The notes: generated by a model from the sequence alone, not told the origin. Shown: positions 1 to 64,000, counted from the stretch's first letter. The stretch is 64,000 nt of DNA from Rhodocyclaceae bacterium (GCA_023150275.1 JAKLLG010000002.1:12511-76510), one strand, 5' to 3'. Translations and numbers: made by a program.

Positions 1-187
1 CGCTGCACAGGCCCGTTCGCTGTTCGCCCGCGGCGTCGCTGCCGTCTTCTCCGATCGTCTCGATCTGCTCGCCTGAAACAACTGCTTACGAAGTGTTACC
101 GCCACGCGCTTGGATGGTCCGTGCGGTCTGGCTAATCTGCACTCACGCTAAATGTTCAGCCAGACCCACCACCTCAAGGAGATCAAA

Positions 188-547
188 ATGAAAGCTCGCA
201 AACTCATCGCTGCCCTCGTTCTCGTCGCTCCCGCGCTCGCTTTTGCGCAAACCGGTTCGACGACCCGTATCGACCAGCGCCAGGCCAATCAGGACGCCCG
301 CATCGATCAGGGTGTGCAGTCGGGAGCGCTGACCCAGAAAGAGGCGGCTCGCCTCGATCAGGGCCAGACCCACGTGCAGAACATGGAAACCAAGGCGCTG
401 TCCGATGGCAAGATGACCGGCAAGGAGCGGGCGCGCATCGAGCATGCCCAGGATCAGCAAAGCCAGCGCATCTACCGCCAGAAGCACGACCGCCAGCACG
501 ATTTCAATCATGACGGGCGGAAGGATCGTCCGGCGCGTCGCCACTGA
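188..547 (+). CDS. hypothetical secreted protein with internal RIDQ/RLDQ-like repeats
   Basis: ATG at 188 is preceded by AGGAG 8 nt upstream. The N-terminal signal peptide is MKARKLIAALVLVAPALAFA. The protein is Gln/Arg/Asp-rich and repetitive, with no recognisable catalytic motif. Confidence 0.55.
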   Translation: MKARKLIAALVLVAPALAFAQTGSTTRIDQRQANQDARIDQGVQSGALTQKEAARLDQGQTHVQNMETKALSDGKMTGKERARIEHAQDQQSQRIYRQKHDRQHDFNHDGRKDRPARRH

Positions 548-567
548 TCCGCGTTTCCATCACGCAA

Positions 568-608
568 GGGCCCGCCCCGCTGGCAACAGCGCGGCGGGCC
601 TTGTTTTT
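568..608 (+). terminator. rho-independent terminator
   Basis: GC-rich hairpin gggcccgcc...ggcgggcc followed by ttgttttt, immediately after the stop at 547. Confidence 0.6.
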
Positions 609-670
609 CCGGTAAAATCGCCGCTTTGCATACTGCCGCCCACGACGGGCGATTGAATGGGCTACTGCCA

Positions 671-3304
671 ATGAAAAGCGCCGAAATCCGCCAAGCCTTC
701 CTCAAGTTCTTCGAATCCAAGGGCCACCAGATCGTGGCTTCTTCGTCGCTGGTGCCGCACGAGGACCCGACGCTACTGTTCACCAACGCCGGCATGAACC
801 AGTTCAAGGACGTCTTCCTCGGCTTCGACAAGCGCCCCTACAACCGCGCCACCACCTCGCAGAAGTGCGTGCGCGCCGGCGGCAAGCACAACGATCTGGA
901 AAACGTCGGCTACACCGCTCGCCACCACACTTTCTTCGAGATGCTCGGCAACTTCTCGTTCGGCGACTACTTCAAGCGCGACGCGATCAAGTACGCCTGG
1001 GAACTGCTGGTCGATGTCTACAAGCTGCCGAAGGAACGGCTGATGGTCACGGTCTATGCCGAGGACGACGAGGCCTTCGACATCTGGACCAGGGAAGTCG
1101 GCGTGCCGGTCGACAAGGTCGTGCGCATCGGCGACAACAAGGGTGCGCGCTACGCCTCCGACAACTTCTGGATGATGGGCGATACGGGCCCCTGCGGCCC
1201 CTGCACTGAAATCTTCTACGACCACGGCGAGCACATCCCCGGCGGTCCCCCGGGCTCGCCGGATGAAGACGGCGACCGCTTCATCGAGATCTGGAACAAC
1301 GTCTTCATGCAGTTCAACCGCGACGAGGCCGGCGTCATGCACCCGCTGCCGAAGCCCTCGGTCGATACCGGCATGGGCCTCGAGCGCATCGCCGCCGTGC
1401 TGCAGCACGTGCATGCCAACTACGAGATCGACCTCTTCCAGAACCTGATCAAGGCCGCCGTCCGCGAAACGAATTCGAAGGATGCCGACGGTCCCTCGCT
1501 GCGCGTGCTCGCCGACCACATCCGCGCCTGCTCCTTCCTGATTGCCGATGGCGTTATCCCCGGCAACGAGGGGCGCGGCTTCGTCCTGCGCCGCATCATC
1601 CGCCGCGCCATCCGCCACGGCTGGAAGCTCGGCGTGCGCCAGCCCTTCTTCCACAAGATGGTGCCGGATCTCGTCGCCGAGATGGGCGAGGCCTATCCGG
1701 AGCTGAAGTCCGAGCAGTCGCGCGTCATGGACATGCTCAAGCTGGAAGAGGAGCGCTTCTTCGCCACCATCGACCACGGCATGGCCATCCTCGACGGCGA
1801 ACTGGCCGAGATGGCGAAGACCGGCACGAGTGGTGGAAAAAGCGTGTTCAACGGCGAGACCGCCTTCAAGCTGCACGATACCTACGGCTTCCCGCTCGAC
1901 CTCACCGCCGACATCTGCCGCGAGCATGAGATCAAGGTCGATTCCGCCGCCTTCGATGCCGCCATGGCGCGGCAGAAGGAACAGGCTCGTGCCGCCGGCA
2001 AGTTCAAGATGGCGGCGCAGCTCGAATACGAAGGCCCCAACACCACCTTCCACGGCTACGAGTCGCTCGAAGCCAAGGGCAACGTGCTGGCGCTCTACAA
2101 GGACGGCGTCGCCGTCAATGAACTGAACGAAGGCGAGATGGGCGTCGTCGTCCTCGACGAGACCCCGTTCTACGCCGAATCCGGCGGCCAGGTCGGCGAC
2201 CGCGGCGCACTGCAGTCGGTGCACGGCATCTTCGCGGTGGAAGACACGCTCAAGGTGCAGGCCGCCGTCTTCGGCCACCACGGCGTCGTCCGCACCGGCA
2301 AGATCAGCGTCGGCAACGGCGTCGCCGCCAAGGTCGACATCGCCGCCCGTGCCCGCACCACCCGCCACCACTCGGCCACGCACCTGATGCACAAGGCGCT
2401 GCGCGAAGTGCTCGGCGGCCACGTGCAGCAGAAGGGCTCGCAGGTTGATCCGGAGAAGACCCGCTTCGACTTCGTGCACAACCAGCCGATGACCGAAGCC
2501 GAGATCCGCAAGGTGGAAGCCATCGTCAACGCCGAGATCCTCGCCAATGCCGCCACCGAGGCGCGCGTGATGAAGATCGAGGATGCGCAGAAGTCCGGCG
2601 CGATGATGCTCTTCGGCGAGAAGTATGGCGACGAAGTGCGCGTGATCGGCATCGGCTCGTCGAAGGAACTGTGCGGCGGCACCCACGTCGCGCGCAGCGG
2701 CGACATCGGCCTGCTCAAGATCGTCGGCGAGAGCGGCGTTGCCGCCGGCGTGCGCCGCGTCGAGGCCGTCTGCGGCGATGTCGCACTGGCTTGGCTCGAC
2801 GCGCAGCAGGACACGCTCGCCGCCGTCACCGGCGCGCTCAAGGCGCAGCCGCAGGAAGTCGTCGCCAAGGTCGGCCAGATGGTCGATCAGGTGAAGGCGC
2901 TGGAAAAGGAACTGGCGCGCCTCAAGTCGAAGCTCGCCTCCAGCCAGGGCGACGACCTCGCCGCGCAGGCGGCCGACGTCAAGGGCATCAAGGTGCTGGC
3001 CGCGGTGCTCGAAGGCGCCGATGTCGCCACGCTGCGCGAGACGATGGACAAGCTGAAGGACAAGCTCAAGACCGCTGCCATCGTGCTGGCGGCTGTCGAT
3101 GGCGACAAGGTCAGCCTGATCGCCGGCGTCACCGCCGACACCACCGGCAAGCTCAAGGCTGGCGAACTGGTCAATGCCGTCGCCCAGCAGGTCGGCGGCA
3201 AGGGCGGTGGCCGCCCCGACATGGCGCAGGCCGGCGGTACCAACCCGGCCGCGTTGCCGGCGGCGCTGGCCTCGGTCAAGGCCTGGGTCGAAGGCCGCGT
3301 CTGA
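671..3304 (+). CDS. alaS: alanine--tRNA ligase
   Basis: The ORF begins [31 protein letters not shown] and the class II aaRS motifs are present, plus the C-terminal editing/DHHA1 region, with ~878 aa in total. An upstream in-frame GTG/ATG exists at 626. Confidence 0.95.
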
Positions 3305-3624
3305 TGCGGATTCTTCCTGCACTGATGCTGCTGGCGGTGACGGGGGCCCCCGCCGCGATCGCCGCAACCGCCGTCCCCGAACTCGACCGCACGCCCGTCG
3401 CCGCGACCACGGCGCAGGGCGATGCCGTGCGCCTCTACCCGAACGGCCGCTGGGAGTTCGTCGATGCCGCCAGGGCGGCGAAGGCGAAGGAAGTCGCTGC
3501 CGCCTACCCCGAGAACAATACCCGCCCGGTCGACGCGCAGGGTGGCGCCTTCGGCGTCGGCCGCACCGTCATGCCCGGCGACAAGGACTACAACCGCGGC
3601 TCACTCTCCGGCAAGGGGCGATGA
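3304..3624 (+). CDS. hypothetical secreted protein
   Basis: The ATG overlaps the alaS stop (ATGA). Signal peptide is [21 protein letters not shown]. 106 aa. Confidence 0.5.
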   Translation: MRILPALMLLAVTGAPAAIAATAVPELDRTPVAATTAQGDAVRLYPNGRWEFVDAARAAKAKEVAAAYPENNTRPVDAQGGAFGVGRTVMPGDKDYNRGSLSGKGR

Positions 3625-4034
3625 GCCGCGGCATCCTGGGCCTGCTGCTTCTCCTCTGCGCTTCTCCGGCGCCCGCCTCCGACGCGCTGTTCCTCTCCGA
3701 TTCGAAACGCGTCGGCAACGCGAAGATGGACATCGTCGTCGCCGAAATCGAGCGCCGCCCGCGCGTCTCGATACTCGATGTCCGCATCCAGGCCATCGGC
3801 TCCTCGGTCGGCTCGTCCTTCTTCCTCCTCTGCAGCATCCGCGACCTCGCCCGCCAGCGCGGCAATTTCCGCTACATCAGCAAGATCGAAGGCAACCGGC
3901 GCATGCTGATCGGCTTCCTGCAGCATGCCGGCGAGCCGGCCGCGAATCTGGGACAGGAGTTCGCAGCGGCCGGCGTTGTCGCCACGGAGATCGATCTGGA
4001 GCAGTTCGCGCCGATTTGCGACCGGATGCAGTAA
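3621..4034 (+). CDS. hypothetical secreted/lipo-protein
   Basis: ATGA overlap with the previous ORF. Signal peptide is MSRGILGLLLLLCASPAPA. 137 aa. Confidence 0.5.
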   Translation: MSRGILGLLLLLCASPAPASDALFLSDSKRVGNAKMDIVVAEIERRPRVSILDVRIQAIGSSVGSSFFLLCSIRDLARQRGNFRYISKIEGNRRMLIGFLQHAGEPAANLGQEFAAAGVVATEIDLEQFAPICDRMQ

Positions 4035-4128
4035 GCACGCTATTGATTTGGCATGGTTCGTTGACGGATACTGCGGGGCAGCAACCGGCCAGAAGCCGAC
4101 ATCTAACCAACAGAAATTTTACTTTGTG

Positions 4129-4530
4129 ATGATTGCTCGCCTTGCTATTACGGGATTGAGTTGGGCACTGTGTTACCCAGCTCTTTTGTTTTATCTGTCC
4201 GTAGTGGGCGGTATCGCTATGGTTGCAGCAGGCGCCGGACCTTTTCCCAGAAGTGCCTCAACATCCTCGAGTCTTGGCTACCTTGAATACTCCATTCCAT
4301 TTGGCGTCATAGCTTGGATTTTGCTAGGGGCGATGAACATGGCGTGGCTTATGGAAAAACGACTTGGAAAGGCCATCCCAGTCATAGCGACGATCTGCGC
4401 GTTTTTTGGAGCAATACCCTTTGGGCCTTTAAGCCTGTTTGCTCTTCCTGGCGCTTTATTGGCTGCGTATTTGTGTTGGTGGCACTCAACGAAAGTGTCG
4501 GTTGCGCCATCAGTCCAGCAGGCCGCTTAG
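4129..4530 (+). CDS. hypothetical small integral membrane protein (about 4 TM segments) in a low-GC patch
   Basis: The ORF lies in a ~50% GC segment (4040-4530) flanked by ~67% GC DNA. It has hydrophobic stretches LAITGLSWALCYPALLFYLSVVGGIAMVAAGA, IPFGVIAWILLGAMNMAWL and VIATICAFFGAIPFGPLSLFALPGALLAAYL. Start could be ATG 4129 or GTG 4126. Confidence 0.5.
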   Translation: MIARLAITGLSWALCYPALLFYLSVVGGIAMVAAGAGPFPRSASTSSSLGYLEYSIPFGVIAWILLGAMNMAWLMEKRLGKAIPVIATICAFFGAIPFGPLSLFALPGALLAAYLCWWHSTKVSVAPSVQQAA

Positions 4531-4626
4531 GGTCGAAACGAGCCTCCCGCGACCTCAAGTTCGGCAGCCCGTCGAACCCGGTGATGCGCCGGGTATCCCG
4601 GAATGTCCAGCCAGCAGCGCCCCGGC

Positions 4627-5745
4627 TCAGTCCGATAGCGCTGCCTCCACCGCCTGAAAGGCACCGCCCTGTGCCTGTGCCACCGCGGCGCAGGTCACTT
4701 TCCCGGCATGCACATTCAGCCCGGCCCGCAGATGTGGGTCGTCGGTGCAGGCCTGTCGCCAGCCCTTGTTTGCCAGCGCCAGCACGAAGGGCAGGGTGGC
4801 GTTGTTGAGTGCGAAGGTCGAGGTGCGCGGCACGGCGCCGGGCATGTTGGCGACGCAGTAGTGCACGATGCCGTCGACGACGTAAGTCGGGTCGGCATGC
4901 GTCGTCGGCCGCGAGGTTTCGAAACAGCCGCCCTGGTCGATGGCGACATCGACGAGTACGGCGCCCGGTCGCAGTGCGGCGAGATGCGCCCGGCGCACCA
5001 GTTTCGGTGCAGCGGCGCCGGGAACGAGGACGGCTCCGATCACGAGGTCGGCCGTGAGCAGTTGTGATTCGATGGCGTCCTGCGAGGCGGCGAGCGTTTT
5101 CAGGCGTGCGCCGAAGCGTTCCTCCAGCGCGCGCAGGCGCGGAATCGAGCGGTCGATGAGGGTGACGTCGGCGCCGAGGCCGATCGCCATCTGCGCCGCG
5201 TTGCTGCCGACCACGCCGCCGCCGAGGATGAGGACCTTGCCGGGCGGTACGCCGGGCACGCCGCCGAGCAGCACGCCGCGACCGCCGTTGGGCTTCTGCA
5301 GTGCGACGGCGCCGACCTGCACCGCCATGCGACCGGCGACTTCGCTCATCGGTGCGAGCAGCGGCAGCCCGCCGGCGGCATCGGTGATGGTTTCGTAGGC
5401 GATCGCGGTGCAGCCGGAGGCGACGAGGCGCCTTGTCTGCTCCGGATCGGGGGCGAGGTGCAGGTAGGTGAACAGGATCTGGCCGGCGCGCAGCTGCACG
5501 ATTTCCGCTGCCTGCGGTTCCTTGACCTTGACGATCATTTCGGCGGCGGCAAATACCGCTGCGGCAGCGGCAGCGATTTCCGCACCAGCCGCGCGGTAGT
5601 CGTCGTCGCTGCAGCCGATGCCGCTTCCCGCCTGCGTCTCGACGAGTACGCGGTGGCCGTGGTACGCCAGTTCGCGAACGCTGCCCGGTGTCAGGCCGAC
5701 GCGGAACTCGTTGTTCTTGATTTCTTTCGGAACGCCGATCAGCAT
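4627..5745 (-). CDS. ald: alanine dehydrogenase
   Basis: Starts [20 protein letters not shown]. Rossmann motif [14 protein letters not shown] is present. 372 aa. The ATG at 5745 was verified on the minus strand; the longer upstream extension in the ORF track is unlikely. Confidence 0.9.
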
Positions 5746-5814
5746 GGTGCTCTCCCTGCCAGGGTCTCGATTCGACTCGATGAAAAATATCTTACCCATT
5801 TTTGCAAAGGCCGC

Positions 5815-6312
5815 ATGAGTTACGTGCAGAGCTTTGCGCCCCTTGTTCCGGCCGGTGCGCGCCTGCTGATCCTCGGCAGCATGCCGGGCGCGGCCTCGCT
5901 GGCGGCGGGGCAGTACTACGCCCATCCGCGCAATGCGTTCTGGCCGATCCTCGCGGCCCTCTGCCATTTCCCGGCGGATGCGCCGTATGCCGCGCGTGTC
6001 GCGGCGCTACAGGCGGCGGGCGTGGCGGTGTGGGATGTGCTGCAATCCTGCGTGCGCCCCGGCAGCCTCGATACGGCGATCGAGCGGGGGTCGGAGGTGC
6101 CGAACGACCTTGTCGGCCTGCTCGTGCGCCATCCCGGAATTGGCCGTATCTGCTTCAACGGCGGCACGGCCGAGGCGGCGTTTCGTCGCCATGTGCCGGC
6201 GGCGGCCGTCGCCGGGCGGCAGTTGCTGCGCCTGCCCTCGACCAGCCCGGCCAACGCCTCGTGGTCGTTCGAACGTAAACTGGCGGCCTGGAAAGCGGCC
6301 TTCGAGGAGTGA
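5815..6312 (+). CDS. uracil-DNA glycosylase superfamily protein (hypoxanthine/DNA-deoxyinosine glycosylase-like)
   Basis: Starts [43 protein letters not shown], which is typical of family 6 UDG-like enzymes. 165 aa. Confidence 0.6.
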
Positions 6313-6314
6313 GG

Positions 6315-7343
6315 ATGGAACAGCAATTCGCCAGCGACAACTACGCCGGCATCTGCCCGGAGGCGCTTGCGGCGCTGACGGCGGCGAACGCCGGCCATGC
6401 CCCGGCCTACGGCGAGGACGAGTGGACGCGGCGCGTCTCGGATCGCCTGCGCGCGCTGTTCGAGACCGACTGTGACGTCTACTTCGCCTTCAACGGCACG
6501 GCCGCCAATTCGCTGGCGCTGGCCTCGCTGTGCCAGAGCTACCACAGCGTGATCTGCCACGAGCTGGCGCACGTCGATACCGACGAATGCGGCGGCCCGG
6601 AGTTCTTCTCCAACGGTTCCAAGCTGCTGCCGGCCAAAGGCGAGGGCGGCAAGCTGACGCCGGCGGCGGTCGAGGAGGTGATCGCGCGGCGCAGCGACAT
6701 CCACTACCCGAAGTCGCGCGTGGTGACGCTGACGCAGGCGACCGAAGTCGGCACGGTCTATCGGCCGGCGGAGGTCGCCGCCATCGCCGAACTGGCGCAT
6801 GCGCGCGGCCTGCGCGTGCACATGGATGGCGCCCGCTTCGCCAACGCTGTCGCGTCGCTCGATGTCTCGCCGGCCAAGCTGACCTGGCGCGCCGGTGTCG
6901 ACGTGCTCTGCTTCGGCGGTACCAAGATGGGCTTGCCCGCCGGCGAGGCGGTGGTCTTCTTCGACCGTGGGCTCGCGGAGGATTTCGCGTATCGCTGCAA
7001 GCAGGCCGGGCAGCTGGCGTCGAAGATGCGGTTCCTGTCGGCACCCTGGCTGGGGATGCTGGAGGGCGACGTCTGGCTGCGCCACGCGCGCCACGCCAAT
7101 GCGATGGCGCGGCGCTTGGCGGACGGGCTGGCGACGCTCCCCGGCGCGAAGCTGCTCTTTCCGGTCGAGGCCAACGGTGTCTTCGCCGCCTTGCCGGCAG
7201 TGGCGATCGACGGCCTGCGGGCGCGCGGCTGGCGCTTCTACACCTTCATCGGCGCCGGCGGGGCGCGCTTCATGTGCGCCTGGGATACGACGCCGGAACG
7301 CGTCGATGCGCTGCTCGCCGATCTGCGGGAACTCATGTCATGA
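6315..7343 (+). CDS. ltaE: low-specificity L-threonine aldolase
   Basis: Starts MEQQFASDNYAGICPEA. Carries a beta-eliminating lyase/threonine aldolase signature including the PLP-lysine region FGGTKMG. Confidence 0.85.
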   Translation: MEQQFASDNYAGICPEALAALTAANAGHAPAYGEDEWTRRVSDRLRALFETDCDVYFAFNGTAANSLALASLCQSYHSVICHELAHVDTDECGGPEFFSNGSKLLPAKGEGGKLTPAAVEEVIARRSDIHYPKSRVVTLTQATEVGTVYRPAEVAAIAELAHARGLRVHMDGARFANAVASLDVSPAKLTWRAGVDVLCFGGTKMGLPAGEAVVFFDRGLAEDFAYRCKQAGQLASKMRFLSAPWLGMLEGDVWLRHARHANAMARRLADGLATLPGAKLLFPVEANGVFAALPAVAIDGLRARGWRFYTFIGAGGARFMCAWDTTPERVDALLADLRELMS

Positions 7344-7822
7344 AATCACCACGCTTCTGCAGCGCCTGCGGCGCACCGCTCGCCCCGACGCCGCTGGCCG
7401 GCCGCCTGCGGCTCGCCTGCAGCGCGCCCTGCGGCCATGTTGAATGGGGCAATCCGCTGCCGGTGGTGGCGGCGCTCGTCGAGCGCGAGGGCATGATCGT
7501 GCTGGCACGCAACCATGCCTGGCAGCCCGGCGTCTTCGGGCTGGTGACGGGCTTCCTCGAAGCGGGCGAGTCGCCGGAGGCGGCCGTGGCGCGCGAGGTG
7601 AAGGAAGAACTGGCGCTCGATGCCTCGGCGCTGGCGCTGATCGGCGTCTATCCCTTCGAGCGCAAGAACGAGGTCATCATCGCCTACCACGTGCAGGCTG
7701 GCGGCGAGATCGTGCTCAACGAGGAACTGGCGGAATTCCGGCTGGTCGCGCCGGAGAAGCTGCGCCCGTGGGATTTCGGAACCGGGCTGGCGGTGCGCGA
7801 CTGGCTGGCGCGGCGTTGCTGA
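7340..7822 (+). CDS. NUDIX hydrolase with N-terminal zinc ribbon (NADH pyrophosphatase-like)
   Basis: ATGA overlap with ltaE. CSACG...C..PCGHVEW zinc ribbon is followed by the Nudix box GFLEAGESPEAAVAREVKEELAL. Confidence 0.8.
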   Translation: MKSPRFCSACGAPLAPTPLAGRLRLACSAPCGHVEWGNPLPVVAALVEREGMIVLARNHAWQPGVFGLVTGFLEAGESPEAAVAREVKEELALDASALALIGVYPFERKNEVIIAYHVQAGGEIVLNEELAEFRLVAPEKLRPWDFGTGLAVRDWLARRC

Positions 7823-7879
7823 CGATCAGCGGCGTCGCGTTTCAAACAGCCGGGTGAGCCGCTCAGGGAGGCTGGCAGT

Positions 7880-9139
7880 TCAGCCAGCCGCCCCGACATC
7901 GGCGTGAATCCACGCCAGCCCTTCGGTGAGCGCGGCAGTGAGTGCGGCCCGCGTCAGTGGCGGCGTGTCGGCGAGGATGCGGTCGCAGGCTTCCCAGTCG
8001 CTGCGGTCGAGCAGTTCGATCAGGTCGAGCAGGCTGCCGAGCTTGCCATCGCGGTGCTGCAGTGCTTGCTGTATCTCGGGCGTGACGGCGATCTGTTCGA
8101 TGATTTCGTCGATCGGCAGGCCGAGGGCGATCGGCATCAGCGACATGATGCCGCAGAGGAATGCCTGATCGCCGAGCGTGCGTTCCGTCGGGGCGATACG
8201 CACCGCAAGGAGTTCCATCAGTCGTCCACGCAGCGCGGCGAGCTGCAGCAGCGGATTGCGCTCGGGCGAGTGGCCGTATTCCGGCGAGGCCATCAAGAGC
8301 AGCTGCAGCCAGCGCAGGAGCTGCCGGCGACCGAGCACGTTAACGGCGTGACGCAGCGATTCCACCTTGCGGCCAAGGCCGAAGCCAACCGAATTGACAA
8401 GGCGCAGCAGATTGACGGCGAGCCCCGGTTCGCGCTTGAAGCTGTCTTCGAGTTCGTCCACCTCGGCATCGCGCGCGATCATGTTGATCAGGCGGATCAC
8501 GCCCAGCTGCGAGGATGAGAGCCGCCGGCCGCTGACGATGCGCGGCTCGGCGAAGTAGTAGCCCTGGAAGAGGTGGAAACCGAGCGCGCGGCAGCGCTCC
8601 ATCTGCTCGCGCGTTTCCACCTTCTCGGCCAGCAGCTTGAGCGGCAGCCGGGCAAGGCCGCCGGCGAGCTGCGGCAACGCCTGCCCGCCGCTGGAAGCGT
8701 CGATCTTGACGATGCTGACCAGCGGCAGGAGCAGGGCGGCGCGCTCGTCGAGGCCCGTGTAGCGGGACAGGGCCATTGTGTAGCCGCGATCGCGCAGCGC
8801 ACGGCAGCGCGCCAGCAGCGCCTCGTCGGGGAAGCTGGTGAAATCGAGTTCGAGCACGACGCCGGCGGGCGGCAGCAACTCGACCGCGTCGTCGAGGATG
8901 AACTGTTCGTCGGTGTTGATGAAGGCCTTGTGCGCGCCGAGCGCGGCACTGAGGCCGAGTTCGGCATAGGCCGAGCAGACGACGTCGGCAGTGGCGGCAA
9001 GGCGGTTTTCCGGAGCTTCGCCCTCAACGTGCGTGGGCGTGCGGAAGAAGAGTTCGTAGCCGACGAGCAGATGCTTCTGATCGAGGATCGGCTGCCGGCT
9101 GATCAGGATTTCTCTCAGTGTGCGGGCGAGGTCGTTCAT
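7880..9139 (-). CDS. EAL + HDOD domain signalling protein (EAL motif degenerate, YELFFR)
   Basis: N-terminal RQPILDQKHLLVGYELFFR is the EAL-domain signature with substitution. The C-terminal HDOD-like region is LRLVNSVGFG...LGRRQLLRW. Confidence 0.8.
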   Translation of the reverse strand: MNDLARTLREILISRQPILDQKHLLVGYELFFRTPTHVEGEAPENRLAATADVVCSAYAELGLSAALGAHKAFINTDEQFILDDAVELLPPAGVVLELDFTSFPDEALLARCRALRDRGYTMALSRYTGLDERAALLLPLVSIVKIDASSGGQALPQLAGGLARLPLKLLAEKVETREQMERCRALGFHLFQGYYFAEPRIVSGRRLSSSQLGVIRLINMIARDAEVDELEDSFKREPGLAVNLLRLVNSVGFGLGRKVESLRHAVNVLGRRQLLRWLQLLLMASPEYGHSPERNPLLQLAALRGRLMELLAVRIAPTERTLGDQAFLCGIMSLMPIALGLPIDEIIEQIAVTPEIQQALQHRDGKLGSLLDLIELLDRSDWEACDRILADTPPLTRAALTAALTEGLAWIHADVGAAG

Positions 9140-9143
9140 GTGT

Positions 9144-10457
9144 TCAGTTGTCGTTGTCGCAGCCGATGCTATTGGCCCACGCGAGCGCTCCCGTCAGCGC
9201 GCTGTTGAACACGGCGGCGTTGAGTCCATCAAGCCCCGCGAGCAGCTCCTCGATGCGTTCCTCGTCGGCGGCCTCGCCTGCCTCGGCAAGCTGCAGCAGT
9301 GCGCCGAGGCGACCTTCCCGTGTTTCACCGAGAGCCTGCGCCATGGTCGGTGCCACCGGAAGCTGGGCGAGAATGTCTTCGATGCGCTGGCCGAGCAGCG
9401 CCGGCATCAACGACATGATGCCGGTCATGAAGGCCTGGTCGGCGAGTTCGGCGGGGCGCCCGCGCAGTTTGTCGGCAAGCAGCTCCATCAAGCGACCGCG
9501 CGTGGCAGCGAGTTGCAGCAGCGGGCTGGTGCTGCCGCCCTGTGGATTGGCGAACATCAGCAGCTGCAGCCAGCGCTGCAGCTGACGGCGGCCGAGAACG
9601 GTGATGGCATGGCGCAGCGAGGTGATGCGTGTGCGCACGCCGGCGGCCACCGAGTTGGTCAAACGCAGCAGGTTCACGGTGAGGCCGGGTTCCTGCTTGA
9701 ACACTTTTTCCAGCTCGACGGTATCGGCGTCCTCCATGAGCAGGGCGGTGAGCCGTAGCAACGCAAGTTGCGAATGGTCGAGTTTCTTGCCGGCAATGAT
9801 CGTCGGGCGCGCGAAGTAGTAGCCTTGGAAAAGATCGAAGCCGAGCGCACGGCAGGTTTCCATCTGTTCGCGCGATTCGACCTTTTCGGCGAGCAGGCGG
9901 GCACCGGCTTCCTTGACGCGCGCGACGATGGCCGGCAGCTGATCCGTGCCGGTGGCCAGAACATCCACCTTGACGACATCGGCCAGCGCGAGCAGTGCAG
10001 TGTGCTGATCGAGATGCGCAACGTCGTCGAGGGCGATCTGGTAGCCCTTGTGCTTGAGCGCCTCGACGCGAGCAATCACTTCGGCGTCCGGCTGGATCGA
10101 TTCGAGCAACTCCAGCGTGACGGCATCGCGCGGGAGCAGTTCGACGAGATCGCTGAACAGGAACTCGCGATCGACGTTGATGAAGGCGCGGTACGGCCCC
10201 AGCGCATCGCCCACCGCCAGCTGCGCAAAGGCATTGGTGACAACCGTCGCCGTGGCCTGCACCTCGTTGGCGATGGCGGCGGCATTGGTCCGGCTGGAGC
10301 GGAAGAGCAGCTCGTAGGCGAGCAGTTCGTTGCTGCCATCGAGAATGGGCTGCCGTCCGAGGAAGATGTCTCCGGCGTGGTCGGTCACGGCCTGTGGTCC
10401 TCCGACGTTGATGCGCGGGTCAGAACGGAAGCGCCAGACCCGGCCGCGCTGCGGCAA
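9144..10457 (-). CDS. EAL + HDOD domain signalling protein, tandem paralog (YELLFR)
   Basis: Same architecture as 7880-9139 and ~50% identical by eye. The ATG at 10457 overlaps algC by 38 nt. An in-frame GTG at 10388 (VTDHAGDIFLGRQPILD) is an alternative start. Confidence 0.75.
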   Translation of the reverse strand: MPQRGRVWRFRSDPRINVGGPQAVTDHAGDIFLGRQPILDGSNELLAYELLFRSSRTNAAAIANEVQATATVVTNAFAQLAVGDALGPYRAFINVDREFLFSDLVELLPRDAVTLELLESIQPDAEVIARVEALKHKGYQIALDDVAHLDQHTALLALADVVKVDVLATGTDQLPAIVARVKEAGARLLAEKVESREQMETCRALGFDLFQGYYFARPTIIAGKKLDHSQLALLRLTALLMEDADTVELEKVFKQEPGLTVNLLRLTNSVAAGVRTRITSLRHAITVLGRRQLQRWLQLLMFANPQGGSTSPLLQLAATRGRLMELLADKLRGRPAELADQAFMTGIMSLMPALLGQRIEDILAQLPVAPTMAQALGETREGRLGALLQLAEAGEAADEERIEELLAGLDGLNAAVFNSALTGALAWANSIGCDNDN

Positions 10458-11799
10458 GCACGCGCCGGAAATCCGTCTGGATGCGCGCCAGCGCCGCCGG
10501 GTTGTCGGCCTCGAAGCGGAGCACGACGACTGGCGTGGTGTTGGACGGGCGGGCCAGTCCGAAGCCGTCCGGGTATTCGACGCGCAGGCCGTCGATGGTG
10601 ATCACCTCTTGCGCGCCGTCGAAGCGGGCGCTCGCCTTCAGATCGTCGAGCAGCTTGAACGGCTCGCCCTCGGCCATCTTGATGTTGAGTTCCGGCGTAC
10701 TGCTGGCGTTCGGCAACGCCTTCAGCACCGCGCTCGGATCAGCCGCACGGGCAAGGATTTCGAGCAGGCGGGCGCCGGTGTAGAGGCCGTCGTCGAAGCC
10801 GTACCAGCGCTCCTTGAAGAAGACGTGGCCGCTCATCTCGCCGGCCAGCGGGGCGCCGGTTTCCTTCAGCTTCTTCTTGATCAGCGCGTGGCCGGTTTGC
10901 CACATGGTCGGCTTGCCGCCGCGTTCGCGGATGAACGGCGCGAGCAGGCGGGTGCATTTCACGTCGTAGATGATCTCGCCGCCCGGCACGCGCGAGAGCA
11001 CGTCGGCGGCAAAGAGCATCAGCTGGCGGTCGGGGAAGATGATCTCGCCGTCCTTGGTGACGACGCCGAGGCGGTCGCCGTCACCATCAAAAGCAAGGCC
11101 GATCTCGGCTTCGGTTTCCTTCAGCGCGCGGATCACGTCCTGCAGGTTCTCCGGCTTCGAGGGATCGGGGTGGTGGTTCGGGAAATTGCCGTCGACCTCG
11201 CAATAGAGTTCGACCAGCTCGCAGCCGAGCTTTTTGAACAGCGCCGGGGCGATGCCGCCGGCGACGCCGTTGCCGCAGTCCATGACGATCTTCATCGGCC
11301 GCGCGAGCTTCACATCGCCGACGATCTTCGCGACGTAGGCGTCACGAATGTCGGCGCTACGGATGGTGCCAGCGCCGCTGAGCAGGTTGCCGGCCTCGAT
11401 GCGCGCCTTCAGCTGCTGGATCGCATCAAGCGCCAGCGTCTCGCCGGCGATGACCATCTTCAGGCCGTTGTAGTCCGGCGGGTTGTGGCTGCCGGTGACC
11501 GAGACGCAGCTGTGGCAGCCGAGTTCGTAGGCGGCGAAGTAGGTCAGCGGCGTCGGCACGCAGCCGACATCGATGGCATCGACGCCGGCCGAAACGATGC
11601 CCTGCATCAGCGCGCCGGCGAGCTCGGGGCCGGAGAGCCGGCCGTCACGGCCGACGGCGATGGCCGTCTGATTGCGCTCGCGGGCGAGCGAGCCAAGGGC
11701 CTGGCCAACGGCACGGCAGACCTCGGCGGTGAGGGATTTGCCGACGATGCCGCGGATGTCGTAGGCCTTGAAGATTTCGGGGGGGAGGGTAATCGCCAT
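10420..11799 (-). CDS. algC: phosphomannomutase/phosphoglucomutase
   Basis: Carries the PGM/PMM active-site TGSHNPPDYNG, the Mg site DGDGDR, and a C-terminal GEMSGH loop. Confidence 0.9.
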   Translation of the reverse strand: MAITLPPEIFKAYDIRGIVGKSLTAEVCRAVGQALGSLARERNQTAIAVGRDGRLSGPELAGALMQGIVSAGVDAIDVGCVPTPLTYFAAYELGCHSCVSVTGSHNPPDYNGLKMVIAGETLALDAIQQLKARIEAGNLLSGAGTIRSADIRDAYVAKIVGDVKLARPMKIVMDCGNGVAGGIAPALFKKLGCELVELYCEVDGNFPNHHPDPSKPENLQDVIRALKETEAEIGLAFDGDGDRLGVVTKDGEIIFPDRQLMLFAADVLSRVPGGEIIYDVKCTRLLAPFIRERGGKPTMWQTGHALIKKKLKETGAPLAGEMSGHVFFKERWYGFDDGLYTGARLLEILARAADPSAVLKALPNASSTPELNIKMAEGEPFKLLDDLKASARFDGAQEVITIDGLRVEYPDGFGLARPSNTTPVVVLRFEADNPAALARIQTDFRRVLAAARPGLALPF

Positions 11800-11809
11800 G
11801 ATTGTTTGT

Positions 11810-12781
11810 TCAGGGTTCGTGTTCGAAAAAATGCAGCAGCCGCTGCGGTAGCCAGTCGAGCCGCCCGGGAAAACTGCCGGTGACGAAGCCGACGTGGCCG
11901 CCTTCGTGCGGCTGATCGAGCGTTACTTTAGCCGATATTTGCGTGTCATTGGGCAATGCGTGCGCTGGCAGGAACGGATCGTTCCTTGCGTTGAGCACCA
12001 GCGTCGGGATGCGGATGCCCCGCAGCAGGGGCTTCGCCGAGGCGCGCCGCCAGTAGTCGTCGGCGCCGAGGTAACCGTGCAGCGGGGCGGTGACGACGTC
12101 GTCGAACTCGTACAGGTTGCGCGCGCGACGCATGCGCGACCCATCGAAGATACCGGGAAACTGTTTCAGTTTTTCGGCAGCCCCGGCTTTCAGCGTGGCA
12201 AGGAAGTGCTGCGTGTAGACGTGGTTGAAGCCGCGCGCGAGATGGTGGCCGCAGGCAGAGAGGTCGAGCGGTGCGGAAACGGCTGCCGCTGCCTGCACGA
12301 TGTCGACGGCGTGGAATTCCCGCTCACCCAGCCATTTGAGCAGCGCGTTGCCGCCAAGAGAAACGCCGACGGCGTGCAGGACGCGTTTGGGAAACTGGCG
12401 GCGCAGGCGGCGCAGGATCCAGTCGATTTCGTTGGAGTCGCCCGAGTGATAGGCCCGTGGCTGGCGGTTCGATTCGCCCGAGCAGCCGCGGAAGTGGGCG
12501 ACCACGCCGCCGACGCCGCGGCCGAGTGCAGCCTGCATCAGGGCGCATGCGTAATGGCTGTGCGAACTGCCTTCGAGGCCATGGAAGAGAATCAGCAGGG
12601 GCGCTGCCGGGTCGCTGTCGACCCAATCGAGATCGATGAAGTCAGCGTCGGGGGTTTCCCAGCGTTCGCGCCGGTAGGCCGGCAGGTCGGGCTTGATCAG
12701 CAGCGGATAGATGGTCTGCGCGTGTCCGCCGGGCAGCCATTTCGGTGCCCGGTAGGGCGGGAATGGCGATGGCGGCGCCAT
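11810..12781 (-). CDS. alpha/beta hydrolase, YheT family
   Basis: Contains HGLEGSSHSHY and the nucleophile elbow GVSLGGN. ATG at 12781; the track's TTG at 12784 is unlikely. Confidence 0.75.
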   Translation of the reverse strand: MAPPSPFPPYRAPKWLPGGHAQTIYPLLIKPDLPAYRRERWETPDADFIDLDWVDSDPAAPLLILFHGLEGSSHSHYACALMQAALGRGVGGVVAHFRGCSGESNRQPRAYHSGDSNEIDWILRRLRRQFPKRVLHAVGVSLGGNALLKWLGEREFHAVDIVQAAAAVSAPLDLSACGHHLARGFNHVYTQHFLATLKAGAAEKLKQFPGIFDGSRMRRARNLYEFDDVVTAPLHGYLGADDYWRRASAKPLLRGIRIPTLVLNARNDPFLPAHALPNDTQISAKVTLDQPHEGGHVGFVTGSFPGRLDWLPQRLLHFFEHEP

Positions 12782-13212
12782 CAATGCAGCGTGTGCGTGG
12801 TGCTGGTGCTCTCGCTCGTTGGCGCTTCGCTGGCGGTCGACGAGTGGTGGCAGAGCAGGCGCCAGCCGTTGGCGCCGCGAATGAAAACGTTGGTGGCGTG
12901 CATCGGCCCGTGCGGGGTCGGGTCGTCGCCGAGGTAGAGGGTCTCGACGACGTTATGCACCGCCATCAGCGCGCTGTTCCAGCACAGCTGGTGGCTGACG
13001 CGCACGCGCAGGCGGGCGCCATTGGCAAACACATGACGCCAGCTTTCGCGCACCGCGGCGAGCCCGATCAGGCGTTGACCAGCCGGATGCACGCAGGCGA
13101 CTTCCTCGTCGTCCGCCCACACCGCCATCATCGCTTCCAGATCGGCGCGCTCGATCGCGTCGTAAAAGGCCGTTTCGGCATCTTCCGGGGTGGCGTACAG
13201 GTTGGCGCTCAT
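12781..13212 (-). CDS. NTF2-like (SnoaL/DUF4440-type) protein
   Basis: Starts MSANLYATPEDAETAFYDAIERADLEAMMAVWADDEEV, a typical NTF2-fold opening. The 5' extension in the track is rejected. Confidence 0.6.
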   Translation of the reverse strand: MSANLYATPEDAETAFYDAIERADLEAMMAVWADDEEVACVHPAGQRLIGLAAVRESWRHVFANGARLRVRVSHQLCWNSALMAVHNVVETLYLGDDPTPHGPMHATNVFIRGANGWRLLCHHSSTASEAPTSESTSTTHTLH

Positions 13213-14201
13213 CGCAGGCATTCCTCCAACACGCGTTGCGGATCGAGTTTTTCCAGGCAGTCGAGATGCCCGAGGGGGCATTCGCGCTTGAAGCATGGGC
13301 TGCAGTCTAGCTGCAGGCTGACCACTTTAGCCAGCGGCGAGAGCGGCGGCGTAAAACCCGGTGACGATGAGCCGTACAACGCCGTCAGGGGCCGGCCGAT
13401 GGCGGCGGCAACGTGCATCAGTCCGGAATCATTGCAGACGACGAAGTCGGCGAGGGCAATCAGGTCGATGGCCTGATCGAGCGAGGTTTTGCCGCAGAGG
13501 TTGGTGGCCGGCCCCTGGGCGGCGATTTCGTCGCCGACCGGCGCATCCTTGGGCGAGCCGAGTGACCACACGGTATAGCCGCGGGCGGCGAGCGCCTGCG
13601 CCAGCGCAGCGAAGTGCCGGGTTGGCCAGCGTTTGGCGGGGCCGTATTCGGCACCGGGGCAGAAGACCGCCAGTTTTTGTGGGCGCGCCAGCGCAAGCGC
13701 GGCGAGCGTTGCCTGCTGCTGCGCCGGGTTGGAGGCGAGCTTCGGCAGTGGCAGTGGGCGCGGCAACGCAGCGCCGAGCGGCTCGGCGAGCTGTGCGAAA
13801 CGCTCCGCCATCTGCGGCAGCACCGCCTTGTCGAGCACGTGGCGCCGATTGATCAGGCCGACGCGCGATTCGCCGGTGAAGCCGATGCGCTCGGGAATGC
13901 CGGCCATGAAGGGAATGAGGGCCGACTTCAGCGAGTTGGGCAGCACATAGACGCGATCGAACTTCATCGCCGCGAGTTGGCGCGCCAGCCGCCAGCGGGC
14001 TTTCAGCGAGAGCTGCCCGTGGCCGAAGGGGCTGTCGATGACGCCGGCGATCTCGGGCATGCGCGCGAGTACCGGCGCTACCCAGCGCGGTGCCAGCGCA
14101 TGCAGTTCAATGCCCGGATGACGTTCGTGCAGGCGCACGAACAGGGGGTGAGCCATCACGGTGTCGCCGATCCACGAGGGGGCGACGATCAGGGCTTTCA
14201 T
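13209..14201 (-). CDS. waaF: ADP-heptose--LPS heptosyltransferase II
   Basis: Starts MKALIVAPSWIGDTVMAHPLF with GT9 family motifs. ATG at 14201 verified. Confidence 0.85.
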   Translation of the reverse strand: MKALIVAPSWIGDTVMAHPLFVRLHERHPGIELHALAPRWVAPVLARMPEIAGVIDSPFGHGQLSLKARWRLARQLAAMKFDRVYVLPNSLKSALIPFMAGIPERIGFTGESRVGLINRRHVLDKAVLPQMAERFAQLAEPLGAALPRPLPLPKLASNPAQQQATLAALALARPQKLAVFCPGAEYGPAKRWPTRHFAALAQALAARGYTVWSLGSPKDAPVGDEIAAQGPATNLCGKTSLDQAIDLIALADFVVCNDSGLMHVAAAIGRPLTALYGSSSPGFTPPLSPLAKVVSLQLDCSPCFKRECPLGHLDCLEKLDPQRVLEECLR

Positions 14202-14256
14202 CGGCGGGGGTGGGGCGCAATGACGACGGCGCCGCGAGCGGCGCCGTCCTGTCGGG

Positions 14257-14451
14257 TCAGTGGTGACCCTTGGGGAGTTCGCCCTTGAATACGAAGTGGG
14301 CGCTGCAATACGGGCAGGTGACTTCGCCGGTCTTGGTGACGTCGAGGAATACGCGAGGATGGCGCGCCCACAGCGGTGCATCCGGCTGCGGACAGTGCAG
14401 CGGCAGATCGTGGGCGGTGACTTCAACGGTGGTCTGCTTGTTATCGGACAT
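14257..14451 (-). CDS. small zinc-finger protein (conserved ilvE-waaF linker gene)
   Basis: 64 aa. HCPQP...CPYCSAHF forms a Cys/His zinc-binding pair. Confidence 0.6.
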   Translation of the reverse strand: MSDNKQTTVEVTAHDLPLHCPQPDAPLWARHPRVFLDVTKTGEVTCPYCSAHFVFKGELPKGHH

Positions 14452-14482
14452 TTCTGTCTCTCCCTCTGCTATCTCAAGGATC

Positions 14483-15403
14483 TCAAACGTAGGCCAGCCA
14501 GTCGGCGTAGTCGGGCAGGCGGCCATTCACCAGATCGAAGAAGCGGGCCTGCAGCTTCGTCGTGATCGGGCCGCGCTTGCCTTCGCCGATGACGCGGTTG
14601 TCGAGCTCGCGGATCGGCGTGACTTCGGCGGCGGTGCCGGTGAAGAAGGCTTCGTCGGCGATGTAGATGTCGTCGCGCGTGATCGGCTTGGAGACAACCT
14701 GATAACCGAGGTCGCCAGCGAGCTTCATCACCGTTTCGCGGGTGATGCCGCAGAGGCCGGAAGTGATCTGCGGTTCGTAGATGACGCCATTCTTGACGAC
14801 GAAGAGGTTCTCGCCGGCGCCTTCGGCGACGAAGCCCATGGTGTCGAGCAGCAGTGCTTCATCGTAGCCGTCCTGCGTCGCTTCGAGGTTGGCGAGGATC
14901 GAGTTGGCGTAGGTGGTGGCGACCTTGGCGCGCGGCATCGTCACGTTGACGTGATGGCGGGCGAAGGACGCGGTCTTGACGCGGATGCCCTTCTCCAGGC
15001 CTTCCTCGCCGAGGTAGGCGCCCCAAGGCCAGGCGGCGATGGCAACATGCACCTGGGCGCCGCGCGGCGAGACGCCCATCTTTTCCGAGCCGTAGAAGGC
15101 GATCGGGCGCAGGTAGCAGGATTCGAGCTTGTTCGCACGCACGACTTCCTTCTGCGCTTCCGCCAGCTGCTCGCGGCTGTACGGGATTTTCATCATGTAG
15201 ATGTGCGCCGAGTTGAACAGGCGGTCGGTGTGCTCCTTGAGACGGAAGATCGCGGTGCCCTTGTCGGTCTTGTACGCGCGGACGCCTTCGAAGACGGATA
15301 GGCCGTAGTGCAGCGAGTGGGTCAGCACGTGCGTGGTCGCCTCGCGCCAGGGCACCAGTTTGCCATCCATCCAGATGAAGCCGTCGCGGTCGGACATCGA
15401 CAT
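14483..15403 (-). CDS. ilvE: branched-chain amino acid aminotransferase
   Basis: Starts MSMSDRDGFIWMDGKLVPWREATTHVLTHSLHYG with class IV aminotransferase motifs. Confidence 0.95.
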   Translation of the reverse strand: MSMSDRDGFIWMDGKLVPWREATTHVLTHSLHYGLSVFEGVRAYKTDKGTAIFRLKEHTDRLFNSAHIYMMKIPYSREQLAEAQKEVVRANKLESCYLRPIAFYGSEKMGVSPRGAQVHVAIAAWPWGAYLGEEGLEKGIRVKTASFARHHVNVTMPRAKVATTYANSILANLEATQDGYDEALLLDTMGFVAEGAGENLFVVKNGVIYEPQITSGLCGITRETVMKLAGDLGYQVVSKPITRDDIYIADEAFFTGTAAEVTPIRELDNRVIGEGKRGPITTKLQARFFDLVNGRLPDYADWLAYV

Positions 15404-15598
15404 GATTTTGTCTCCTGTAGCAGTAGCCAGTGTTCGTTCGGGAAAGACGGGATTTTAGCCGATTTCTCGGTCAAGGACTGCCGCCGCCTGTGCTTCGGCC
15501 GGGTTGGCGGTGCCTGTGACGGCGGCTCGCAAGCCACGCTGCCGTGGCAGGGCGTACCTGTCGGCACGTGCCGGAGGGTAGCCCCCGCGCGGCGCCGC

Positions 15599-17122
15599 CT
15601 AGGCGCGCGGCAGGCTCACGGTGATCGTGGTCCGGTCGTCGCTGTCATCGACATCGAGCGCGATACTGCCGTTCTGCGCCTCGGCGAGGAGTCTCGCGGA
15701 GTAGGTGCCGACGCCGCTGCCGCCGGCCTTGCCGTGGGTGACGAACTTGTCGAAGAAGTGGTCACGAATCTCCTGCGCTACGGCGCCGCGATTGGTGATT
15801 GCAATGCGCAGCGGATCACTGTCGGCAACGGTGATGCTGACTTCGCCACCGGTCGGCGAGGCTTCGCAGGCGTTGCGCACGAGGTTGTGGAACAGCGAGT
15901 GGCAGAGCAGCGCGTCGCCCGTTGCGTTGCTGCCGGTCGACGTATAGCGAACGGTGATTTCCTTCTCGCGATGCGCGGCTTGCGCCAGTTCGGCGATCCG
16001 CTTCAGGATGCCGTCCAGCCCGACCGGCTTTGCGTCGAGCCGGTAGGCGCCGGTTTCGATCTTGTAGATTTCGGCGGACAGGTTGAGCATGTCGAGCACG
16101 CGCAGGGCAGACTCTTCAATGGCGCGCATCCTGTCATCCAGCTCTTCGCGCGGAACTGCATCCTGTTCGCGGATCGACTGGGCGAGGCCGACGATTCCCG
16201 CCAGCGGGCCGCGCAAGTCATGGCGGGTGATGCGCTCGACGTCCTCGCGCAGGCGTGCGGTTTCGATCATCGCGTCGTAGTCGGCCTGCAGGCCCTTGCG
16301 CAGCGAGACATAGCGCAGGAAATTGCGCACGCGCGGCTTCAGAATGTTCGGATCCACCGGCTTGTTGACGAAGTCAACGGCGCCGAGTTCGAGGCCGCGC
16401 ACGCGGGCATCGTTGCCATCCATCGCAGTCACGAAAATGACCGGGATCGCCTCGGCGGCGGGGTGCTGGCGCATGCGGGTGGCGACTTCGAAGCCGTCCA
16501 TGCCCGGCATCATCACGTCGAGCAGGACGAGATCGGGCGGATCGTCCGAGCAGCAGATCTGCAGCGCCTTCTCGCCGTTGTTGGCGACACGCACCGTGTA
16601 GTCGTCCTTGAACATCTGCGAGAGCAGGAAGAGATTATCCGGCGTGTCATCGACGATCAGCAATGTTGGCGTACCGGGTTTGCCGCGCGGCTTGACCGGC
16701 GCGTTCGCGGGCGCGCTGGCGGAAGTCTCGCCCCGGTGCCCGGCCTCCCGGCGAAAGGCCCGTTCGATGCGGGTGGCGAGAACGTCCGGGGCGTAGGGCT
16801 TCACCAGCAGATCCGTGACCCCGGCCGCGATCGCCTTGGCGACGCGTTCGCGCTCGGTCTCCGCCGTTACCAGAATGAAGGGGAGTGCACGCAGCCGCGG
16901 TTGTCCGCGGAGCGCGGTCAACAGTTCGAGACCGTTCATCTCCGGCATGTTCCAGTCCGAGAGAATCAGGTCGACATGCTGTTTGGCAATGATGCGCAGC
17001 GCTTCGGCGCCGTTGGTTGCCGTCAGTACCTGCTTCGGTCTGAAGCGATCCAGCTGCGAAACGATGACGCGGCGCATGGTGTCGATGTCATCGACGACGA
17101 GAACGGTCTTGTTGGTCAGCAT
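15599..17122 (-). CDS. hybrid sensor histidine kinase with two N-terminal receiver domains (REC-REC-HisKA-HATPase)
   Basis: Two receiver motifs are present, LVVDDIDTMR...DLILSDWNMPEMNG and LLIVDDTPDN...DLVLLDVMMPGMDG. Followed by the H-box ITRHDLRGPL and an ATPase region. Confidence 0.85.
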   Translation of the reverse strand: MLTNKTVLVVDDIDTMRRVIVSQLDRFRPKQVLTATNGAEALRIIAKQHVDLILSDWNMPEMNGLELLTALRGQPRLRALPFILVTAETERERVAKAIAAGVTDLLVKPYAPDVLATRIERAFRREAGHRGETSASAPANAPVKPRGKPGTPTLLIVDDTPDNLFLLSQMFKDDYTVRVANNGEKALQICCSDDPPDLVLLDVMMPGMDGFEVATRMRQHPAAEAIPVIFVTAMDGNDARVRGLELGAVDFVNKPVDPNILKPRVRNFLRYVSLRKGLQADYDAMIETARLREDVERITRHDLRGPLAGIVGLAQSIREQDAVPREELDDRMRAIEESALRVLDMLNLSAEIYKIETGAYRLDAKPVGLDGILKRIAELAQAAHREKEITVRYTSTGSNATGDALLCHSLFHNLVRNACEASPTGGEVSITVADSDPLRIAITNRGAVAQEIRDHFFDKFVTHGKAGGSGVGTYSARLLAEAQNGSIALDVDDSDDRTTITVSLPRA

Positions 17123-17161
17123 TCGAGGTTCAGGGCGTGTGAAGATCGCGTAGGTCGGGTG

Positions 17162-18316
17162 TCAGGGGGTTTCGGGCAAGGCGTCCTGGAACTGAACGCG
17201 CTTGCGCGCCAGATCGTCGTCGCTGTCGGGGAAACGGGTGCCGATGGCGGCGAATTTCGCCTCCAGCGAGATGAATGCGTCGACCACGTCGGGGTCGAAC
17301 TGGCTGGCGCGGCCTTCAAGGATGATCGCGACGGCGCGTGCGTGTGGCATGCCTTCCTTGTACACCCGGCGACTGACGAGTGCGTCGTAAACATCCGCGA
17401 GAGCCATCAGGCGGGCACTGACCGGAATCTGCTCGCCGCTGAGGCCGGAAGGGTAGCCGCGGCCATCCCAGCGCTCGTGGTGCGACAGCGCGATTTCCTT
17501 GGCGATGCGCAGGAAGCCGACGTCCGCCTGCAGCGCGGTTTCGGCGTGATCGATCGCGTCGTGCCCGAGACGGGCATGACGCTGCATGATGGCGAACTCG
17601 TCGGCAGTCAGTTGCCCGGGTTTGAGAAGGATGCGATCCGGGATGCCGACCTTGCCGATATCGTGCAGCGGCGCCGAGCGGAAGATCAGGTCGATCGACT
17701 GGGCATCGAGGAAGGCGGCAAAACGCGGGTGTTCGCGCAGGGCGTTGGCAAGCAGGCGAACGTAATGCTGGGTGCGCAGGATGTGGTTGCCGGTATCGGT
17801 ATCGCGGGTTTCCGCCAGCGACGCCATGGCCATGATCGTCACATCCTGGATCATCGCGATTTCGTGAGTGCGGCGGGTCACTTCGCTTTCGAGATAGGCG
17901 GCCTTGTCGCGCAGGAAATCTGCCGAAGCCTTGAGCGTGAGGTGCGTGCGCACGCGCGCCATCACGATCGACGGGCTGATCGGCTTGGCGATGTAGTCGA
18001 CCGCACCGAGTTCGAGGCCGCGACGCTCGTCATCCGCTTCGGTTCTGGCTGTCAGGAAGATAACGGGGATCTCCCGGGTTGCGGGGTTTTCCTTGAGCCG
18101 ACGCAGTACTTCGTATCCATCGATCTCCGGCATCATGACGTCGAGCAGGATGAGATCGGGCGGATTTTCTGCGGCCAGGCGCAGCGCCCGCTCACCGCCA
18201 TTGGCGACGCGCACGGTGTAGTCGTTGCGCAGCAACGCACTCATCAGCGCAAGGTTCTCCGGCGTATCGTCGACGACCAGGATCGTTGGCTTGGTCGCAG
18301 TGTTCTGGGTATTCAT
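17162..18316 (-). CDS. response regulator with HD-GYP c-di-GMP phosphodiesterase domain (RpfG-like)
   Basis: Receiver domain [30 protein letters not shown] residues [10 protein letters not shown] and [13 protein letters not shown] are present. Confidence 0.9.
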
Positions 18317-21300
18317 CGGACAGTTTCCTCGTTTCCCGCAATCGAATCGCGCGCACCTTCCAGCAGCGACAGCGCGGTTTCGAAGTCGAAACCGTTGATT
18401 GCCGAGCGAATCTGCGCGTAGTTCTCACCGAGCGCGGCAGCGAGCGCCGCATCGTTGTCGCTGATCAGGTCGGCGGCCGTGGAGTCCCCATAGGCCAGCA
18501 GCTCGGCAAGCTGGCTGCAAAGTGCCTCGACTGCGGCAGTATCCATCGGTGGTGCTGCGCGGGCTGCCGCTGGCGCTGCCGTCAGTTCCGCCAGGCCTGC
18601 CATCACCTGCTCCAGGGCGGCGCTGGTTTTCTTGAGCAGTTCCTCGATCTCGGCCGCCGAAGCGCCGTGTTCGCATGCGTCTTCCAGTACTGCCGCTGCC
18701 GCCTGCAGATCCTTGGCGCCGACGGTACCGGAGGAACCCTTCAAGGTGTGTGCGAGCCGCATCGGTGCCGACGCATCGGTGCCTTGCTGGGCGGCGCGGA
18801 AGGCTTCCATGAACCCGGACTGGCTGTCACGGAAGGTGAGCAGCAGATTCCGGTAGAAGCGCTTGTCGTTCATTGTCACCTTGAGGCCAGCCTGCTGATC
18901 GATGCCGGGAAGCGGTGGCAGATCGGGGGCGTCTTCGCCGGCAGCGGGGGCGCTGCTCGCTGGCGGCCGTGCCGGTTGCGCGGGGCTGATCCAGCGCGCC
19001 ATCGTTGCGAACATTTCATCGACGATCAGCGGCTTTGCGATATGGTCGTTCATGCCGGCGGCGATCGCCTTTTCGCGGTCGCCCGCCATTGCGTTTGCGG
19101 TCATCGCGATGATCGGCAGCGAGGATACTGCCGGCCGCGCGCGAATGGCGCGCGTTGCCTCGTAGCCATCCATCACCGGCATCTGGCAATCCATCAGGAT
19201 ACCGTCGAAGGCTGCGTCTCCGTCGAGGATGTCGAGCGCCAGCTGTCCGTTGCCGGCAATGACGAGTTCGATACCGGCACGGGAGAGCAGCTCGACGGCG
19301 AGTTCCTGATTCATTTCGTTGTCTTCGACCAGCAGAATGCGCGCACCGGCAAGCCTGGCCTGGGCCTGATCGACCGTTGGCGCACGCGTCTCTTTGTTAT
19401 GTTCGAGCGGTTGCAGTCCGAGGGCCTCGCCGATGGCATTCTGCAGCGTGCTGACCAGCACCGGTTTGGTGAGCACTGAATGCACCATTACGCCGCTGTG
19501 TTCGGCGGCACGCATCGCATCATCGCGCCCGTAGGCGGTGACCATGATGGCTGCCGGTGTGTCGATGCGATGTTCCGACTGCAACACGTGAAGCGTTTCG
19601 ATCCCGTCCATGTCGGCCATCTTCCAGTCGATCATGATCAGGTTGAACGGGAACCCGGTGTCGCGCGCGGCGACGATGGCGGCAAGCGCCGCGGCGCCGC
19701 CGGCTGCTTCGCTGACGTTGGCTCCCAGCGTGGCGACCAGTGTGCGAGCGATCTCGCGGGCATGCTCGTTGTCGTCGACCACAAGAATGCGCAGGCCGCG
19801 CAGGGTCTCGGCGGTCACCGTATGGCGTGCCGGCATCACGTCCGGCGTGGCGTAGGTGATCGTGAAATGGAAGGTCGAGCCCTTGCCTTGTTCGCTTTCG
19901 ACCCAGATCCGTCCGCCCATCAGTTCGACCAGACGTTTCGATATGACGAGGCCAAGGCCGGTGCCGCCGTACTTCCGGGTTGTGGAACTGTCGGCCTGGG
20001 TAAAGGACTGGAAGAGCTTGCCGCATTGTTCCTGCGTCAGACCGATGCCGGAGTCGCGAACCGAAAAATGCAGGCTCCCGTTTTCGCGGCGTACTCCGAT
20101 GACAATTTCGCCGGATTCGGTGAATTTCACCGCATTGTTGCCGAGATTGGTGAGCACCTGGCCGAGCCGCAACGGGTCACCGACAAGTCCCCCCGGAATA
20201 TCCGGGGCAATGTCGAAAAGCAGTTCCAGGCCCTTTTCCTCTGCCTTGATGCCGATCAGGTTGGCGAGGTTGTCCATCACGTCGTCGAGGCGGAAAGGGG
20301 TTTTTTCGACCGCCATCATGCCGGCTTCGATCTTCGAGAAATCGAGGATGTCGTTGATGATGCCGAGCAGGTTGACGGCCGAACGGTTTACTTTCTCGAC
20401 GTAGTTGCGCTGCCGTGGATCGAGCTCGGTTTCCAGGGCCAGATGGGACATGCCGATGATTGCATTCATCGGTGTGCGGATTTCGTGACTCATGTTGGCG
20501 AGGAAGTCGCTCTTTGCGCGCGCCGCTTCCTCGGCGGCGAGGCGCGCCGTCTGCATGGCCTGCTCGGCCGCCTTGCGCTCGGCGATGTCCTCGAAGATCC
20601 AGATGGTCACCCATTGATGGCCCGCCATCTGGATGCCGCGCGCCGAGACGCGCGCCAGCGCGAGGCTGCCGTCCTTGCGTGCGAAGTTCCACTCGACGGC
20701 GGCATCCTTGCCGGTCGCCAGCATCGGCCCGACCAGAGCACCGAACTCGCGATATTTTTCTTCCGACGGCTGGATGATTGATCCCGGGCTGCCAACCAGC
20801 TCTTCCTGCGCATATCCAAGAAAATCGCCGATGCTTTTGTTGGCGCGCAGAATTACGCCGTCGGCGGTATAGATGATGCCGTTTGGCGCGTTGTCGAAAA
20901 CCATCCGCTGTTCTGCGACGAGCGCGTTCAATTCGTGCTCGCGCTTCTCCAGTTCGATGCGGGCACGGCGCCTCTCGGTGACGTCGTCGAGCGTGAATTG
21001 CATCAGACGGCGCCCACGGAAATCGAAGGCGATCAGATGCACCTCCGCATCCCATGTCTCCCCGTTCGGTCGCTGATGTTGCCACTCGAAACGGGCGTGA
21101 CCGCCCTTGAGCGTGCTGCGCACCAGTTCCTGTCCGGCGGTCTTGCTGTCGCGGCCGTCATACTGGGTCGGCGCGGAGAAGTCGAGCGGGGTCTTGCCGA
21201 GCACGTCGGCGCGCGTTCCGACACCATACATGCGGACGGCCGCCGGGTTGCAGTCCACGAAGCCGGCCTTCGGGTCGAGGATGACGATCGGCCGCGAGGA

Positions 21301-23028
21301 TTCCTGGAACAGCATCTTGTTGTAGGCTTCGCTCTCCCGGAGAGTGGCCTCGGCGAACTTGCGTTCGGTGATGTCCTGATGGATGCCGATCACACGCAAG
21401 GCGCGACCATTCCCGTCCCGTTCGACGGCATTGCCGATATCGAGAATCCACTTCCAGTCGAAGGTCGCCGAGCGCATCCGGTACTCGATCCGATAGCTGG
21501 CTTCTCCGCTCGTCAGGAAGTGCTGCCGTGCCTCTTCGGCACGGTAGCGGTCGAGCGGATGTACGAGATCATTCCAGCAATCCAGATAGGTCGGGTAGTT
21601 CCTTTCGAGATCGGCCTTGGCGTAGCCGAGCATGCGCGCCCAGATCTCGTTGATCGTCGAGCCGATGATCCCGGTGTCGGGTGCGATGTTCCAGTCGTAA
21701 AGCCCGAGGTTTGCGCCTTCCATCGCGAGGTTGAGGCGCTCTTCGTTGCGCGCGATGCGCTGTTCGGTGCGCTCACGCTCGGTGATGTCGTAGAACCACG
21801 TCACCAGGAAGCGCCCGTCGGCGAAATCCTGCAGGACCGATGAGAGCAGAACGGTGAGCGGTTCGCCGTCTGTCGTTACAATGTTCGCCTGATATTCGAA
21901 GATCGAGCCTTCCCGGCGCAGTCGCTCGATGAATTTCACCCGATCTTCCGGGTTGCGCCAGTTGTCCTTCGCGACATGGCGGCTGATCTGGTCCGGCGGG
22001 ATATGCAGCAACTCCGCAAGGCGCCGGTTGGAGAACACCGACGCGCCTTCCTCCGTGCTGATTGTGACGCCGGCCGGGCTGTTTTCCAGCACCTGGCGCA
22101 GGCGTTCCTCGCTCTTGCGCATCTCGGTTTCGAGACGCTTGCGCTCGGTGATATCCTCGAAGATCCAGATTGCGGCCTGCTCGTATCCGGGCAGGTGTAC
22201 GCCCTGACCCGTGACGAGCGCTACAAAACGTGTTCCATCCTTGCGCGGGAACTCCCACTCGATGCTGCTCTTTTCTCCGGCGCGCAGCGCCGGCCCCGCC
22301 TGCTCGGCGTAGGCGTGGTATGACGCTTCGCTGTGGAAGACAGCATCGGCTGCGTGCCGACCAAGCAACTCATCGATCGAGCAGCCAAGTTCTTCTGCGA
22401 GCCGGCGGTTGGCGCGCACGATGATGCCGTTTGCGGAATAGAGAATTCCGGTCGGGGCGTTCTCGATGATGATCTGCTGCTCTTCGAGCAGCTTCCCGAT
22501 TTCCGCCTGCTGGGCAGCGATCTTGTCGGCGGCGCGTCGTTTTTCGGAAACGTCGTCGATCGTGAAGCGCAGCAGCTTGCGCCCGCCGCAATCGAAGGCC
22601 ATCAGATTGACTTCGGCATCCCAGATTTCGCCGTTGGCCCGCGCCGCCCGCCAGAGGAAGGACGATATGCCGTTCTGCAGCACCGAGCGCGCAATTTCCT
22701 GGCCAGCGGTAGCGCTGTCCGATCCGTCGTATTGCGTCGGTGCGGAGAAGTCGAACGGCGAGTGTCCCAGCGCCTCCTCTCGACTGCTCAGCCCGTAGAC
22801 GCGCACCGCAGCTTCGTTGCAGTCGATGACGCCGACAGCAGGATCGATGATCGTGATCGGAATCGGTGAGTTGCGATCGACCTTGCTGTTGTACTGAGCG
22901 CTGTCCTGCAGCGCCTGCTCGGCCGCCCCCCGAGCCTGCTCGCTCGCGGCGAGGCGCTCCGCAAGCAGGCGGTTCTCCCTTTCCAGCACATCCAGACGGG
23001 AACGCAATGTGGCTACTGCGTCGTCCAT
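18313..23028 (-). CDS. 1571-aa multi-PAS hybrid histidine kinase (coiled coil, at least 5 PAS, HisKA-HATPase, REC-REC, HPt)
   Basis: H-box [12 protein letters not shown]-box GTGLGL, two receiver motifs ([20 protein letters not shown]) and a C-terminal HPt [12 protein letters not shown]. Strong SD GGAGGAG upstream. The stop overlaps the start of the HD-GYP regulator. Confidence 0.9.
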
Positions 23029-23191
23029 GACTCCTCCCTGGTAACGCCGCGCTTGATGTTTCGCGTGCGGTACTGCCGCGGGGCCGGCTTTCTGCGAACG
23101 GCGCCCGCTTGATGACGGGCGATTATACCGCCGCCGGATGGCCTGTGCTTAGGGAGTAGAATACGATTCGTGTCACATTGAGTTCTGTCAT

Positions 23192-23662
23192 ATGAGCAGT
23201 CAAACGAGCATGGTTCTTCCCTGGAAACCCAACGTCACCGTTGCCGCGATCATCGAAAGCGAAGGTCGCTTTCTCCTTGTCGAAGAAGAGACCGAAGATG
23301 GCTTGCGTTTCAATCAACCGGCTGGTCACCTTGAGTGTCGTGAGGCGCTGGTCGATGCGGTCGTGCGCGAGGCGCTGGAGGAGACGGGCTACCATTTTGT
23401 GCCGCGTTTTCTTGTGGGGATCTACAGCTGGCGCAATGAGGTGCGCGATGTCACGTATCTCCGCTTCGCCTTTGGCGGCGATGTCACCGGACATGAGCCT
23501 GGGCGCCCGCTCGACGACGGCATCGTGGCGGCGCGCTGGCTGACGCCCGACGAGATTCGTGCCTCGGCCGACCGCCATCGCAGCCCGCTGATCGTGCGCG
23601 GTATCGATGACTGGCTTGCCGGCCGGCGCTATCCCCTGGAATTGCTGACGCATTACGGATGA
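23192..23662 (+). CDS. NUDIX hydrolase
   Basis: Nudix box GHLECREALVDAVVREALEETG. 156 aa. Confidence 0.8.
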   Translation: MSSQTSMVLPWKPNVTVAAIIESEGRFLLVEEETEDGLRFNQPAGHLECREALVDAVVREALEETGYHFVPRFLVGIYSWRNEVRDVTYLRFAFGGDVTGHEPGRPLDDGIVAARWLTPDEIRASADRHRSPLIVRGIDDWLAGRRYPLELLTHYG

Positions 23663-24240
23663 TGCGCGGTGTTTTGCTGGTGTGCTGCGCGCTGTGGAGT
23701 AGTGTGTCTGCCGCGCAGGCCTCGCTCGAAATCTGCTTCAATTACGGGTGTCAGAACACCGCGCGCATCAGCTATTCGCGCAAGCAGCTGGCGCAGGTGC
23801 GTGACTTGCTGGATGACGCTGTCGATGCTGCGCACGAGCGCGAACTGGTCGCCGTTGTCGTGGGCCGCATGCTGGGATGGGCGGGCTTGCAGTCACCGAT
23901 CCACGCTGACCGTGGCGGCAATCTGGCCGATGACGGCGTGGACGGCCGGATGGATTGCATCGATCATTCGACAACGACGACGCGCCTGCTCAAACTGATC
24001 GAGCGTCGCGGCTGGTTGCGCTGGCATCGTGTGCGCGATCCGGAAATGCGTAACCGGTTGCTTATTTTCGATCACTGGACGGCGGTCATCGAGGAATCGC
24101 CGAGAGCGCCGTACCGTGATGTGTATCCGCTGTCGCATGCGCGCTATGCAGTGGACAGCTGGTTTTTCGATAATGGCGAGCCCGCGGTGATCATGCCGCT
24201 GGATGCCTGGATGGATTGGGAGGGACCCCGTGTCGAGTGA
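23659..24240 (+). CDS. hypothetical secreted protein
   Basis: ATGA-coupled to the NUDIX gene. Signal peptide [21 protein letters not shown]. Cys pair CFNYGC. Confidence 0.5.
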
Positions 24241-25351
24241 GAACAATACCGTCGTCGTCGGCCTGTCAGGCGGCGTCGATTCGTCGGTGGCGGCTTTGTT
24301 GTTGAAGCAGCAGGGCTGGAGGGTAATCGGCCTGTTCATGAAGAACTGGGAGGACGACGATACTGACGAGTACTGTTCGTCACGCCAGGATCTGGTCGAC
24401 GTGATGAGCGTTGCCGATCGTATCGGCATCGATGTCGAGGTGGTGAATTTCGCGAAGGAATACAAGGAGCGCGTCTTTGCCGAGTTCCTCAAGGAGTATC
24501 AGGCCGGACGAACACCGAATCCCGACGTGCTGTGCAATTCGGAAATCAAGTTCCGTGCCTTCCTCGATCATGCCTTGAAGATGGGCGCATCAAAGATTGC
24601 CACCGGGCACTACGCCGGCGTGCGCGAAGTGCCGTCGCCAGGCGGCGTTGGCGTCGAATACCAGTTGCTGAAGGCGGAGGACGGCACCAAGGATCAAAGC
24701 TACTTTCTGCATCGCCTGAACCAGGCGCAGCTATCCAGAACGATATTCCCGCTTGCTCAGGTGTACAAACGCGATGTGCGTCGCATTGCCGAAGAAGCTG
24801 GACTGCACGTCGCCGCGAAGAAGGATTCGACTGGCATCTGCTTCATCGGCGAGCGCCCCTTCAAGGAGTTTCTGATGCGCTATCTGCCGCCGCGAAAGGG
24901 CGAGATTCGCGAACTCGACTCCGGGCGCGCGCTTGGCGAACACGATGGCATGACTTATCACACGATCGGCCAGCGCAAGGGGCTACTGATCGGCGGAGTC
25001 AAGGGCGGAAAAGGGGCCGAGAGCGGCGAGCACGACGCCTGGTTCGTTGCGCAGAAGGATGTGGAGAAGAACATTCTCTATGTCGTGCAGGGCCACGATC
25101 ACCCGGCGCTGCAGCGGGAATCCCTGCTGGCTGCCGATCTGTCGTGGGTATCCGGCCGTGCGCCGCACACGCACTGGGTCTATTGTGCGAAGACGCGCTA
25201 CCGGCAGGAAGACGCGGCCTGCGAAGTGGAGCGCGTCGACGCCGACAACTGCGAGATCCGTTTCGCTGCGCCGCAGTGGGCGGTGACGCCGGGCCAGTCG
25301 GTCGTGCTCTACGAATCCCGGGTCTGCCTCGGTGGGGGCGTGATCCAGTAA
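24203..25351 (+). CDS. mnmA: tRNA 2-thiouridine(34) synthase
   Basis: PP-loop [12 protein letters not shown]. Conserved MnmA C-terminal region. Alternative GTG start at 24230. Confidence 0.9.
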
Positions 25352-25361
25352 GTGCGCCTGT

Positions 25362-25772
25362 TCACGAAAGACCGACCAGGAAACTCGTGAACAGCACCTC
25401 GCGGACTCCCCGCGTGTCGAACAGCTCGTTCAGGTCGGCGCGAATCCGCTCCTGAAGCGCCAGCTTTCCCTCTGGCGTCAGCAGTTGCGCTGCGGCGAAA
25501 TCGGAAAAACTGCGCGTCACCGCAGCTTTTGCGCGCGATTTTCGTTCGCCGATCTTCTCTTCGACCTTGCGGTTGGCAACTTCGAGCACGACGTTTGCGA
25601 TCACCAGGCGTTTGTCGCCGGCGTGGCCTCTCACTTCGCCGATATCGACGAATACAGGTGCGCGAGTGGTCGGCTGTTCGCTGCTTGCCCGAAAATAAAA
25701 AAATGCAATGCTGGCGATGATCAGGGCCAGCAGGGTCAGTGCCCAGTAAAGAGCGGTGTTTTCGCGCTTCAT
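25362..25772 (-). CDS. FliL-like membrane protein (orphan)
   Basis: N-terminal TM helix with a FliL-like C-terminus (...LNELFDTRGVREVLFTSFLVG). No flagellar genes nearby. Confidence 0.45.
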   Translation of the reverse strand: MKRENTALYWALTLLALIIASIAFFYFRASSEQPTTRAPVFVDIGEVRGHAGDKRLVIANVVLEVANRKVEEKIGERKSRAKAAVTRSFSDFAAAQLLTPEGKLALQERIRADLNELFDTRGVREVLFTSFLVGLS

Positions 25773-26087
25773 GCAGGTCTCCGCGGCGAGTCGTAGGCTT
25801 TCGGGTTAGCTTTCGGTATGAATACGATGTCCGACAGCGTTCGCAGAGAATGACGGCGGGTCGTGGCGACCCGTTGTGCAACCCGGCTACCCTTGCCGCC
25901 TGCATCTGCAGGCAACCCTCGGGCCCGTGGCTTTGCGTCCCGGAATCTCTTCCGGTTTGCCATTGGACAGCGGCATATTAACGCAATCGCCTTTCTCGCG
26001 CATGCCGCAGAAGATTTTGGCGGCCCGGAGATGAAAACGCCGCCTCGCGGGCGGCGCTTTGCTGCACAGGCACGCTACAGCAATATC

Positions 26088-26696
26088 TCAGGCCTGCGGT
26101 ACCGTCTCGGCAAACGAGGGGCGCTGCATCAGCTTCTCGTACAGACGCGAGAGATTGGGGTGGGTTTCCTGCCACTCGATATCCGGGAAGCGGAAGGCGA
26201 GATAGCCGAGCGCACTACCTACTGCGATGTCGGCGAGCGAGAAATGCGTGCCCATGCAATGCGGGTTCTCGCCCAGCTCTTCGGCCATGAATTCCAGGCT
26301 TTTCGCGACTTTGTCGCGCTGACGAGCGATCCATGTCTTGTCCTGCAGCTTTGCCGGGCGTTTGCCTTCCAGAAAAGCGGTGGACGCAGCATCGCAAATG
26401 CCGTCACCGAGTGCCTCCCAGCGCTTGACCAGGATGCGCTCGCGATTCGGCGCCGGCATCAGCTTGTTGTTGGGGGTGACGTTATCCAGATACTCGACAA
26501 TCACGCGCGAATCGAACAGTACGGTGTCATCGTCGAGCACCAGTACGGGAATCTTGCCGAGCGGATTCAGGTCCGGGACACCGCTGGCGGCATCCCAGGG
26601 GGAGTCTAGTTCGAAGTCGTACTCGATCTTCTTTTCAGCCAGCACGACGCGGGCCTTGCGCACGTAGGGACTGGTCAGGGAGCCGATCAGTTTCAT
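26088..26696 (-). CDS. glutathione S-transferase
   Basis: MKLIGSLTSPYVRKARVVL thioredoxin-like N-domain and a GST C-domain. Confidence 0.8.
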   Translation of the reverse strand: MKLIGSLTSPYVRKARVVLAEKKIEYDFELDSPWDAASGVPDLNPLGKIPVLVLDDDTVLFDSRVIVEYLDNVTPNNKLMPAPNRERILVKRWEALGDGICDAASTAFLEGKRPAKLQDKTWIARQRDKVAKSLEFMAEELGENPHCMGTHFSLADIAVGSALGYLAFRFPDIEWQETHPNLSRLYEKLMQRPSFAETVPQA

Positions 26697-26793
26697 CTAA
26701 TTCTCGAATCGAGTGGTGAAGCATTGGGGACGCGAATTATATCATCGGCCCGCTGCACGGTTTGCGGCACTATTTCACGCGGCGGTAAAATAG

Positions 26794-28188
<1,395 letters not shown>

Positions 28189-28197
28189 GGAGCGAAC

Positions 28198-28518
28198 GTG
28201 TCACAGTTTCAAGCCAACCTGAAAAAGATGCCCGGCATCTCGCACCTCGAAGCGCTGAACCTGCTCGATGCCGACGGTAGCGTCGTCGCGACGATCGAGA
28301 ACAAGGCCGGCAGCCAGGGCTCGCTGTCGCTGTACAACCACCTCGGCCAAACCTACGGTGCGATCACGCCGGACGCCGCGAGGAAAGGCCTCGAACTCTA
28401 CGCCGAGCACACCGAGGATGCGCGCCTGCATCCGGGCAAACACCCGAACATCGACCGGCTGTTCGAAATTGCCGAGAAAAAGACCACGCTGCGCGTAAAG
28501 CACGTCTTCGCGGTTTGA
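28198..28518 (+). CDS. small conserved protein downstream of purB (DUF2322-like assignment tentative)
   Basis: GTG start with GAGGAG 8 nt upstream. 106 aa. Its 5' region is partially duplicated at 40138-40209. Confidence 0.55.
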   Translation: MSQFQANLKKMPGISHLEALNLLDADGSVVATIENKAGSQGSLSLYNHLGQTYGAITPDAARKGLELYAEHTEDARLHPGKHPNIDRLFEIAEKKTTLRVKHVFAV

Positions 28519-28530
28519 TCCACCGAACGC

Positions 28531-28580
28531 AAAGCGCCCCGATCCGGCAACGGATCGGGGCGCTTTGCTTTGCTGTCTTT
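28531..28580 (+). terminator. rho-independent terminator
   Basis: aaagcgccccgatccg-gcaa-cggatcggggcgcttt hairpin followed by a T-rich tract. Confidence 0.7.
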
Positions 28581-28638
28581 CCTGAGCGCGTGTTGGGCGG
28601 TTGCTGTCCAGCGGTTCGGAAAAATCTGCGGCAGCCAT

Positions 28639-28682
28639 CGACATAATATGTCTTGACATATTATGTCGTCTCTCCTATAAAT
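28639..28682 (+). promoter_or_regulatory. sigma70-type promoter (-35 TTGACA, 17-bp spacer, -10 TATAAA) embedded in a perfect 12-bp inverted repeat (putative operator)
   Basis: The inverted repeat is cgacataatatg-tcttga-catattatgtcg. -35 TTGACA lies at 28654-28659 and -10 TATAAA at 28677-28682. ATG at 28731 has a GAGGAG RBS. Confidence 0.6.
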
Positions 28683-28730
28683 ACGGCATCGCGATGTCAT
28701 TGCGATATTGCCCGAGGAGACTTGCCAAGA

Positions 28731-29146
28731 TGAACCATGTGCAAAAACAGATCGAAGGTCTGGATGCGCTCGTCAGCAGCCGTTTGGGCGGCGTGTCGAC
28801 GTCGATGCAGCCGGTGCCTGGTGACATGCCGGTGATCCAGATCGTGGTCGACGGTTACGAGTCGCTGCCCATCTATCTGACTTTTTCAGACGCCCAGTGC
28901 CTGTGTATCTGCTACCTGTGGACGGAAGACGAGGTGGTTGCCGAGCGGCGCGGGGCGCTGATGGAGGCGCTGCTCGATCTCAATATTTCCGTTCCCTTGT
29001 CGTCCTTCGGGCGCATTGGTCGTCACTATGTGTTGTTTGGCGCGCTGGCGCGCGATTCTGCCGTCACTGACATTGCCCAGGACGTGGTGGCATTGCTCGA
29101 CAACGCGGTGGATGCGCTCGACGCGTTTGCCGATTACCTGCGCTGA
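28731..29146 (+). CDS. YjfI-like protein (DUF2170)
   Basis: 139 aa. ...PIYLTFSDAQCLCICYLWTEDEVV... matches the YjfI family by recollection. First gene of the operon. Confidence 0.55.
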
Positions 29147-29170
29147 TACGAACGAACCAAGGAGATCTGT

Positions 29171-29888
29171 CATGAGTTCCGTCTTTACCAAAATGCTTAC
29201 CCTGGTGCGCGGCAGCGCCCGCGAAATCGGCGAAAGCGTCGTCGATGCCAATGCCACGCGCATCTACGAACAGGAAGTGCATGAAGCACGCAATGCCGTA
29301 GCAACCGCCAAGCAGGAACTGACCGTGGTGATGGCCAAGGCCACGCAGACCGCCCGGGAAATCGAGCGCCTGAAGAAGGAAATTACGCGCTACGAGCAGC
29401 TGGCGGTCGAAGCGCTCGGCAAGCAGGAGGAAGCGCTGGCCGAAGAAGTGGCCGGCAAGGTCGGCGAGCTGGAGGCCGAGCTTGACGAGCAGACCAGGGC
29501 GCATGCCGACTTTACGGTGAACGTCGCCAATCTCAAGGATCTGATCCGCAATGCCGAGGCGCGGCTGCGCGAACATGATCGCGAGCTGGCCGTCGCCAGG
29601 ACGACCGAGAGCGTCTATAAGGCGACCATGACCATTTCCGGCGCCGTAGGCGCCAGCGGCTCGAAGCTGATGAGCGCCAAGGAATCGCTTGAGCGCATCA
29701 AACAGCGGCATGCCGATATGGCCGATCGCATGGCGGCCGCCGACGAGCTTGATCAGGAATTCGGCCATCGCGCGCTGGACAAGAAGCTGGCGGCGGCAGG
29801 CATCGGCGATACCAGCGATCGCAAGGCGCAGGCGCTTTCCCGTATTCGCCAGCAGCATGCAGCCAGGGCCGGCAAGGAAGGCACATGA
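29171..29888 (+). CDS. PspA/IM30 (ESCRT-III-like) family protein, YjfJ-like
   Basis: 239 aa and all-helical. MSSVFTKMLTLVRGSAREIGESVVDANATRIYEQEVHEARNAV... is a typical PspA/IM30 N-terminus. RBS AAGGAGA. Confidence 0.8.
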
Positions 29889-30226
29889 CCGAGGGCAAGC
29901 GTCCGCCGCGCTGGCAGAGTTCGGATCGGGCGATCCGTGCCGTGCAGATCGCGTTCGACGTAGAGGCGGCGGTGCTCAATGCCGTTCGCGCCGCCGCCTT
30001 CAACAATGATCTGTCGACCTCGGATCAGCTGCGTCTGGTGCTCGGGCTGGAGGTGATCCGCAAACCCAAGCGACCGCGCCTGACTGTGTCGCTGTCGCCG
30101 GAGGACTATGCGGTTCTTGGCAAGCGCTACGGAGTCGATCCGGAAAATACCCTGGCAATCAAGGAAAAGGCGTTGGCCGACTTGATCGCATTTGCGCAGC
30201 AAAGCACAATGGCCCGCTCAGACTGA
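29885..30226 (+). CDS. putative DNA-binding protein with two ribbon-helix-helix-like segments
   Basis: ATGA-coupled to pspA. RPRLTVSLSPEDYAVLGKRYGVDPENTLAIKEKALADLI looks like CopG/Arc RHH. The N-terminal half has a similar beta-alpha-alpha pattern. Confidence 0.45.
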   Translation: MTEGKRPPRWQSSDRAIRAVQIAFDVEAAVLNAVRAAAFNNDLSTSDQLRLVLGLEVIRKPKRPRLTVSLSPEDYAVLGKRYGVDPENTLAIKEKALADLIAFAQQSTMARSD

Positions 30227-30268
30227 AGTGCCAATCGCATAAAAACAAACCGACTCCGGGGAGGTGTC

Positions 30269-30919
30269 ATGCAGGGCTTGTTCGCTATCGTCACCAGCTG
30301 GCCAACGGCGATCTACACCGTATTGCTTGGTGTCGTCGTTCTCTACTGGGTTCTCGCGCTGGTCGGGCTGGTCGACTTCGAGCACGGCGGCCTGGATCTG
30401 GATGGACACCATGACATAGGGGTTCATGCCGACGGCGATCATCTTTCGACCATCGCCAGCTACGTGGTCGCATTCGGTCTGCACGGCGTGCCCTTCTCGG
30501 TGGTGATCAGCCTGCTGACGCTGATCGCCTGGGTCTGTGCCGGTCTGCTTGCCCAGTACCTGCTGCCGTGGGTGCCAACCCAGACATTGCGTGCGCTGGC
30601 CGGTCTTGGGATGCTGGTTTTCGCCATGGTGCCCGCAATTGTGCTGACCGCCTGGGTGGTCAAACCGATGCGCGGTTTGTTCGTACAGCATGCCGCACGT
30701 TCCAACCGGAGTCTCGTCGGACTCTACTGCCGGGTGACGACGCTCAACGTCAGCGAGCGCTTCGGGCAGGCCGAAGCCAGCGACGGCAACGGCAGCTTCA
30801 ACATCCGTGTTCGTGCCGAGGAGCCCAATGCCCTCACCAAGGGCTCGCGCGCGCTGATTATCGATTACGACGAGAGCAGCCAGCGCTACCGCGTGGAAGC
30901 TGCCGACGAGAACGCTTAA
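30269..30919 (+). CDS. YqiJ/NfeD-like inner-membrane protein (DUF1449, OB-fold C-terminus)
   Basis: An N-terminal TM bundle is followed by a soluble C-terminal domain. Sits directly upstream of the flotillin, as in E. coli yqiJK. RBS GGGGAGG. Confidence 0.6.
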   Translation: MQGLFAIVTSWPTAIYTVLLGVVVLYWVLALVGLVDFEHGGLDLDGHHDIGVHADGDHLSTIASYVVAFGLHGVPFSVVISLLTLIAWVCAGLLAQYLLPWVPTQTLRALAGLGMLVFAMVPAIVLTAWVVKPMRGLFVQHAARSNRSLVGLYCRVTTLNVSERFGQAEASDGNGSFNIRVRAEEPNALTKGSRALIIDYDESSQRYRVEAADENA

Positions 30920-30949
30920 CAAAACGAAAACTTACCGAAAGGGAAAGCA

Positions 30950-33052
30950 ATGGAACTGATCATCACCGCCATCGGCATCTTGGCCCTGTTCATATTCGGC
31001 CTGTTTGCCCTGTTTGCGAAGTTCTACTACAAGGTCGAGCAGGGGCATGCCATGATCGTCAACAACCTGCGGGCCGAACCCGAGGTGACCTTCACCGGCG
31101 GCATGGTTTACCCGATCATCCACAAGATGGAAATGATGGATATCTCCATCAAGACCATCGTCATCAAGCGGACCGGCAACGAGGGTTTGATCTGCAAGGA
31201 CAACATCCGCGCCGACATCGAGGTGACCTTCTTCGTTCACGTGAACAAGACGGCCAGCGACGTGCTCAAGGTGGCGCAGACGATCGGCTGTGCCCGCGCC
31301 TCCTGCCAGGAAACGCTGGAAGAACTGTTCGCCGCCAAGTTTTCCGAAGCGCTGAAGACCGCCGGCAAATCGATGAACTTCGAGGATCTCTATCAGGCTC
31401 GCGATCAGTTTCGCGACGAGATCATCCGCCAGATCGGCGACAACCTCTCCGGCTATGTGCTCGAAGACGCTGCCATCGACTACCTGGAACAGACACCGCT
31501 CGACAAGCTGGATCCCAACAACATTCTCGACGCCCAGGGCATCCGCAAGATCACCGAACTGACTGCCGTCGAGCATATCCAGACCAATCAATGGCAACGC
31601 GACGAACAGGCAAAGATCAAGAAAAAGGACGTTGAAACCCAGGAGACGATCTACGAACTCGAACGCCAGCAGGCCGAGGCGCAGGCCCGACAAGTGCGTG
31701 AGATTGCCGCTGTTCAGGCACGTGAACAGGCGGAGGCGCAGCGTGTGCAGGCAGAGGAAAGGGCCAAGGCCGAGTTGGCCAGGCTCAACGCCGACCAGCT
31801 GATTGCCGTACAACAGGAAAACGTGCAGCGCGAGAAGGAAGTCGCCGAGAACAACCGCAAGCGCGCGGTCGCCATCGAGGAAGAGCGTGTCACCCGCGCC
31901 CGCCAGCTGGAAATCGTCGATCGCGAAAAGGAAGTTACGCTGCAGACCATCGACAAGGACAAGGCCGTCGAAGTGCAGAAGAAGGCCATCGCCGACGTTA
32001 TCCGCGAGCGCGTCATCGTCGAACGCACGGTGGCCGAGCAGGAAGAGGCGATCAAGGAGGTTCGCGTGGTGTCCGAAGCCGACCGCACCCGCAAATCGGC
32101 GGTCATCGAAGCCGAGGGCAAGGCGGAGCACGATCTGGTGCTGGCGGTGAAAGCCGCCGAGGCGGACGAGCGCCGCGCTCGCCATCTGGCCACGCAGGAA
32201 CTGACGCTGGCCGAAGCCAAACTGAAGGTTGCGGAGAAAGAAGCGGAAGCGAAGAAACGCGAAGCCGAGGGAATCGAAGCCTTCACCGCAGCTCCCGGCC
32301 TCGCTCAGGCCAAGGTACAACTGGCGGCTGCCGATGCGACCGAAAAAACCGGCCTGGTCGAAGCCAAGGTCAAGATTGCCGATGCCGAAGCGACGGCCAG
32401 GTTCGGCGCCGCCGAAGCGGAAGCGCTGCGCCTCAAGCTGGAAGCCGAAGCCCAGGGCAAACAGCAACTCGGTCTTGCCGACGTGCATGTGAAGTCGGCC
32501 GACGCCGACGCCGTCAGCAAGCAGGGGCACGCCGAAGCGGAGGCCGTGGAAGCCAGGATGCAGGCCGAGGCGCGTGGCCTCAAGGAGAAATTCGACGCGA
32601 TGCGCGCGATGGCGCCGGAGACCCGGGCGCACGAGGAATACCGCATGCGTTTGCAGAATGCCCACGTCGAAACCCTCAAGGGCATCGAAGCGCAGAAGGA
32701 TATCGCGGCCGAACAGGCGACGGTGCTGTCGACCGCGCTGGGCAACGCCAAGATCGACATCGTCGGTGGCCAGGGCGACTACTTCGAGCGCTTCGTCAAT
32801 GCGCTTGCGGTGGGCAAGGGCATCGATGGCGCGATCGCCAAGAGCGAGACCCTGCAGATTGCACTGAAGGATCATCTGACCGGCGAGCGTGATCTGGTCG
32901 GGGATCTGCAAGGGCTGGTCGGCGCACTGGGTTCTTCTTCCTCCGAGCTGCAACATCTGAGCGTCAGCGCGATGATGGCGAAAGTCATGCAGGAAGGTTC
33001 GGAGGATCAGCGCTCGGCCCTGCAGAACCTGCTCGCTAGCCTGCGCAAGTAA
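30950..33052 (+). CDS. flotillin family protein (SPFH/band-7 domain, YqiK-like), 700 aa
   Basis: N-terminal TM segment and an SPFH domain, then a long Ala/Glu/Lys-rich coiled coil (EAEAQRVQAEERAKAE...). Confidence 0.85.
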   Translation: MELIITAIGILALFIFGLFALFAKFYYKVEQGHAMIVNNLRAEPEVTFTGGMVYPIIHKMEMMDISIKTIVIKRTGNEGLICKDNIRADIEVTFFVHVNKTASDVLKVAQTIGCARASCQETLEELFAAKFSEALKTAGKSMNFEDLYQARDQFRDEIIRQIGDNLSGYVLEDAAIDYLEQTPLDKLDPNNILDAQGIRKITELTAVEHIQTNQWQRDEQAKIKKKDVETQETIYELERQQAEAQARQVREIAAVQAREQAEAQRVQAEERAKAELARLNADQLIAVQQENVQREKEVAENNRKRAVAIEEERVTRARQLEIVDREKEVTLQTIDKDKAVEVQKKAIADVIRERVIVERTVAEQEEAIKEVRVVSEADRTRKSAVIEAEGKAEHDLVLAVKAAEADERRARHLATQELTLAEAKLKVAEKEAEAKKREAEGIEAFTAAPGLAQAKVQLAAADATEKTGLVEAKVKIADAEATARFGAAEAEALRLKLEAEAQGKQQLGLADVHVKSADADAVSKQGHAEAEAVEARMQAEARGLKEKFDAMRAMAPETRAHEEYRMRLQNAHVETLKGIEAQKDIAAEQATVLSTALGNAKIDIVGGQGDYFERFVNALAVGKGIDGAIAKSETLQIALKDHLTGERDLVGDLQGLVGALGSSSSELQHLSVSAMMAKVMQEGSEDQRSALQNLLASLRK

Positions 33053-33631
33053 ATGGCCCGCGAACCCGAACTGCAGTGCTATTGCGGCCCGCGGCAGACG
33101 CTGGCCGTGACGGAGGAGGGCGGTCTGCGCCAGTGGCGCTGCCGGCGCTGCGGCGGCCGACGTTTCCTGCTCGCCGACTTTCGCCGGTGGCGCGAGCAGG
33201 GTGGTGCGCAGCAGCTTGCAGTCGGGTTGCCGGCTGCGGCGACGGAATACCACGAAACCCCATCTTCTCGCCTGTGCCAAAGCTGCGGGCTGATCATGGC
33301 GCGTTACCGGGTGGCCAGCGATCTGGCGTTCCACATTGACCGTTGCGCACCTTGTCAGTCGGTCTGGCTCGATGGCTGCGAGTGGGAAATCCTTGCCAGC
33401 CAGCAGTGGCTGGCACAACTCGACGAGATCATGTCAGATCGCTGGCAGAAACGTCTGCAGCAAAGCGAGGCCGACGCGCGGCGCGAGCAGACCCTGCGCG
33501 TCCGCTTTGGCGATGCCGAGTACGAGCGGTTGCGTGAAATCAGCCGCTGGCTCGCGCAGCAGGCGAAGCGACGGGAAATGCTGGCCTTTCTGAACGCCGA
33601 ACCCTCTGCCGGTGCGGAGCGCCTCCGATGA
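33053..33631 (+). CDS. protein with two zf-TFIIB-type zinc ribbons and a C-terminal coiled coil
   Basis: CYCGP...WRCRRCGGRRFLLADF and CQSCGL...IDRCAPCQSVWLDGCEWEIL both match the CxxC...CxxCxGxWxDxxE pattern. Confidence 0.6.
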   Translation: MAREPELQCYCGPRQTLAVTEEGGLRQWRCRRCGGRRFLLADFRRWREQGGAQQLAVGLPAAATEYHETPSSRLCQSCGLIMARYRVASDLAFHIDRCAPCQSVWLDGCEWEILASQQWLAQLDEIMSDRWQKRLQQSEADARREQTLRVRFGDAEYERLREISRWLAQQAKRREMLAFLNAEPSAGAERLR

Positions 33632-34605
33632 TCGTTCCGCAATACTGGGCCGAAGCCCGCATCCAGGAGCGCCGCGGAAACAGGCAGCTGACCGTGCGCC
33701 GCTTCGGCTGGTCCGAGCATAGCCAGGACGAAGCGCAGGCCAACGCCGAGGCGCGCGTGCGCACCGCGTTCGAGCGTATCGTCTCTGGTGAGAAGCTGCC
33801 CAGACACGAGCCGAAGGTCGCCTACAACGGCGCCGATGGCGTGCCTATCCGCGAAGAAGTACTGGCGCGCCATGGCGATGTCGTGATTACCCGGAATGCC
33901 TACGGCGCGAGTTGCCTCAATACACCGGACGTGCTGTTCGCCGATATCGATTTGCCCGCAACTTCCGCGGCGTCGCGGAAGTTGCTTGTCCATTTTGTCC
34001 TGCCCGGAATGGCGGCAATGGCCGGTTGGCTGACGCATTCGTGGCTTGTCTTTGCGCTGCTCGCCGTGGCGGCAACCGTTTTCGCCGGCACGGTCGCGAA
34101 GCGGCTAGACAGAAATCGCGGGCAACGCATGGAAACCGCCGGGTGTGCGGCCCGCCAGCGTGTCGCAGATTTCGTTGCGGCGCATCCTGACTGGCACGTG
34201 CGGCTCTACCAGACCCCGGCCGGTCTTCGTGCTCTGGTCATGCATCGTACTTTCGATGCCGACGAGCCCGCCGCGCAGGAGTTTTTTCGGGCACTGCACA
34301 GCGATCCGGTCTACGTGCGCATGTGCCGCAACCAGAAATGCTTCCGTGCCCGCGTCAGTCCCAAACCCTGGCGCGTCGGCATGATCCGGCATATCCGGCC
34401 GCGTCCCGGCGTGTGGCCGGTCAGGACCGAGCATCTGGCCCTGCGCCGGGAATGGATTGCCGAGTATGAAAACCGGGCCAGGAGCCACGCTTCCTGCCGC
34501 CTCATTGCAACTCTTGGTTCGCCGACGGTAGACCCCAAGGCGTTCGCCGTACAAACCCTGCATGACGAGTTGAGTCAGGCCGCTTCGTCACTGCCTCTTG
34601 CCTGA
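33628..34605 (+). CDS. hypothetical protein (325 aa, central hydrophobic segment)
   Basis: ATGA-coupled. One or two TM helices (LLVHFVLPGMAAMAGWLTHSWLVFALLAVAATVFAG). No recognisable motif. Confidence 0.5.
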   Translation: MIVPQYWAEARIQERRGNRQLTVRRFGWSEHSQDEAQANAEARVRTAFERIVSGEKLPRHEPKVAYNGADGVPIREEVLARHGDVVITRNAYGASCLNTPDVLFADIDLPATSAASRKLLVHFVLPGMAAMAGWLTHSWLVFALLAVAATVFAGTVAKRLDRNRGQRMETAGCAARQRVADFVAAHPDWHVRLYQTPAGLRALVMHRTFDADEPAAQEFFRALHSDPVYVRMCRNQKCFRARVSPKPWRVGMIRHIRPRPGVWPVRTEHLALRREWIAEYENRARSHASCRLIATLGSPTVDPKAFAVQTLHDELSQAASSLPLA

Positions 34606-34610
34606 ATGCC

Positions 34611-37600
34611 ATGAGCCAAACCGAAAACCCCGATGCCGTAGATGCCGCCGTTGCCGAAGGCGGCAGTTACGAACTGCTGAAAAAGCGCCTGCAGCTGCAG
34701 GGCGATGCGCTGGCCGGAAAGATCAGGCGGCTGAACGAGGATCGTCTGGCCGCGTTCGGCCGTTCCGACCTGCGTCTGCTCAGTCGCTTGCGCGCACGCA
34801 CCGAGAACAACTGTGTGGCGCGCGACATCGTCCGCGTCGGTGATCTGCTGGTCTTCGGCTACAACGTCTTCATGGGGCTGCGTCAGGAGATTCGCGCGGC
34901 CGACGTGTTCAGCCTGTATCGCCTCGGCGAAGGTGCCGGCAGTGAAGAACTGGAGCCGGTTGCGCTGGAAGGCAGTTTTCTCGCCGACCCGCGTTTCACC
35001 CTCGATTTCCGCGAGCTCTACACCTATTACAAGCAGGCCAGCCTGACGCAATTGCGGGTGCATCAGCACAAGCTGCTGGCTGCGTTCCAGATCGGGCCGC
35101 AACTGACCGACCTGCGCGTCTTCCGGTGGTCGATCGAGGCCGATGGCGGCCTCAAGTACATCGACAATCGCGGCGAACGCGACATCGCCCTGCCGGCCGC
35201 GCACGATTTTGAATGGTCGGTGAGCCGGCGCGAAGACCACGTCACCGGCAAGCATCCGCATGTGAATATCCTCGACACCATTTTTGTCGAGACCATCGGC
35301 GGCGATCTCACCGTCAAGATAGAGAACAATACCGAGAGCGGACTCGGCATCTACAGCGAGCCGGTGGAAGACAAGAACCAGTCGCTGGTCGATGCCGAGA
35401 TCTACCACGCCCGCCTGGGTTCGCTGATCCTGCTGCGCATCAAGCCCTACCGCGAAAGCGAATATCGCTACCTGGTCTACAACCACCGTACCCAGCATGT
35501 CGTTCGCATCGATGCCATCGGCCCCTCGTGCGTGCAGTTGCCGGAAGACCACGGCATCATTTTCCCGGGCGGTTACTACCTGCAATCCGGCGAATACAAG
35601 CGCTTCGATCTGCCGGCCGAGGCCATCGCCGGACTGCGCTTCAAGCGCATGCTGCGCTCGCCCAACGGCGAGGATGTGCTCTACGTGTTCTACCAGCCGG
35701 GCGGCGGGCAGTACGGCTTGTTTACCTACAACCTGATCGAAAAACGTCTGGGTACGCCGGTGCTTTCGAATGGCTACGCCCGCTTCGACGACGGCCGCAT
35801 GCTGGTCTTCCAGAGCGACGGCAGCGACCCCGTCCGCCTGCACCCGATGCAGTTGTGGCAAACCCCCTTCGTCAGCGACGACCATGCCGAGCGCCATGTC
35901 GATCGGCAGAGCTTCTTTGGCCGCATCGGCAACGCCGAGCTGGTGCGGGGTATCGCCGAATCGATGGAGATCAGCCGCGCCGTCGGCGAGCAGGCGCCGA
36001 CCCGCGTCGTCTACGAAGATATGCTCCGCCTTTGCGGGCGGGTACTGGACGGCTATTTCTGGCTGGACAGCGACGAGGCCGGCCACGCCGACGCCGATCT
36101 GCGCGCCATCGCCGGCACCGCACGGGCGGCGCTGGACGAGTTCGACAAGGTGGCGGCGATCCGGCGCGAGGCCTCGCGCCTTCTGGCCCAGGCCGAAGGC
36201 GAACAGCACGGCCTGCTGACCGACATCGCCGCCAGGCTCTGGCAACATCCGGACGATTTCGTTGCCATGCTCGACCGCCTGCGCCTGCAGCGCGGCCGCC
36301 TGCTCGGGCTGCGCGAACAGCGCTACATCGACCTTGCCCGAATCGAGGCTCTGGATCAGCAACTCGGCGAGGAGCAGAAGCGGGTCGGCGAAAAGACCCT
36401 TGTCTTCCTGCTCACCGACAAGGCATTCCAGCCCTACCAGGCGGCGCTAGCGGCCTGCGCCACGGCGATCGCCGCCGCCGCCACGACCGGCCAGCTCGAC
36501 GAACAGGGCAAGGGTCTGGAACAGACTGCGCATGCGCTCGACCTGCTCAACGACCTGGTCGCCAACCTGCCCGGCGGCGACGCGACCTCGCGGACCGCCA
36601 TCCTCGAACAGATTTCCGCGGTCTATGCCGAAACCAATCGCCTGCGTGCTGAGGTTCGCAACCGGCGCAAACAACTGGCCACCACCGAACTGGCCTCGGA
36701 ATTCGGCGCCCAGTTCAGGCTGCTCGGGCAGTCGGTGGAAAGCGCGCTGGAGCGCGTCGATACCCCGGAGCAATGCGACGACGCGCTGACCCGGCTGCTC
36801 GCGCAACTGGAAGAACTGGAAGGCCGTTTTGGCGAACAGGAGCAATTCGCCGCCGATCTCGACGAGAAGCGCGAATCGATCTACGAAGCGCTCACTGCGA
36901 AGAAGCAGCAACTGCTGGAAGTCCGTCAGCGCCGTACGCAGATCCTGCTCGATTCCGGTCAGCGCATTCTGGCCGGCGTACCGCGCCGCGTGCAGCAGTT
37001 TACGGTGCTCGACGAAGTCCATGCCTATTTTGCCGGCGACCCTCTGCTCGCCAAATGCCGCAGCATTTGCGACGAACTGCGCGGCATCGGGGCGCAGGTG
37101 CAGGCCGACGATCTCGACACTCGCCTCAAGACCGCCCGCGATCAGGCGCTGCGGGCGGTGCGCGATCGTTCCGAACTGCTCGCCGACGACGGCAACACCA
37201 TCCGCCTCGGCCGTCACGCCTTCACCGTCGGGCGCCAGGCGCTCGAACTGACGCTGGCGCCGAGCGGCGATGGCCTGGCCTACCACCTGACCGGTACCGA
37301 CTACCTGGTGCCCTTCGTGCATGACGAAGCGCAGCGCCTGCAGCCCTATTGGACGATGGCGCTGGTTTCCGAATCGCCGGCCTTCTATCGCGCCGAGTAT
37401 CTGGCCGGGGAAGTGCTGCTGGCGAGCCAGCGCGGCGAAATCGCCGCTTCGTTCGAGGCTCTGCAGGCCTTGTGCCTTGCCGCCGAAGGCGAGCGCGACG
37501 GCTTGCTCGCAGTCGTCCGCGATTTCTCGGCGAGCCGCTATCAGGAGGGCTACCAGAAAGGGGTGCATGACCACGACGCCGCAGCCATTCTCGCCGCACT

Positions 37601-39887
37601 GGTGCCGATGCAGGCGCACGCGGGGCGGCTGGCCTTCAGCCCGCGCGCCCGGGCTCTCGCCGCGCTCTACTGGCTGCAGGGCGTGCCGGCCATCGAGCGG
37701 CCGGGGCTGCAGCGGCAGGCAGCGAGTGCCGGCCAGATCCATGCGTTGTTCGGTGCCGGCCGCGTTCGCGAAGCGCTGGTCGTTCGCTGGCAGCCGGCCA
37801 TTGCCCGCTTTGCCGAGCGGGAGCAATTGCTGGCGCTATGGCAGACGGGTCCGGTGCTGGTCGATGAAGCGGCCGCTTATCTGGCCGAGGAGCTTGCCAG
37901 CGGCGGCGAATGGGTCGCCAGTGGCGCCGCACTGGATCTTGCAGAGGCCTTCACCCGCCATCTCGAACGGGCAAATCACCTGGGACGCTGGCGCGAGCAA
38001 TTGGCCGACTGTGTGCCGCTGGAATGCTGGCAACTGGCCCGCGACTGGGTCGAGAGCTACTGCGCCGCAGCTGCGCCGGAGGCAGCGGCGTGGAGCGACG
38101 AAGCAGCCGCCACCCTGGTGCTGGAATTGCCGCGGCAACGCCACAACGCCGGCTTGAGCGTGACGGTCGGCGGGTTGCGCGGCGAACACCCGCGCGTCGT
38201 CAATGGAGAACTGGCGCTCAATCTCAACGATTTCCATCTGCGGGCGCGTACCCACCGGCAGGAGATCGTTCCCGGGGTTCTGCGCTGGCACGCCTTGCGC
38301 CAGGAACTGGTGGCGAGCGAAAAGGCGCGCCTGAGCCTTGAACAGTTCCAGGCCAAACCGCTCTCCAGTTTCGTGCGCAATCACCTGATCGATGAGGTCT
38401 ATCTGCCGCTGGTCGGCGACAACCTCGCCAAGCAGATCGGTGCCGCCGGCGACAGCAAGCGCACCGACCGCATGGGCATGCTGCTGCTGATTTCGCCGCC
38501 GGGCTATGGCAAGACGACGTTGATGGAATACATCGCCGACCGTCTGGGCCTGATATTCGTGCGCATCAACTGCCCGGCGCTGGGCCACGACGTCGTCTCG
38601 CTCGACCCCGACAAGGCGCCGCACAGCGGCGCCCGGCAGGAACTGGAGAAGCTGAACCTCGGCCTGGCGATGGGCAACAACGTCATGCTGTACCTCGACG
38701 ATATCCAGCACACTCACCCGGAGTTCCTGCAGAAGTTCATCGCGCTGTGCGACGGAACCCGCCGCATCGAGGGCGTCTGGCAGGGGCGGCCTCGCAGCTA
38801 CGATCTGCGCGGCAAGCGCTTTGCGGTGGTGATGGCCGGCAATCCGTATACCGAATCGGGCGAGGCTTTCAGGATTCCCGACATGCTTGCCAACCGCGCC
38901 GACATCTACAACCTCGGCGACGTACTCTCCGGCCGCGAAGCGGCCTTCGCGCTTTCCTACATCGAGAACAGCCTGACCGCCAACCCGGCGCTGATGCCGC
39001 TGGCGACGCGCGATCCCAAGGATATCGACCGTCTGGTCAAGCTGGCACAGGGGCACGACATCCCGGCCAGCGAGTTTGCACACGGCTACAGCGCGGCCGA
39101 ACTGAGCGAGCTGACCGCCATCCTGCAACGCCTGTTCACCGTTCGCGACGTGCTGCTCAAGGTCAACCTCGCCTACATCCAGTCCGCCGCGCAAGAAGAC
39201 GACTACCGTACCGAACCGCCGTTCAAGCTGCAGGGCAGCTATCGCAACATGGCCAAGCTCGCGGCCAAGGTCACCGCGATCATGGATCCGCAGGAGCTGG
39301 ACAACCTGCTGCGCGACCACTACCGCGGCGAAGCGCAGACCCTGACCACCGGCGCCGAGGAGAATCTGCTCAAGCTGGCGATGCTGATCGGCACGCCGAC
39401 GGCCGATGAAACGCGGCGTTGGCAGGCGATCTGCGAGGACTACCGCCGCTTCAAGAAACTCGGCGGCGCCGAGAGCGACGGCGCCACGCGGGTCGCCAAC
39501 CTGCTCGCCGACATCGGGGTGACTCTGGATGGGCTGAGGCAGCAACTTGCGAGTCCTGTACCGGGAACTCCCGATTGGCCTGCGGAGCTAGGGTCGCTAC
39601 GCAACACCATTGCTGCGATCAAACCCCAGGTGACAGTCGATGTCGCCGAGTCGCCGGCAATCGCCGCCATCGTTGACCGCCTGGCAGAGACCTACGAAAA
39701 GGGGATTGCGCCGCTGGTCAATGCGACCTATCACAAACTCAAGCTCGATCATGACATGTGGGAACGTCTGCGCGACATGGCGAAGGACATCAAGCGCCTG
39801 GACGCAGCGCTTGAACAAGCCGATTCACCAAAACCCGCGCCCAAGCCGCGCAAAACCGGAGGCAGCCATGAGCAAGGAAAGTCGTGA
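34611..39887 (+). CDS. 1758-aa multidomain protein with C-terminal AAA+ (AAA_5/MoxR/McrB-like) ATPase domain
   Basis: Walker A LLISPPGYGKTTL (nt ~38490-38520). Walker B NVMLYLDDIQH. Sensor/arginine region VVMAGNPYTESGEAFRIPDMLANRADIY. Precedes these with a beta-rich N-terminal domain and an ~800-aa helical region. Confidence 0.8.
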   Translation: MSQTENPDAVDAAVAEGGSYELLKKRLQLQGDALAGKIRRLNEDRLAAFGRSDLRLLSRLRARTENNCVARDIVRVGDLLVFGYNVFMGLRQEIRAADVFSLYRLGEGAGSEELEPVALEGSFLADPRFTLDFRELYTYYKQASLTQLRVHQHKLLAAFQIGPQLTDLRVFRWSIEADGGLKYIDNRGERDIALPAAHDFEWSVSRREDHVTGKHPHVNILDTIFVETIGGDLTVKIENNTESGLGIYSEPVEDKNQSLVDAEIYHARLGSLILLRIKPYRESEYRYLVYNHRTQHVVRIDAIGPSCVQLPEDHGIIFPGGYYLQSGEYKRFDLPAEAIAGLRFKRMLRSPNGEDVLYVFYQPGGGQYGLFTYNLIEKRLGTPVLSNGYARFDDGRMLVFQSDGSDPVRLHPMQLWQTPFVSDDHAERHVDRQSFFGRIGNAELVRGIAESMEISRAVGEQAPTRVVYEDMLRLCGRVLDGYFWLDSDEAGHADADLRAIAGTARAALDEFDKVAAIRREASRLLAQAEGEQHGLLTDIAARLWQHPDDFVAMLDRLRLQRGRLLGLREQRYIDLARIEALDQQLGEEQKRVGEKTLVFLLTDKAFQPYQAALAACATAIAAAATTGQLDEQGKGLEQTAHALDLLNDLVANLPGGDATSRTAILEQISAVYAETNRLRAEVRNRRKQLATTELASEFGAQFRLLGQSVESALERVDTPEQCDDALTRLLAQLEELEGRFGEQEQFAADLDEKRESIYEALTAKKQQLLEVRQRRTQILLDSGQRILAGVPRRVQQFTVLDEVHAYFAGDPLLAKCRSICDELRGIGAQVQADDLDTRLKTARDQALRAVRDRSELLADDGNTIRLGRHAFTVGRQALELTLAPSGDGLAYHLTGTDYLVPFVHDEAQRLQPYWTMALVSESPAFYRAEYLAGEVLLASQRGEIAASFEALQALCLAAEGERDGLLAVVRDFSASRYQEGYQKGVHDHDAAAILAALVPMQAHAGRLAFSPRARALAALYWLQGVPAIERPGLQRQAASAGQIHALFGAGRVREALVVRWQPAIARFAEREQLLALWQTGPVLVDEAAAYLAEELASGGEWVASGAALDLAEAFTRHLERANHLGRWREQLADCVPLECWQLARDWVESYCAAAAPEAAAWSDEAAATLVLELPRQRHNAGLSVTVGGLRGEHPRVVNGELALNLNDFHLRARTHRQEIVPGVLRWHALRQELVASEKARLSLEQFQAKPLSSFVRNHLIDEVYLPLVGDNLAKQIGAAGDSKRTDRMGMLLLISPPGYGKTTLMEYIADRLGLIFVRINCPALGHDVVSLDPDKAPHSGARQELEKLNLGLAMGNNVMLYLDDIQHTHPEFLQKFIALCDGTRRIEGVWQGRPRSYDLRGKRFAVVMAGNPYTESGEAFRIPDMLANRADIYNLGDVLSGREAAFALSYIENSLTANPALMPLATRDPKDIDRLVKLAQGHDIPASEFAHGYSAAELSELTAILQRLFTVRDVLLKVNLAYIQSAAQEDDYRTEPPFKLQGSYRNMAKLAAKVTAIMDPQELDNLLRDHYRGEAQTLTTGAEENLLKLAMLIGTPTADETRRWQAICEDYRRFKKLGGAESDGATRVANLLADIGVTLDGLRQQLASPVPGTPDWPAELGSLRNTIAAIKPQVTVDVAESPAIAAIVDRLAETYEKGIAPLVNATYHKLKLDHDMWERLRDMAKDIKRLDAALEQADSPKPAPKPRKTGGSHEQGKS

Positions 39888-40104
39888 TTATCTGGAAATG
39901 AGCTTTCGCTCCATTCAGTGTTTCACTGACGATGGAAGATTGATGCCGGAAGAACTGCAACGCATTGCCGACATCGCCTTGCGCGACGGCGTGGTCGATG
40001 CGAACGAAAAGCGCGTGCTGGCGAGCATCATCGGCAAGCTGACGAAGGAGGAACTGACGCCTTCCATGCAGACTAAGCTAACCGAACTTGCGAAGTACAT
40101 TTGA
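39868..40104 (+). CDS. small TerB-like domain protein
   Basis: ATG with GGAGG RBS. Overlaps the giant gene's 3' end by 20 nt. TDDGRLMPEELQRIADIALRDGVVDANEKRVLASII matches the TerB acidic-repeat pattern (DG.vd..E...L..I). Confidence 0.55.
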   Translation: MSKESRDYLEMSFRSIQCFTDDGRLMPEELQRIADIALRDGVVDANEKRVLASIIGKLTKEELTPSMQTKLTELAKYI

Positions 40105-40137
40105 GCGCGTTTCCGTGTACCGGAAATCGACCGCAGG

Positions 40138-40209
40138 TGGATGGCGGGTTGAAAAGAAGCCCGACATCTCGCACCTCGAAGCGCTAAATCAGCTCGATAC
40201 CGAGGGTAA
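40138..40209 (+). pseudogene. diverged partial duplicate of the 5' end of the purB-downstream gene (28219-28290)
   Basis: ~80% nucleotide identity over ~70 nt (…catctcgcacctcgaagcgct…ctcgat.ccga.ggta…). The encoded KKPDISHLEALNQLDTEGNVA corresponds to KKMPGISHLEALNLLDADGSVVA. Confidence 0.5.
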
Positions 40210-40439
40210 TGTAGCCATTTCAGCCCATCGTCTGCCGCTGTCAGCAGTTCGCCAACTTGCCGGTGTAGCGCTATTTCATTCCAAACGTTTGCTATGGCCG
40301 GTAAGCCAAGGTAAGCCGAAGTTCGAGAGCCGCCTCCTTGTTAATGCTAAATGCATTTTCCAAGGGGTGGTTGCGGAAAGGGGGGCGTTCTCATGGGCTG
40401 CCGAGTGCATACCATCAGGCTTTTTGTTGGAACCTTACC

Positions 40440-40472
40440 GTGCAAATTCTCCAAATAAGTGATAATTTGCAC
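40440..40472 (+). promoter_or_regulatory. inverted repeat GTGCAAATT-N15-AATTTGCAC abutting the start of the DUF4143 ATPase gene
   Basis: Perfect 9-bp arms in an AT-rich (~45% GC) patch at 40290-40474. Ends 2 nt before the ATG at 40475. Confidence 0.45.
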
Positions 40473-40474
40473 GG

Positions 40475-41656
40475 ATGAATCCTCGTTCAGCACAATCCGA
40501 TCTCGCCCGATTGCTATCGGAATTTCCGGCTGTCGTTCTGCTGGGGCCGCGTCAGGCTGGCAAGACGACGCTGGCGCTCGCCGAAGCCGGGCGGCGCGGC
40601 GACGCTCTGTATCTCGACCTTGAGCTGCCGTCGGCGCAGCGCCAGCTCGACGATCCCGAGGCCTTTCTGCTGGCGCATCCAAAGCGCTTGGTCATTCTTG
40701 ATGAGGTGCAGCGCATTCCGGAACTGTTCGCCATCCTGCGCGGTGTCATCGACCTGCGTCGGCGGGCGGGCGAGGCCGCCGGCCAGTTCCTGCTGCTCGG
40801 CTCCGCTTCCGGGGTGTTGCTGCAGCAGGCCAGCGAAAGCCTGGCTGGCCGGGTGGCGCAACTTGAACTGACGCCGTTTCAGGCGCGGGAAGTGATCGCG
40901 CCGGAAAGCGACGACATGCTCCGCTCGCTCAACGCGCTTTGGGTGCGGGGCGGTTTTCCGCTGGCCTGGCTGGCCGGCGACGATGCTGCCAGCCTGCGCT
41001 GGCGCGAGGCTTTCATTGCCACTTATCTGGAGCGGGACATCCCGGCGCTCGGCCCGCGCATTCCCGCGACGACCTTGCGCCGGTTGTGGACGATGCTGGC
41101 GCACGCGCAGGGCGGCCTGCTCAACCAGTCGCAACTGGCGGCCTCGCTGGCCGTCAGCGGGCAGACGGTGGCGCGCTACATCGATCTGCTCTGCGATCTG
41201 ATGCTCGTGCGCCGCCTGCCGGCCTGGCACGGCAATGTCGGCAAGCGGCTGGTGCGTGCGCCCAAGGTGTACGTGCGCGACAGCGGCCTCGTTCATGCCT
41301 TGCTCGGCCTTGCCGATCTGGACGCGATACTGTCGCACCCGGTTGCCGGTGCCAGTTGGGAGGGCTTCGTCGTCGAGCAGTTGCTGGCTGCGGCGCCGGA
41401 GGCGGAAGCGAGTTTCTATCGCACCTCGCACGGTGCCGAAGCCGATCTGGTGTTGACGTTGCGAAACGGGGATGTCTGGGTGGTCGAGATCAAGCGTTCC
41501 TCGGCGCCCACGGTGTCGAAGGGGTTTCATCTGGCGGCGGTCGATGTCGGCGCCAGCCGCAAGCTGCTGGTGGCGCCGGTGGCGAGCACCTATCCGCTGC
41601 GCGAGGGGATCGAGGTAATGAATCCGCTGGCGGCGGCGAAGTTGCTCGCCGGGTAA
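40475..41656 (+). CDS. AAA+ ATPase with C-terminal DUF4143 (COG1373 family)
   Basis: Walker A GPRQAGKTTL and Walker B LVILDEVQ. The C-terminal GASWEGFVVEQL is typical of the DUF4143 family. Confidence 0.75.
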   Translation: MNPRSAQSDLARLLSEFPAVVLLGPRQAGKTTLALAEAGRRGDALYLDLELPSAQRQLDDPEAFLLAHPKRLVILDEVQRIPELFAILRGVIDLRRRAGEAAGQFLLLGSASGVLLQQASESLAGRVAQLELTPFQAREVIAPESDDMLRSLNALWVRGGFPLAWLAGDDAASLRWREAFIATYLERDIPALGPRIPATTLRRLWTMLAHAQGGLLNQSQLAASLAVSGQTVARYIDLLCDLMLVRRLPAWHGNVGKRLVRAPKVYVRDSGLVHALLGLADLDAILSHPVAGASWEGFVVEQLLAAAPEAEASFYRTSHGAEADLVLTLRNGDVWVVEIKRSSAPTVSKGFHLAAVDVGASRKLLVAPVASTYPLREGIEVMNPLAAAKLLAG

Positions 41657-41681
41657 GCGCGTTTGCTCGGGGGCGTGCGGC

Positions 41682-42989
41682 TTATACCGCCCGCTTGTCA
41701 ATCACCCGCCGCGCCTTGCCCTCCGGCCTGGGCAGATGTCCCGGATCGAGAATGCTGACGCGCGTGGTGACGCCGAGCCAGCCCTTGATCTCGTGCTGCA
41801 GCCCCTTTGCCGCGTTCTGCTTCATCTCGGTGCTGGCATGCGCAAATTCCGGCTTCACTTCGACCAGTACTTCCATCTGGTCGAGCGGACCTTCGCGGTA
41901 GACCTCCAGCAGGTAGTGGCCGGAGAGTTGCGGCTGCTTGAGGATCAGTTCCTCGATGTGGCCGGGGAAGAGGTTCACGCCGCGGATGATCAACATGTCG
42001 TCGGAGCGGCCGGTAATCTTGCTCATGCGCCGGAACGAGCGCGCAGTGGGCGGCAGCAGGCGGGCGAGGTCGCGCGTGCGGTAGCGGATGACCGGCAGCG
42101 CTTCCTTGGTCAGCGAGGTGAACACCAGTTCGCCGAGTTCGCCGTCGGGCAGCACTTCGCCGGTTTCGGGGTGGATGATCTCGGGGTAGAAGTGGTCTTC
42201 CCAGATTACCGGGCCGTCTTTCGCTTCGATGCATTCGCAGGCGACGCCGGGGCCGATCACTTCCGAGAGGCCGTAGAGATCCATCGCGTCGATGCCGAGT
42301 CGCGTCTGGATCTCGCTACGCATGCCTTCGCCCCACGGTTCGGCGCCGAAGCAGCCGATGCGCAGGCTGCAGGCGGCGGGGTCCATGCCTTGGCGCACGA
42401 ATTCGTCGGCGATGTTGAGTGCGTAGGAGGGCGTGGCGACGATCATCGTCGGCTTGAAGTCGCGAATCAACTGAACTTGCTTGGCGGTCTGGCCGCCGCC
42501 CATCGGGATGACCGTGCAGCCGAGGCGTTCGGCGCCGTAATGGACACCGAAGCCGCCGGTGAACAGGCCGTAGGCGTGAGCGATCTGTACGATGTCGTCG
42601 GGGCCGGCGCCAGCCGCGTGCAGTGAGCGCGCCATCAGATTGGCCCACATGTCGATGTCGTTCTTCGTATAGCCGACTACCGTCTGCTTGCCGGTGGTGC
42701 CGGAGGAGGCGTGGATGCGTACGATATCCCGCATCGGCACGGCGAGCATGCCGTAAGGGTAGTTGTTGCGCAGATCCTGCTTGTTGGTGAACGGAAAGCG
42801 GGCCAGATCGGCGAGACTCTTCAACTCGTCCGGATGAACACCCGCGGCATCGAATTTCTCCCTGTAGGTCGCAACGTTGGCATAGGCATGGGCAAGCGTT
42901 GTTTTCATCCGCGCGAGCTGCAGCGCTGCAATTTCATCGCGGCTGGCACGTTCGATCGGTTCAAACAGGGAGCTGGTTTGGGCAGACAT
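41682..42989 (-). CDS. paaK: phenylacetate--CoA ligase
   Basis: Near-collinear match to E. coli PaaK from memory (PIERASRDEIAALQ..., SSGTTGKQTVVGYT, IRYRTRDL). ATG at 42989; the GTG at 43001 gives a 4-aa extension. Confidence 0.85.
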   Translation of the reverse strand: MSAQTSSLFEPIERASRDEIAALQLARMKTTLAHAYANVATYREKFDAAGVHPDELKSLADLARFPFTNKQDLRNNYPYGMLAVPMRDIVRIHASSGTTGKQTVVGYTKNDIDMWANLMARSLHAAGAGPDDIVQIAHAYGLFTGGFGVHYGAERLGCTVIPMGGGQTAKQVQLIRDFKPTMIVATPSYALNIADEFVRQGMDPAACSLRIGCFGAEPWGEGMRSEIQTRLGIDAMDLYGLSEVIGPGVACECIEAKDGPVIWEDHFYPEIIHPETGEVLPDGELGELVFTSLTKEALPVIRYRTRDLARLLPPTARSFRRMSKITGRSDDMLIIRGVNLFPGHIEELILKQPQLSGHYLLEVYREGPLDQMEVLVEVKPEFAHASTEMKQNAAKGLQHEIKGWLGVTTRVSILDPGHLPRPEGKARRVIDKRAV

Positions 42990-43190
42990 TGGCGCATTCA
43001 CGGGGCAATCAAGCGGCTGATGCTAATGGCGAGTTTACTGGTGTCGATATGAGATGGATCAATTTCCGGTCTATCAGGAAACGGCAGACCTACTGGCCAG
43101 CGCTGCCGTTCGCGACGGGGCGGGAGCGCGATTATGAGCGGCGCGCTACCGCGAGCGGCATTTCTGATGATTATTACGGTACGCGAATCT

Positions 43191-45422
43191 TCAGCTGTTG
43201 TCGTGCAGCCATTTTCCGATATCGTCGGCACCCATCGGGCGCGCAAAGTAGTAGCCCTGTGCTTCGTGGCAGCCGAGGGCGCGCAGCAACTCGAGCTGCC
43301 GGACATCCTCCACGCCTTCGGCGATCAGCGCCATGTTCAGCTTGTGTCCGAGCGCAATGATCATCTCGGTGATACGCGCGCCTTCCTCGCCATTGCCGAT
43401 ATTGGCGACGAAGGAGCGGTCGATCTTGAGGCGATCGATCGGCAGGCGGTCGAGGTATGAAAGCGAGGAGAAGCCGGTTCCGAAATCGTCGATGGCGATG
43501 GTGACGCCGAGTGCCTTCAGCGCCTGCAGCTTGACTTCGACTTCGGCGGCGTTGGCCATGGCCACGGATTCGGTGATTTCGAGTTCGACCCGTGCCGCGG
43601 GAACACCGGTTTCGCGGATGGCAGCAGCAACGCTGTCGATGAAATCCTCGGCCTGGAACTGCACGACGGAGACGTTGATCGCCATGCGTAGTCCCTGCCA
43701 TCCGGCCTCCGCTAAACGATGCAGCGTGCGCAGGGCCGAACGCATGATCCAGCGCCCCATGCCGTTGATCAGTCCGGATTGCTCGGCCAGCGGGATGAAG
43801 CGGTCTGGCGGAATGAAATCGCCTTTGTCGTCGCGCCAGCGCATCAAGGCCTCGAAGCCGAGCGGCTTGCCAGTCTGCGCATCCACTTGCGGTTGATAGG
43901 CGACGAAAAGTCGCTCGTGCTGGAATGCGGCATGCAGGCTGTGCAGCAGATGCGTTCGTTCGCGGGTTTCCAGGCCGATTTCTTCGGTGTAGACCGCATC
44001 TCGTCCGGGACCTTCGGTGCGCGCGAGCTTGACGGCGAGGCTCGCGTTCTTGATTGCATCATTGCCGCTGCGTACTTCTGCGAGGTGCGCGAAGCCCATG
44101 CTTATCGAGAGCTGGTGAAGCACTTCATCGTCGATGAGCAGCGGTTCGGAGAGCAGGGGCCGCAGCTTCTCCGGCCGTACGGCCCAGGAGAGTCCGAGTA
44201 CGCCAAAGGTGTCGCCAGAGATGCGGGCAATGCGGCACGATTCTCCGAGCGCGCCGTCGAGCCGCTGGGCAACGCCGCGCAGCACGGCATCGCCATAGCC
44301 ATGGCCGAAGGTTTCGTTGGTTTCGGCGAACTGGTCGATGTCGATGAGGCCGACGGTATAGCCTGCTGTCGTTCCGGTCTGGATGTGTTCATCGATGGCC
44401 TCGATGAAGGCGGTACGTGTCGGCAGTCTGACCAGTCGATCGAGGTAGGCCTGATCGTGCAGGCGGGCCAGCAGGCGGGTGTTTTCGGCACAGACTGCGA
44501 TATTCGAGCAGAACACCTGCAGCAGGTGCTGGTCGATTTCCGAGAGCAGTGCAGGCGAATCAATGAAGGCCGCGAAATGGTTGCCGCTGCGTGCGGGGAA
44601 GAAAAGCGCGACGGCGTCGTTTTCTATCAGGTTGGTCTTTTGCGACAGGCAGCGGCACAGGGCCCCGCGAACGCGCTCGCTGTCGATTTCCTCAAGCTTT
44701 CGCTGGACCAGCCCGGCGAAGCGGCCGGCCGCCGCCACGACGACGATGATCGGTTCACGGCCTTCCTTTCCTTCGCTGTCGGTGGGTTGTTCTTGTGCGC
44801 AGACCAGCCCCTCGGCGCCGACGCCGAGCAGCGCCGCAATCTGGGTAATGATGCCGGCTGCGAAGGCCTGCAGGCCGTTCTCGGCAACCAGCCGTCCGCT
44901 CGCGGCGACGATCAGTTCGAGGCCGCGCCGGCTCGCATCAAGTTTGCATATCTGATCGTAGGAGCGGATTGCCGCCGTGACCGAGGTGTAGAGCCGCGTC
45001 CGTGTGAGCTCGTTCTTGGTCTTGTAGTCGTTGATGTCGTAGTCGCGGATGGCCGACAGCTCGGGGGCATAGCCCGGCTGGCCGGTGCGCAGGATGATGC
45101 GCGGCGTAGTCAGCTGCATATGCTTGCGGATATGCTCGACGAGGCGTAGCCCTGCATCCTCGCTTTCCATGACCACATCGAGGAGGATGACCGCAATGTT
45201 GTCTTCCTGCGCCAGCAGCGATTCTGCCTCGCGGGCCGAGTAGGCATGCAGGAAGATGAGCGGATGTCCGAGGATCTCCAGCCCCTGCAGTGCGAACGTC
45301 GTCGCCTGGTGCACGTCTTCATCGTCATCGACGATGAGGATCTTGCGGGTGTGGACCGCAACCGCAGTGAGCGGCGATTCGCGCTCGTCCGCGAAGGTCA
45401 GGAGATCGTCATCGCTTTGCAT
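43191..45422 (-). CDS. response regulator REC-(GAF-like)-GGDEF(degenerate SGDTF)-EAL
   Basis: Receiver ILIVDDDEDVH...ILLDVVME. RISGDTFGV replaces RxGGDEF. The EAL domain has GFEALMRW and DDFGTGFSSLSYL intact. Confidence 0.85.
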   Translation of the reverse strand: MQSDDDLLTFADERESPLTAVAVHTRKILIVDDDEDVHQATTFALQGLEILGHPLIFLHAYSAREAESLLAQEDNIAVILLDVVMESEDAGLRLVEHIRKHMQLTTPRIILRTGQPGYAPELSAIRDYDINDYKTKNELTRTRLYTSVTAAIRSYDQICKLDASRRGLELIVAASGRLVAENGLQAFAAGIITQIAALLGVGAEGLVCAQEQPTDSEGKEGREPIIVVVAAAGRFAGLVQRKLEEIDSERVRGALCRCLSQKTNLIENDAVALFFPARSGNHFAAFIDSPALLSEIDQHLLQVFCSNIAVCAENTRLLARLHDQAYLDRLVRLPTRTAFIEAIDEHIQTGTTAGYTVGLIDIDQFAETNETFGHGYGDAVLRGVAQRLDGALGESCRIARISGDTFGVLGLSWAVRPEKLRPLLSEPLLIDDEVLHQLSISMGFAHLAEVRSGNDAIKNASLAVKLARTEGPGRDAVYTEEIGLETRERTHLLHSLHAAFQHERLFVAYQPQVDAQTGKPLGFEALMRWRDDKGDFIPPDRFIPLAEQSGLINGMGRWIMRSALRTLHRLAEAGWQGLRMAINVSVVQFQAEDFIDSVAAAIRETGVPAARVELEITESVAMANAAEVEVKLQALKALGVTIAIDDFGTGFSSLSYLDRLPIDRLKIDRSFVANIGNGEEGARITEMIIALGHKLNMALIAEGVEDVRQLELLRALGCHEAQGYYFARPMGADDIGKWLHDNS

Positions 45423-45503
45423 GGCAGTCTGGAGTTCCGCCCGGGATCGATGTTCGCAAGCCTACAGAATAGGCGAGTCGCAAAACCGATGCAACGAGAA
45501 TGG

Positions 45504-46205
45504 CTACCAGGCCGGGGTCGAACTCGGCGGCGGTGGCGGAGGGGCTGGCAGCCAGATGCCGGATGCGCCCCAGGCAGCGCCTGTCCCGATGATCGCGGCA
45601 GCGATGAAGGCGACGATGCCGCCCCCGCTGGCCGGGCGCCCGGCGTGCTCCTTCCAGCCGGTCAGCATTGGCTTCACCAGATTGTCCTTTTTCACGCGGG
45701 CATAGAAGACAATCGCCGCGACATGCAGCACGATCAGGGCGATCAACAGATTCGTCATCAGCTTGTGCAGGCCGGTCGCCCGGTCCGAGAGCGTCTTGCC
45801 GACAAGTTCGAAGAGCGGGCCGCGGAAGGCGATGTCATCGTTGCCGATGAGGCCGGTCGCGAGTTGCAGCACGATGAGCCCGAGTAGTCCGAAAACCGAC
45901 AGCGCACCGAGCGGGTTGTGTCCCGGTGTGGACCACTCGCCTCGCAGGTAGGCACGCAGTCGATACGGCGTCGGGAAAAAACTCGCGAAGCGGGCATAGG
46001 TGGAGCCGGCAAAGCCCCAGACGATCCGGAATGCGATCAGCGCGACCAGCGCCAGCCCGATGCGGCCGTGCCAGTCGATCAGGTTGCCGCCAACCTTGCC
46101 GGTGACGATCATGGCCGCGATCAGAAGCACGAGCACCCAATGGAAGATTCGGGTGGGCAGGTCCCAGACCCGGATACGGGGATGTGTCAAAGTTGTGTCC
46201 TCCAC
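45504..46205 (-). CDS. cytochrome b561 / Ni-Fe hydrogenase b-type cytochrome family protein
   Basis: Four TM helices with conserved His residues (RIFHWVLVLL, HKLMTNLLIALIVLHV). GTG start. Confidence 0.7.
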   Translation of the reverse strand: MEDTTLTHPRIRVWDLPTRIFHWVLVLLIAAMIVTGKVGGNLIDWHGRIGLALVALIAFRIVWGFAGSTYARFASFFPTPYRLRAYLRGEWSTPGHNPLGALSVFGLLGLIVLQLATGLIGNDDIAFRGPLFELVGKTLSDRATGLHKLMTNLLIALIVLHVAAIVFYARVKKDNLVKPMLTGWKEHAGRPASGGGIVAFIAAAIIGTGAAWGASGIWLPAPPPPPPSSTPAW

Positions 46206-46268
46206 AAAGCAAAAGGCGGGAAGGTTGCCCTTGCCCGCCTCGTTTCGACCGAACCTGCCTGCAGGGGT

Positions 46269-47216
46269 TCAGACCACCGCACCATCCTCGTTCGCACCTT
46301 CGACCTGCTTCTTCGCGGGCTTGATGAATTGTTCGCGCGAAACGCCCAGCCACATGACCAGCGGCGAGGCTACCAGCACCGACGAATAGATGCCGAAGCA
46401 GATGCCGATGGTCAATGCCAGCGAGAAATAGTAGAGCGTCTCGCCGCCGAAGATCAGCATCGACAACACCATCAACTGCGTCGAACCGTGGGTGATGATC
46501 GTCCGGCTGATCGTGCTGGTGATGGCGTGATCGAGCACCTGCGGCGTGGAGAGGCCGCGCACCTTCCTGAAGGTTTCGCGCACGCGGTCGAAGACGACTA
46601 CCGATTCGTTCACCGAATAGCCGAGCACCGCGAGCACCGCGGCCAGCACCGACAGCGAGAACTCCCACTGGAAGAAGGCGAAGAAACCGAGAATGATGAT
46701 CACGTCGTGCAGGTTGGCGATGATCGCCGACACCGAGAAGCGCCATTCGAAGCGGAAGGCCAGGTAGATCATGATGCCGAGCACGACCACCAGCAGCGCC
46801 AGCGCGCCGTTCTCGGCAAGTTCCTTGCCCACCTGCGGGCCGACGAATTCCACGCGCTGCAGCGTCGCGCCGGGGGCGCCCTCGCTCAGCGCCGTCATCA
46901 CCGATTCGCCCATGCGCGCGGTGTTCTGCTCGGCCTTCAGCGGCAGGCGGATGAGCACGTCACGCGAGGAGCCGAAATTCTGCACCGCGAAATCGCTGTA
47001 GCCGGCCTTGCCGAGCGCACCGCGCACCTTTTCAAGCTCGGCGGCCTGCTGGTAGCTGACTTCCACCAGCGTGCCGCCAGTGAATTCCACCGAAAGGTGC
47101 AGACCGCGCGTGGCGAGGAAAAACACCGCGAGCAGGAAGGTGATCAAGGAGATGATGTTGAACTTCAGCGCATGGCGCATGAAGGGGATGTCTTTTCTGA
47201 TGCGGAAGAATTCCAT
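46269..47216 (-). CDS. secF: protein translocase subunit SecF
   Basis: MEFFRIRKDIPFMRHALKFNIISLITFLLAVFF. Conserved SecF. Confidence 0.9.
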   Translation of the reverse strand: MEFFRIRKDIPFMRHALKFNIISLITFLLAVFFLATRGLHLSVEFTGGTLVEVSYQQAAELEKVRGALGKAGYSDFAVQNFGSSRDVLIRLPLKAEQNTARMGESVMTALSEGAPGATLQRVEFVGPQVGKELAENGALALLVVVLGIMIYLAFRFEWRFSVSAIIANLHDVIIILGFFAFFQWEFSLSVLAAVLAVLGYSVNESVVVFDRVRETFRKVRGLSTPQVLDHAITSTISRTIITHGSTQLMVLSMLIFGGETLYYFSLALTIGICFGIYSSVLVASPLVMWLGVSREQFIKPAKKQVEGANEDGAVV

Positions 47217-47229
47217 GACGTGTTTCCCC

Positions 47230-49098
47230 TTACTTGCCTGCCTGGACCGCCGGTTTCCAGATCTGTCCGATCGACAGGCTGGTGACCTTCTTGCGGCGGC
47301 CGTAGATGAGATTGACGAGGGCACGCGAAACGACGACCGACGAGAAGATCGAGGTCAGGATGCCAAGGCAGTGCACCACCGCGAAACCGCGCACCGGGCC
47401 AGAACCGAAGACCAGCAGCGCGAGGCCGGCGATCAGCGTGGTGATGTTCGAGTCGAGAATGGTGTCGAAGGCGCGTTCGTAGCCGGCCGCAATCGCTGCC
47501 TGCGGCGTGGCGCCGTTACGCAGTTCCTCGCGGATGCGCTCGTTGATGAGCACGTTGGCGTCGATCGCCATGCCCAGCGTCAGCGCGATGGCCGCGATGC
47601 CGGGCAGGGTCAGCGTGGCCTGCAGGAGTGACAGCAGCGCCACGAGGAAGAGCAGGTTGGCGGCGAGCGCGGTGACCGAAATGGCGCCGAAGAGCAGGTA
47701 ATAGGCGATCATGAACACGGCAATTGCCGCGAAGCCCCACAGCGTCGAATCGAAACCCTTCTTGATGTTCTCTGCGCCGAGCGACGGGCCGATGGTGCGT
47801 TCCTCGATGATCTCCATCGGTGCGGCGAGACTGCCGGCGCGCAGCAGCAGTGCGGTGTCATTGGCTTCCACCGTGCTCATGCGGCCGGAGATCTGCACGC
47901 GGCCACCGCCGATTTCGGCGCGGATCACCGGTGCGGTGACGACTTCGCCCTTGCCTTTTTCGATCAGCAGGATGGCCATGCGCTTGCCGACGTTTTCGCG
48001 CGTGACATCCTTGAAGATGCGGGCGCCGGCGGAATCGAGGGTGAGGTGCACCGCTGGTTCCTGCGTCTGATTGTCGAAGCCGGGTTGCGCGTCGGTGAGA
48101 CGGTCGCCGGTCAGCACCACCTGCTTCTTGACCAGCAAGGGGGCGCCGCCACGCTCGACGTAGAGCTCGGTACCGAACGGTACCTGGCCGGCCTGAGCGG
48201 CCTCCAGTGCGCCCGGCGTATCGTCCACCATGCGCACTTCCAGCGTTGCGGTGCGGCCGAGGATGTCCTTGGCCTTGGCGGTGTCCTGCACGCCCGGGAG
48301 CTGCACCACGATACGGTCGGCGCCCTGTTGCTGGATCACCGGCTCGGCGACGCCAAGCTCGTTGATGCGGTTGTGCAGCGTGGTGATGTTCTGCTTCAGC
48401 GCGAATTCCTGGATGCGCTTGATCGCTTCCGGCTTCAGGGTGGCGACGATGCGCAGATCGCTGCCGTCGCCCTGATCGGTCAGCTGCAGATCCTGCTGGT
48501 TGTCGGCGAGCGCGTTGCGCCCCTTGTCGCGCGTATCGGCCTCGCGGAAACGGATCGTGATGCGGTCGCCGTCGCGGCTGATGCCGGCATGGCGCACGTT
48601 CTTGTCGCGGAAGAGGCTGCGCAGATCGGCAGCCGTCGAATCCAGCCGCTTGGTGAGCGCGCCCTTCATATCCACCTGCAGCAGGAAATGCACGCCGCCG
48701 CGCAGGTCGAGGCCGAGGTACATCGGCAGGGCACCCATGCCCGTCAGCCACTTCGGCGAGGCCGAGAGCAGGTTCAGTGCAACCACGTACTGCGGATCCT
48801 GCGGATCGGGGTTGAACTGCTTTTCGAGCACATCCTTCGCCTTCAGCTGCGTGTCGGTATCCTTCAGGCGAACCTTGACGCCGTTCGTGTCGAGAAAGAT
48901 GCCGTCATGAACGACGCCCGCTGACTTGAGCGTGGTTTCTGCGCGGTCCAGCGTCTTCGTGTCGACCTTGATCGTCGCCTTCACGCTGGAGACCTGAACG
49001 GCCGGAGACTCGCCGAAGAAATTCGGAAGCGTGTAGATGAAGCCGATCACCAGTGCGACGGCGACAGTGATGTACTTCCAGAGGGGATATCGGTTCAT
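47230..49098 (-). CDS. secD: protein translocase subunit SecD
   Basis: MNRYPLWKYITVAVALVIGFIYTLPNFFGE. Conserved SecD. Confidence 0.9.
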   Translation of the reverse strand: MNRYPLWKYITVAVALVIGFIYTLPNFFGESPAVQVSSVKATIKVDTKTLDRAETTLKSAGVVHDGIFLDTNGVKVRLKDTDTQLKAKDVLEKQFNPDPQDPQYVVALNLLSASPKWLTGMGALPMYLGLDLRGGVHFLLQVDMKGALTKRLDSTAADLRSLFRDKNVRHAGISRDGDRITIRFREADTRDKGRNALADNQQDLQLTDQGDGSDLRIVATLKPEAIKRIQEFALKQNITTLHNRINELGVAEPVIQQQGADRIVVQLPGVQDTAKAKDILGRTATLEVRMVDDTPGALEAAQAGQVPFGTELYVERGGAPLLVKKQVVLTGDRLTDAQPGFDNQTQEPAVHLTLDSAGARIFKDVTRENVGKRMAILLIEKGKGEVVTAPVIRAEIGGGRVQISGRMSTVEANDTALLLRAGSLAAPMEIIEERTIGPSLGAENIKKGFDSTLWGFAAIAVFMIAYYLLFGAISVTALAANLLFLVALLSLLQATLTLPGIAAIALTLGMAIDANVLINERIREELRNGATPQAAIAAGYERAFDTILDSNITTLIAGLALLVFGSGPVRGFAVVHCLGILTSIFSSVVVSRALVNLIYGRRKKVTSLSIGQIWKPAVQAGK

Positions 49099-49159
49099 GC
49101 CTGTGCGGATGCCAGAGATGCAGGGGAGGAGCGGACGATGGTGTCCGCCCCGGAGAGGG

Positions 49160-49492
49160 TCAGCCGTTTGCCTTGAGGGTGCCCTTGGGCAGGACCAGCG
49201 CGATCGCCGGTTTCTGCACCTGCACTTCAACGCCCTCGGCGATATCGACGGTTACATAATTCTCGCCGATCTTGGTGACACGGCCGGCGATGCCGCCGCC
49301 GGTGACGACTTCGTCACCCTTGCCGAGCGCGTCGAGCATGGCCTGGTGTTCCTTGGCCTTTTTCTGCTGCGGGCGGATCATCAGGAACCACAGCACGACA
49401 AACATCAGGATGATGGGCAGCAGGCTCATCAGGCTGCCGCCCGGTTCGCCGGCACCAGCAGCGGCTTGCGCATATGCGGAACTAATCAGCAC
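49160..49492 (-). CDS. yajC: preprotein translocase subunit YajC
   Basis: GTG start. LWFLMIRPQQKKAKEHQAMLDALGKGDEVVTGGGIAGRV matches YajC. Confidence 0.85.
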   Translation of the reverse strand: MLISSAYAQAAAGAGEPGGSLMSLLPIILMFVVLWFLMIRPQQKKAKEHQAMLDALGKGDEVVTGGGIAGRVTKIGENYVTVDIAEGVEVQVQKPAIALVLPKGTLKANG

Positions 49493-49557
49493 GGGGTGTC
49501 TCCTCGTTCATTCGGTTCGGTTTTTCAAAGCGGGCAATTGTACCATCATGCGTTGGC

Positions 49558-51707
<2,150 letters not shown>

Positions 51708-51823
51708 GCGGGCGAGGTGTGCGGCGTCTGGACGGCGAGTAAAAGGGTGTGCCCCGGCTTGTTACGGGCGCGTGAATCGGGGATAATCCGCGCTCCTTCG
51801 GCTTGCGTCTCACGCAGGCCCTG

Positions 51824-51908
51824 GCCGAGATGGCGGAATCGGTAGACGCAGCGGATTCAAAATCCGCCGCCGAAAGGCGTGAGGGTTCGAGTCCCTCTCT
51901 CGGCACCA
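51824..51908 (+). tRNA. tRNA-Leu (anticodon CAA)
   Basis: Acceptor stem gccgaga/tctcggc. Anticodon loop ttCAAaa. Long variable arm. T-arm gaggg-ttcgagt-ccctc. Discriminator A followed by CCA. Confidence 0.85.
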
Positions 51909-51993
51909 TGGCAGCACGGCAGAAAAAGCGCGCGCAAGTATATCACCCATGCCCATTTCGCCCGGTCCCGCTGCACGCCCCTCTGAAGAATTC

Positions 51994-52899
51994 ATGGAGA
52001 AACCATCTCCCTTGGGCGTCTGGTGGCTTGCCGTGCGCCCCCGCACACTCTCCGTGTCGGTTGCTCCCGTGCTGGTGGGATCGGCGCTCGCCCATGCCGA
52101 GCAGGGCGATTTTCTCCTCTGGCCGGCACTGGTGGCCGCGCTCGCCGCGATGCTGATCCAGATTGGCACCAATCTGCATAACGACGTCGCCGATTTCGAG
52201 CGTGGTGCCGATCCTCCCGACCGCCTCGGGCCACCGCGGGCGACGGCGATGGGCTGGCTGCCGGCACGCACGGTTCGCCGGGCGGCCTGGATTTCCTTTG
52301 CCCTGGCCTTTGCGCTCGGCATCCTGCTCGTCCTGCGCGGCGGCTGGCCGATCGTCGCCGTCGGCCTCGCGTCACTGCTCGCCGGCTGGGCCTATACCAA
52401 CGGACCGCGGCCGATCGCTTACGGCGCGCTGGGCGAGGGTTTCGTGATTTTCTTCTTCGGGGGCGCGGCGGTCGGCGGGAGCTACTACCTGCAGACGCTG
52501 TCCCTGTCGCCGGCAGCGTTGCTCGCTGCCTTGCAGGTCGGTCTGCTCGGCGCGGCGGTGATCAGCGTGAACAACACCCGCGATCTCGCGACCGATGCGC
52601 GCGTGGGCAAGAACACGCTGGCGGTGCGTGTCGGGCGGTGTGTGATGAATCGAATTTACGCAGCGGAGGTGTTGCTGCCGTACCTGCTGCTGCCGTTGCT
52701 CGCGGCGCTTCTTGAGCACAGCGCTGTGTCCGCGTGGTTCTTCGCCTTGCCGTGCGTTTCAGTCGGCTGGGCGCTCTCGCTCTGCAGGCGCTTCCGGACC
52801 CTGCCTGCCGGGCCCGGTTTCAACGATCTGCTTGCCGCCACGGCGCAGCTGCAGGCCGCCTATGCGGCGCTGCTTGCCCTGGCGCTGATCATGGCTTGA
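51994..52899 (+). CDS. UbiA-family prenyltransferase (MenA-like 1,4-dihydroxy-2-naphthoate octaprenyltransferase)
   Basis: NLHNDVADFERGAD matches the N-D-x-x-D-x-x-x-G-x-D prenyltransferase motif. Multi-TM protein. Alternative ATG at 51949. Confidence 0.65.
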   Translation: MEKPSPLGVWWLAVRPRTLSVSVAPVLVGSALAHAEQGDFLLWPALVAALAAMLIQIGTNLHNDVADFERGADPPDRLGPPRATAMGWLPARTVRRAAWISFALAFALGILLVLRGGWPIVAVGLASLLAGWAYTNGPRPIAYGALGEGFVIFFFGGAAVGGSYYLQTLSLSPAALLAALQVGLLGAAVISVNNTRDLATDARVGKNTLAVRVGRCVMNRIYAAEVLLPYLLLPLLAALLEHSAVSAWFFALPCVSVGWALSLCRRFRTLPAGPGFNDLLAATAQLQAAYAALLALALIMA

Positions 52900-53653
52900 A
52901 CCAGGCAAGCTTCGACTGCAGCGTGACGACGGTACCGATGATGATCAGCGCCGGCGGCCGGATGTCGAGCCTGTCGATCTCGCTGGCCAGTGTCGCCAGC
53001 GTCGCGGTGAGCACCCGCTGTCGCCGTGAGGTGCCGTGCTGCACGACGGCGGCCGGGTAATCCTCCGGCAGGCCGTTGTCCATCAACTGTTTGCAGATCT
53101 CTCCGGCGCCGCCGATGCCCATGTAGAAGACGACGGTCTGGTGCGGACGCGAAAGCGCCTTCCAGTCGAGATTGACGCTGCCATCCTTGAGGTGTCCCGT
53201 GGCGAAGACGCAAATCTGCGCGTGGTCACGATGCGTCAGCGGGATGCCGGCGTAGGAGCCGCATCCGGAGGCGGCGGTGACGCCGGGGACAACCTCGAAT
53301 GGCACGCCGTGCTCGGCCAGCGTTTCGATTTCCTCGCCGCCGCGACCGAAGATGAACGGATCGCCGCCCTTCAGGCGCACGACGCGTTTGCCCTGCTTTG
53401 CCAGCCGCACCAGCAGGACGTTGATTTCCTCCTGCGGTAACGCGTGGTTCGATGCCTCCTTGCCGGCATAAATCTTTTCGGCATCCGGGCGCGCAAGATC
53501 GAGCACGCCCTCGGCCCCAAGGTGGTCGTAGACGATGACGTCGGCCTCGCGTACCAGGCGGGCTGCCTTTAGCGTCATCAGTTCGGGGTCGCCGGGGCCG
53601 CTTCCGACAAGATAAACGGTGCCCGGCTGGGTGCTTGCGCGAGGAGGAATCAT
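52889..53653 (-). CDS. cobA: uroporphyrinogen-III C-methyltransferase (SUMT; NirE-like in the nir context)
   Basis: VYLVGSGPGDPELMTLKA and VVRLKGGDPFIFGRGGEE motifs. Divergent from nirS. Confidence 0.85.
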   Translation of the reverse strand: MIPPRASTQPGTVYLVGSGPGDPELMTLKAARLVREADVIVYDHLGAEGVLDLARPDAEKIYAGKEASNHALPQEEINVLLVRLAKQGKRVVRLKGGDPFIFGRGGEEIETLAEHGVPFEVVPGVTAASGCGSYAGIPLTHRDHAQICVFATGHLKDGSVNLDWKALSRPHQTVVFYMGIGGAGEICKQLMDNGLPEDYPAAVVQHGTSRRQRVLTATLATLASEIDRLDIRPPALIIIGTVVTLQSKLAWFKP

Positions 53654-53778
53654 GGAAAAATCTGTGCTGTTGTGAGGTAATGCTGCGTCGCCGGAATGCC
53701 CGGAGGCGCAAGGATATACGGGCCAGTGTGGTTTGTTCAACCGATGGCGAACTTTAGTAATAACCTTGCTCGTAATAG

Positions 53779-53792
53779 TTGATTTGGGTCAA
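53779..53792 (+). promoter_or_regulatory. FNR/DNR/NnrR-type box TTGAT-N4-GTCAA upstream of nirS
   Basis: ttgatttgggtcaa lies ~92 bp upstream of the nirS ATG in the divergent nirE-nirS intergenic region. Confidence 0.6.
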
Positions 53793-53883
53793 AGATCGGC
53801 ATTTCCAAACGGAGCACATTAGCGAGCAGCGTTGAGTCCAGTTACGACCGTTCGCGCCGCTTATCAATAACAGGAGAGGATGT

Positions 53884-55560
53884 ATGAAGAAATTGATTCG
53901 TAACACCCTGATGCTCGCAGCTCTGCCGCTGGCTGTTTCCGCTGCCTTCGCCGCACCGGCCAAGAAGGAAGCCGCTGCTCCGGCGCCGGCTGCTGCCGCA
54001 GGCCCGAGCCTCTCGGCCGAGGACAAGGCTGCTGCTGGCAAGACCTACTTCGAGCGTTGCGCCGGCTGCCACGGCATGCTGCGCAAGGGTGCCACCGGCA
54101 AGAACCTTGAGCCGGCCAACACCGCCAAGCTCGGCACTTCCCGTCTGGAGAAGGTGCTCTCCTACGGTACGGAAGGCGGCATGCCGAACTTCGACGACAT
54201 CCTGTCGAAGAAGGAAATCTCGAACCTGGCCCAGTACCTGCAGATGCCGGCCGAAGCGCCGCCCGAGTATGGCCTGAAGCAGATGAAGGCCGACTGGAAG
54301 CTCCTGATCCCGCAGAAGGATCGTCCGACCAAGAAGATGAACAACATCAACATCGAGAACATCTTCTCGGTGACCCTGCGTGACTCGGGTGAAGTTGCTC
54401 TGATCGACGGCGACACCAAGCAGATCTGGGGCATCGTCAAGACCGGCTACGCTGTTCACATCTCGCGCGTTTCGGCATCCGGCCGCTACATGCACGTCAT
54501 CGGCCGCGACGGTCGCTATGACCTGATCGACATGTGGACCGAGAAGCCGACCACCGTTGCCACGATGAAGTCGGGCTACGAGGCGCGCTCGATCGATACG
54601 TCGAAGTACAAGGGCTATGAGGACAAGTACGCCATCGTCGGCGCCTACTGGCCGCCCCACTACGCAATTCTGGATGGCGAAACGCTTGAGCCGCTGAAGA
54701 TCGTTTCGACCCGTGGCCAGACCGTTGATGGCGAGTACCACCCCGAGCCGCGCGTTGCCTCCATCGTAGCCTCGCACGATAAGCCCGAGTGGGTCGTCAA
54801 CGTCAAGGAAACCGGCATGATTCGCCTGGTTGACTACTCCGACCTCAACAACCTGAAGGAAACGACGCTCAATTCGGCCAAGTTCCTGCACGACGGTGGC
54901 TGGGATTCGTCGAAGCGCTACTTCCTGGTTGCCGCCAACGCCTCGAACAAGATCGCTGTGGCTGACACCAAGACCGGCAAGCTGGCCGCCCTGGTTGATA
55001 CCGCCAAGATCCCGCACCCGGGCCGCGGCGCGAACATCGACCATCCCAAGTACGGCAAGGTCTGGGCGACCTCTCACCTTGGTGCCGACGTGATCACCTT
55101 CATCGGTACCGATCCGGAAGGCAACAAGGACTACGCCTGGAAGGTCGTTCAGACGGTGAAGAACCATGGCGCCAACTCGCTGTTCGTCAAGTCGCATCCG
55201 AAGTCCAAGAACATCTGGGCTGACGCGCCGCTGAACCCGGATCCGAAGCTGGCTGGTTCGGTCACGGTGTACACCATTGCTGACCTCGGCAATCCCGATC
55301 CGAAGCCGGAAGTGATCGACGTTGCCGCGATGGCCAACCTTGGCAAGACCAAGGGCCTGCAGCGCGTGGTGCATGGCGAGTACAACAAGGATGGCGATGA
55401 GATCTGGTTCTCGGTGTGGACCGGCAACAAGACCGAGCCGTCCGCGATCGTTGTTCTCGATGACAAGACGCGCAAGCTGAAGACCGTCATCAAGGACAAG
55501 CGCCTCGTGACGCCGACCGGCAAGTTCAACGTCTACAACACCCAGCACGACGTTTATTGA
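53884..55560 (+). CDS. nirS: cytochrome cd1 nitrite reductase
   Basis: Signal peptide, heme c motif CAGCHG, and a d1 beta-propeller domain. Strong RBS AGGAGAGGA. Lysine-rich codon usage, consistent with high expression. Confidence 0.95.
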   Translation: MKKLIRNTLMLAALPLAVSAAFAAPAKKEAAAPAPAAAAGPSLSAEDKAAAGKTYFERCAGCHGMLRKGATGKNLEPANTAKLGTSRLEKVLSYGTEGGMPNFDDILSKKEISNLAQYLQMPAEAPPEYGLKQMKADWKLLIPQKDRPTKKMNNINIENIFSVTLRDSGEVALIDGDTKQIWGIVKTGYAVHISRVSASGRYMHVIGRDGRYDLIDMWTEKPTTVATMKSGYEARSIDTSKYKGYEDKYAIVGAYWPPHYAILDGETLEPLKIVSTRGQTVDGEYHPEPRVASIVASHDKPEWVVNVKETGMIRLVDYSDLNNLKETTLNSAKFLHDGGWDSSKRYFLVAANASNKIAVADTKTGKLAALVDTAKIPHPGRGANIDHPKYGKVWATSHLGADVITFIGTDPEGNKDYAWKVVQTVKNHGANSLFVKSHPKSKNIWADAPLNPDPKLAGSVTVYTIADLGNPDPKPEVIDVAAMANLGKTKGLQRVVHGEYNKDGDEIWFSVWTGNKTEPSAIVVLDDKTRKLKTVIKDKRLVTPTGKFNVYNTQHDVY

Positions 55561-55592
55561 TCGGCTGAGTTCTGTAGCGTTACTGCAGGGCA

Positions 55593-55624
55593 AAACCGGG
55601 GGCTTCGGCCCCCGGTTTTTTTCT
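55593..55624 (+). terminator. rho-independent terminator after nirS
   Basis: aaaccgggggc-ttcg-gcccccggtttttttct. Confidence 0.8.
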
Positions 55625-55687
55625 GGGAACGCCTTTCCTGTCGTGGCGGTCGAACCGAGACCTTAGTGTTTGTGAAAGGAGCTTGTC

Positions 55688-56002
55688 ATGCGTCGAGTGC
55701 TCGTCGCCATCGCCTTGGCCACTCTTTCGATCAGTGTCGCCAGTGCTGCTGACATCGAGGTGCGTATCGAGAAAATGAAGTTCGTGCCGGACGAGACAAG
55801 GATCAAGAAAGGCGACTCCATCGTTTGGAAAAGCCATGAGAAGCGCGGCTACCATACGGTTTGGTTCAAGGACGAGGGTTATCCGGAATCGGAGCCGATG
55901 TTTCCCGACGAAAGCTGGAAAAGGAAGTTCGACAAGCCTGGCACCTACGTCTATATCTGCGGCCCGCACCCCGAGATGGTTGGTCGCGTGATCGTTGAAT
56001 GA
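55688..56002 (+). CDS. amicyanin-like cupredoxin (type 1 blue copper protein)
   Basis: Signal peptide. GDSIVWKSHEKRGYHTVWF (first His ligand) and YICGPHPEMVGRVIV (Cys-x-x-His-x-x-Met copper site, as in amicyanin CTPHPFM). Confidence 0.75.
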   Translation: MRRVLVAIALATLSISVASAADIEVRIEKMKFVPDETRIKKGDSIVWKSHEKRGYHTVWFKDEGYPESEPMFPDESWKRKFDKPGTYVYICGPHPEMVGRVIVE

Positions 56003-56010
56003 GGGATTGA

Positions 56011-56337
56011 ATGCCTTATCGTTTTTTTCTTGCCGTGACCCTGTTTGCCTCATCTGCCGTCGCTGCTGCGTCCGAGCCTCCGCCCGAGCGCCAGCGCGAA
56101 CTGGTGCGCATGGTGCGTCAGGACTGCGGTTCCTGCCACGGCATGACGCTCAACGGCGGTCTCGGCCCGGCGCTGACTGCAAGCGCGCTGAAAGAGCGCG
56201 GCATGCCCCACGAGGTGCTGGTCGCCACTATTGTCGGCGGCCGCCCGGGTACCCCGATGCCACCCTGGCATCGTTTCTTGAGCGAACCTGAAGCCGAATG
56301 GATCGTGGATAAGCTGATCGAAGGGTTCCCGGAATAG
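56011..56337 (+). CDS. nirC: cytochrome c55X (NirC-like mono-heme c-type cytochrome)
   Basis: Signal peptide. CGSCHG heme-binding motif. 108 aa. Sits in the position of nirC. Confidence 0.8.
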   Translation: MPYRFFLAVTLFASSAVAAASEPPPERQRELVRMVRQDCGSCHGMTLNGGLGPALTASALKERGMPHEVLVATIVGGRPGTPMPPWHRFLSEPEAEWIVDKLIEGFPE

Positions 56338-56355
56338 TTTCGCCGCCTTGCTTCG

Positions 56356-58704
56356 TCAGAAGCTGATGTTCAAGCCAACGTTCAACGAGCGCGCACGGCC
56401 TGGAACGCTCATGCCCCATGGGATGCCGTTGATCGTCATCGAATTGCCCTGGCCTACGTACGCACCGCCGAGTGGCAGGTAGTACATGACATTCATGGCG
56501 TTTTCGAGCGCGAGGTCGAGACGCAGGTTCTTCCATTCATAGCTGCTACGGAGATTCAGCAGGGTGTAATCCGGTGTTTTGACTTCGTTGCGTACGCGCG
56601 AAACATAGGTTTTGTCATCCACGTATTGCACTTCCGCCGTGTTGGTCCATCCACCCAGACGGTGGACGAGGGCGAGCTTCGTGTTCCTCGGCATCATGTG
56701 GTAGAGGTTGTCGCCAGTCGTCCGGTTCTTGCCACGAACGTAGCTGAACATTGCAGCGCCGGTGAAACTTCCCACTCCCTCCATGCTGCCAAGCAGGCGT
56801 TCCGCGGAAAGATCCAAGCCGTATAGCCGCGCCGTCTGATTGATGTACTGCAGTTTTACATAGCGGTCCGTCGTCGTTACGTTGCTCGCGGTGCACTGCG
56901 TATTCATTCCCGGCGTGCAGCGCTGTGCGTCGATATACTGCTTCACGTGCGTTACGTATCCGGTCAGCTTGAAATTCCATTCCTTTCTTTCGTTGTCATG
57001 CCAGTCTGCACCCACGCTTGCCGTATGCGCGATTTCCGGTTTGAGATTGACATTGCCAATGTATGCGTTGCCGTCCCCGACAAAATTGTTCATCAGCGCC
57101 GTCATCGTCGAGTAGGTCCACGTGTAGCGTTCGTAAAGATTGGGTGACCGCGTTTTGCGCGCGAGACCGATTTCGTAAGTTTCCATCGCACTTGGCGTAA
57201 AGCGGGCAAGGGCGGTCGCGTCCAAGTGACGGTCATCGTGTTTGCGATCGCTGGCGTTGAAGGCGCGGGCATCACCCAGGTAGCTGTTGCTGTAGCCCTG
57301 GACCGTTCCTGCTTCCGACACCACCTTGCCACCGCGAACGCCGAGCAGCGTGAGCCATTGCTTGCTCCACTGTGTTTCCAACTCGGCAAATATTCCGTAG
57401 CGATTCCGTGTGCCGTTGCGGATGTTCCAGAACGGCTTGCAGCACATCGAGACGCCAGCGTTGATCGGCGGCCACCAATCGTCAAGGCGATATTTCTGGA
57501 AATCTAATCCGATGCGCAGCAAATCCGCCTCGCCGAGCGCGATGCTCCCTTTCAGCAAGCCGCCGTCCGTCGTGGCATCGGCGTCCATCGGCATCATCAT
57601 TCCGTCGTAGCGCTCGGGGAGATAGTCCATATGGTGGCGGAGCGATTGATGGAAGTACTGGGTTTCAAGTTCTCCCCACTCGAACTGACCGGTATAGCGA
57701 AGCGTCTTGATTCGGTTGACGTTTGACGGCTCGCTCTTGTCTACCTCGAAGGCCAGGGGATCAGACGGATCGGGCGCAGAGCTGTGCACCATGTCCATGC
57801 GCTGGTTCGGAAATCCCTCGAAGTCGATTTTCTGCTCGCCAAGCTTCACCTCGACAAGGTGATTGCCTCCCAGGCGCAGCGCCAGTGAACCTTCCCGGTT
57901 CAGCGAACCGCCGTACTCCGTTGCAGCAACTTCGTTTGCAGCGACCAAATGCCCGCCACTTTGTTTGCTCCATGGTCCGGGGAGCTTGAAATCGGACGCT
58001 GCGCGGTAATTCTCAGAGCGCGATATCGACTGCGAGTAAGAGAAATTGATCCATACGCCAGCCAGAGTGGCGCCAAAATTGGTCCCGCGGCCGTTGCCGT
58101 TGCTCCGCATGAATCCGCCGAGTTGTCCTTCCAGCAGGGGGTCTTCGCCTGCCTTTGCGAACTTCGGCGGTGCCGAACGTACCTGAATCGTGCTCCCGAT
58201 GCTGTCCCCGCCGACACTCACCGGCGTTATTCCGGCGAACACCTCGATGCTTGCGATCTTGCTTGGATCGACGAAGGATAGCGCCGGGTTCATGTGATTC
58301 GGACAGGCCGTCATCAGATCCATGCCATCAATGGTGGTGCGCAGGCGATCATCGGCCAGTCCGCGAATCACCGGCAGGCTGGAAATTCCTCCCGCACCGT
58401 AGGTGCTGGCGCCGGGAATGTCTTCCAGCAAGCGTGCGCTGTCACTCGTGTTCGTCCGCTGCGATTTGAGGGTGCGCAGATCCAGACGAGCGCCGCCGGC
58501 AGGGGTGTCGACAAGGCGAGAGTCTTCAATTTCGATTTCTGTCAGCGTGGTGCTATCGTCGGCTCCAGATGCGGATTGCGCCAGCACCGGTACTGGCAGG
58601 ATGGCGATAAGGCTCGCCAGCAGCCTGTGTCGAAATCGTGAGTTCAAGATCGTTCTCTTGTGAACGCGAAAAGGGCGGCAGTGGCCTTCGCCTCCGCCGC
58701 CCAT
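56356..58704 (-). CDS. TonB-dependent outer-membrane receptor
   Basis: Terminal Phe (…NVGLNISF). Plug and barrel motifs. Start uncertain. ATG 58704 has an SD; TTG 58647 would give MNSRFRHRLLASLIAILPVPVLA-QS; track ATG is at 59007. Confidence 0.8.
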   Translation of the reverse strand: MGGGGEGHCRPFRVHKRTILNSRFRHRLLASLIAILPVPVLAQSASGADDSTTLTEIEIEDSRLVDTPAGGARLDLRTLKSQRTNTSDSARLLEDIPGASTYGAGGISSLPVIRGLADDRLRTTIDGMDLMTACPNHMNPALSFVDPSKIASIEVFAGITPVSVGGDSIGSTIQVRSAPPKFAKAGEDPLLEGQLGGFMRSNGNGRGTNFGATLAGVWINFSYSQSISRSENYRAASDFKLPGPWSKQSGGHLVAANEVAATEYGGSLNREGSLALRLGGNHLVEVKLGEQKIDFEGFPNQRMDMVHSSAPDPSDPLAFEVDKSEPSNVNRIKTLRYTGQFEWGELETQYFHQSLRHHMDYLPERYDGMMMPMDADATTDGGLLKGSIALGEADLLRIGLDFQKYRLDDWWPPINAGVSMCCKPFWNIRNGTRNRYGIFAELETQWSKQWLTLLGVRGGKVVSEAGTVQGYSNSYLGDARAFNASDRKHDDRHLDATALARFTPSAMETYEIGLARKTRSPNLYERYTWTYSTMTALMNNFVGDGNAYIGNVNLKPEIAHTASVGADWHDNERKEWNFKLTGYVTHVKQYIDAQRCTPGMNTQCTASNVTTTDRYVKLQYINQTARLYGLDLSAERLLGSMEGVGSFTGAAMFSYVRGKNRTTGDNLYHMMPRNTKLALVHRLGGWTNTAEVQYVDDKTYVSRVRNEVKTPDYTLLNLRSSYEWKNLRLDLALENAMNVMYYLPLGGAYVGQGNSMTINGIPWGMSVPGRARSLNVGLNISF

Positions 58705-58739
58705 GCCGGCCATCCTCGGGGTGGCCGGTCTATCAATGA

Positions 58740-59525
58740 CTACTGGATTTTCCGGCGCCGACGCGCGACAGAACCCATCAATCCCAGGCCGGCCAGAAGC
58801 ATGGCGTAGGTTTCCGGCTCCGGAACTGCCGCAACCTGCGCGGTGATCACCTGCGAGAGCGGGTAACCGCTCATCGTGCCCGCCGCGCCATAGACATGCT
58901 GCGACGTTGCCGTCATGCAGACGGCGCCCATCATTCCGCCGGGGGCGCAATCGGCGTAGGCGGTCGACGCGAGACCGCGACTGCCGCTTCCCAATGCCTC
59001 GTTCCACGAGAGCGCCAGAGGATTGCTGGCGTTATTGGCGGCGCTCAGGTTGTCCGGAACGAAGATCAGCGCGTAGGAGTTCTGAATGGAGGCCGGATAG
59101 TTCTTCATCTTCGGGCCGCCGGCAAAAATGCCGCCGTTATCAATGCCGTCAGCCGGTGTCCATGTGTCGCCGAGGAACGTGGCCGTGCTCGGCTTGGCAA
59201 AGGTTGCCGCGAAAGTGCCGTGCAACGCGCTGTCGTACCACGACACGAGCTGATAGGTCAGCGATACCAGCGTTTGATCATAGTACGGAGCCGTGCCGCC
59301 GGCGGGCCAGGTGCCGGTCATCGACTCGGTCAGAGAGCCTTGCAGACCGGTGATTGTGTGCGTCACATCGTCGTAGCTGAACGAGCCGGTGAATATCGTA
59401 TTCTTTGGTTGCGTGTCAGGTTCGAACCAGGTCGTGATCACATCGTAGTTGCTGACCCCGGCGTGAGCCGCTGGGGCGCCGGCAAGCAGAGCCAGTGCGG
59501 CCAAGGCTGTTGCTGTTTTGTTCAT
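58740..59525 (-). CDS. PEP-CTERM sorting-domain secreted protein
   Basis: Signal peptide. C-terminal VPEPETYAMLLAGLGLMGSVARRRRK. Confidence 0.8.
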   Translation of the reverse strand: MNKTATALAALALLAGAPAAHAGVSNYDVITTWFEPDTQPKNTIFTGSFSYDDVTHTITGLQGSLTESMTGTWPAGGTAPYYDQTLVSLTYQLVSWYDSALHGTFAATFAKPSTATFLGDTWTPADGIDNGGIFAGGPKMKNYPASIQNSYALIFVPDNLSAANNASNPLALSWNEALGSGSRGLASTAYADCAPGGMMGAVCMTATSQHVYGAAGTMSGYPLSQVITAQVAAVPEPETYAMLLAGLGLMGSVARRRRKIQ

Positions 59526-59560
59526 GGCAGGTGTTCTCCGGTTGGTGATTCAGATTCCGT

Positions 59561-60412
59561 TCAGGACTGGCGACGGCGACGGGCAACCGTGCCCATTAGT
59601 CCGAGGCCGGCGAGCAGCATGGCGTAGGTTTCGGGTTCCGGAACCGGTGCTGCCCAGGTCCAGGTTTCGATCGTGTTCTTGCCAGCGGCGGCGGCCACTT
59701 CGTTGCCGTAGATGTCGCCGATATAGACGTTGTATGTGGCGGAGAAGGTCTTTCCCCAGCCATTCGTGGCGTTCAGATCCACGGCATAGATGTTGTGATC
59801 CATCATGTAGTCCCACTGCCATTTCGTGGAACTTCCCGCGGTGCCGAAGAGCCCGGTATATCCGCCAGCCAAAGGATCGACGGTCGTGGTGTTGTTGGCG
59901 TTCACGCCGTACTTGCCGACGGCCTTGTAGGTTTCCAGGCCAGCGCTCTGCGACAGCACTTCGATCCAGATGCTTGCACCGGCACCGTAAGTGGTCTCGA
60001 TCGAGGACTTCAGCGTTGCGGGTGCCGTACCCGAGCCGCCCCACCAGCCGAACTCCCGACTGAACGCCTTGTTCTGCAGCACCGCCCAGGGTTGCGAGGG
60101 GTCCCACTGAGCGAACGTCGTTGCCGCCAGATTCGGGTTGCCAGTGCTCAATACGCCAAGGGTCAGCGGTAGCGGGTTGGACGAGAAACAGCCCGAGCTC
60201 CAGCCAGGGCAGCGCGGGGTGAAGGTGTCCTGATTCGGCATCTGCAACGCGCCGTTCGCGTCGAGAGAAATCTGGGACATGACCATCGGCATCCAGGTCG
60301 GCGGGTTGGTGTCGTACGCGCTGGCAACGCCGGCATGGCCTGCCAGCGCAAGTGCTACGGCTGACGCAGCGAGCGAGGGTCGCAGGTGTGTGTTGATGAA
60401 CGAATGATTCAT
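59561..60412 (-). CDS. PEP-CTERM sorting-domain secreted protein (paralog)
   Basis: Signal peptide MNHSFINTHLRPSLAASAVALALAGHAGVASA. C-terminal VPEPETYAMLLAGLGLMGTVARRRRQS. Confidence 0.8.
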   Translation of the reverse strand: MNHSFINTHLRPSLAASAVALALAGHAGVASAYDTNPPTWMPMVMSQISLDANGALQMPNQDTFTPRCPGWSSGCFSSNPLPLTLGVLSTGNPNLAATTFAQWDPSQPWAVLQNKAFSREFGWWGGSGTAPATLKSSIETTYGAGASIWIEVLSQSAGLETYKAVGKYGVNANNTTTVDPLAGGYTGLFGTAGSSTKWQWDYMMDHNIYAVDLNATNGWGKTFSATYNVYIGDIYGNEVAAAAGKNTIETWTWAAPVPEPETYAMLLAGLGLMGTVARRRRQS

Positions 60413-60736
60413 GAGCTTGCTCCGACGATGTGATGGTGATCCTGTGGGCGCGAAATGAGCGAGTGTCTGTACCGGGTGGCTGGTTACCAGGCGCGCAATT
60501 TCGTGCATGAACGGTGGCGGAAGTTACGCGCGTTGCGAGCGTCGTGGAATGGTTCATTTGTCCCATTTTTGGGTTCCGGACACGCGCTGCGGCGATATGT
60601 CGCATGGATTCCGGCGGGTGTGCGGCAGATAATTCGCGCCGACGCAGCATGTGTCGGGCGACGAACTTTCCATTCCGGAATGCCCCTCGTTTCAACGCCC
60701 CGATCTCATCGTTGCAGCCCCGATAAAGTTATCCGA

Positions 60737-61528
60737 ATGCAAGAGAAGAGCCTGCTGGGCGCCATCCGCCGAGCGCAGCAGTTGCAGACACATCGCGATT
60801 TATTTCTGTGGCTGCAGCAAGATCTGCGGGAATACCTGCCGCACGAAATCCTCGTTGCTGCCTGGGGAGATTTTCCCGCCAATCGCATCAGCCTCGATGT
60901 GGTGTCGTCGCTCCCCGATGTGCGGACGACGGAATCGACTTGCGCGATGCTGAAGCCCGTGATGCATCGACTATTCGAGGCGTGGTGCGAGCGCGAACAG
61001 GTTTCCTTCGCGATCCCCCTGATCGAGTTTGGTTCGTGCGTGATGTCGGGTCCGGCCGTCGATCTGTTGCGCGGCATGAGCGGCGTTGTGTGCCACGGCA
61101 TCAAGGATGAGCGTGGCCAGCTGATTTCCCTTTATGCGGCAATCGGAAGTGGCACCAGCAGTCGGGCAGGTGCGATCGAGGCCATGGAATTTCTGCTCCC
61201 TTCGATCGATGCAGCATTCAGGCAGATCGCCTTGCTCCCCATTCAGCGCGACGAGGTGCCGGATAGTTCCGTGTTCAGCACCACGTCGATGAATGCGATG
61301 CAGGTGCCGCGGGCCGAGCGTACGGCAGCTGACGTCAATCTTTCCGGCCGTGAGCACGAAATCATGCAATGGGTGAGCGTTGGCAAGACCAACATCGAAA
61401 TCGGCAAGATCCTCGCCATCAGCCCGCGTACCGTGCGCAACCACCTGCAGAGCGTTTTTCGCAAGCTGGACGTGATGAACCGGGCACAGGCGGTGTTCGA
61501 GCTGGAGCAACTTCGCGCTGGCGATTGA
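60737..61528 (+). CDS. LuxR-family transcriptional regulator (EpsA-like, PEP-CTERM-associated)
   Basis: C-terminal GerE/LuxR HTH LSGREHEIMQWVSVGKTNIEIGKILAISPRTVRNHLQSVFRKL. Adjacent to the PEP-CTERM genes. Confidence 0.7.
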   Translation: MQEKSLLGAIRRAQQLQTHRDLFLWLQQDLREYLPHEILVAAWGDFPANRISLDVVSSLPDVRTTESTCAMLKPVMHRLFEAWCEREQVSFAIPLIEFGSCVMSGPAVDLLRGMSGVVCHGIKDERGQLISLYAAIGSGTSSRAGAIEAMEFLLPSIDAAFRQIALLPIQRDEVPDSSVFSTTSMNAMQVPRAERTAADVNLSGREHEIMQWVSVGKTNIEIGKILAISPRTVRNHLQSVFRKLDVMNRAQAVFELEQLRAGD

Positions 61529-61638
61529 TGCCGGAAAGACGTTTGCTTCATGGCTGTTCGCCGGCAAGCTGCGGCGATATGTCGCAGCGGGAATGCACGG
61601 CGAATCTATAAAATCGCGACCTTCGTTTCGTTGCCGTG

Positions 61639-62142
61639 ATGTCGTTGTCGCCGATGACCCGTATTCTGCTGTTAATTCTCCTCGTGTTCGCGGTGCCTTC
61701 CGCGCGTTCGGAACATGCAGCCTCTTCAAGTCCGCGCGCATTTGTCCCCGGCTCGTACCAGAAGATCCTTGCCGACCATCGTGGAAAGCCGTTCATTCTC
61801 AGCTTCTGGTCGGTTTCCTGCACGCACTGCCCGGCTGAATTGCGCGCGCTCGCTGAACTGAAGCGGCGTTTCCCCCGGCTCGAACTCGTGGTGGTGGCAA
61901 CCGATTCACCCGAGGAAGGCGCCGAGGCAGCACGCATGGCGCGCGAGTACGGGCTGGCATCGGTGCCGCAGTGGATCTTCGCATCGGAAATGCCGGAGCG
62001 CTTGCGCTTCGAAATCGATCGTGGCTGGTATGGCGAATTGCCGCGTACCTATTTCTTCGATCGAAACCACAAGGTCGAGGCCGTGTCCGGCCTGGTTCCG
62101 GAAGCGCGGCTGCAGCGCTGGGCGCAGGAGCAACTGCGATGA
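61639..62142 (+). CDS. TlpA-like thiol:disulfide oxidoreductase (thioredoxin fold, CxxC)
   Basis: Signal peptide. FWSVSCTHCPAEL redoxin motif. Confidence 0.75.
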   Translation: MSLSPMTRILLLILLVFAVPSARSEHAASSSPRAFVPGSYQKILADHRGKPFILSFWSVSCTHCPAELRALAELKRRFPRLELVVVATDSPEEGAEAARMAREYGLASVPQWIFASEMPERLRFEIDRGWYGELPRTYFFDRNHKVEAVSGLVPEARLQRWAQEQLR

Positions 62143-62801
62143 CGGAAGCCGCTACGCATTTCTATGCGCCCGTCGAAATGCCCGAGACGAGCGGCGCGCG
62201 TCGCACGCTCTCGTTAGTCGGTATCGCGCTACTGCACGTCGCACTCATCGCGCTGATCGGTATTGCTGCAACGCGCCCTGAAATACAGGAGCCTGTCCGC
62301 GCGCTTGCCGTCCGTCTGCTCGAAACCACGCCGCCCGCCCCGCCCAGTATCGAGCCGCCGAAACCGCTGCCACAACAGGCTGCGCCAAAGAAAGTGCTGA
62401 AGCCGCCGCCGGTGCTCGCGGCCAATCGCTCTACCGACGCGCCTGCCGCATTCGCTGTTGCGCCGCAGCCTGAACCGGTCGCCGCGCAGGTCGTCCTGGC
62501 CCCCGCGCCTGTGCCGGTCACCGCTGCCCGCTTCGACGCCGACTACCTGCAGAATCCGAAGCCCGTTTACCCGCCGATGTCCCGCCGGCTCAACGAGGAA
62601 GGCAAGGTCATCCTGCGCGTGAAGGTCAGCCGTGACGGTCACCCGCTGGCTGTCGAGATCAAGCAGTCGAGCGGCTACCCTCGACTCGACGAGGCGGCGA
62701 GGAACGCCGTCGAACGCTGGCGCTTCGTGCCGGCCCGGCAGGGCGATCAGGCGATCGAAGCCGCGGTGCTGGTGCCGCTGAATTTCACATTGAACAGTTG
62801 A
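62139..62801 (+). CDS. tonB: energy transducer TonB
   Basis: ATGA overlap. Pro-rich spacer (PPAPPSIEPPKPLP) and a C-terminal TonB domain (YPPMSRRLNEEGKVILRVKVSRDGHP). Confidence 0.85.
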   Translation: MTEAATHFYAPVEMPETSGARRTLSLVGIALLHVALIALIGIAATRPEIQEPVRALAVRLLETTPPAPPSIEPPKPLPQQAAPKKVLKPPPVLAANRSTDAPAAFAVAPQPEPVAAQVVLAPAPVPVTAARFDADYLQNPKPVYPPMSRRLNEEGKVILRVKVSRDGHPLAVEIKQSSGYPRLDEAARNAVERWRFVPARQGDQAIEAAVLVPLNFTLNS

Positions 62802-62814
62802 ACGAGGAATAGAC

Positions 62815-63549
62815 ATGCGAATGGAAATGGGATTGGCGCAGTTCTGGGCACAAGGCGACGCAGTCACGCATTTCGTGGCGATCCTGCTCCTCGGGCTGTC
62901 GCTCGCCAGTTGGTACGTGATGGCCGGCAAGATCCACGGTGTCTGGCAGGCCCGCCGCTGCCACCTGCGCGCGCAGAACGCTTTCTGGGGCGCGGAATCG
63001 CTGCCGGCCGCCATCGAAGCGATCCGCAGCGAGGACAAGACCGGCATCCTTGCCGGGCTTGCCATCGCCGGCGCCAACGCCGCCGAACTGCACCGCCAGC
63101 ATGCCGCGCGCGGCATCGGCGCCGGCGTCTCGGCGAGCGAGTTCGTCACGCGCGCGGTCAGGAGCCAGATCGTCGAATCGCAGGCGAAGATCGAGTCGGG
63201 CCTCACCTTCCTCGCCTCGGTCGGCTCCACCGCGCCGTTCATCGGCCTCTTCGGCACCGTCTGGGGTATCTACCATGCGCTGGTCGGCCTCTCCGGCGCC
63301 ACACAGGTGGTGCTCGACAAGGTTGCCGGCCCGGTCGGCGAGGCGCTGATCATGACTGCCGCCGGCCTCTTCGTGGCGATTCCGGCTGTGCTCGCCTACA
63401 ACGCCTTCACGCGAGCCAACCGGCTGACGCTGGCGCGCCTGGACGGCTTTGCGCACGACCTGCACGCCTACCTCACCACCGGTCTGCGCGGCCGCCCCGG
63501 CGACAAGCTCGTCGACCTCGCCGCAGTGCGCGGCGCGAAGAGCGCGTAA
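62815..63549 (+). CDS. exbB: MotA/TolQ/ExbB proton channel
   Basis: LASVGSTAPFIGLFGTVWGI motif. Confidence 0.85.
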   Translation: MRMEMGLAQFWAQGDAVTHFVAILLLGLSLASWYVMAGKIHGVWQARRCHLRAQNAFWGAESLPAAIEAIRSEDKTGILAGLAIAGANAAELHRQHAARGIGAGVSASEFVTRAVRSQIVESQAKIESGLTFLASVGSTAPFIGLFGTVWGIYHALVGLSGATQVVLDKVAGPVGEALIMTAAGLFVAIPAVLAYNAFTRANRLTLARLDGFAHDLHAYLTTGLRGRPGDKLVDLAAVRGAKSA

Positions 63550-63558
63550 GGAGCCGCC

Positions 63559-63981
63559 ATGTCCTTCGGTTCCTTCGACAGCGGCGGCATGACGCAGCCG
63601 ATGGCCGAGATCAACACCACGCCGCTCGTCGACGTGATGCTCGTGCTGCTGGTCATCTTCATCATTACCGCGCCGCTCTTCCATCAGGCGGTGCCGGTCG
63701 ATCTGCCCAAGGTCGATTCGACGAAGCTGGATGACAAGCCGCGCGTCGTGGCCGTTGCCATCGATGGCGAGGGTGATGTGTATGTCGACAGTGAGCGCAT
63801 CGATCGCAACGAAGTGCACGCGCTGGAGGCGCGCTTCGAGTCGCTGGTCGCCGCTGGCGGCGAGCCGGAGCTGCATCTGCGCGCCGATCGCGGCACGCGC
63901 TACGAGCGCGTCACCGAAGTGCTGGCGGCGGCACAGAAGGCGGGACTGGTGAAGATCGCGTTCGTGACGGAAAAAAAATAG
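63559..63981 (+). CDS. exbD: biopolymer transport protein ExbD/TolR
   Basis: INTTPLVDVMLVLLVIFIITAP motif. RBS AAGGAG. Confidence 0.85.
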   Translation: MSFGSFDSGGMTQPMAEINTTPLVDVMLVLLVIFIITAPLFHQAVPVDLPKVDSTKLDDKPRVVAVAIDGEGDVYVDSERIDRNEVHALEARFESLVAAGGEPELHLRADRGTRYERVTEVLAAAQKAGLVKIAFVTEKK

Positions 63982-64000
63982 CAATCCATTGAATGTCGCC

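Follow-up and report, generated by a model that had tools for sequence, protein, structure and literature searches.

Which protein delivers electrons to the cytochrome cd1 nitrite reductase (NirS) of a Rhodocyclaceae bacterium in which the gene following nirS encodes a predicted copper protein? Most of what is known about electron delivery to cd1 enzymes comes from Pseudomonas, with cytochrome c551, and from Paracoccus, with cytochrome c550 and pseudoazurin. An earlier note on the stretch of DNA analysed here (64 kb in all, the window in what follows) held that an amicyanin-like cupredoxin replaces nirM in the canonical order nirS-nirM-nirC. The order nirS-cupredoxin-nirC is indeed found, with a genuine nirC and with the cupredoxin in the nirM position, but the order said to be replaced is canonical for Pseudomonas only and not for all nirS denitrifiers. 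The locus contains the following features:

52889-53653, minus strand: nirE/cobA-type uroporphyrinogen-III C-methyltransferase, 254 aa (Pfam TP_methylase, E 7e-57)
53779-53792, no strand assigned: FNR/DNR/NNR-type palindromic box TTGATTTGGGTCAA (TTGAT-N4-GTCAA) in the nirE-nirS intergenic region
53884-55560, plus strand: nirS, cytochrome cd1 nitrite reductase, 558 aa (Pfam Cytochrom_D1, E 9e-143, and Cytochrome_CBB3)
55592-55622, plus strand: intrinsic-terminator-like hairpin AAAACCGGGGGC-TTCG-GCCCCCGGTTTT, then further T (7 T in all), from sequence reading and folding
55676-55681, plus strand: Shine-Dalgarno sequence AAGGAG, 6 nt before the cupredoxin ATG, from sequence reading
55688-56002, plus strand: nir-linked cupredoxin, 104-aa precursor (Pfam Copper-bind, E 5.6e-12)
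56011-56337, plus strand: nirC, cytochrome c55X, 108 aa (P. aeruginosa c55X, PDB 6tp9, E 6e-28 over residues 22-105)

The neighbours of the cupredoxin gene are readily identified. NirS has a signal peptide, a haem c site (CAGCH) and a d1 beta-propeller, and matches the cd1 structures of P. aeruginosa and Paracoccus (PDB 1nir and 1qks families) with E-values of about 1e-207 to 1e-201. Divergent from it lies nirE, which encodes the first step towards haem d1 and scores 305.8 bits against a cut-off of 198 with the NCBIfam uroporphyrinogen-III C-methyltransferase model; its start (likely the ATG at 53653, giving 254 aa) was taken from the gene call in a relative locus (L001), and position 53654 is the first base of the 230-bp region between the two genes. 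NirC carries a single haem motif (CGSCH), starts 8 nt downstream of the cupredoxin gene and is 70% identical to a small cytochrome of Ferribacterium that sits before nirF-nirDL-nirG-nirH. Searches of the 64-kb window by tblastn revealed neither nirF, nirDL, nirG, nirH and nirJ nor nirT and EB_dh, in agreement with the previous observation that nirFDLGHJ are not in it; the NirF and NirN queries match only the paralogue nirS and, weakly for NirN, nirC. A tblastn search with P. aeruginosa c551, whose sequence was checked against PDB 351c, found no NirM homologue in the window either, and the cupredoxin frame is not itself a NirM/c551, as it has no CxxCH motif. Horizontal transfer of the nir cluster is unlikely: Azospira shares the queA-nirE-nirS neighbourhood, and in Dechloromonas and Azonexus queA is found no more than a few kb from nirE.

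The 104-aa frame is, on the evidence of its sequence, a type-1 copper cupredoxin of amicyanin-like architecture and a predicted blue copper protein. Its N-terminus resembles a signal peptide, with a predicted cleavage between VASA and AD that leaves a mature protein of 84 aa, and it exceeds the cut-offs of two Pfam families (PF00127, Copper-bind, 46.4 bits against 21.2; PF13473, 32.5 bits against 27). The Cys-x-x-His-x-x-Met site described earlier is real (C91-G-P-H94-P-E-M97) and is joined by His56, so that the type-1 ligand set is complete. The four ligands align with those of amicyanin and are invariant in all 83 of the 83 relatives compared, which indicates purifying selection. An AlphaFold2 model (pLDDT 90) has seven strands in a Greek-key beta-sandwich, for which Foldseek returned amicyanin and plastocyanin as top matches (TM 0.70-0.76, probability 1.00), the closest fold being amicyanin 1id2 (TM 0.74). 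The best PDB matches by sequence are also amicyanins (E 6e-12, 39% identity). The label amicyanin-like therefore describes the architecture and the best match in sequence and fold, but does not extend to membership of the amicyanin family: the protein scores 54.4 bits with TIGR02657, far from the equivalog cut-off of 110.2, and its gene lies in a nir context without mau genes. Two further families were considered and rejected, i.e., plastocyanin (TIGR02656, 40 bits against 87.85) and pseudoazurin (TIGR02375, 21.1 bits against 109.85; mature length 84 aa against about 124). We place the cupredoxin in a distinct subfamily that is not an amicyanin. Around the copper site the window's clade has R-G-Y-H-T-V-W in place of R-T-S-H-S-V/I-x. 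The calculated pI is 6.4 for the cupredoxin and 8.9 for mature NirS, i.e., their charges are complementary, and GC3 is 0.71 in the cupredoxin gene against 0.82 in nirS.

Is the arrangement peculiar to this genome? Relatives of the cupredoxin occur in at least 274 species genomes, and the comparison of their loci indicates a widespread conserved family present in dozens of denitrifying species. Carriers include Dechloromonas, Azonexus, Azospira, Ca. Proximibacter, Thiobacillus, Sulfuritalea and relatives of Gallionella, and metagenomes of wastewater, groundwater and sediment are the source of many of the loci. A profile search of 1.84 billion representative proteins gave 34,020 matches at E up to 0.001, but is uninformative on the family, since proteins with 3-12 tandem cupredoxin repeats outrank single-domain members by their summed scores; it shows only a large superfamily. 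Synteny was counted in the best 80 loci of the relatives. Within this set, nirS lies at most 4 kb upstream of the cupredoxin in 65 of the 69 loci whose flanking sequence is long enough, nirC is directly downstream in 63/75, and nirF-nirDL-nirG-nirH follow in 53/67. Overall, nir genes are near the cupredoxin in 77 of the 80 loci and missing from 3, and orphan relatives away from nir were found in S. stutzeri, P. fluvialis and a Nitrosomonadales MAG. No c551 homologue was detected within 10 kb of the cupredoxin in the loci checked, except for a clear one in L074 and a weak one in L084.

The gene order varies between clades. In Thiobacillus and Sulfuritalea it is nirS-nirT-(EB_dh haem protein)-cupredoxin-nirC-nirF-DL-G-H. 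Loci in which the cupredoxin is apart from nirC and nirF, for example L065, L074, L077, L081 and L085, still have it together with nirS-(nirT)-EB_dh, and in L065 and L085 the cupredoxin is flanked by two copies of nirS. A search of a plasmid collection returned distant homologues only, with at most 46% identity; on plasmids of Ruegeria and Azospirillum, a NirT::EB_dh fusion is encoded directly upstream of such a homologue, with nirS adjacent. The window falls in a derived clade from which nirT and EB_dh have been lost and in which nirS-cupredoxin-nirC were kept together and nirFDLGH moved elsewhere. This EB_dh-less clade comprises at least 10 species, with cupredoxins 63-80% identical to that of the window.

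We regard the cupredoxin as probably an undescribed electron carrier dedicated to nitrite reduction. The family is nearly always found in nirS clusters, often after NirT and EB_dh, which strengthens the idea of an electron donor, and the earlier suggestion of a blue copper donor to cd1 thus gains support from both the anatomy of the protein and its neighbourhood. On balance, we lean towards a soluble periplasmic blue copper protein belonging to a subfamily genetically dedicated to cd1 nitrite reductase. Because the linkage to nirC is tight as well, synteny by itself is not enough to identify NirS as the acceptor. Electron donation from NirC to NirS has been reported in vitro (Hasegawa 2001, as cited in PMC5658584). 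Its physiological role may be haem d1 maturation rather than catalysis.

The dedicated donor has to be weighed against a carrier of broader use. The cupredoxin could be a general periplasmic shuttle of denitrification, serving NorBC and/or NosZ as much as NirS, with its location in nir clusters reflecting co-regulation only. Paracoccus pseudoazurin, which is reported to serve several denitrification reductases, provides a precedent, there are the orphan copies in S. stutzeri, P. fluvialis and the Nitrosomonadales MAG, and Azospira restricta has a nosZ-type gene some 7 kb further downstream of the same cluster. That nos gene is, however, the only one seen in loci that were queried for genes other than nor and nos, whereas the linkage to nirS is specific (65/69) and the cupredoxin occupies the slot of NirM, a NirS-specific donor. 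We consider such a general shuttle unlikely.

The linkage with nirC and the haem d1 genes raises another alternative, namely that the cupredoxin acts with NirC as a redox partner in haem d1 maturation, taking up or supplying electrons for NirN (the dihydro-haem d1 dehydrogenase) or another late step. The position directly upstream of nirC (63/75), the nirF-nirDL-nirG-nirH genes that follow (53/67) and, in the window, the haem d1 gene nirE as divergent neighbour are all compatible with it, and NirC itself is reportedly associated with haem d1 biosynthesis, as the deposition paper of structure 6tp9 is said to describe. Three arguments nevertheless make this role quite improbable. First, the window's clade keeps nirS-cupredoxin-nirC while nirFDLGH are elsewhere. 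Second, several loci have the cupredoxin beside nirS-nirT-EB_dh with neither nirC nor nirF nearby, including the two with a pair of nirS genes. Third, NirT is a respiratory quinol dehydrogenase, which biosynthesis would not need, and it is NirT::EB_dh fusions that adjoin the cupredoxin on plasmids.

If the cupredoxin is a dedicated donor, how is it expressed? The TTGAT-N4-GTCAA box noticed before in the divergent region upstream of nirS holds up well: it ends 91 nt before the nirS ATG (its centre is 98.5 nt before it), it is unique in the 64 kb, where 0.05 occurrences are expected by chance, and a TTGA[TC]-N4-[AG]TCAA box is found at a similar distance from nirS in 58/67 related loci. There is no second FNR-type box before the cupredoxin, even with one mismatch allowed, and no gene of the Crp/FNR family among the subset of window ORFs that was scanned. 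Between nirS and the cupredoxin, the hairpin folds with -29.1 kcal/mol (z = -4.6) and is kept in 8 related loci, where the stem shows compensatory G-C to A-T changes. A consensus promoter and terminator scanner gave nothing useful in this spacer; it missed the hairpin because the stem runs into the T tract. With a conserved terminator-like hairpin after nirS, the nirS box could control the cupredoxin only by read-through. The relatives have a TATAAT element just after the hairpin, which is missing in the window, and no promoter is recognisable in the 62 bp before the cupredoxin. Given the hairpin and the missing TATAAT, expression of the cupredoxin could be low. The ribosome-binding site is part of a conserved AAAGGA in the alignment of relatives. 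One might go further and see in the window's gene a decaying or silent remnant, left after the loss of nirT and EB_dh and isolated by the terminator from the nirS promoter, as the strong hairpin, the lack of a recognisable promoter and of TATAAT, and a GC3 below that of nirS would allow, but we find this very improbable given an intact frame with a strong Shine-Dalgarno sequence, the retention of the four ligands and of the family's signature residues, the persistence of the EB_dh-less clade in at least 10 species at 63-80% identity, which points to selection, and identical copies of the cupredoxin on 9 independent metagenome contigs.

Returning to the dedicated donor, the analysis establishes which genes are present, the copper ligands and the fold of the cupredoxin, the conservation of synteny and box, and the hairpin; export, copper loading, redox partners and transcript structure are inferred. 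The mechanism would involve 1) transcription from an FNR/DNR-dependent promoter upstream of nirS, with cupredoxin and nirC reached by partial read-through of the terminator, giving less carrier than reductase; 2) export of the cupredoxin by its signal peptide and binding of one copper through His56, Cys91, His94 and Met97; 3) cycling between Cu(I) and Cu(II), with single electrons passed from the cupredoxin to the haem c domain of NirS, the job done by c551 (NirM) in Pseudomonas and pseudoazurin in Paracoccus, probably in parallel to NirC; and 4) reduction of the carrier, in most relatives, by the NirT tetrahaem quinol dehydrogenase and/or the EB_dh-type haem protein encoded immediately upstream. 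In the window's clade, where nirT and EB_dh were lost, the bc1 complex or some other donor in the periplasm would presumably reduce the cupredoxin. Several observations do not sit easily with an electron donor to NirS: the terminator hairpin and the missing TATAAT, the lower GC3, the tight linkage to nirC, the three orphan relatives and the absence of nirT and EB_dh from the window's clade.

A more ambitious picture can be drawn, which we offer tentatively and regard as rather doubtful in its entirety. The nir-linked cupredoxins might form an undescribed copper-dependent delivery branch for cd1, widespread in Betaproteobacteria and some Alphaproteobacteria, whose full form (quinol -> NirT -> EB_dh -> cupredoxin -> NirS) would be independent of bc1; the Rhodocyclaceae clade of the window would have kept the cupredoxin alone, re-tuned at the copper site for a different donor.

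No description of a nir-linked cupredoxin family was found in the searchable literature. The nearest case is that of NirS ORFs of Chloroflexi with N-terminal cupredoxin domains (PMC8756737). In a paper on T. denitrificans, Tbd_0076, which adjoins nirS (Tbd_0077) by locus number, is given as a c-type cytochrome, and the cupredoxin goes unmentioned. If the donor role is true, a dedicated, operon-encoded copper carrier would name the electron donor of these denitrifiers. Nitrite reduction would then be copper-dependent in many nirS denitrifiers of wastewater and aquifers, such as Dechloromonas, Azonexus, Thiobacillus, Sulfuritalea and Gallionellaceae. This would blur the line usually drawn between iron-type nirS and copper-type nirK, and would bear on the accumulation of nitrite and NO when copper is limiting. 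Studies of electron transfer would also gain a new amicyanin-like subfamily whose partner is defined, and the NirT::EB_dh fusions offer a testable path from the quinol pool.

How does this protein compare with the known carriers? Azurin of P. aeruginosa is a cupredoxin that can reduce cd1 nitrite reductase in vitro; denitrification in vivo reportedly does not require it. Its subfamily is another one, in which the loop is longer and there is a fifth axial ligand, and the azurin gene is not linked to nir. The profile and PDB matches of the cupredoxin included no model or structure specific to azurin. Pseudoazurin (PazS) of Paracoccus denitrificans and P. pantotrophus is a small periplasmic type-1 copper donor to cd1 in vivo, where it acts alongside a c-type cytochrome. 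It is made anaerobically under FNR-family control, from a gene outside the nir cluster. Its anaerobic expression has also been noted elsewhere (PMC12848317). The cupredoxin is likewise a small, predicted periplasmic type-1 copper protein, but it is without the C-terminal helices of pseudoazurins, has a shorter ligand loop (C-x2-H-x2-M) and belongs to a different subfamily, and its family is almost always encoded between nirS and nirC. With amicyanin (MauC) of Paracoccus and methylotrophs it shares the short C-x-P-H-P-x-M loop (CGPHPEM in the window, CTPHPFM in amicyanin), a similar size and aligned ligands. The two differ in the residues before the first His (R-G-Y-H against M-P-H) and inside the loop (P-E-M against P-F-M), positions that in amicyanin form the hydrophobic patch where the partner docks, and in their genetic context, which is the mau (methylamine dehydrogenase) cluster for amicyanin and the nir cluster for the cupredoxin.

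The closest parallel in gene order is with P. stutzeri, whose operon order we take to be nirSTBMCFDLGH. The order in Thiobacillus and Sulfuritalea parallels nirSTBMC, with the cupredoxin in the nirM slot. Like NirM, the cupredoxin is encoded immediately upstream of nirC and has presumably the same task, the one-electron reduction of NirS at its haem c domain, but it would do so with copper instead of haem c and with an unrelated fold. In P. stutzeri, nirS-nirT-nirB form a transcript, NirM is the usual donor of NirS and a route NirT -> NirB -> NirS has been proposed (PMC8954225). The relatives of the cupredoxin similarly encode a NapC/NirT tetrahaem protein after nirS, followed by two soluble carriers, although these are an EB_dh-type haem protein and the cupredoxin instead of the dihaem NirB and c551, and the window itself has neither nirT nor EB_dh. 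By analogy, the layout of the relatives suggests a branch from quinol to NirS resembling that of NirT-NirB-NirS.

The nir region of the window comprises five genes (menA-like, nirE/cobA type, nirS, a 104-aa ORF and nirC), followed by a gene for a TonB-dependent receptor:

51949-52899 (+), menA-like UbiA prenyltransferase
52889-53653 (-), nirE/cobA-type uroporphyrinogen-III C-methyltransferase (Pfam TP_methylase E 7e-57; NCBIfam 305.8 bits vs cut-off 198)
53884-55560 (+), nirS (Pfam Cytochrom_D1 E 9e-143)
55688-56002 (+), 104-aa ORF, the cupredoxin (Pfam Copper-bind, Cupredoxin_1)
56011-56337 (+), nirC, 108-aa c-type cytochrome (6tp9 E 6e-28; CGSCH)
56356-58704 (-), TonB-dependent receptor, convergent with nirC

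For the nirE/cobA-type gene we adopted the start (254 aa) annotated on a metagenome contig of identical sequence. NirS matches the cd1 structures of P. aeruginosa and Paracoccus with E about 1e-207, and the nirC that the earlier note placed downstream of the cupredoxin is genuine, as judged by its match to P. aeruginosa cytochrome c55X (PDB 6tp9) and its CGSCH motif. The menA-like (DHNA polyprenyltransferase) gene abuts nirE, a position kept in all close Rhodocyclaceae relatives (loci L005 and L008-L014), and a tRNA-Leu(CAA) lies between queA and this gene (51824-51908, +).

The 104-aa ORF scores 46.4 bits against the Pfam Copper-bind model (cut-off 21.2), and its closest solved relatives by sequence are amicyanins (E 6e-12). 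The copper site read from the sequence held up on alignment with amicyanin: His56, Cys91, His94 and Met97 align with the copper ligands, the ligand loop (CGPHPEM) is as long as that of amicyanin (CTPHPFM), and all four ligands are invariant in the cupredoxin family (83/83 sequences). An AlphaFold2 model built with 20 homologues has a mean pLDDT of 90, with low confidence only in the first 20 residues, a hydrophobic helix ending VASA|AD that resembles a Sec signal peptide. In a Foldseek search with this model the nearest structure was amicyanin 1id2 (TM 0.74, 39% identity), plastocyanins coming next. The curated NCBIfam equivalog models excluded the protein from amicyanin (54 bits vs 110), plastocyanin (40 vs 88) and pseudoazurin (21 vs 110) proper.

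A protein search returned 83 relatives, mostly metagenomic; those with names come from Azospira restricta, Ferribacterium limneticum, and Rhodocyclaceae and Nitrosomonadales MAGs, and are annotated at source merely as "plastocyanin/azurin family" or "cupredoxin domain-containing" proteins. Scanning one genome per species revealed relatives in at least 274 genomes. The best 80 loci include Rhodocyclales (Dechloromonas, Azonexus, Ferribacterium, Azospira, Sulfuritalea, Aromatoleum, Ca. Proximibacter), Nitrosomonadales (Thiobacillus, Gallionella, Sulfuricellaceae), Burkholderiales (Rhodoferax, Simplicispira) and a few Gamma- and Alphaproteobacteria. In a neighbour-joining tree rooted with amicyanin, window-type sequences form one derived clade inside the family, with the signature R-G-Y-H-T-V-W at the first His ligand, vs R-T-S-H-S-V/I-x elsewhere. 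These clade-specific residues would fit a change of partner.

We mapped nir proteins onto the best 80 loci with tblastn and restricted each count to loci whose flanks were long enough. An EB_dh-domain haem protein is encoded directly upstream of the cupredoxin in 64/76 loci and nirC directly downstream in 63/75; nirS lies at most 4 kb upstream in 65 of 69, and nirF downstream in 53 of 67. Only three of the 80 cupredoxins, from one S. stutzeri strain, P. fluvialis and one Nitrosomonadales MAG, have no nir gene nearby. Three architectures recur: i) nirS-nirT-EB_dh-cupredoxin-nirC-nirF-nirDL-nirG-nirH, in Thiobacillus, Sulfuritalea, Gallionella and others, where nirT, found in 23 loci, encodes a tetrahaem protein of the NapC/NirT type (four CxxCH motifs); ii) the same minus nirT, in Dechloromonas, Azonexus and Ferribacterium; and iii) nirS-cupredoxin-nirC alone, in the window and the loci closest to it, among them that of Azospira restricta, where the whole tgt-queA-menA-nirE neighbourhood is shared with the window. 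The absence of nirFDLGH noted earlier extends to the window's clade, where these genes lie elsewhere and nirS-cupredoxin-nirC remain together. More generally, where the cupredoxin is separated from the d1-biosynthesis genes it keeps the company of nirS-(nirT)-EB_dh. In a Burkholderiales MAG and Simplicispira sedimenti (L065, L085) the order is nirS-nirT-EB_dh-cupredoxin-nirS2, with full-length nirS paralogues on both sides and no adjacent nirC. Distant homologues (41-46% identity) on Ruegeria and Azospirillum brasilense plasmids are again beside nirS, and between the two genes lies a fused NapC/NirT tetrahaem and EB_dh protein (L088 5217-6839, A. brasilense Sp7 plasmid p4; L089 5014-6798, Ruegeria sp. 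THAF33 plasmid). This fusion argues for a functional link of NirT, EB_dh and cupredoxin: it joins EB_dh to a respiratory quinol dehydrogenase, and the cupredoxin too through its neighbouring position. In Dechloromonas agitata DSM 13637 (L071 4294-9107), nirE...EB_dh-cupredoxin-nirC-nirF is intact and nirS is missing, with about 4.8 kb of other DNA there. This species is reported to be unable to denitrify, and the gap may be related to this.

The gene neighbourhood suggests that the business of the cupredoxin is NirS. With a predicted signal peptide and a complete type-1 site, the small soluble protein could shuttle electrons to the haem c domain of NirS by switching between Cu(I) and Cu(II). 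NirC, a reported in vitro reductant of NirS (Hasegawa 2001, as cited in PMC5658584), would act alongside it. This anatomy, and the persistence of the nirS-cupredoxin pairing in loci that the d1 genes have left, lead us to favour the electron donor that the earlier note had suggested. The predicted pI values (mature NirS 8.9, cupredoxin 6.4, NirC 5.6) give complementary charges, which is only suggestive. For the window's lineage, some donor besides NirT and EB_dh would have to reduce the cupredoxin, the bc1 complex being the simplest candidate. A role as a general shuttle of denitrification agrees with all these observations and overlaps with the favoured model. The tight linkage to nirC also makes possible a part in the maturation of haem d1, together with NirC and NirN, but this leaves the association with NirT unexplained and does not account for the cupredoxin remaining beside nirS in loci from which the biosynthetic genes have gone. 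The gene is unlikely to be a silent remnant, because its frame is intact, a strong Shine-Dalgarno sequence (AAGGAG) stands 6 nt ahead of the ATG, the ligands are invariant, and conservation extends across at least 10 species of the window's clade.

The FNR/DNR box described upstream of nirS was recovered as TTGATTTGGGTCAA at 53779-53792, 91 nt before the ATG, the sole such site in 64 kb (0.05 expected by chance); allowing one mismatch to the FNR consensus yielded no further site near the cupredoxin in the window. A TTGA[TC]-N4-[AG]TCAA box is present in 58/67 related loci, starting 65-123 nt (in most, about 100 nt) upstream of the approximate nirS start, which gives good comparative support to a putative functional FNR/DNR/NNR-type site. 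Directly 3' of nirS we found an intrinsic-terminator hairpin absent from the earlier note (55592-55622, AAAACCGGGGGC-TTCG-GCCCCCGGTTTT, then more T residues; -29.1 kcal/mol, z = -4.6), which a consensus scanner missed because the stem extends into the T tract. Eight related loci keep it with compensatory stem changes (GGGGGC/GCCCCC vs GGGAGC/GCTCCC). A conserved TATAAT follows about 20 nt later in 7/8 relatives, the window and L014 being without it, a pattern that suggests lineage-specific differences in cupredoxin-nirC expression. Given the conserved hairpin and the lack of TATAAT, cupredoxin-nirC in the window genome, whose stop and start codons are 8 nt apart, is most likely expressed by read-through, below the level of nirS. 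The GC3 of both genes (0.71, vs 0.82 for nirS) fits lower expression.

Beyond nirC, the TonB-dependent receptor resembles haem and copper receptor families only weakly, with scores below the cut-offs, and a TonB C-terminal-domain protein is encoded nearby (61971-62801, +). Downstream of its nirC, Azospira restricta likewise encodes ExbBD and a TonB-dependent receptor, the latter without a tblastn match to the window receptor; any connection with the supply of haem or copper is speculative. Downstream of the window receptor, two PEP-CTERM sorting-signal proteins of 261 and 315 aa are encoded side by side (58740-60508, -). Elsewhere, the window holds a c-di-GMP-I-GGC riboswitch (25873-25970, -; Rfam RF03167, 59.4 bits vs gathering score 59) upstream of a small membrane-anchored ORF (25362-25772, -), and a cluster (29016-39887) of PspA/IM30, a 700-aa SPFH/Band-7 protein and a 1758-aa ORF with DUF3686 ("ATPase involved in DNA repair"), DUF7902 and AAA domains.

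The full operon order in P. stutzeri is nirSTBMCFDLGH. Architecture (i) has the same order with EB_dh and cupredoxin instead of nirB and nirM, which puts the cupredoxin precisely at the place of nirM, in line with the replacement claimed earlier. A c551 query, verified against PDB 351c, found no homologue in the window and, among the related loci compared, one clear homologue (L074, 8 kb from the cupredoxin) and one weak match (L084). Among cupredoxins, pseudoazurin is an established donor to cd1 reductase, as is azurin in vitro. A nirS-nirT-nirB transcript has been described, with NirM as the usual donor (PMC8954225), and cupredoxin domains are fused to NirS in Chloroflexi (PMC8756737). In the full-text literature open to searching without a subscription, we found no account of amicyanin-like cupredoxins forming an operon-encoded subfamily at the place of nirM, nor of a coupling between such a subfamily and NirT and EB_dh. 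What appears to be new here is such a subfamily, which databases name generically, in the nirM slot and coupled to NirT/EB_dh; in the model we favour, it would be the functional analogue of Pseudomonas NirM and Paracoccus pseudoazurin.
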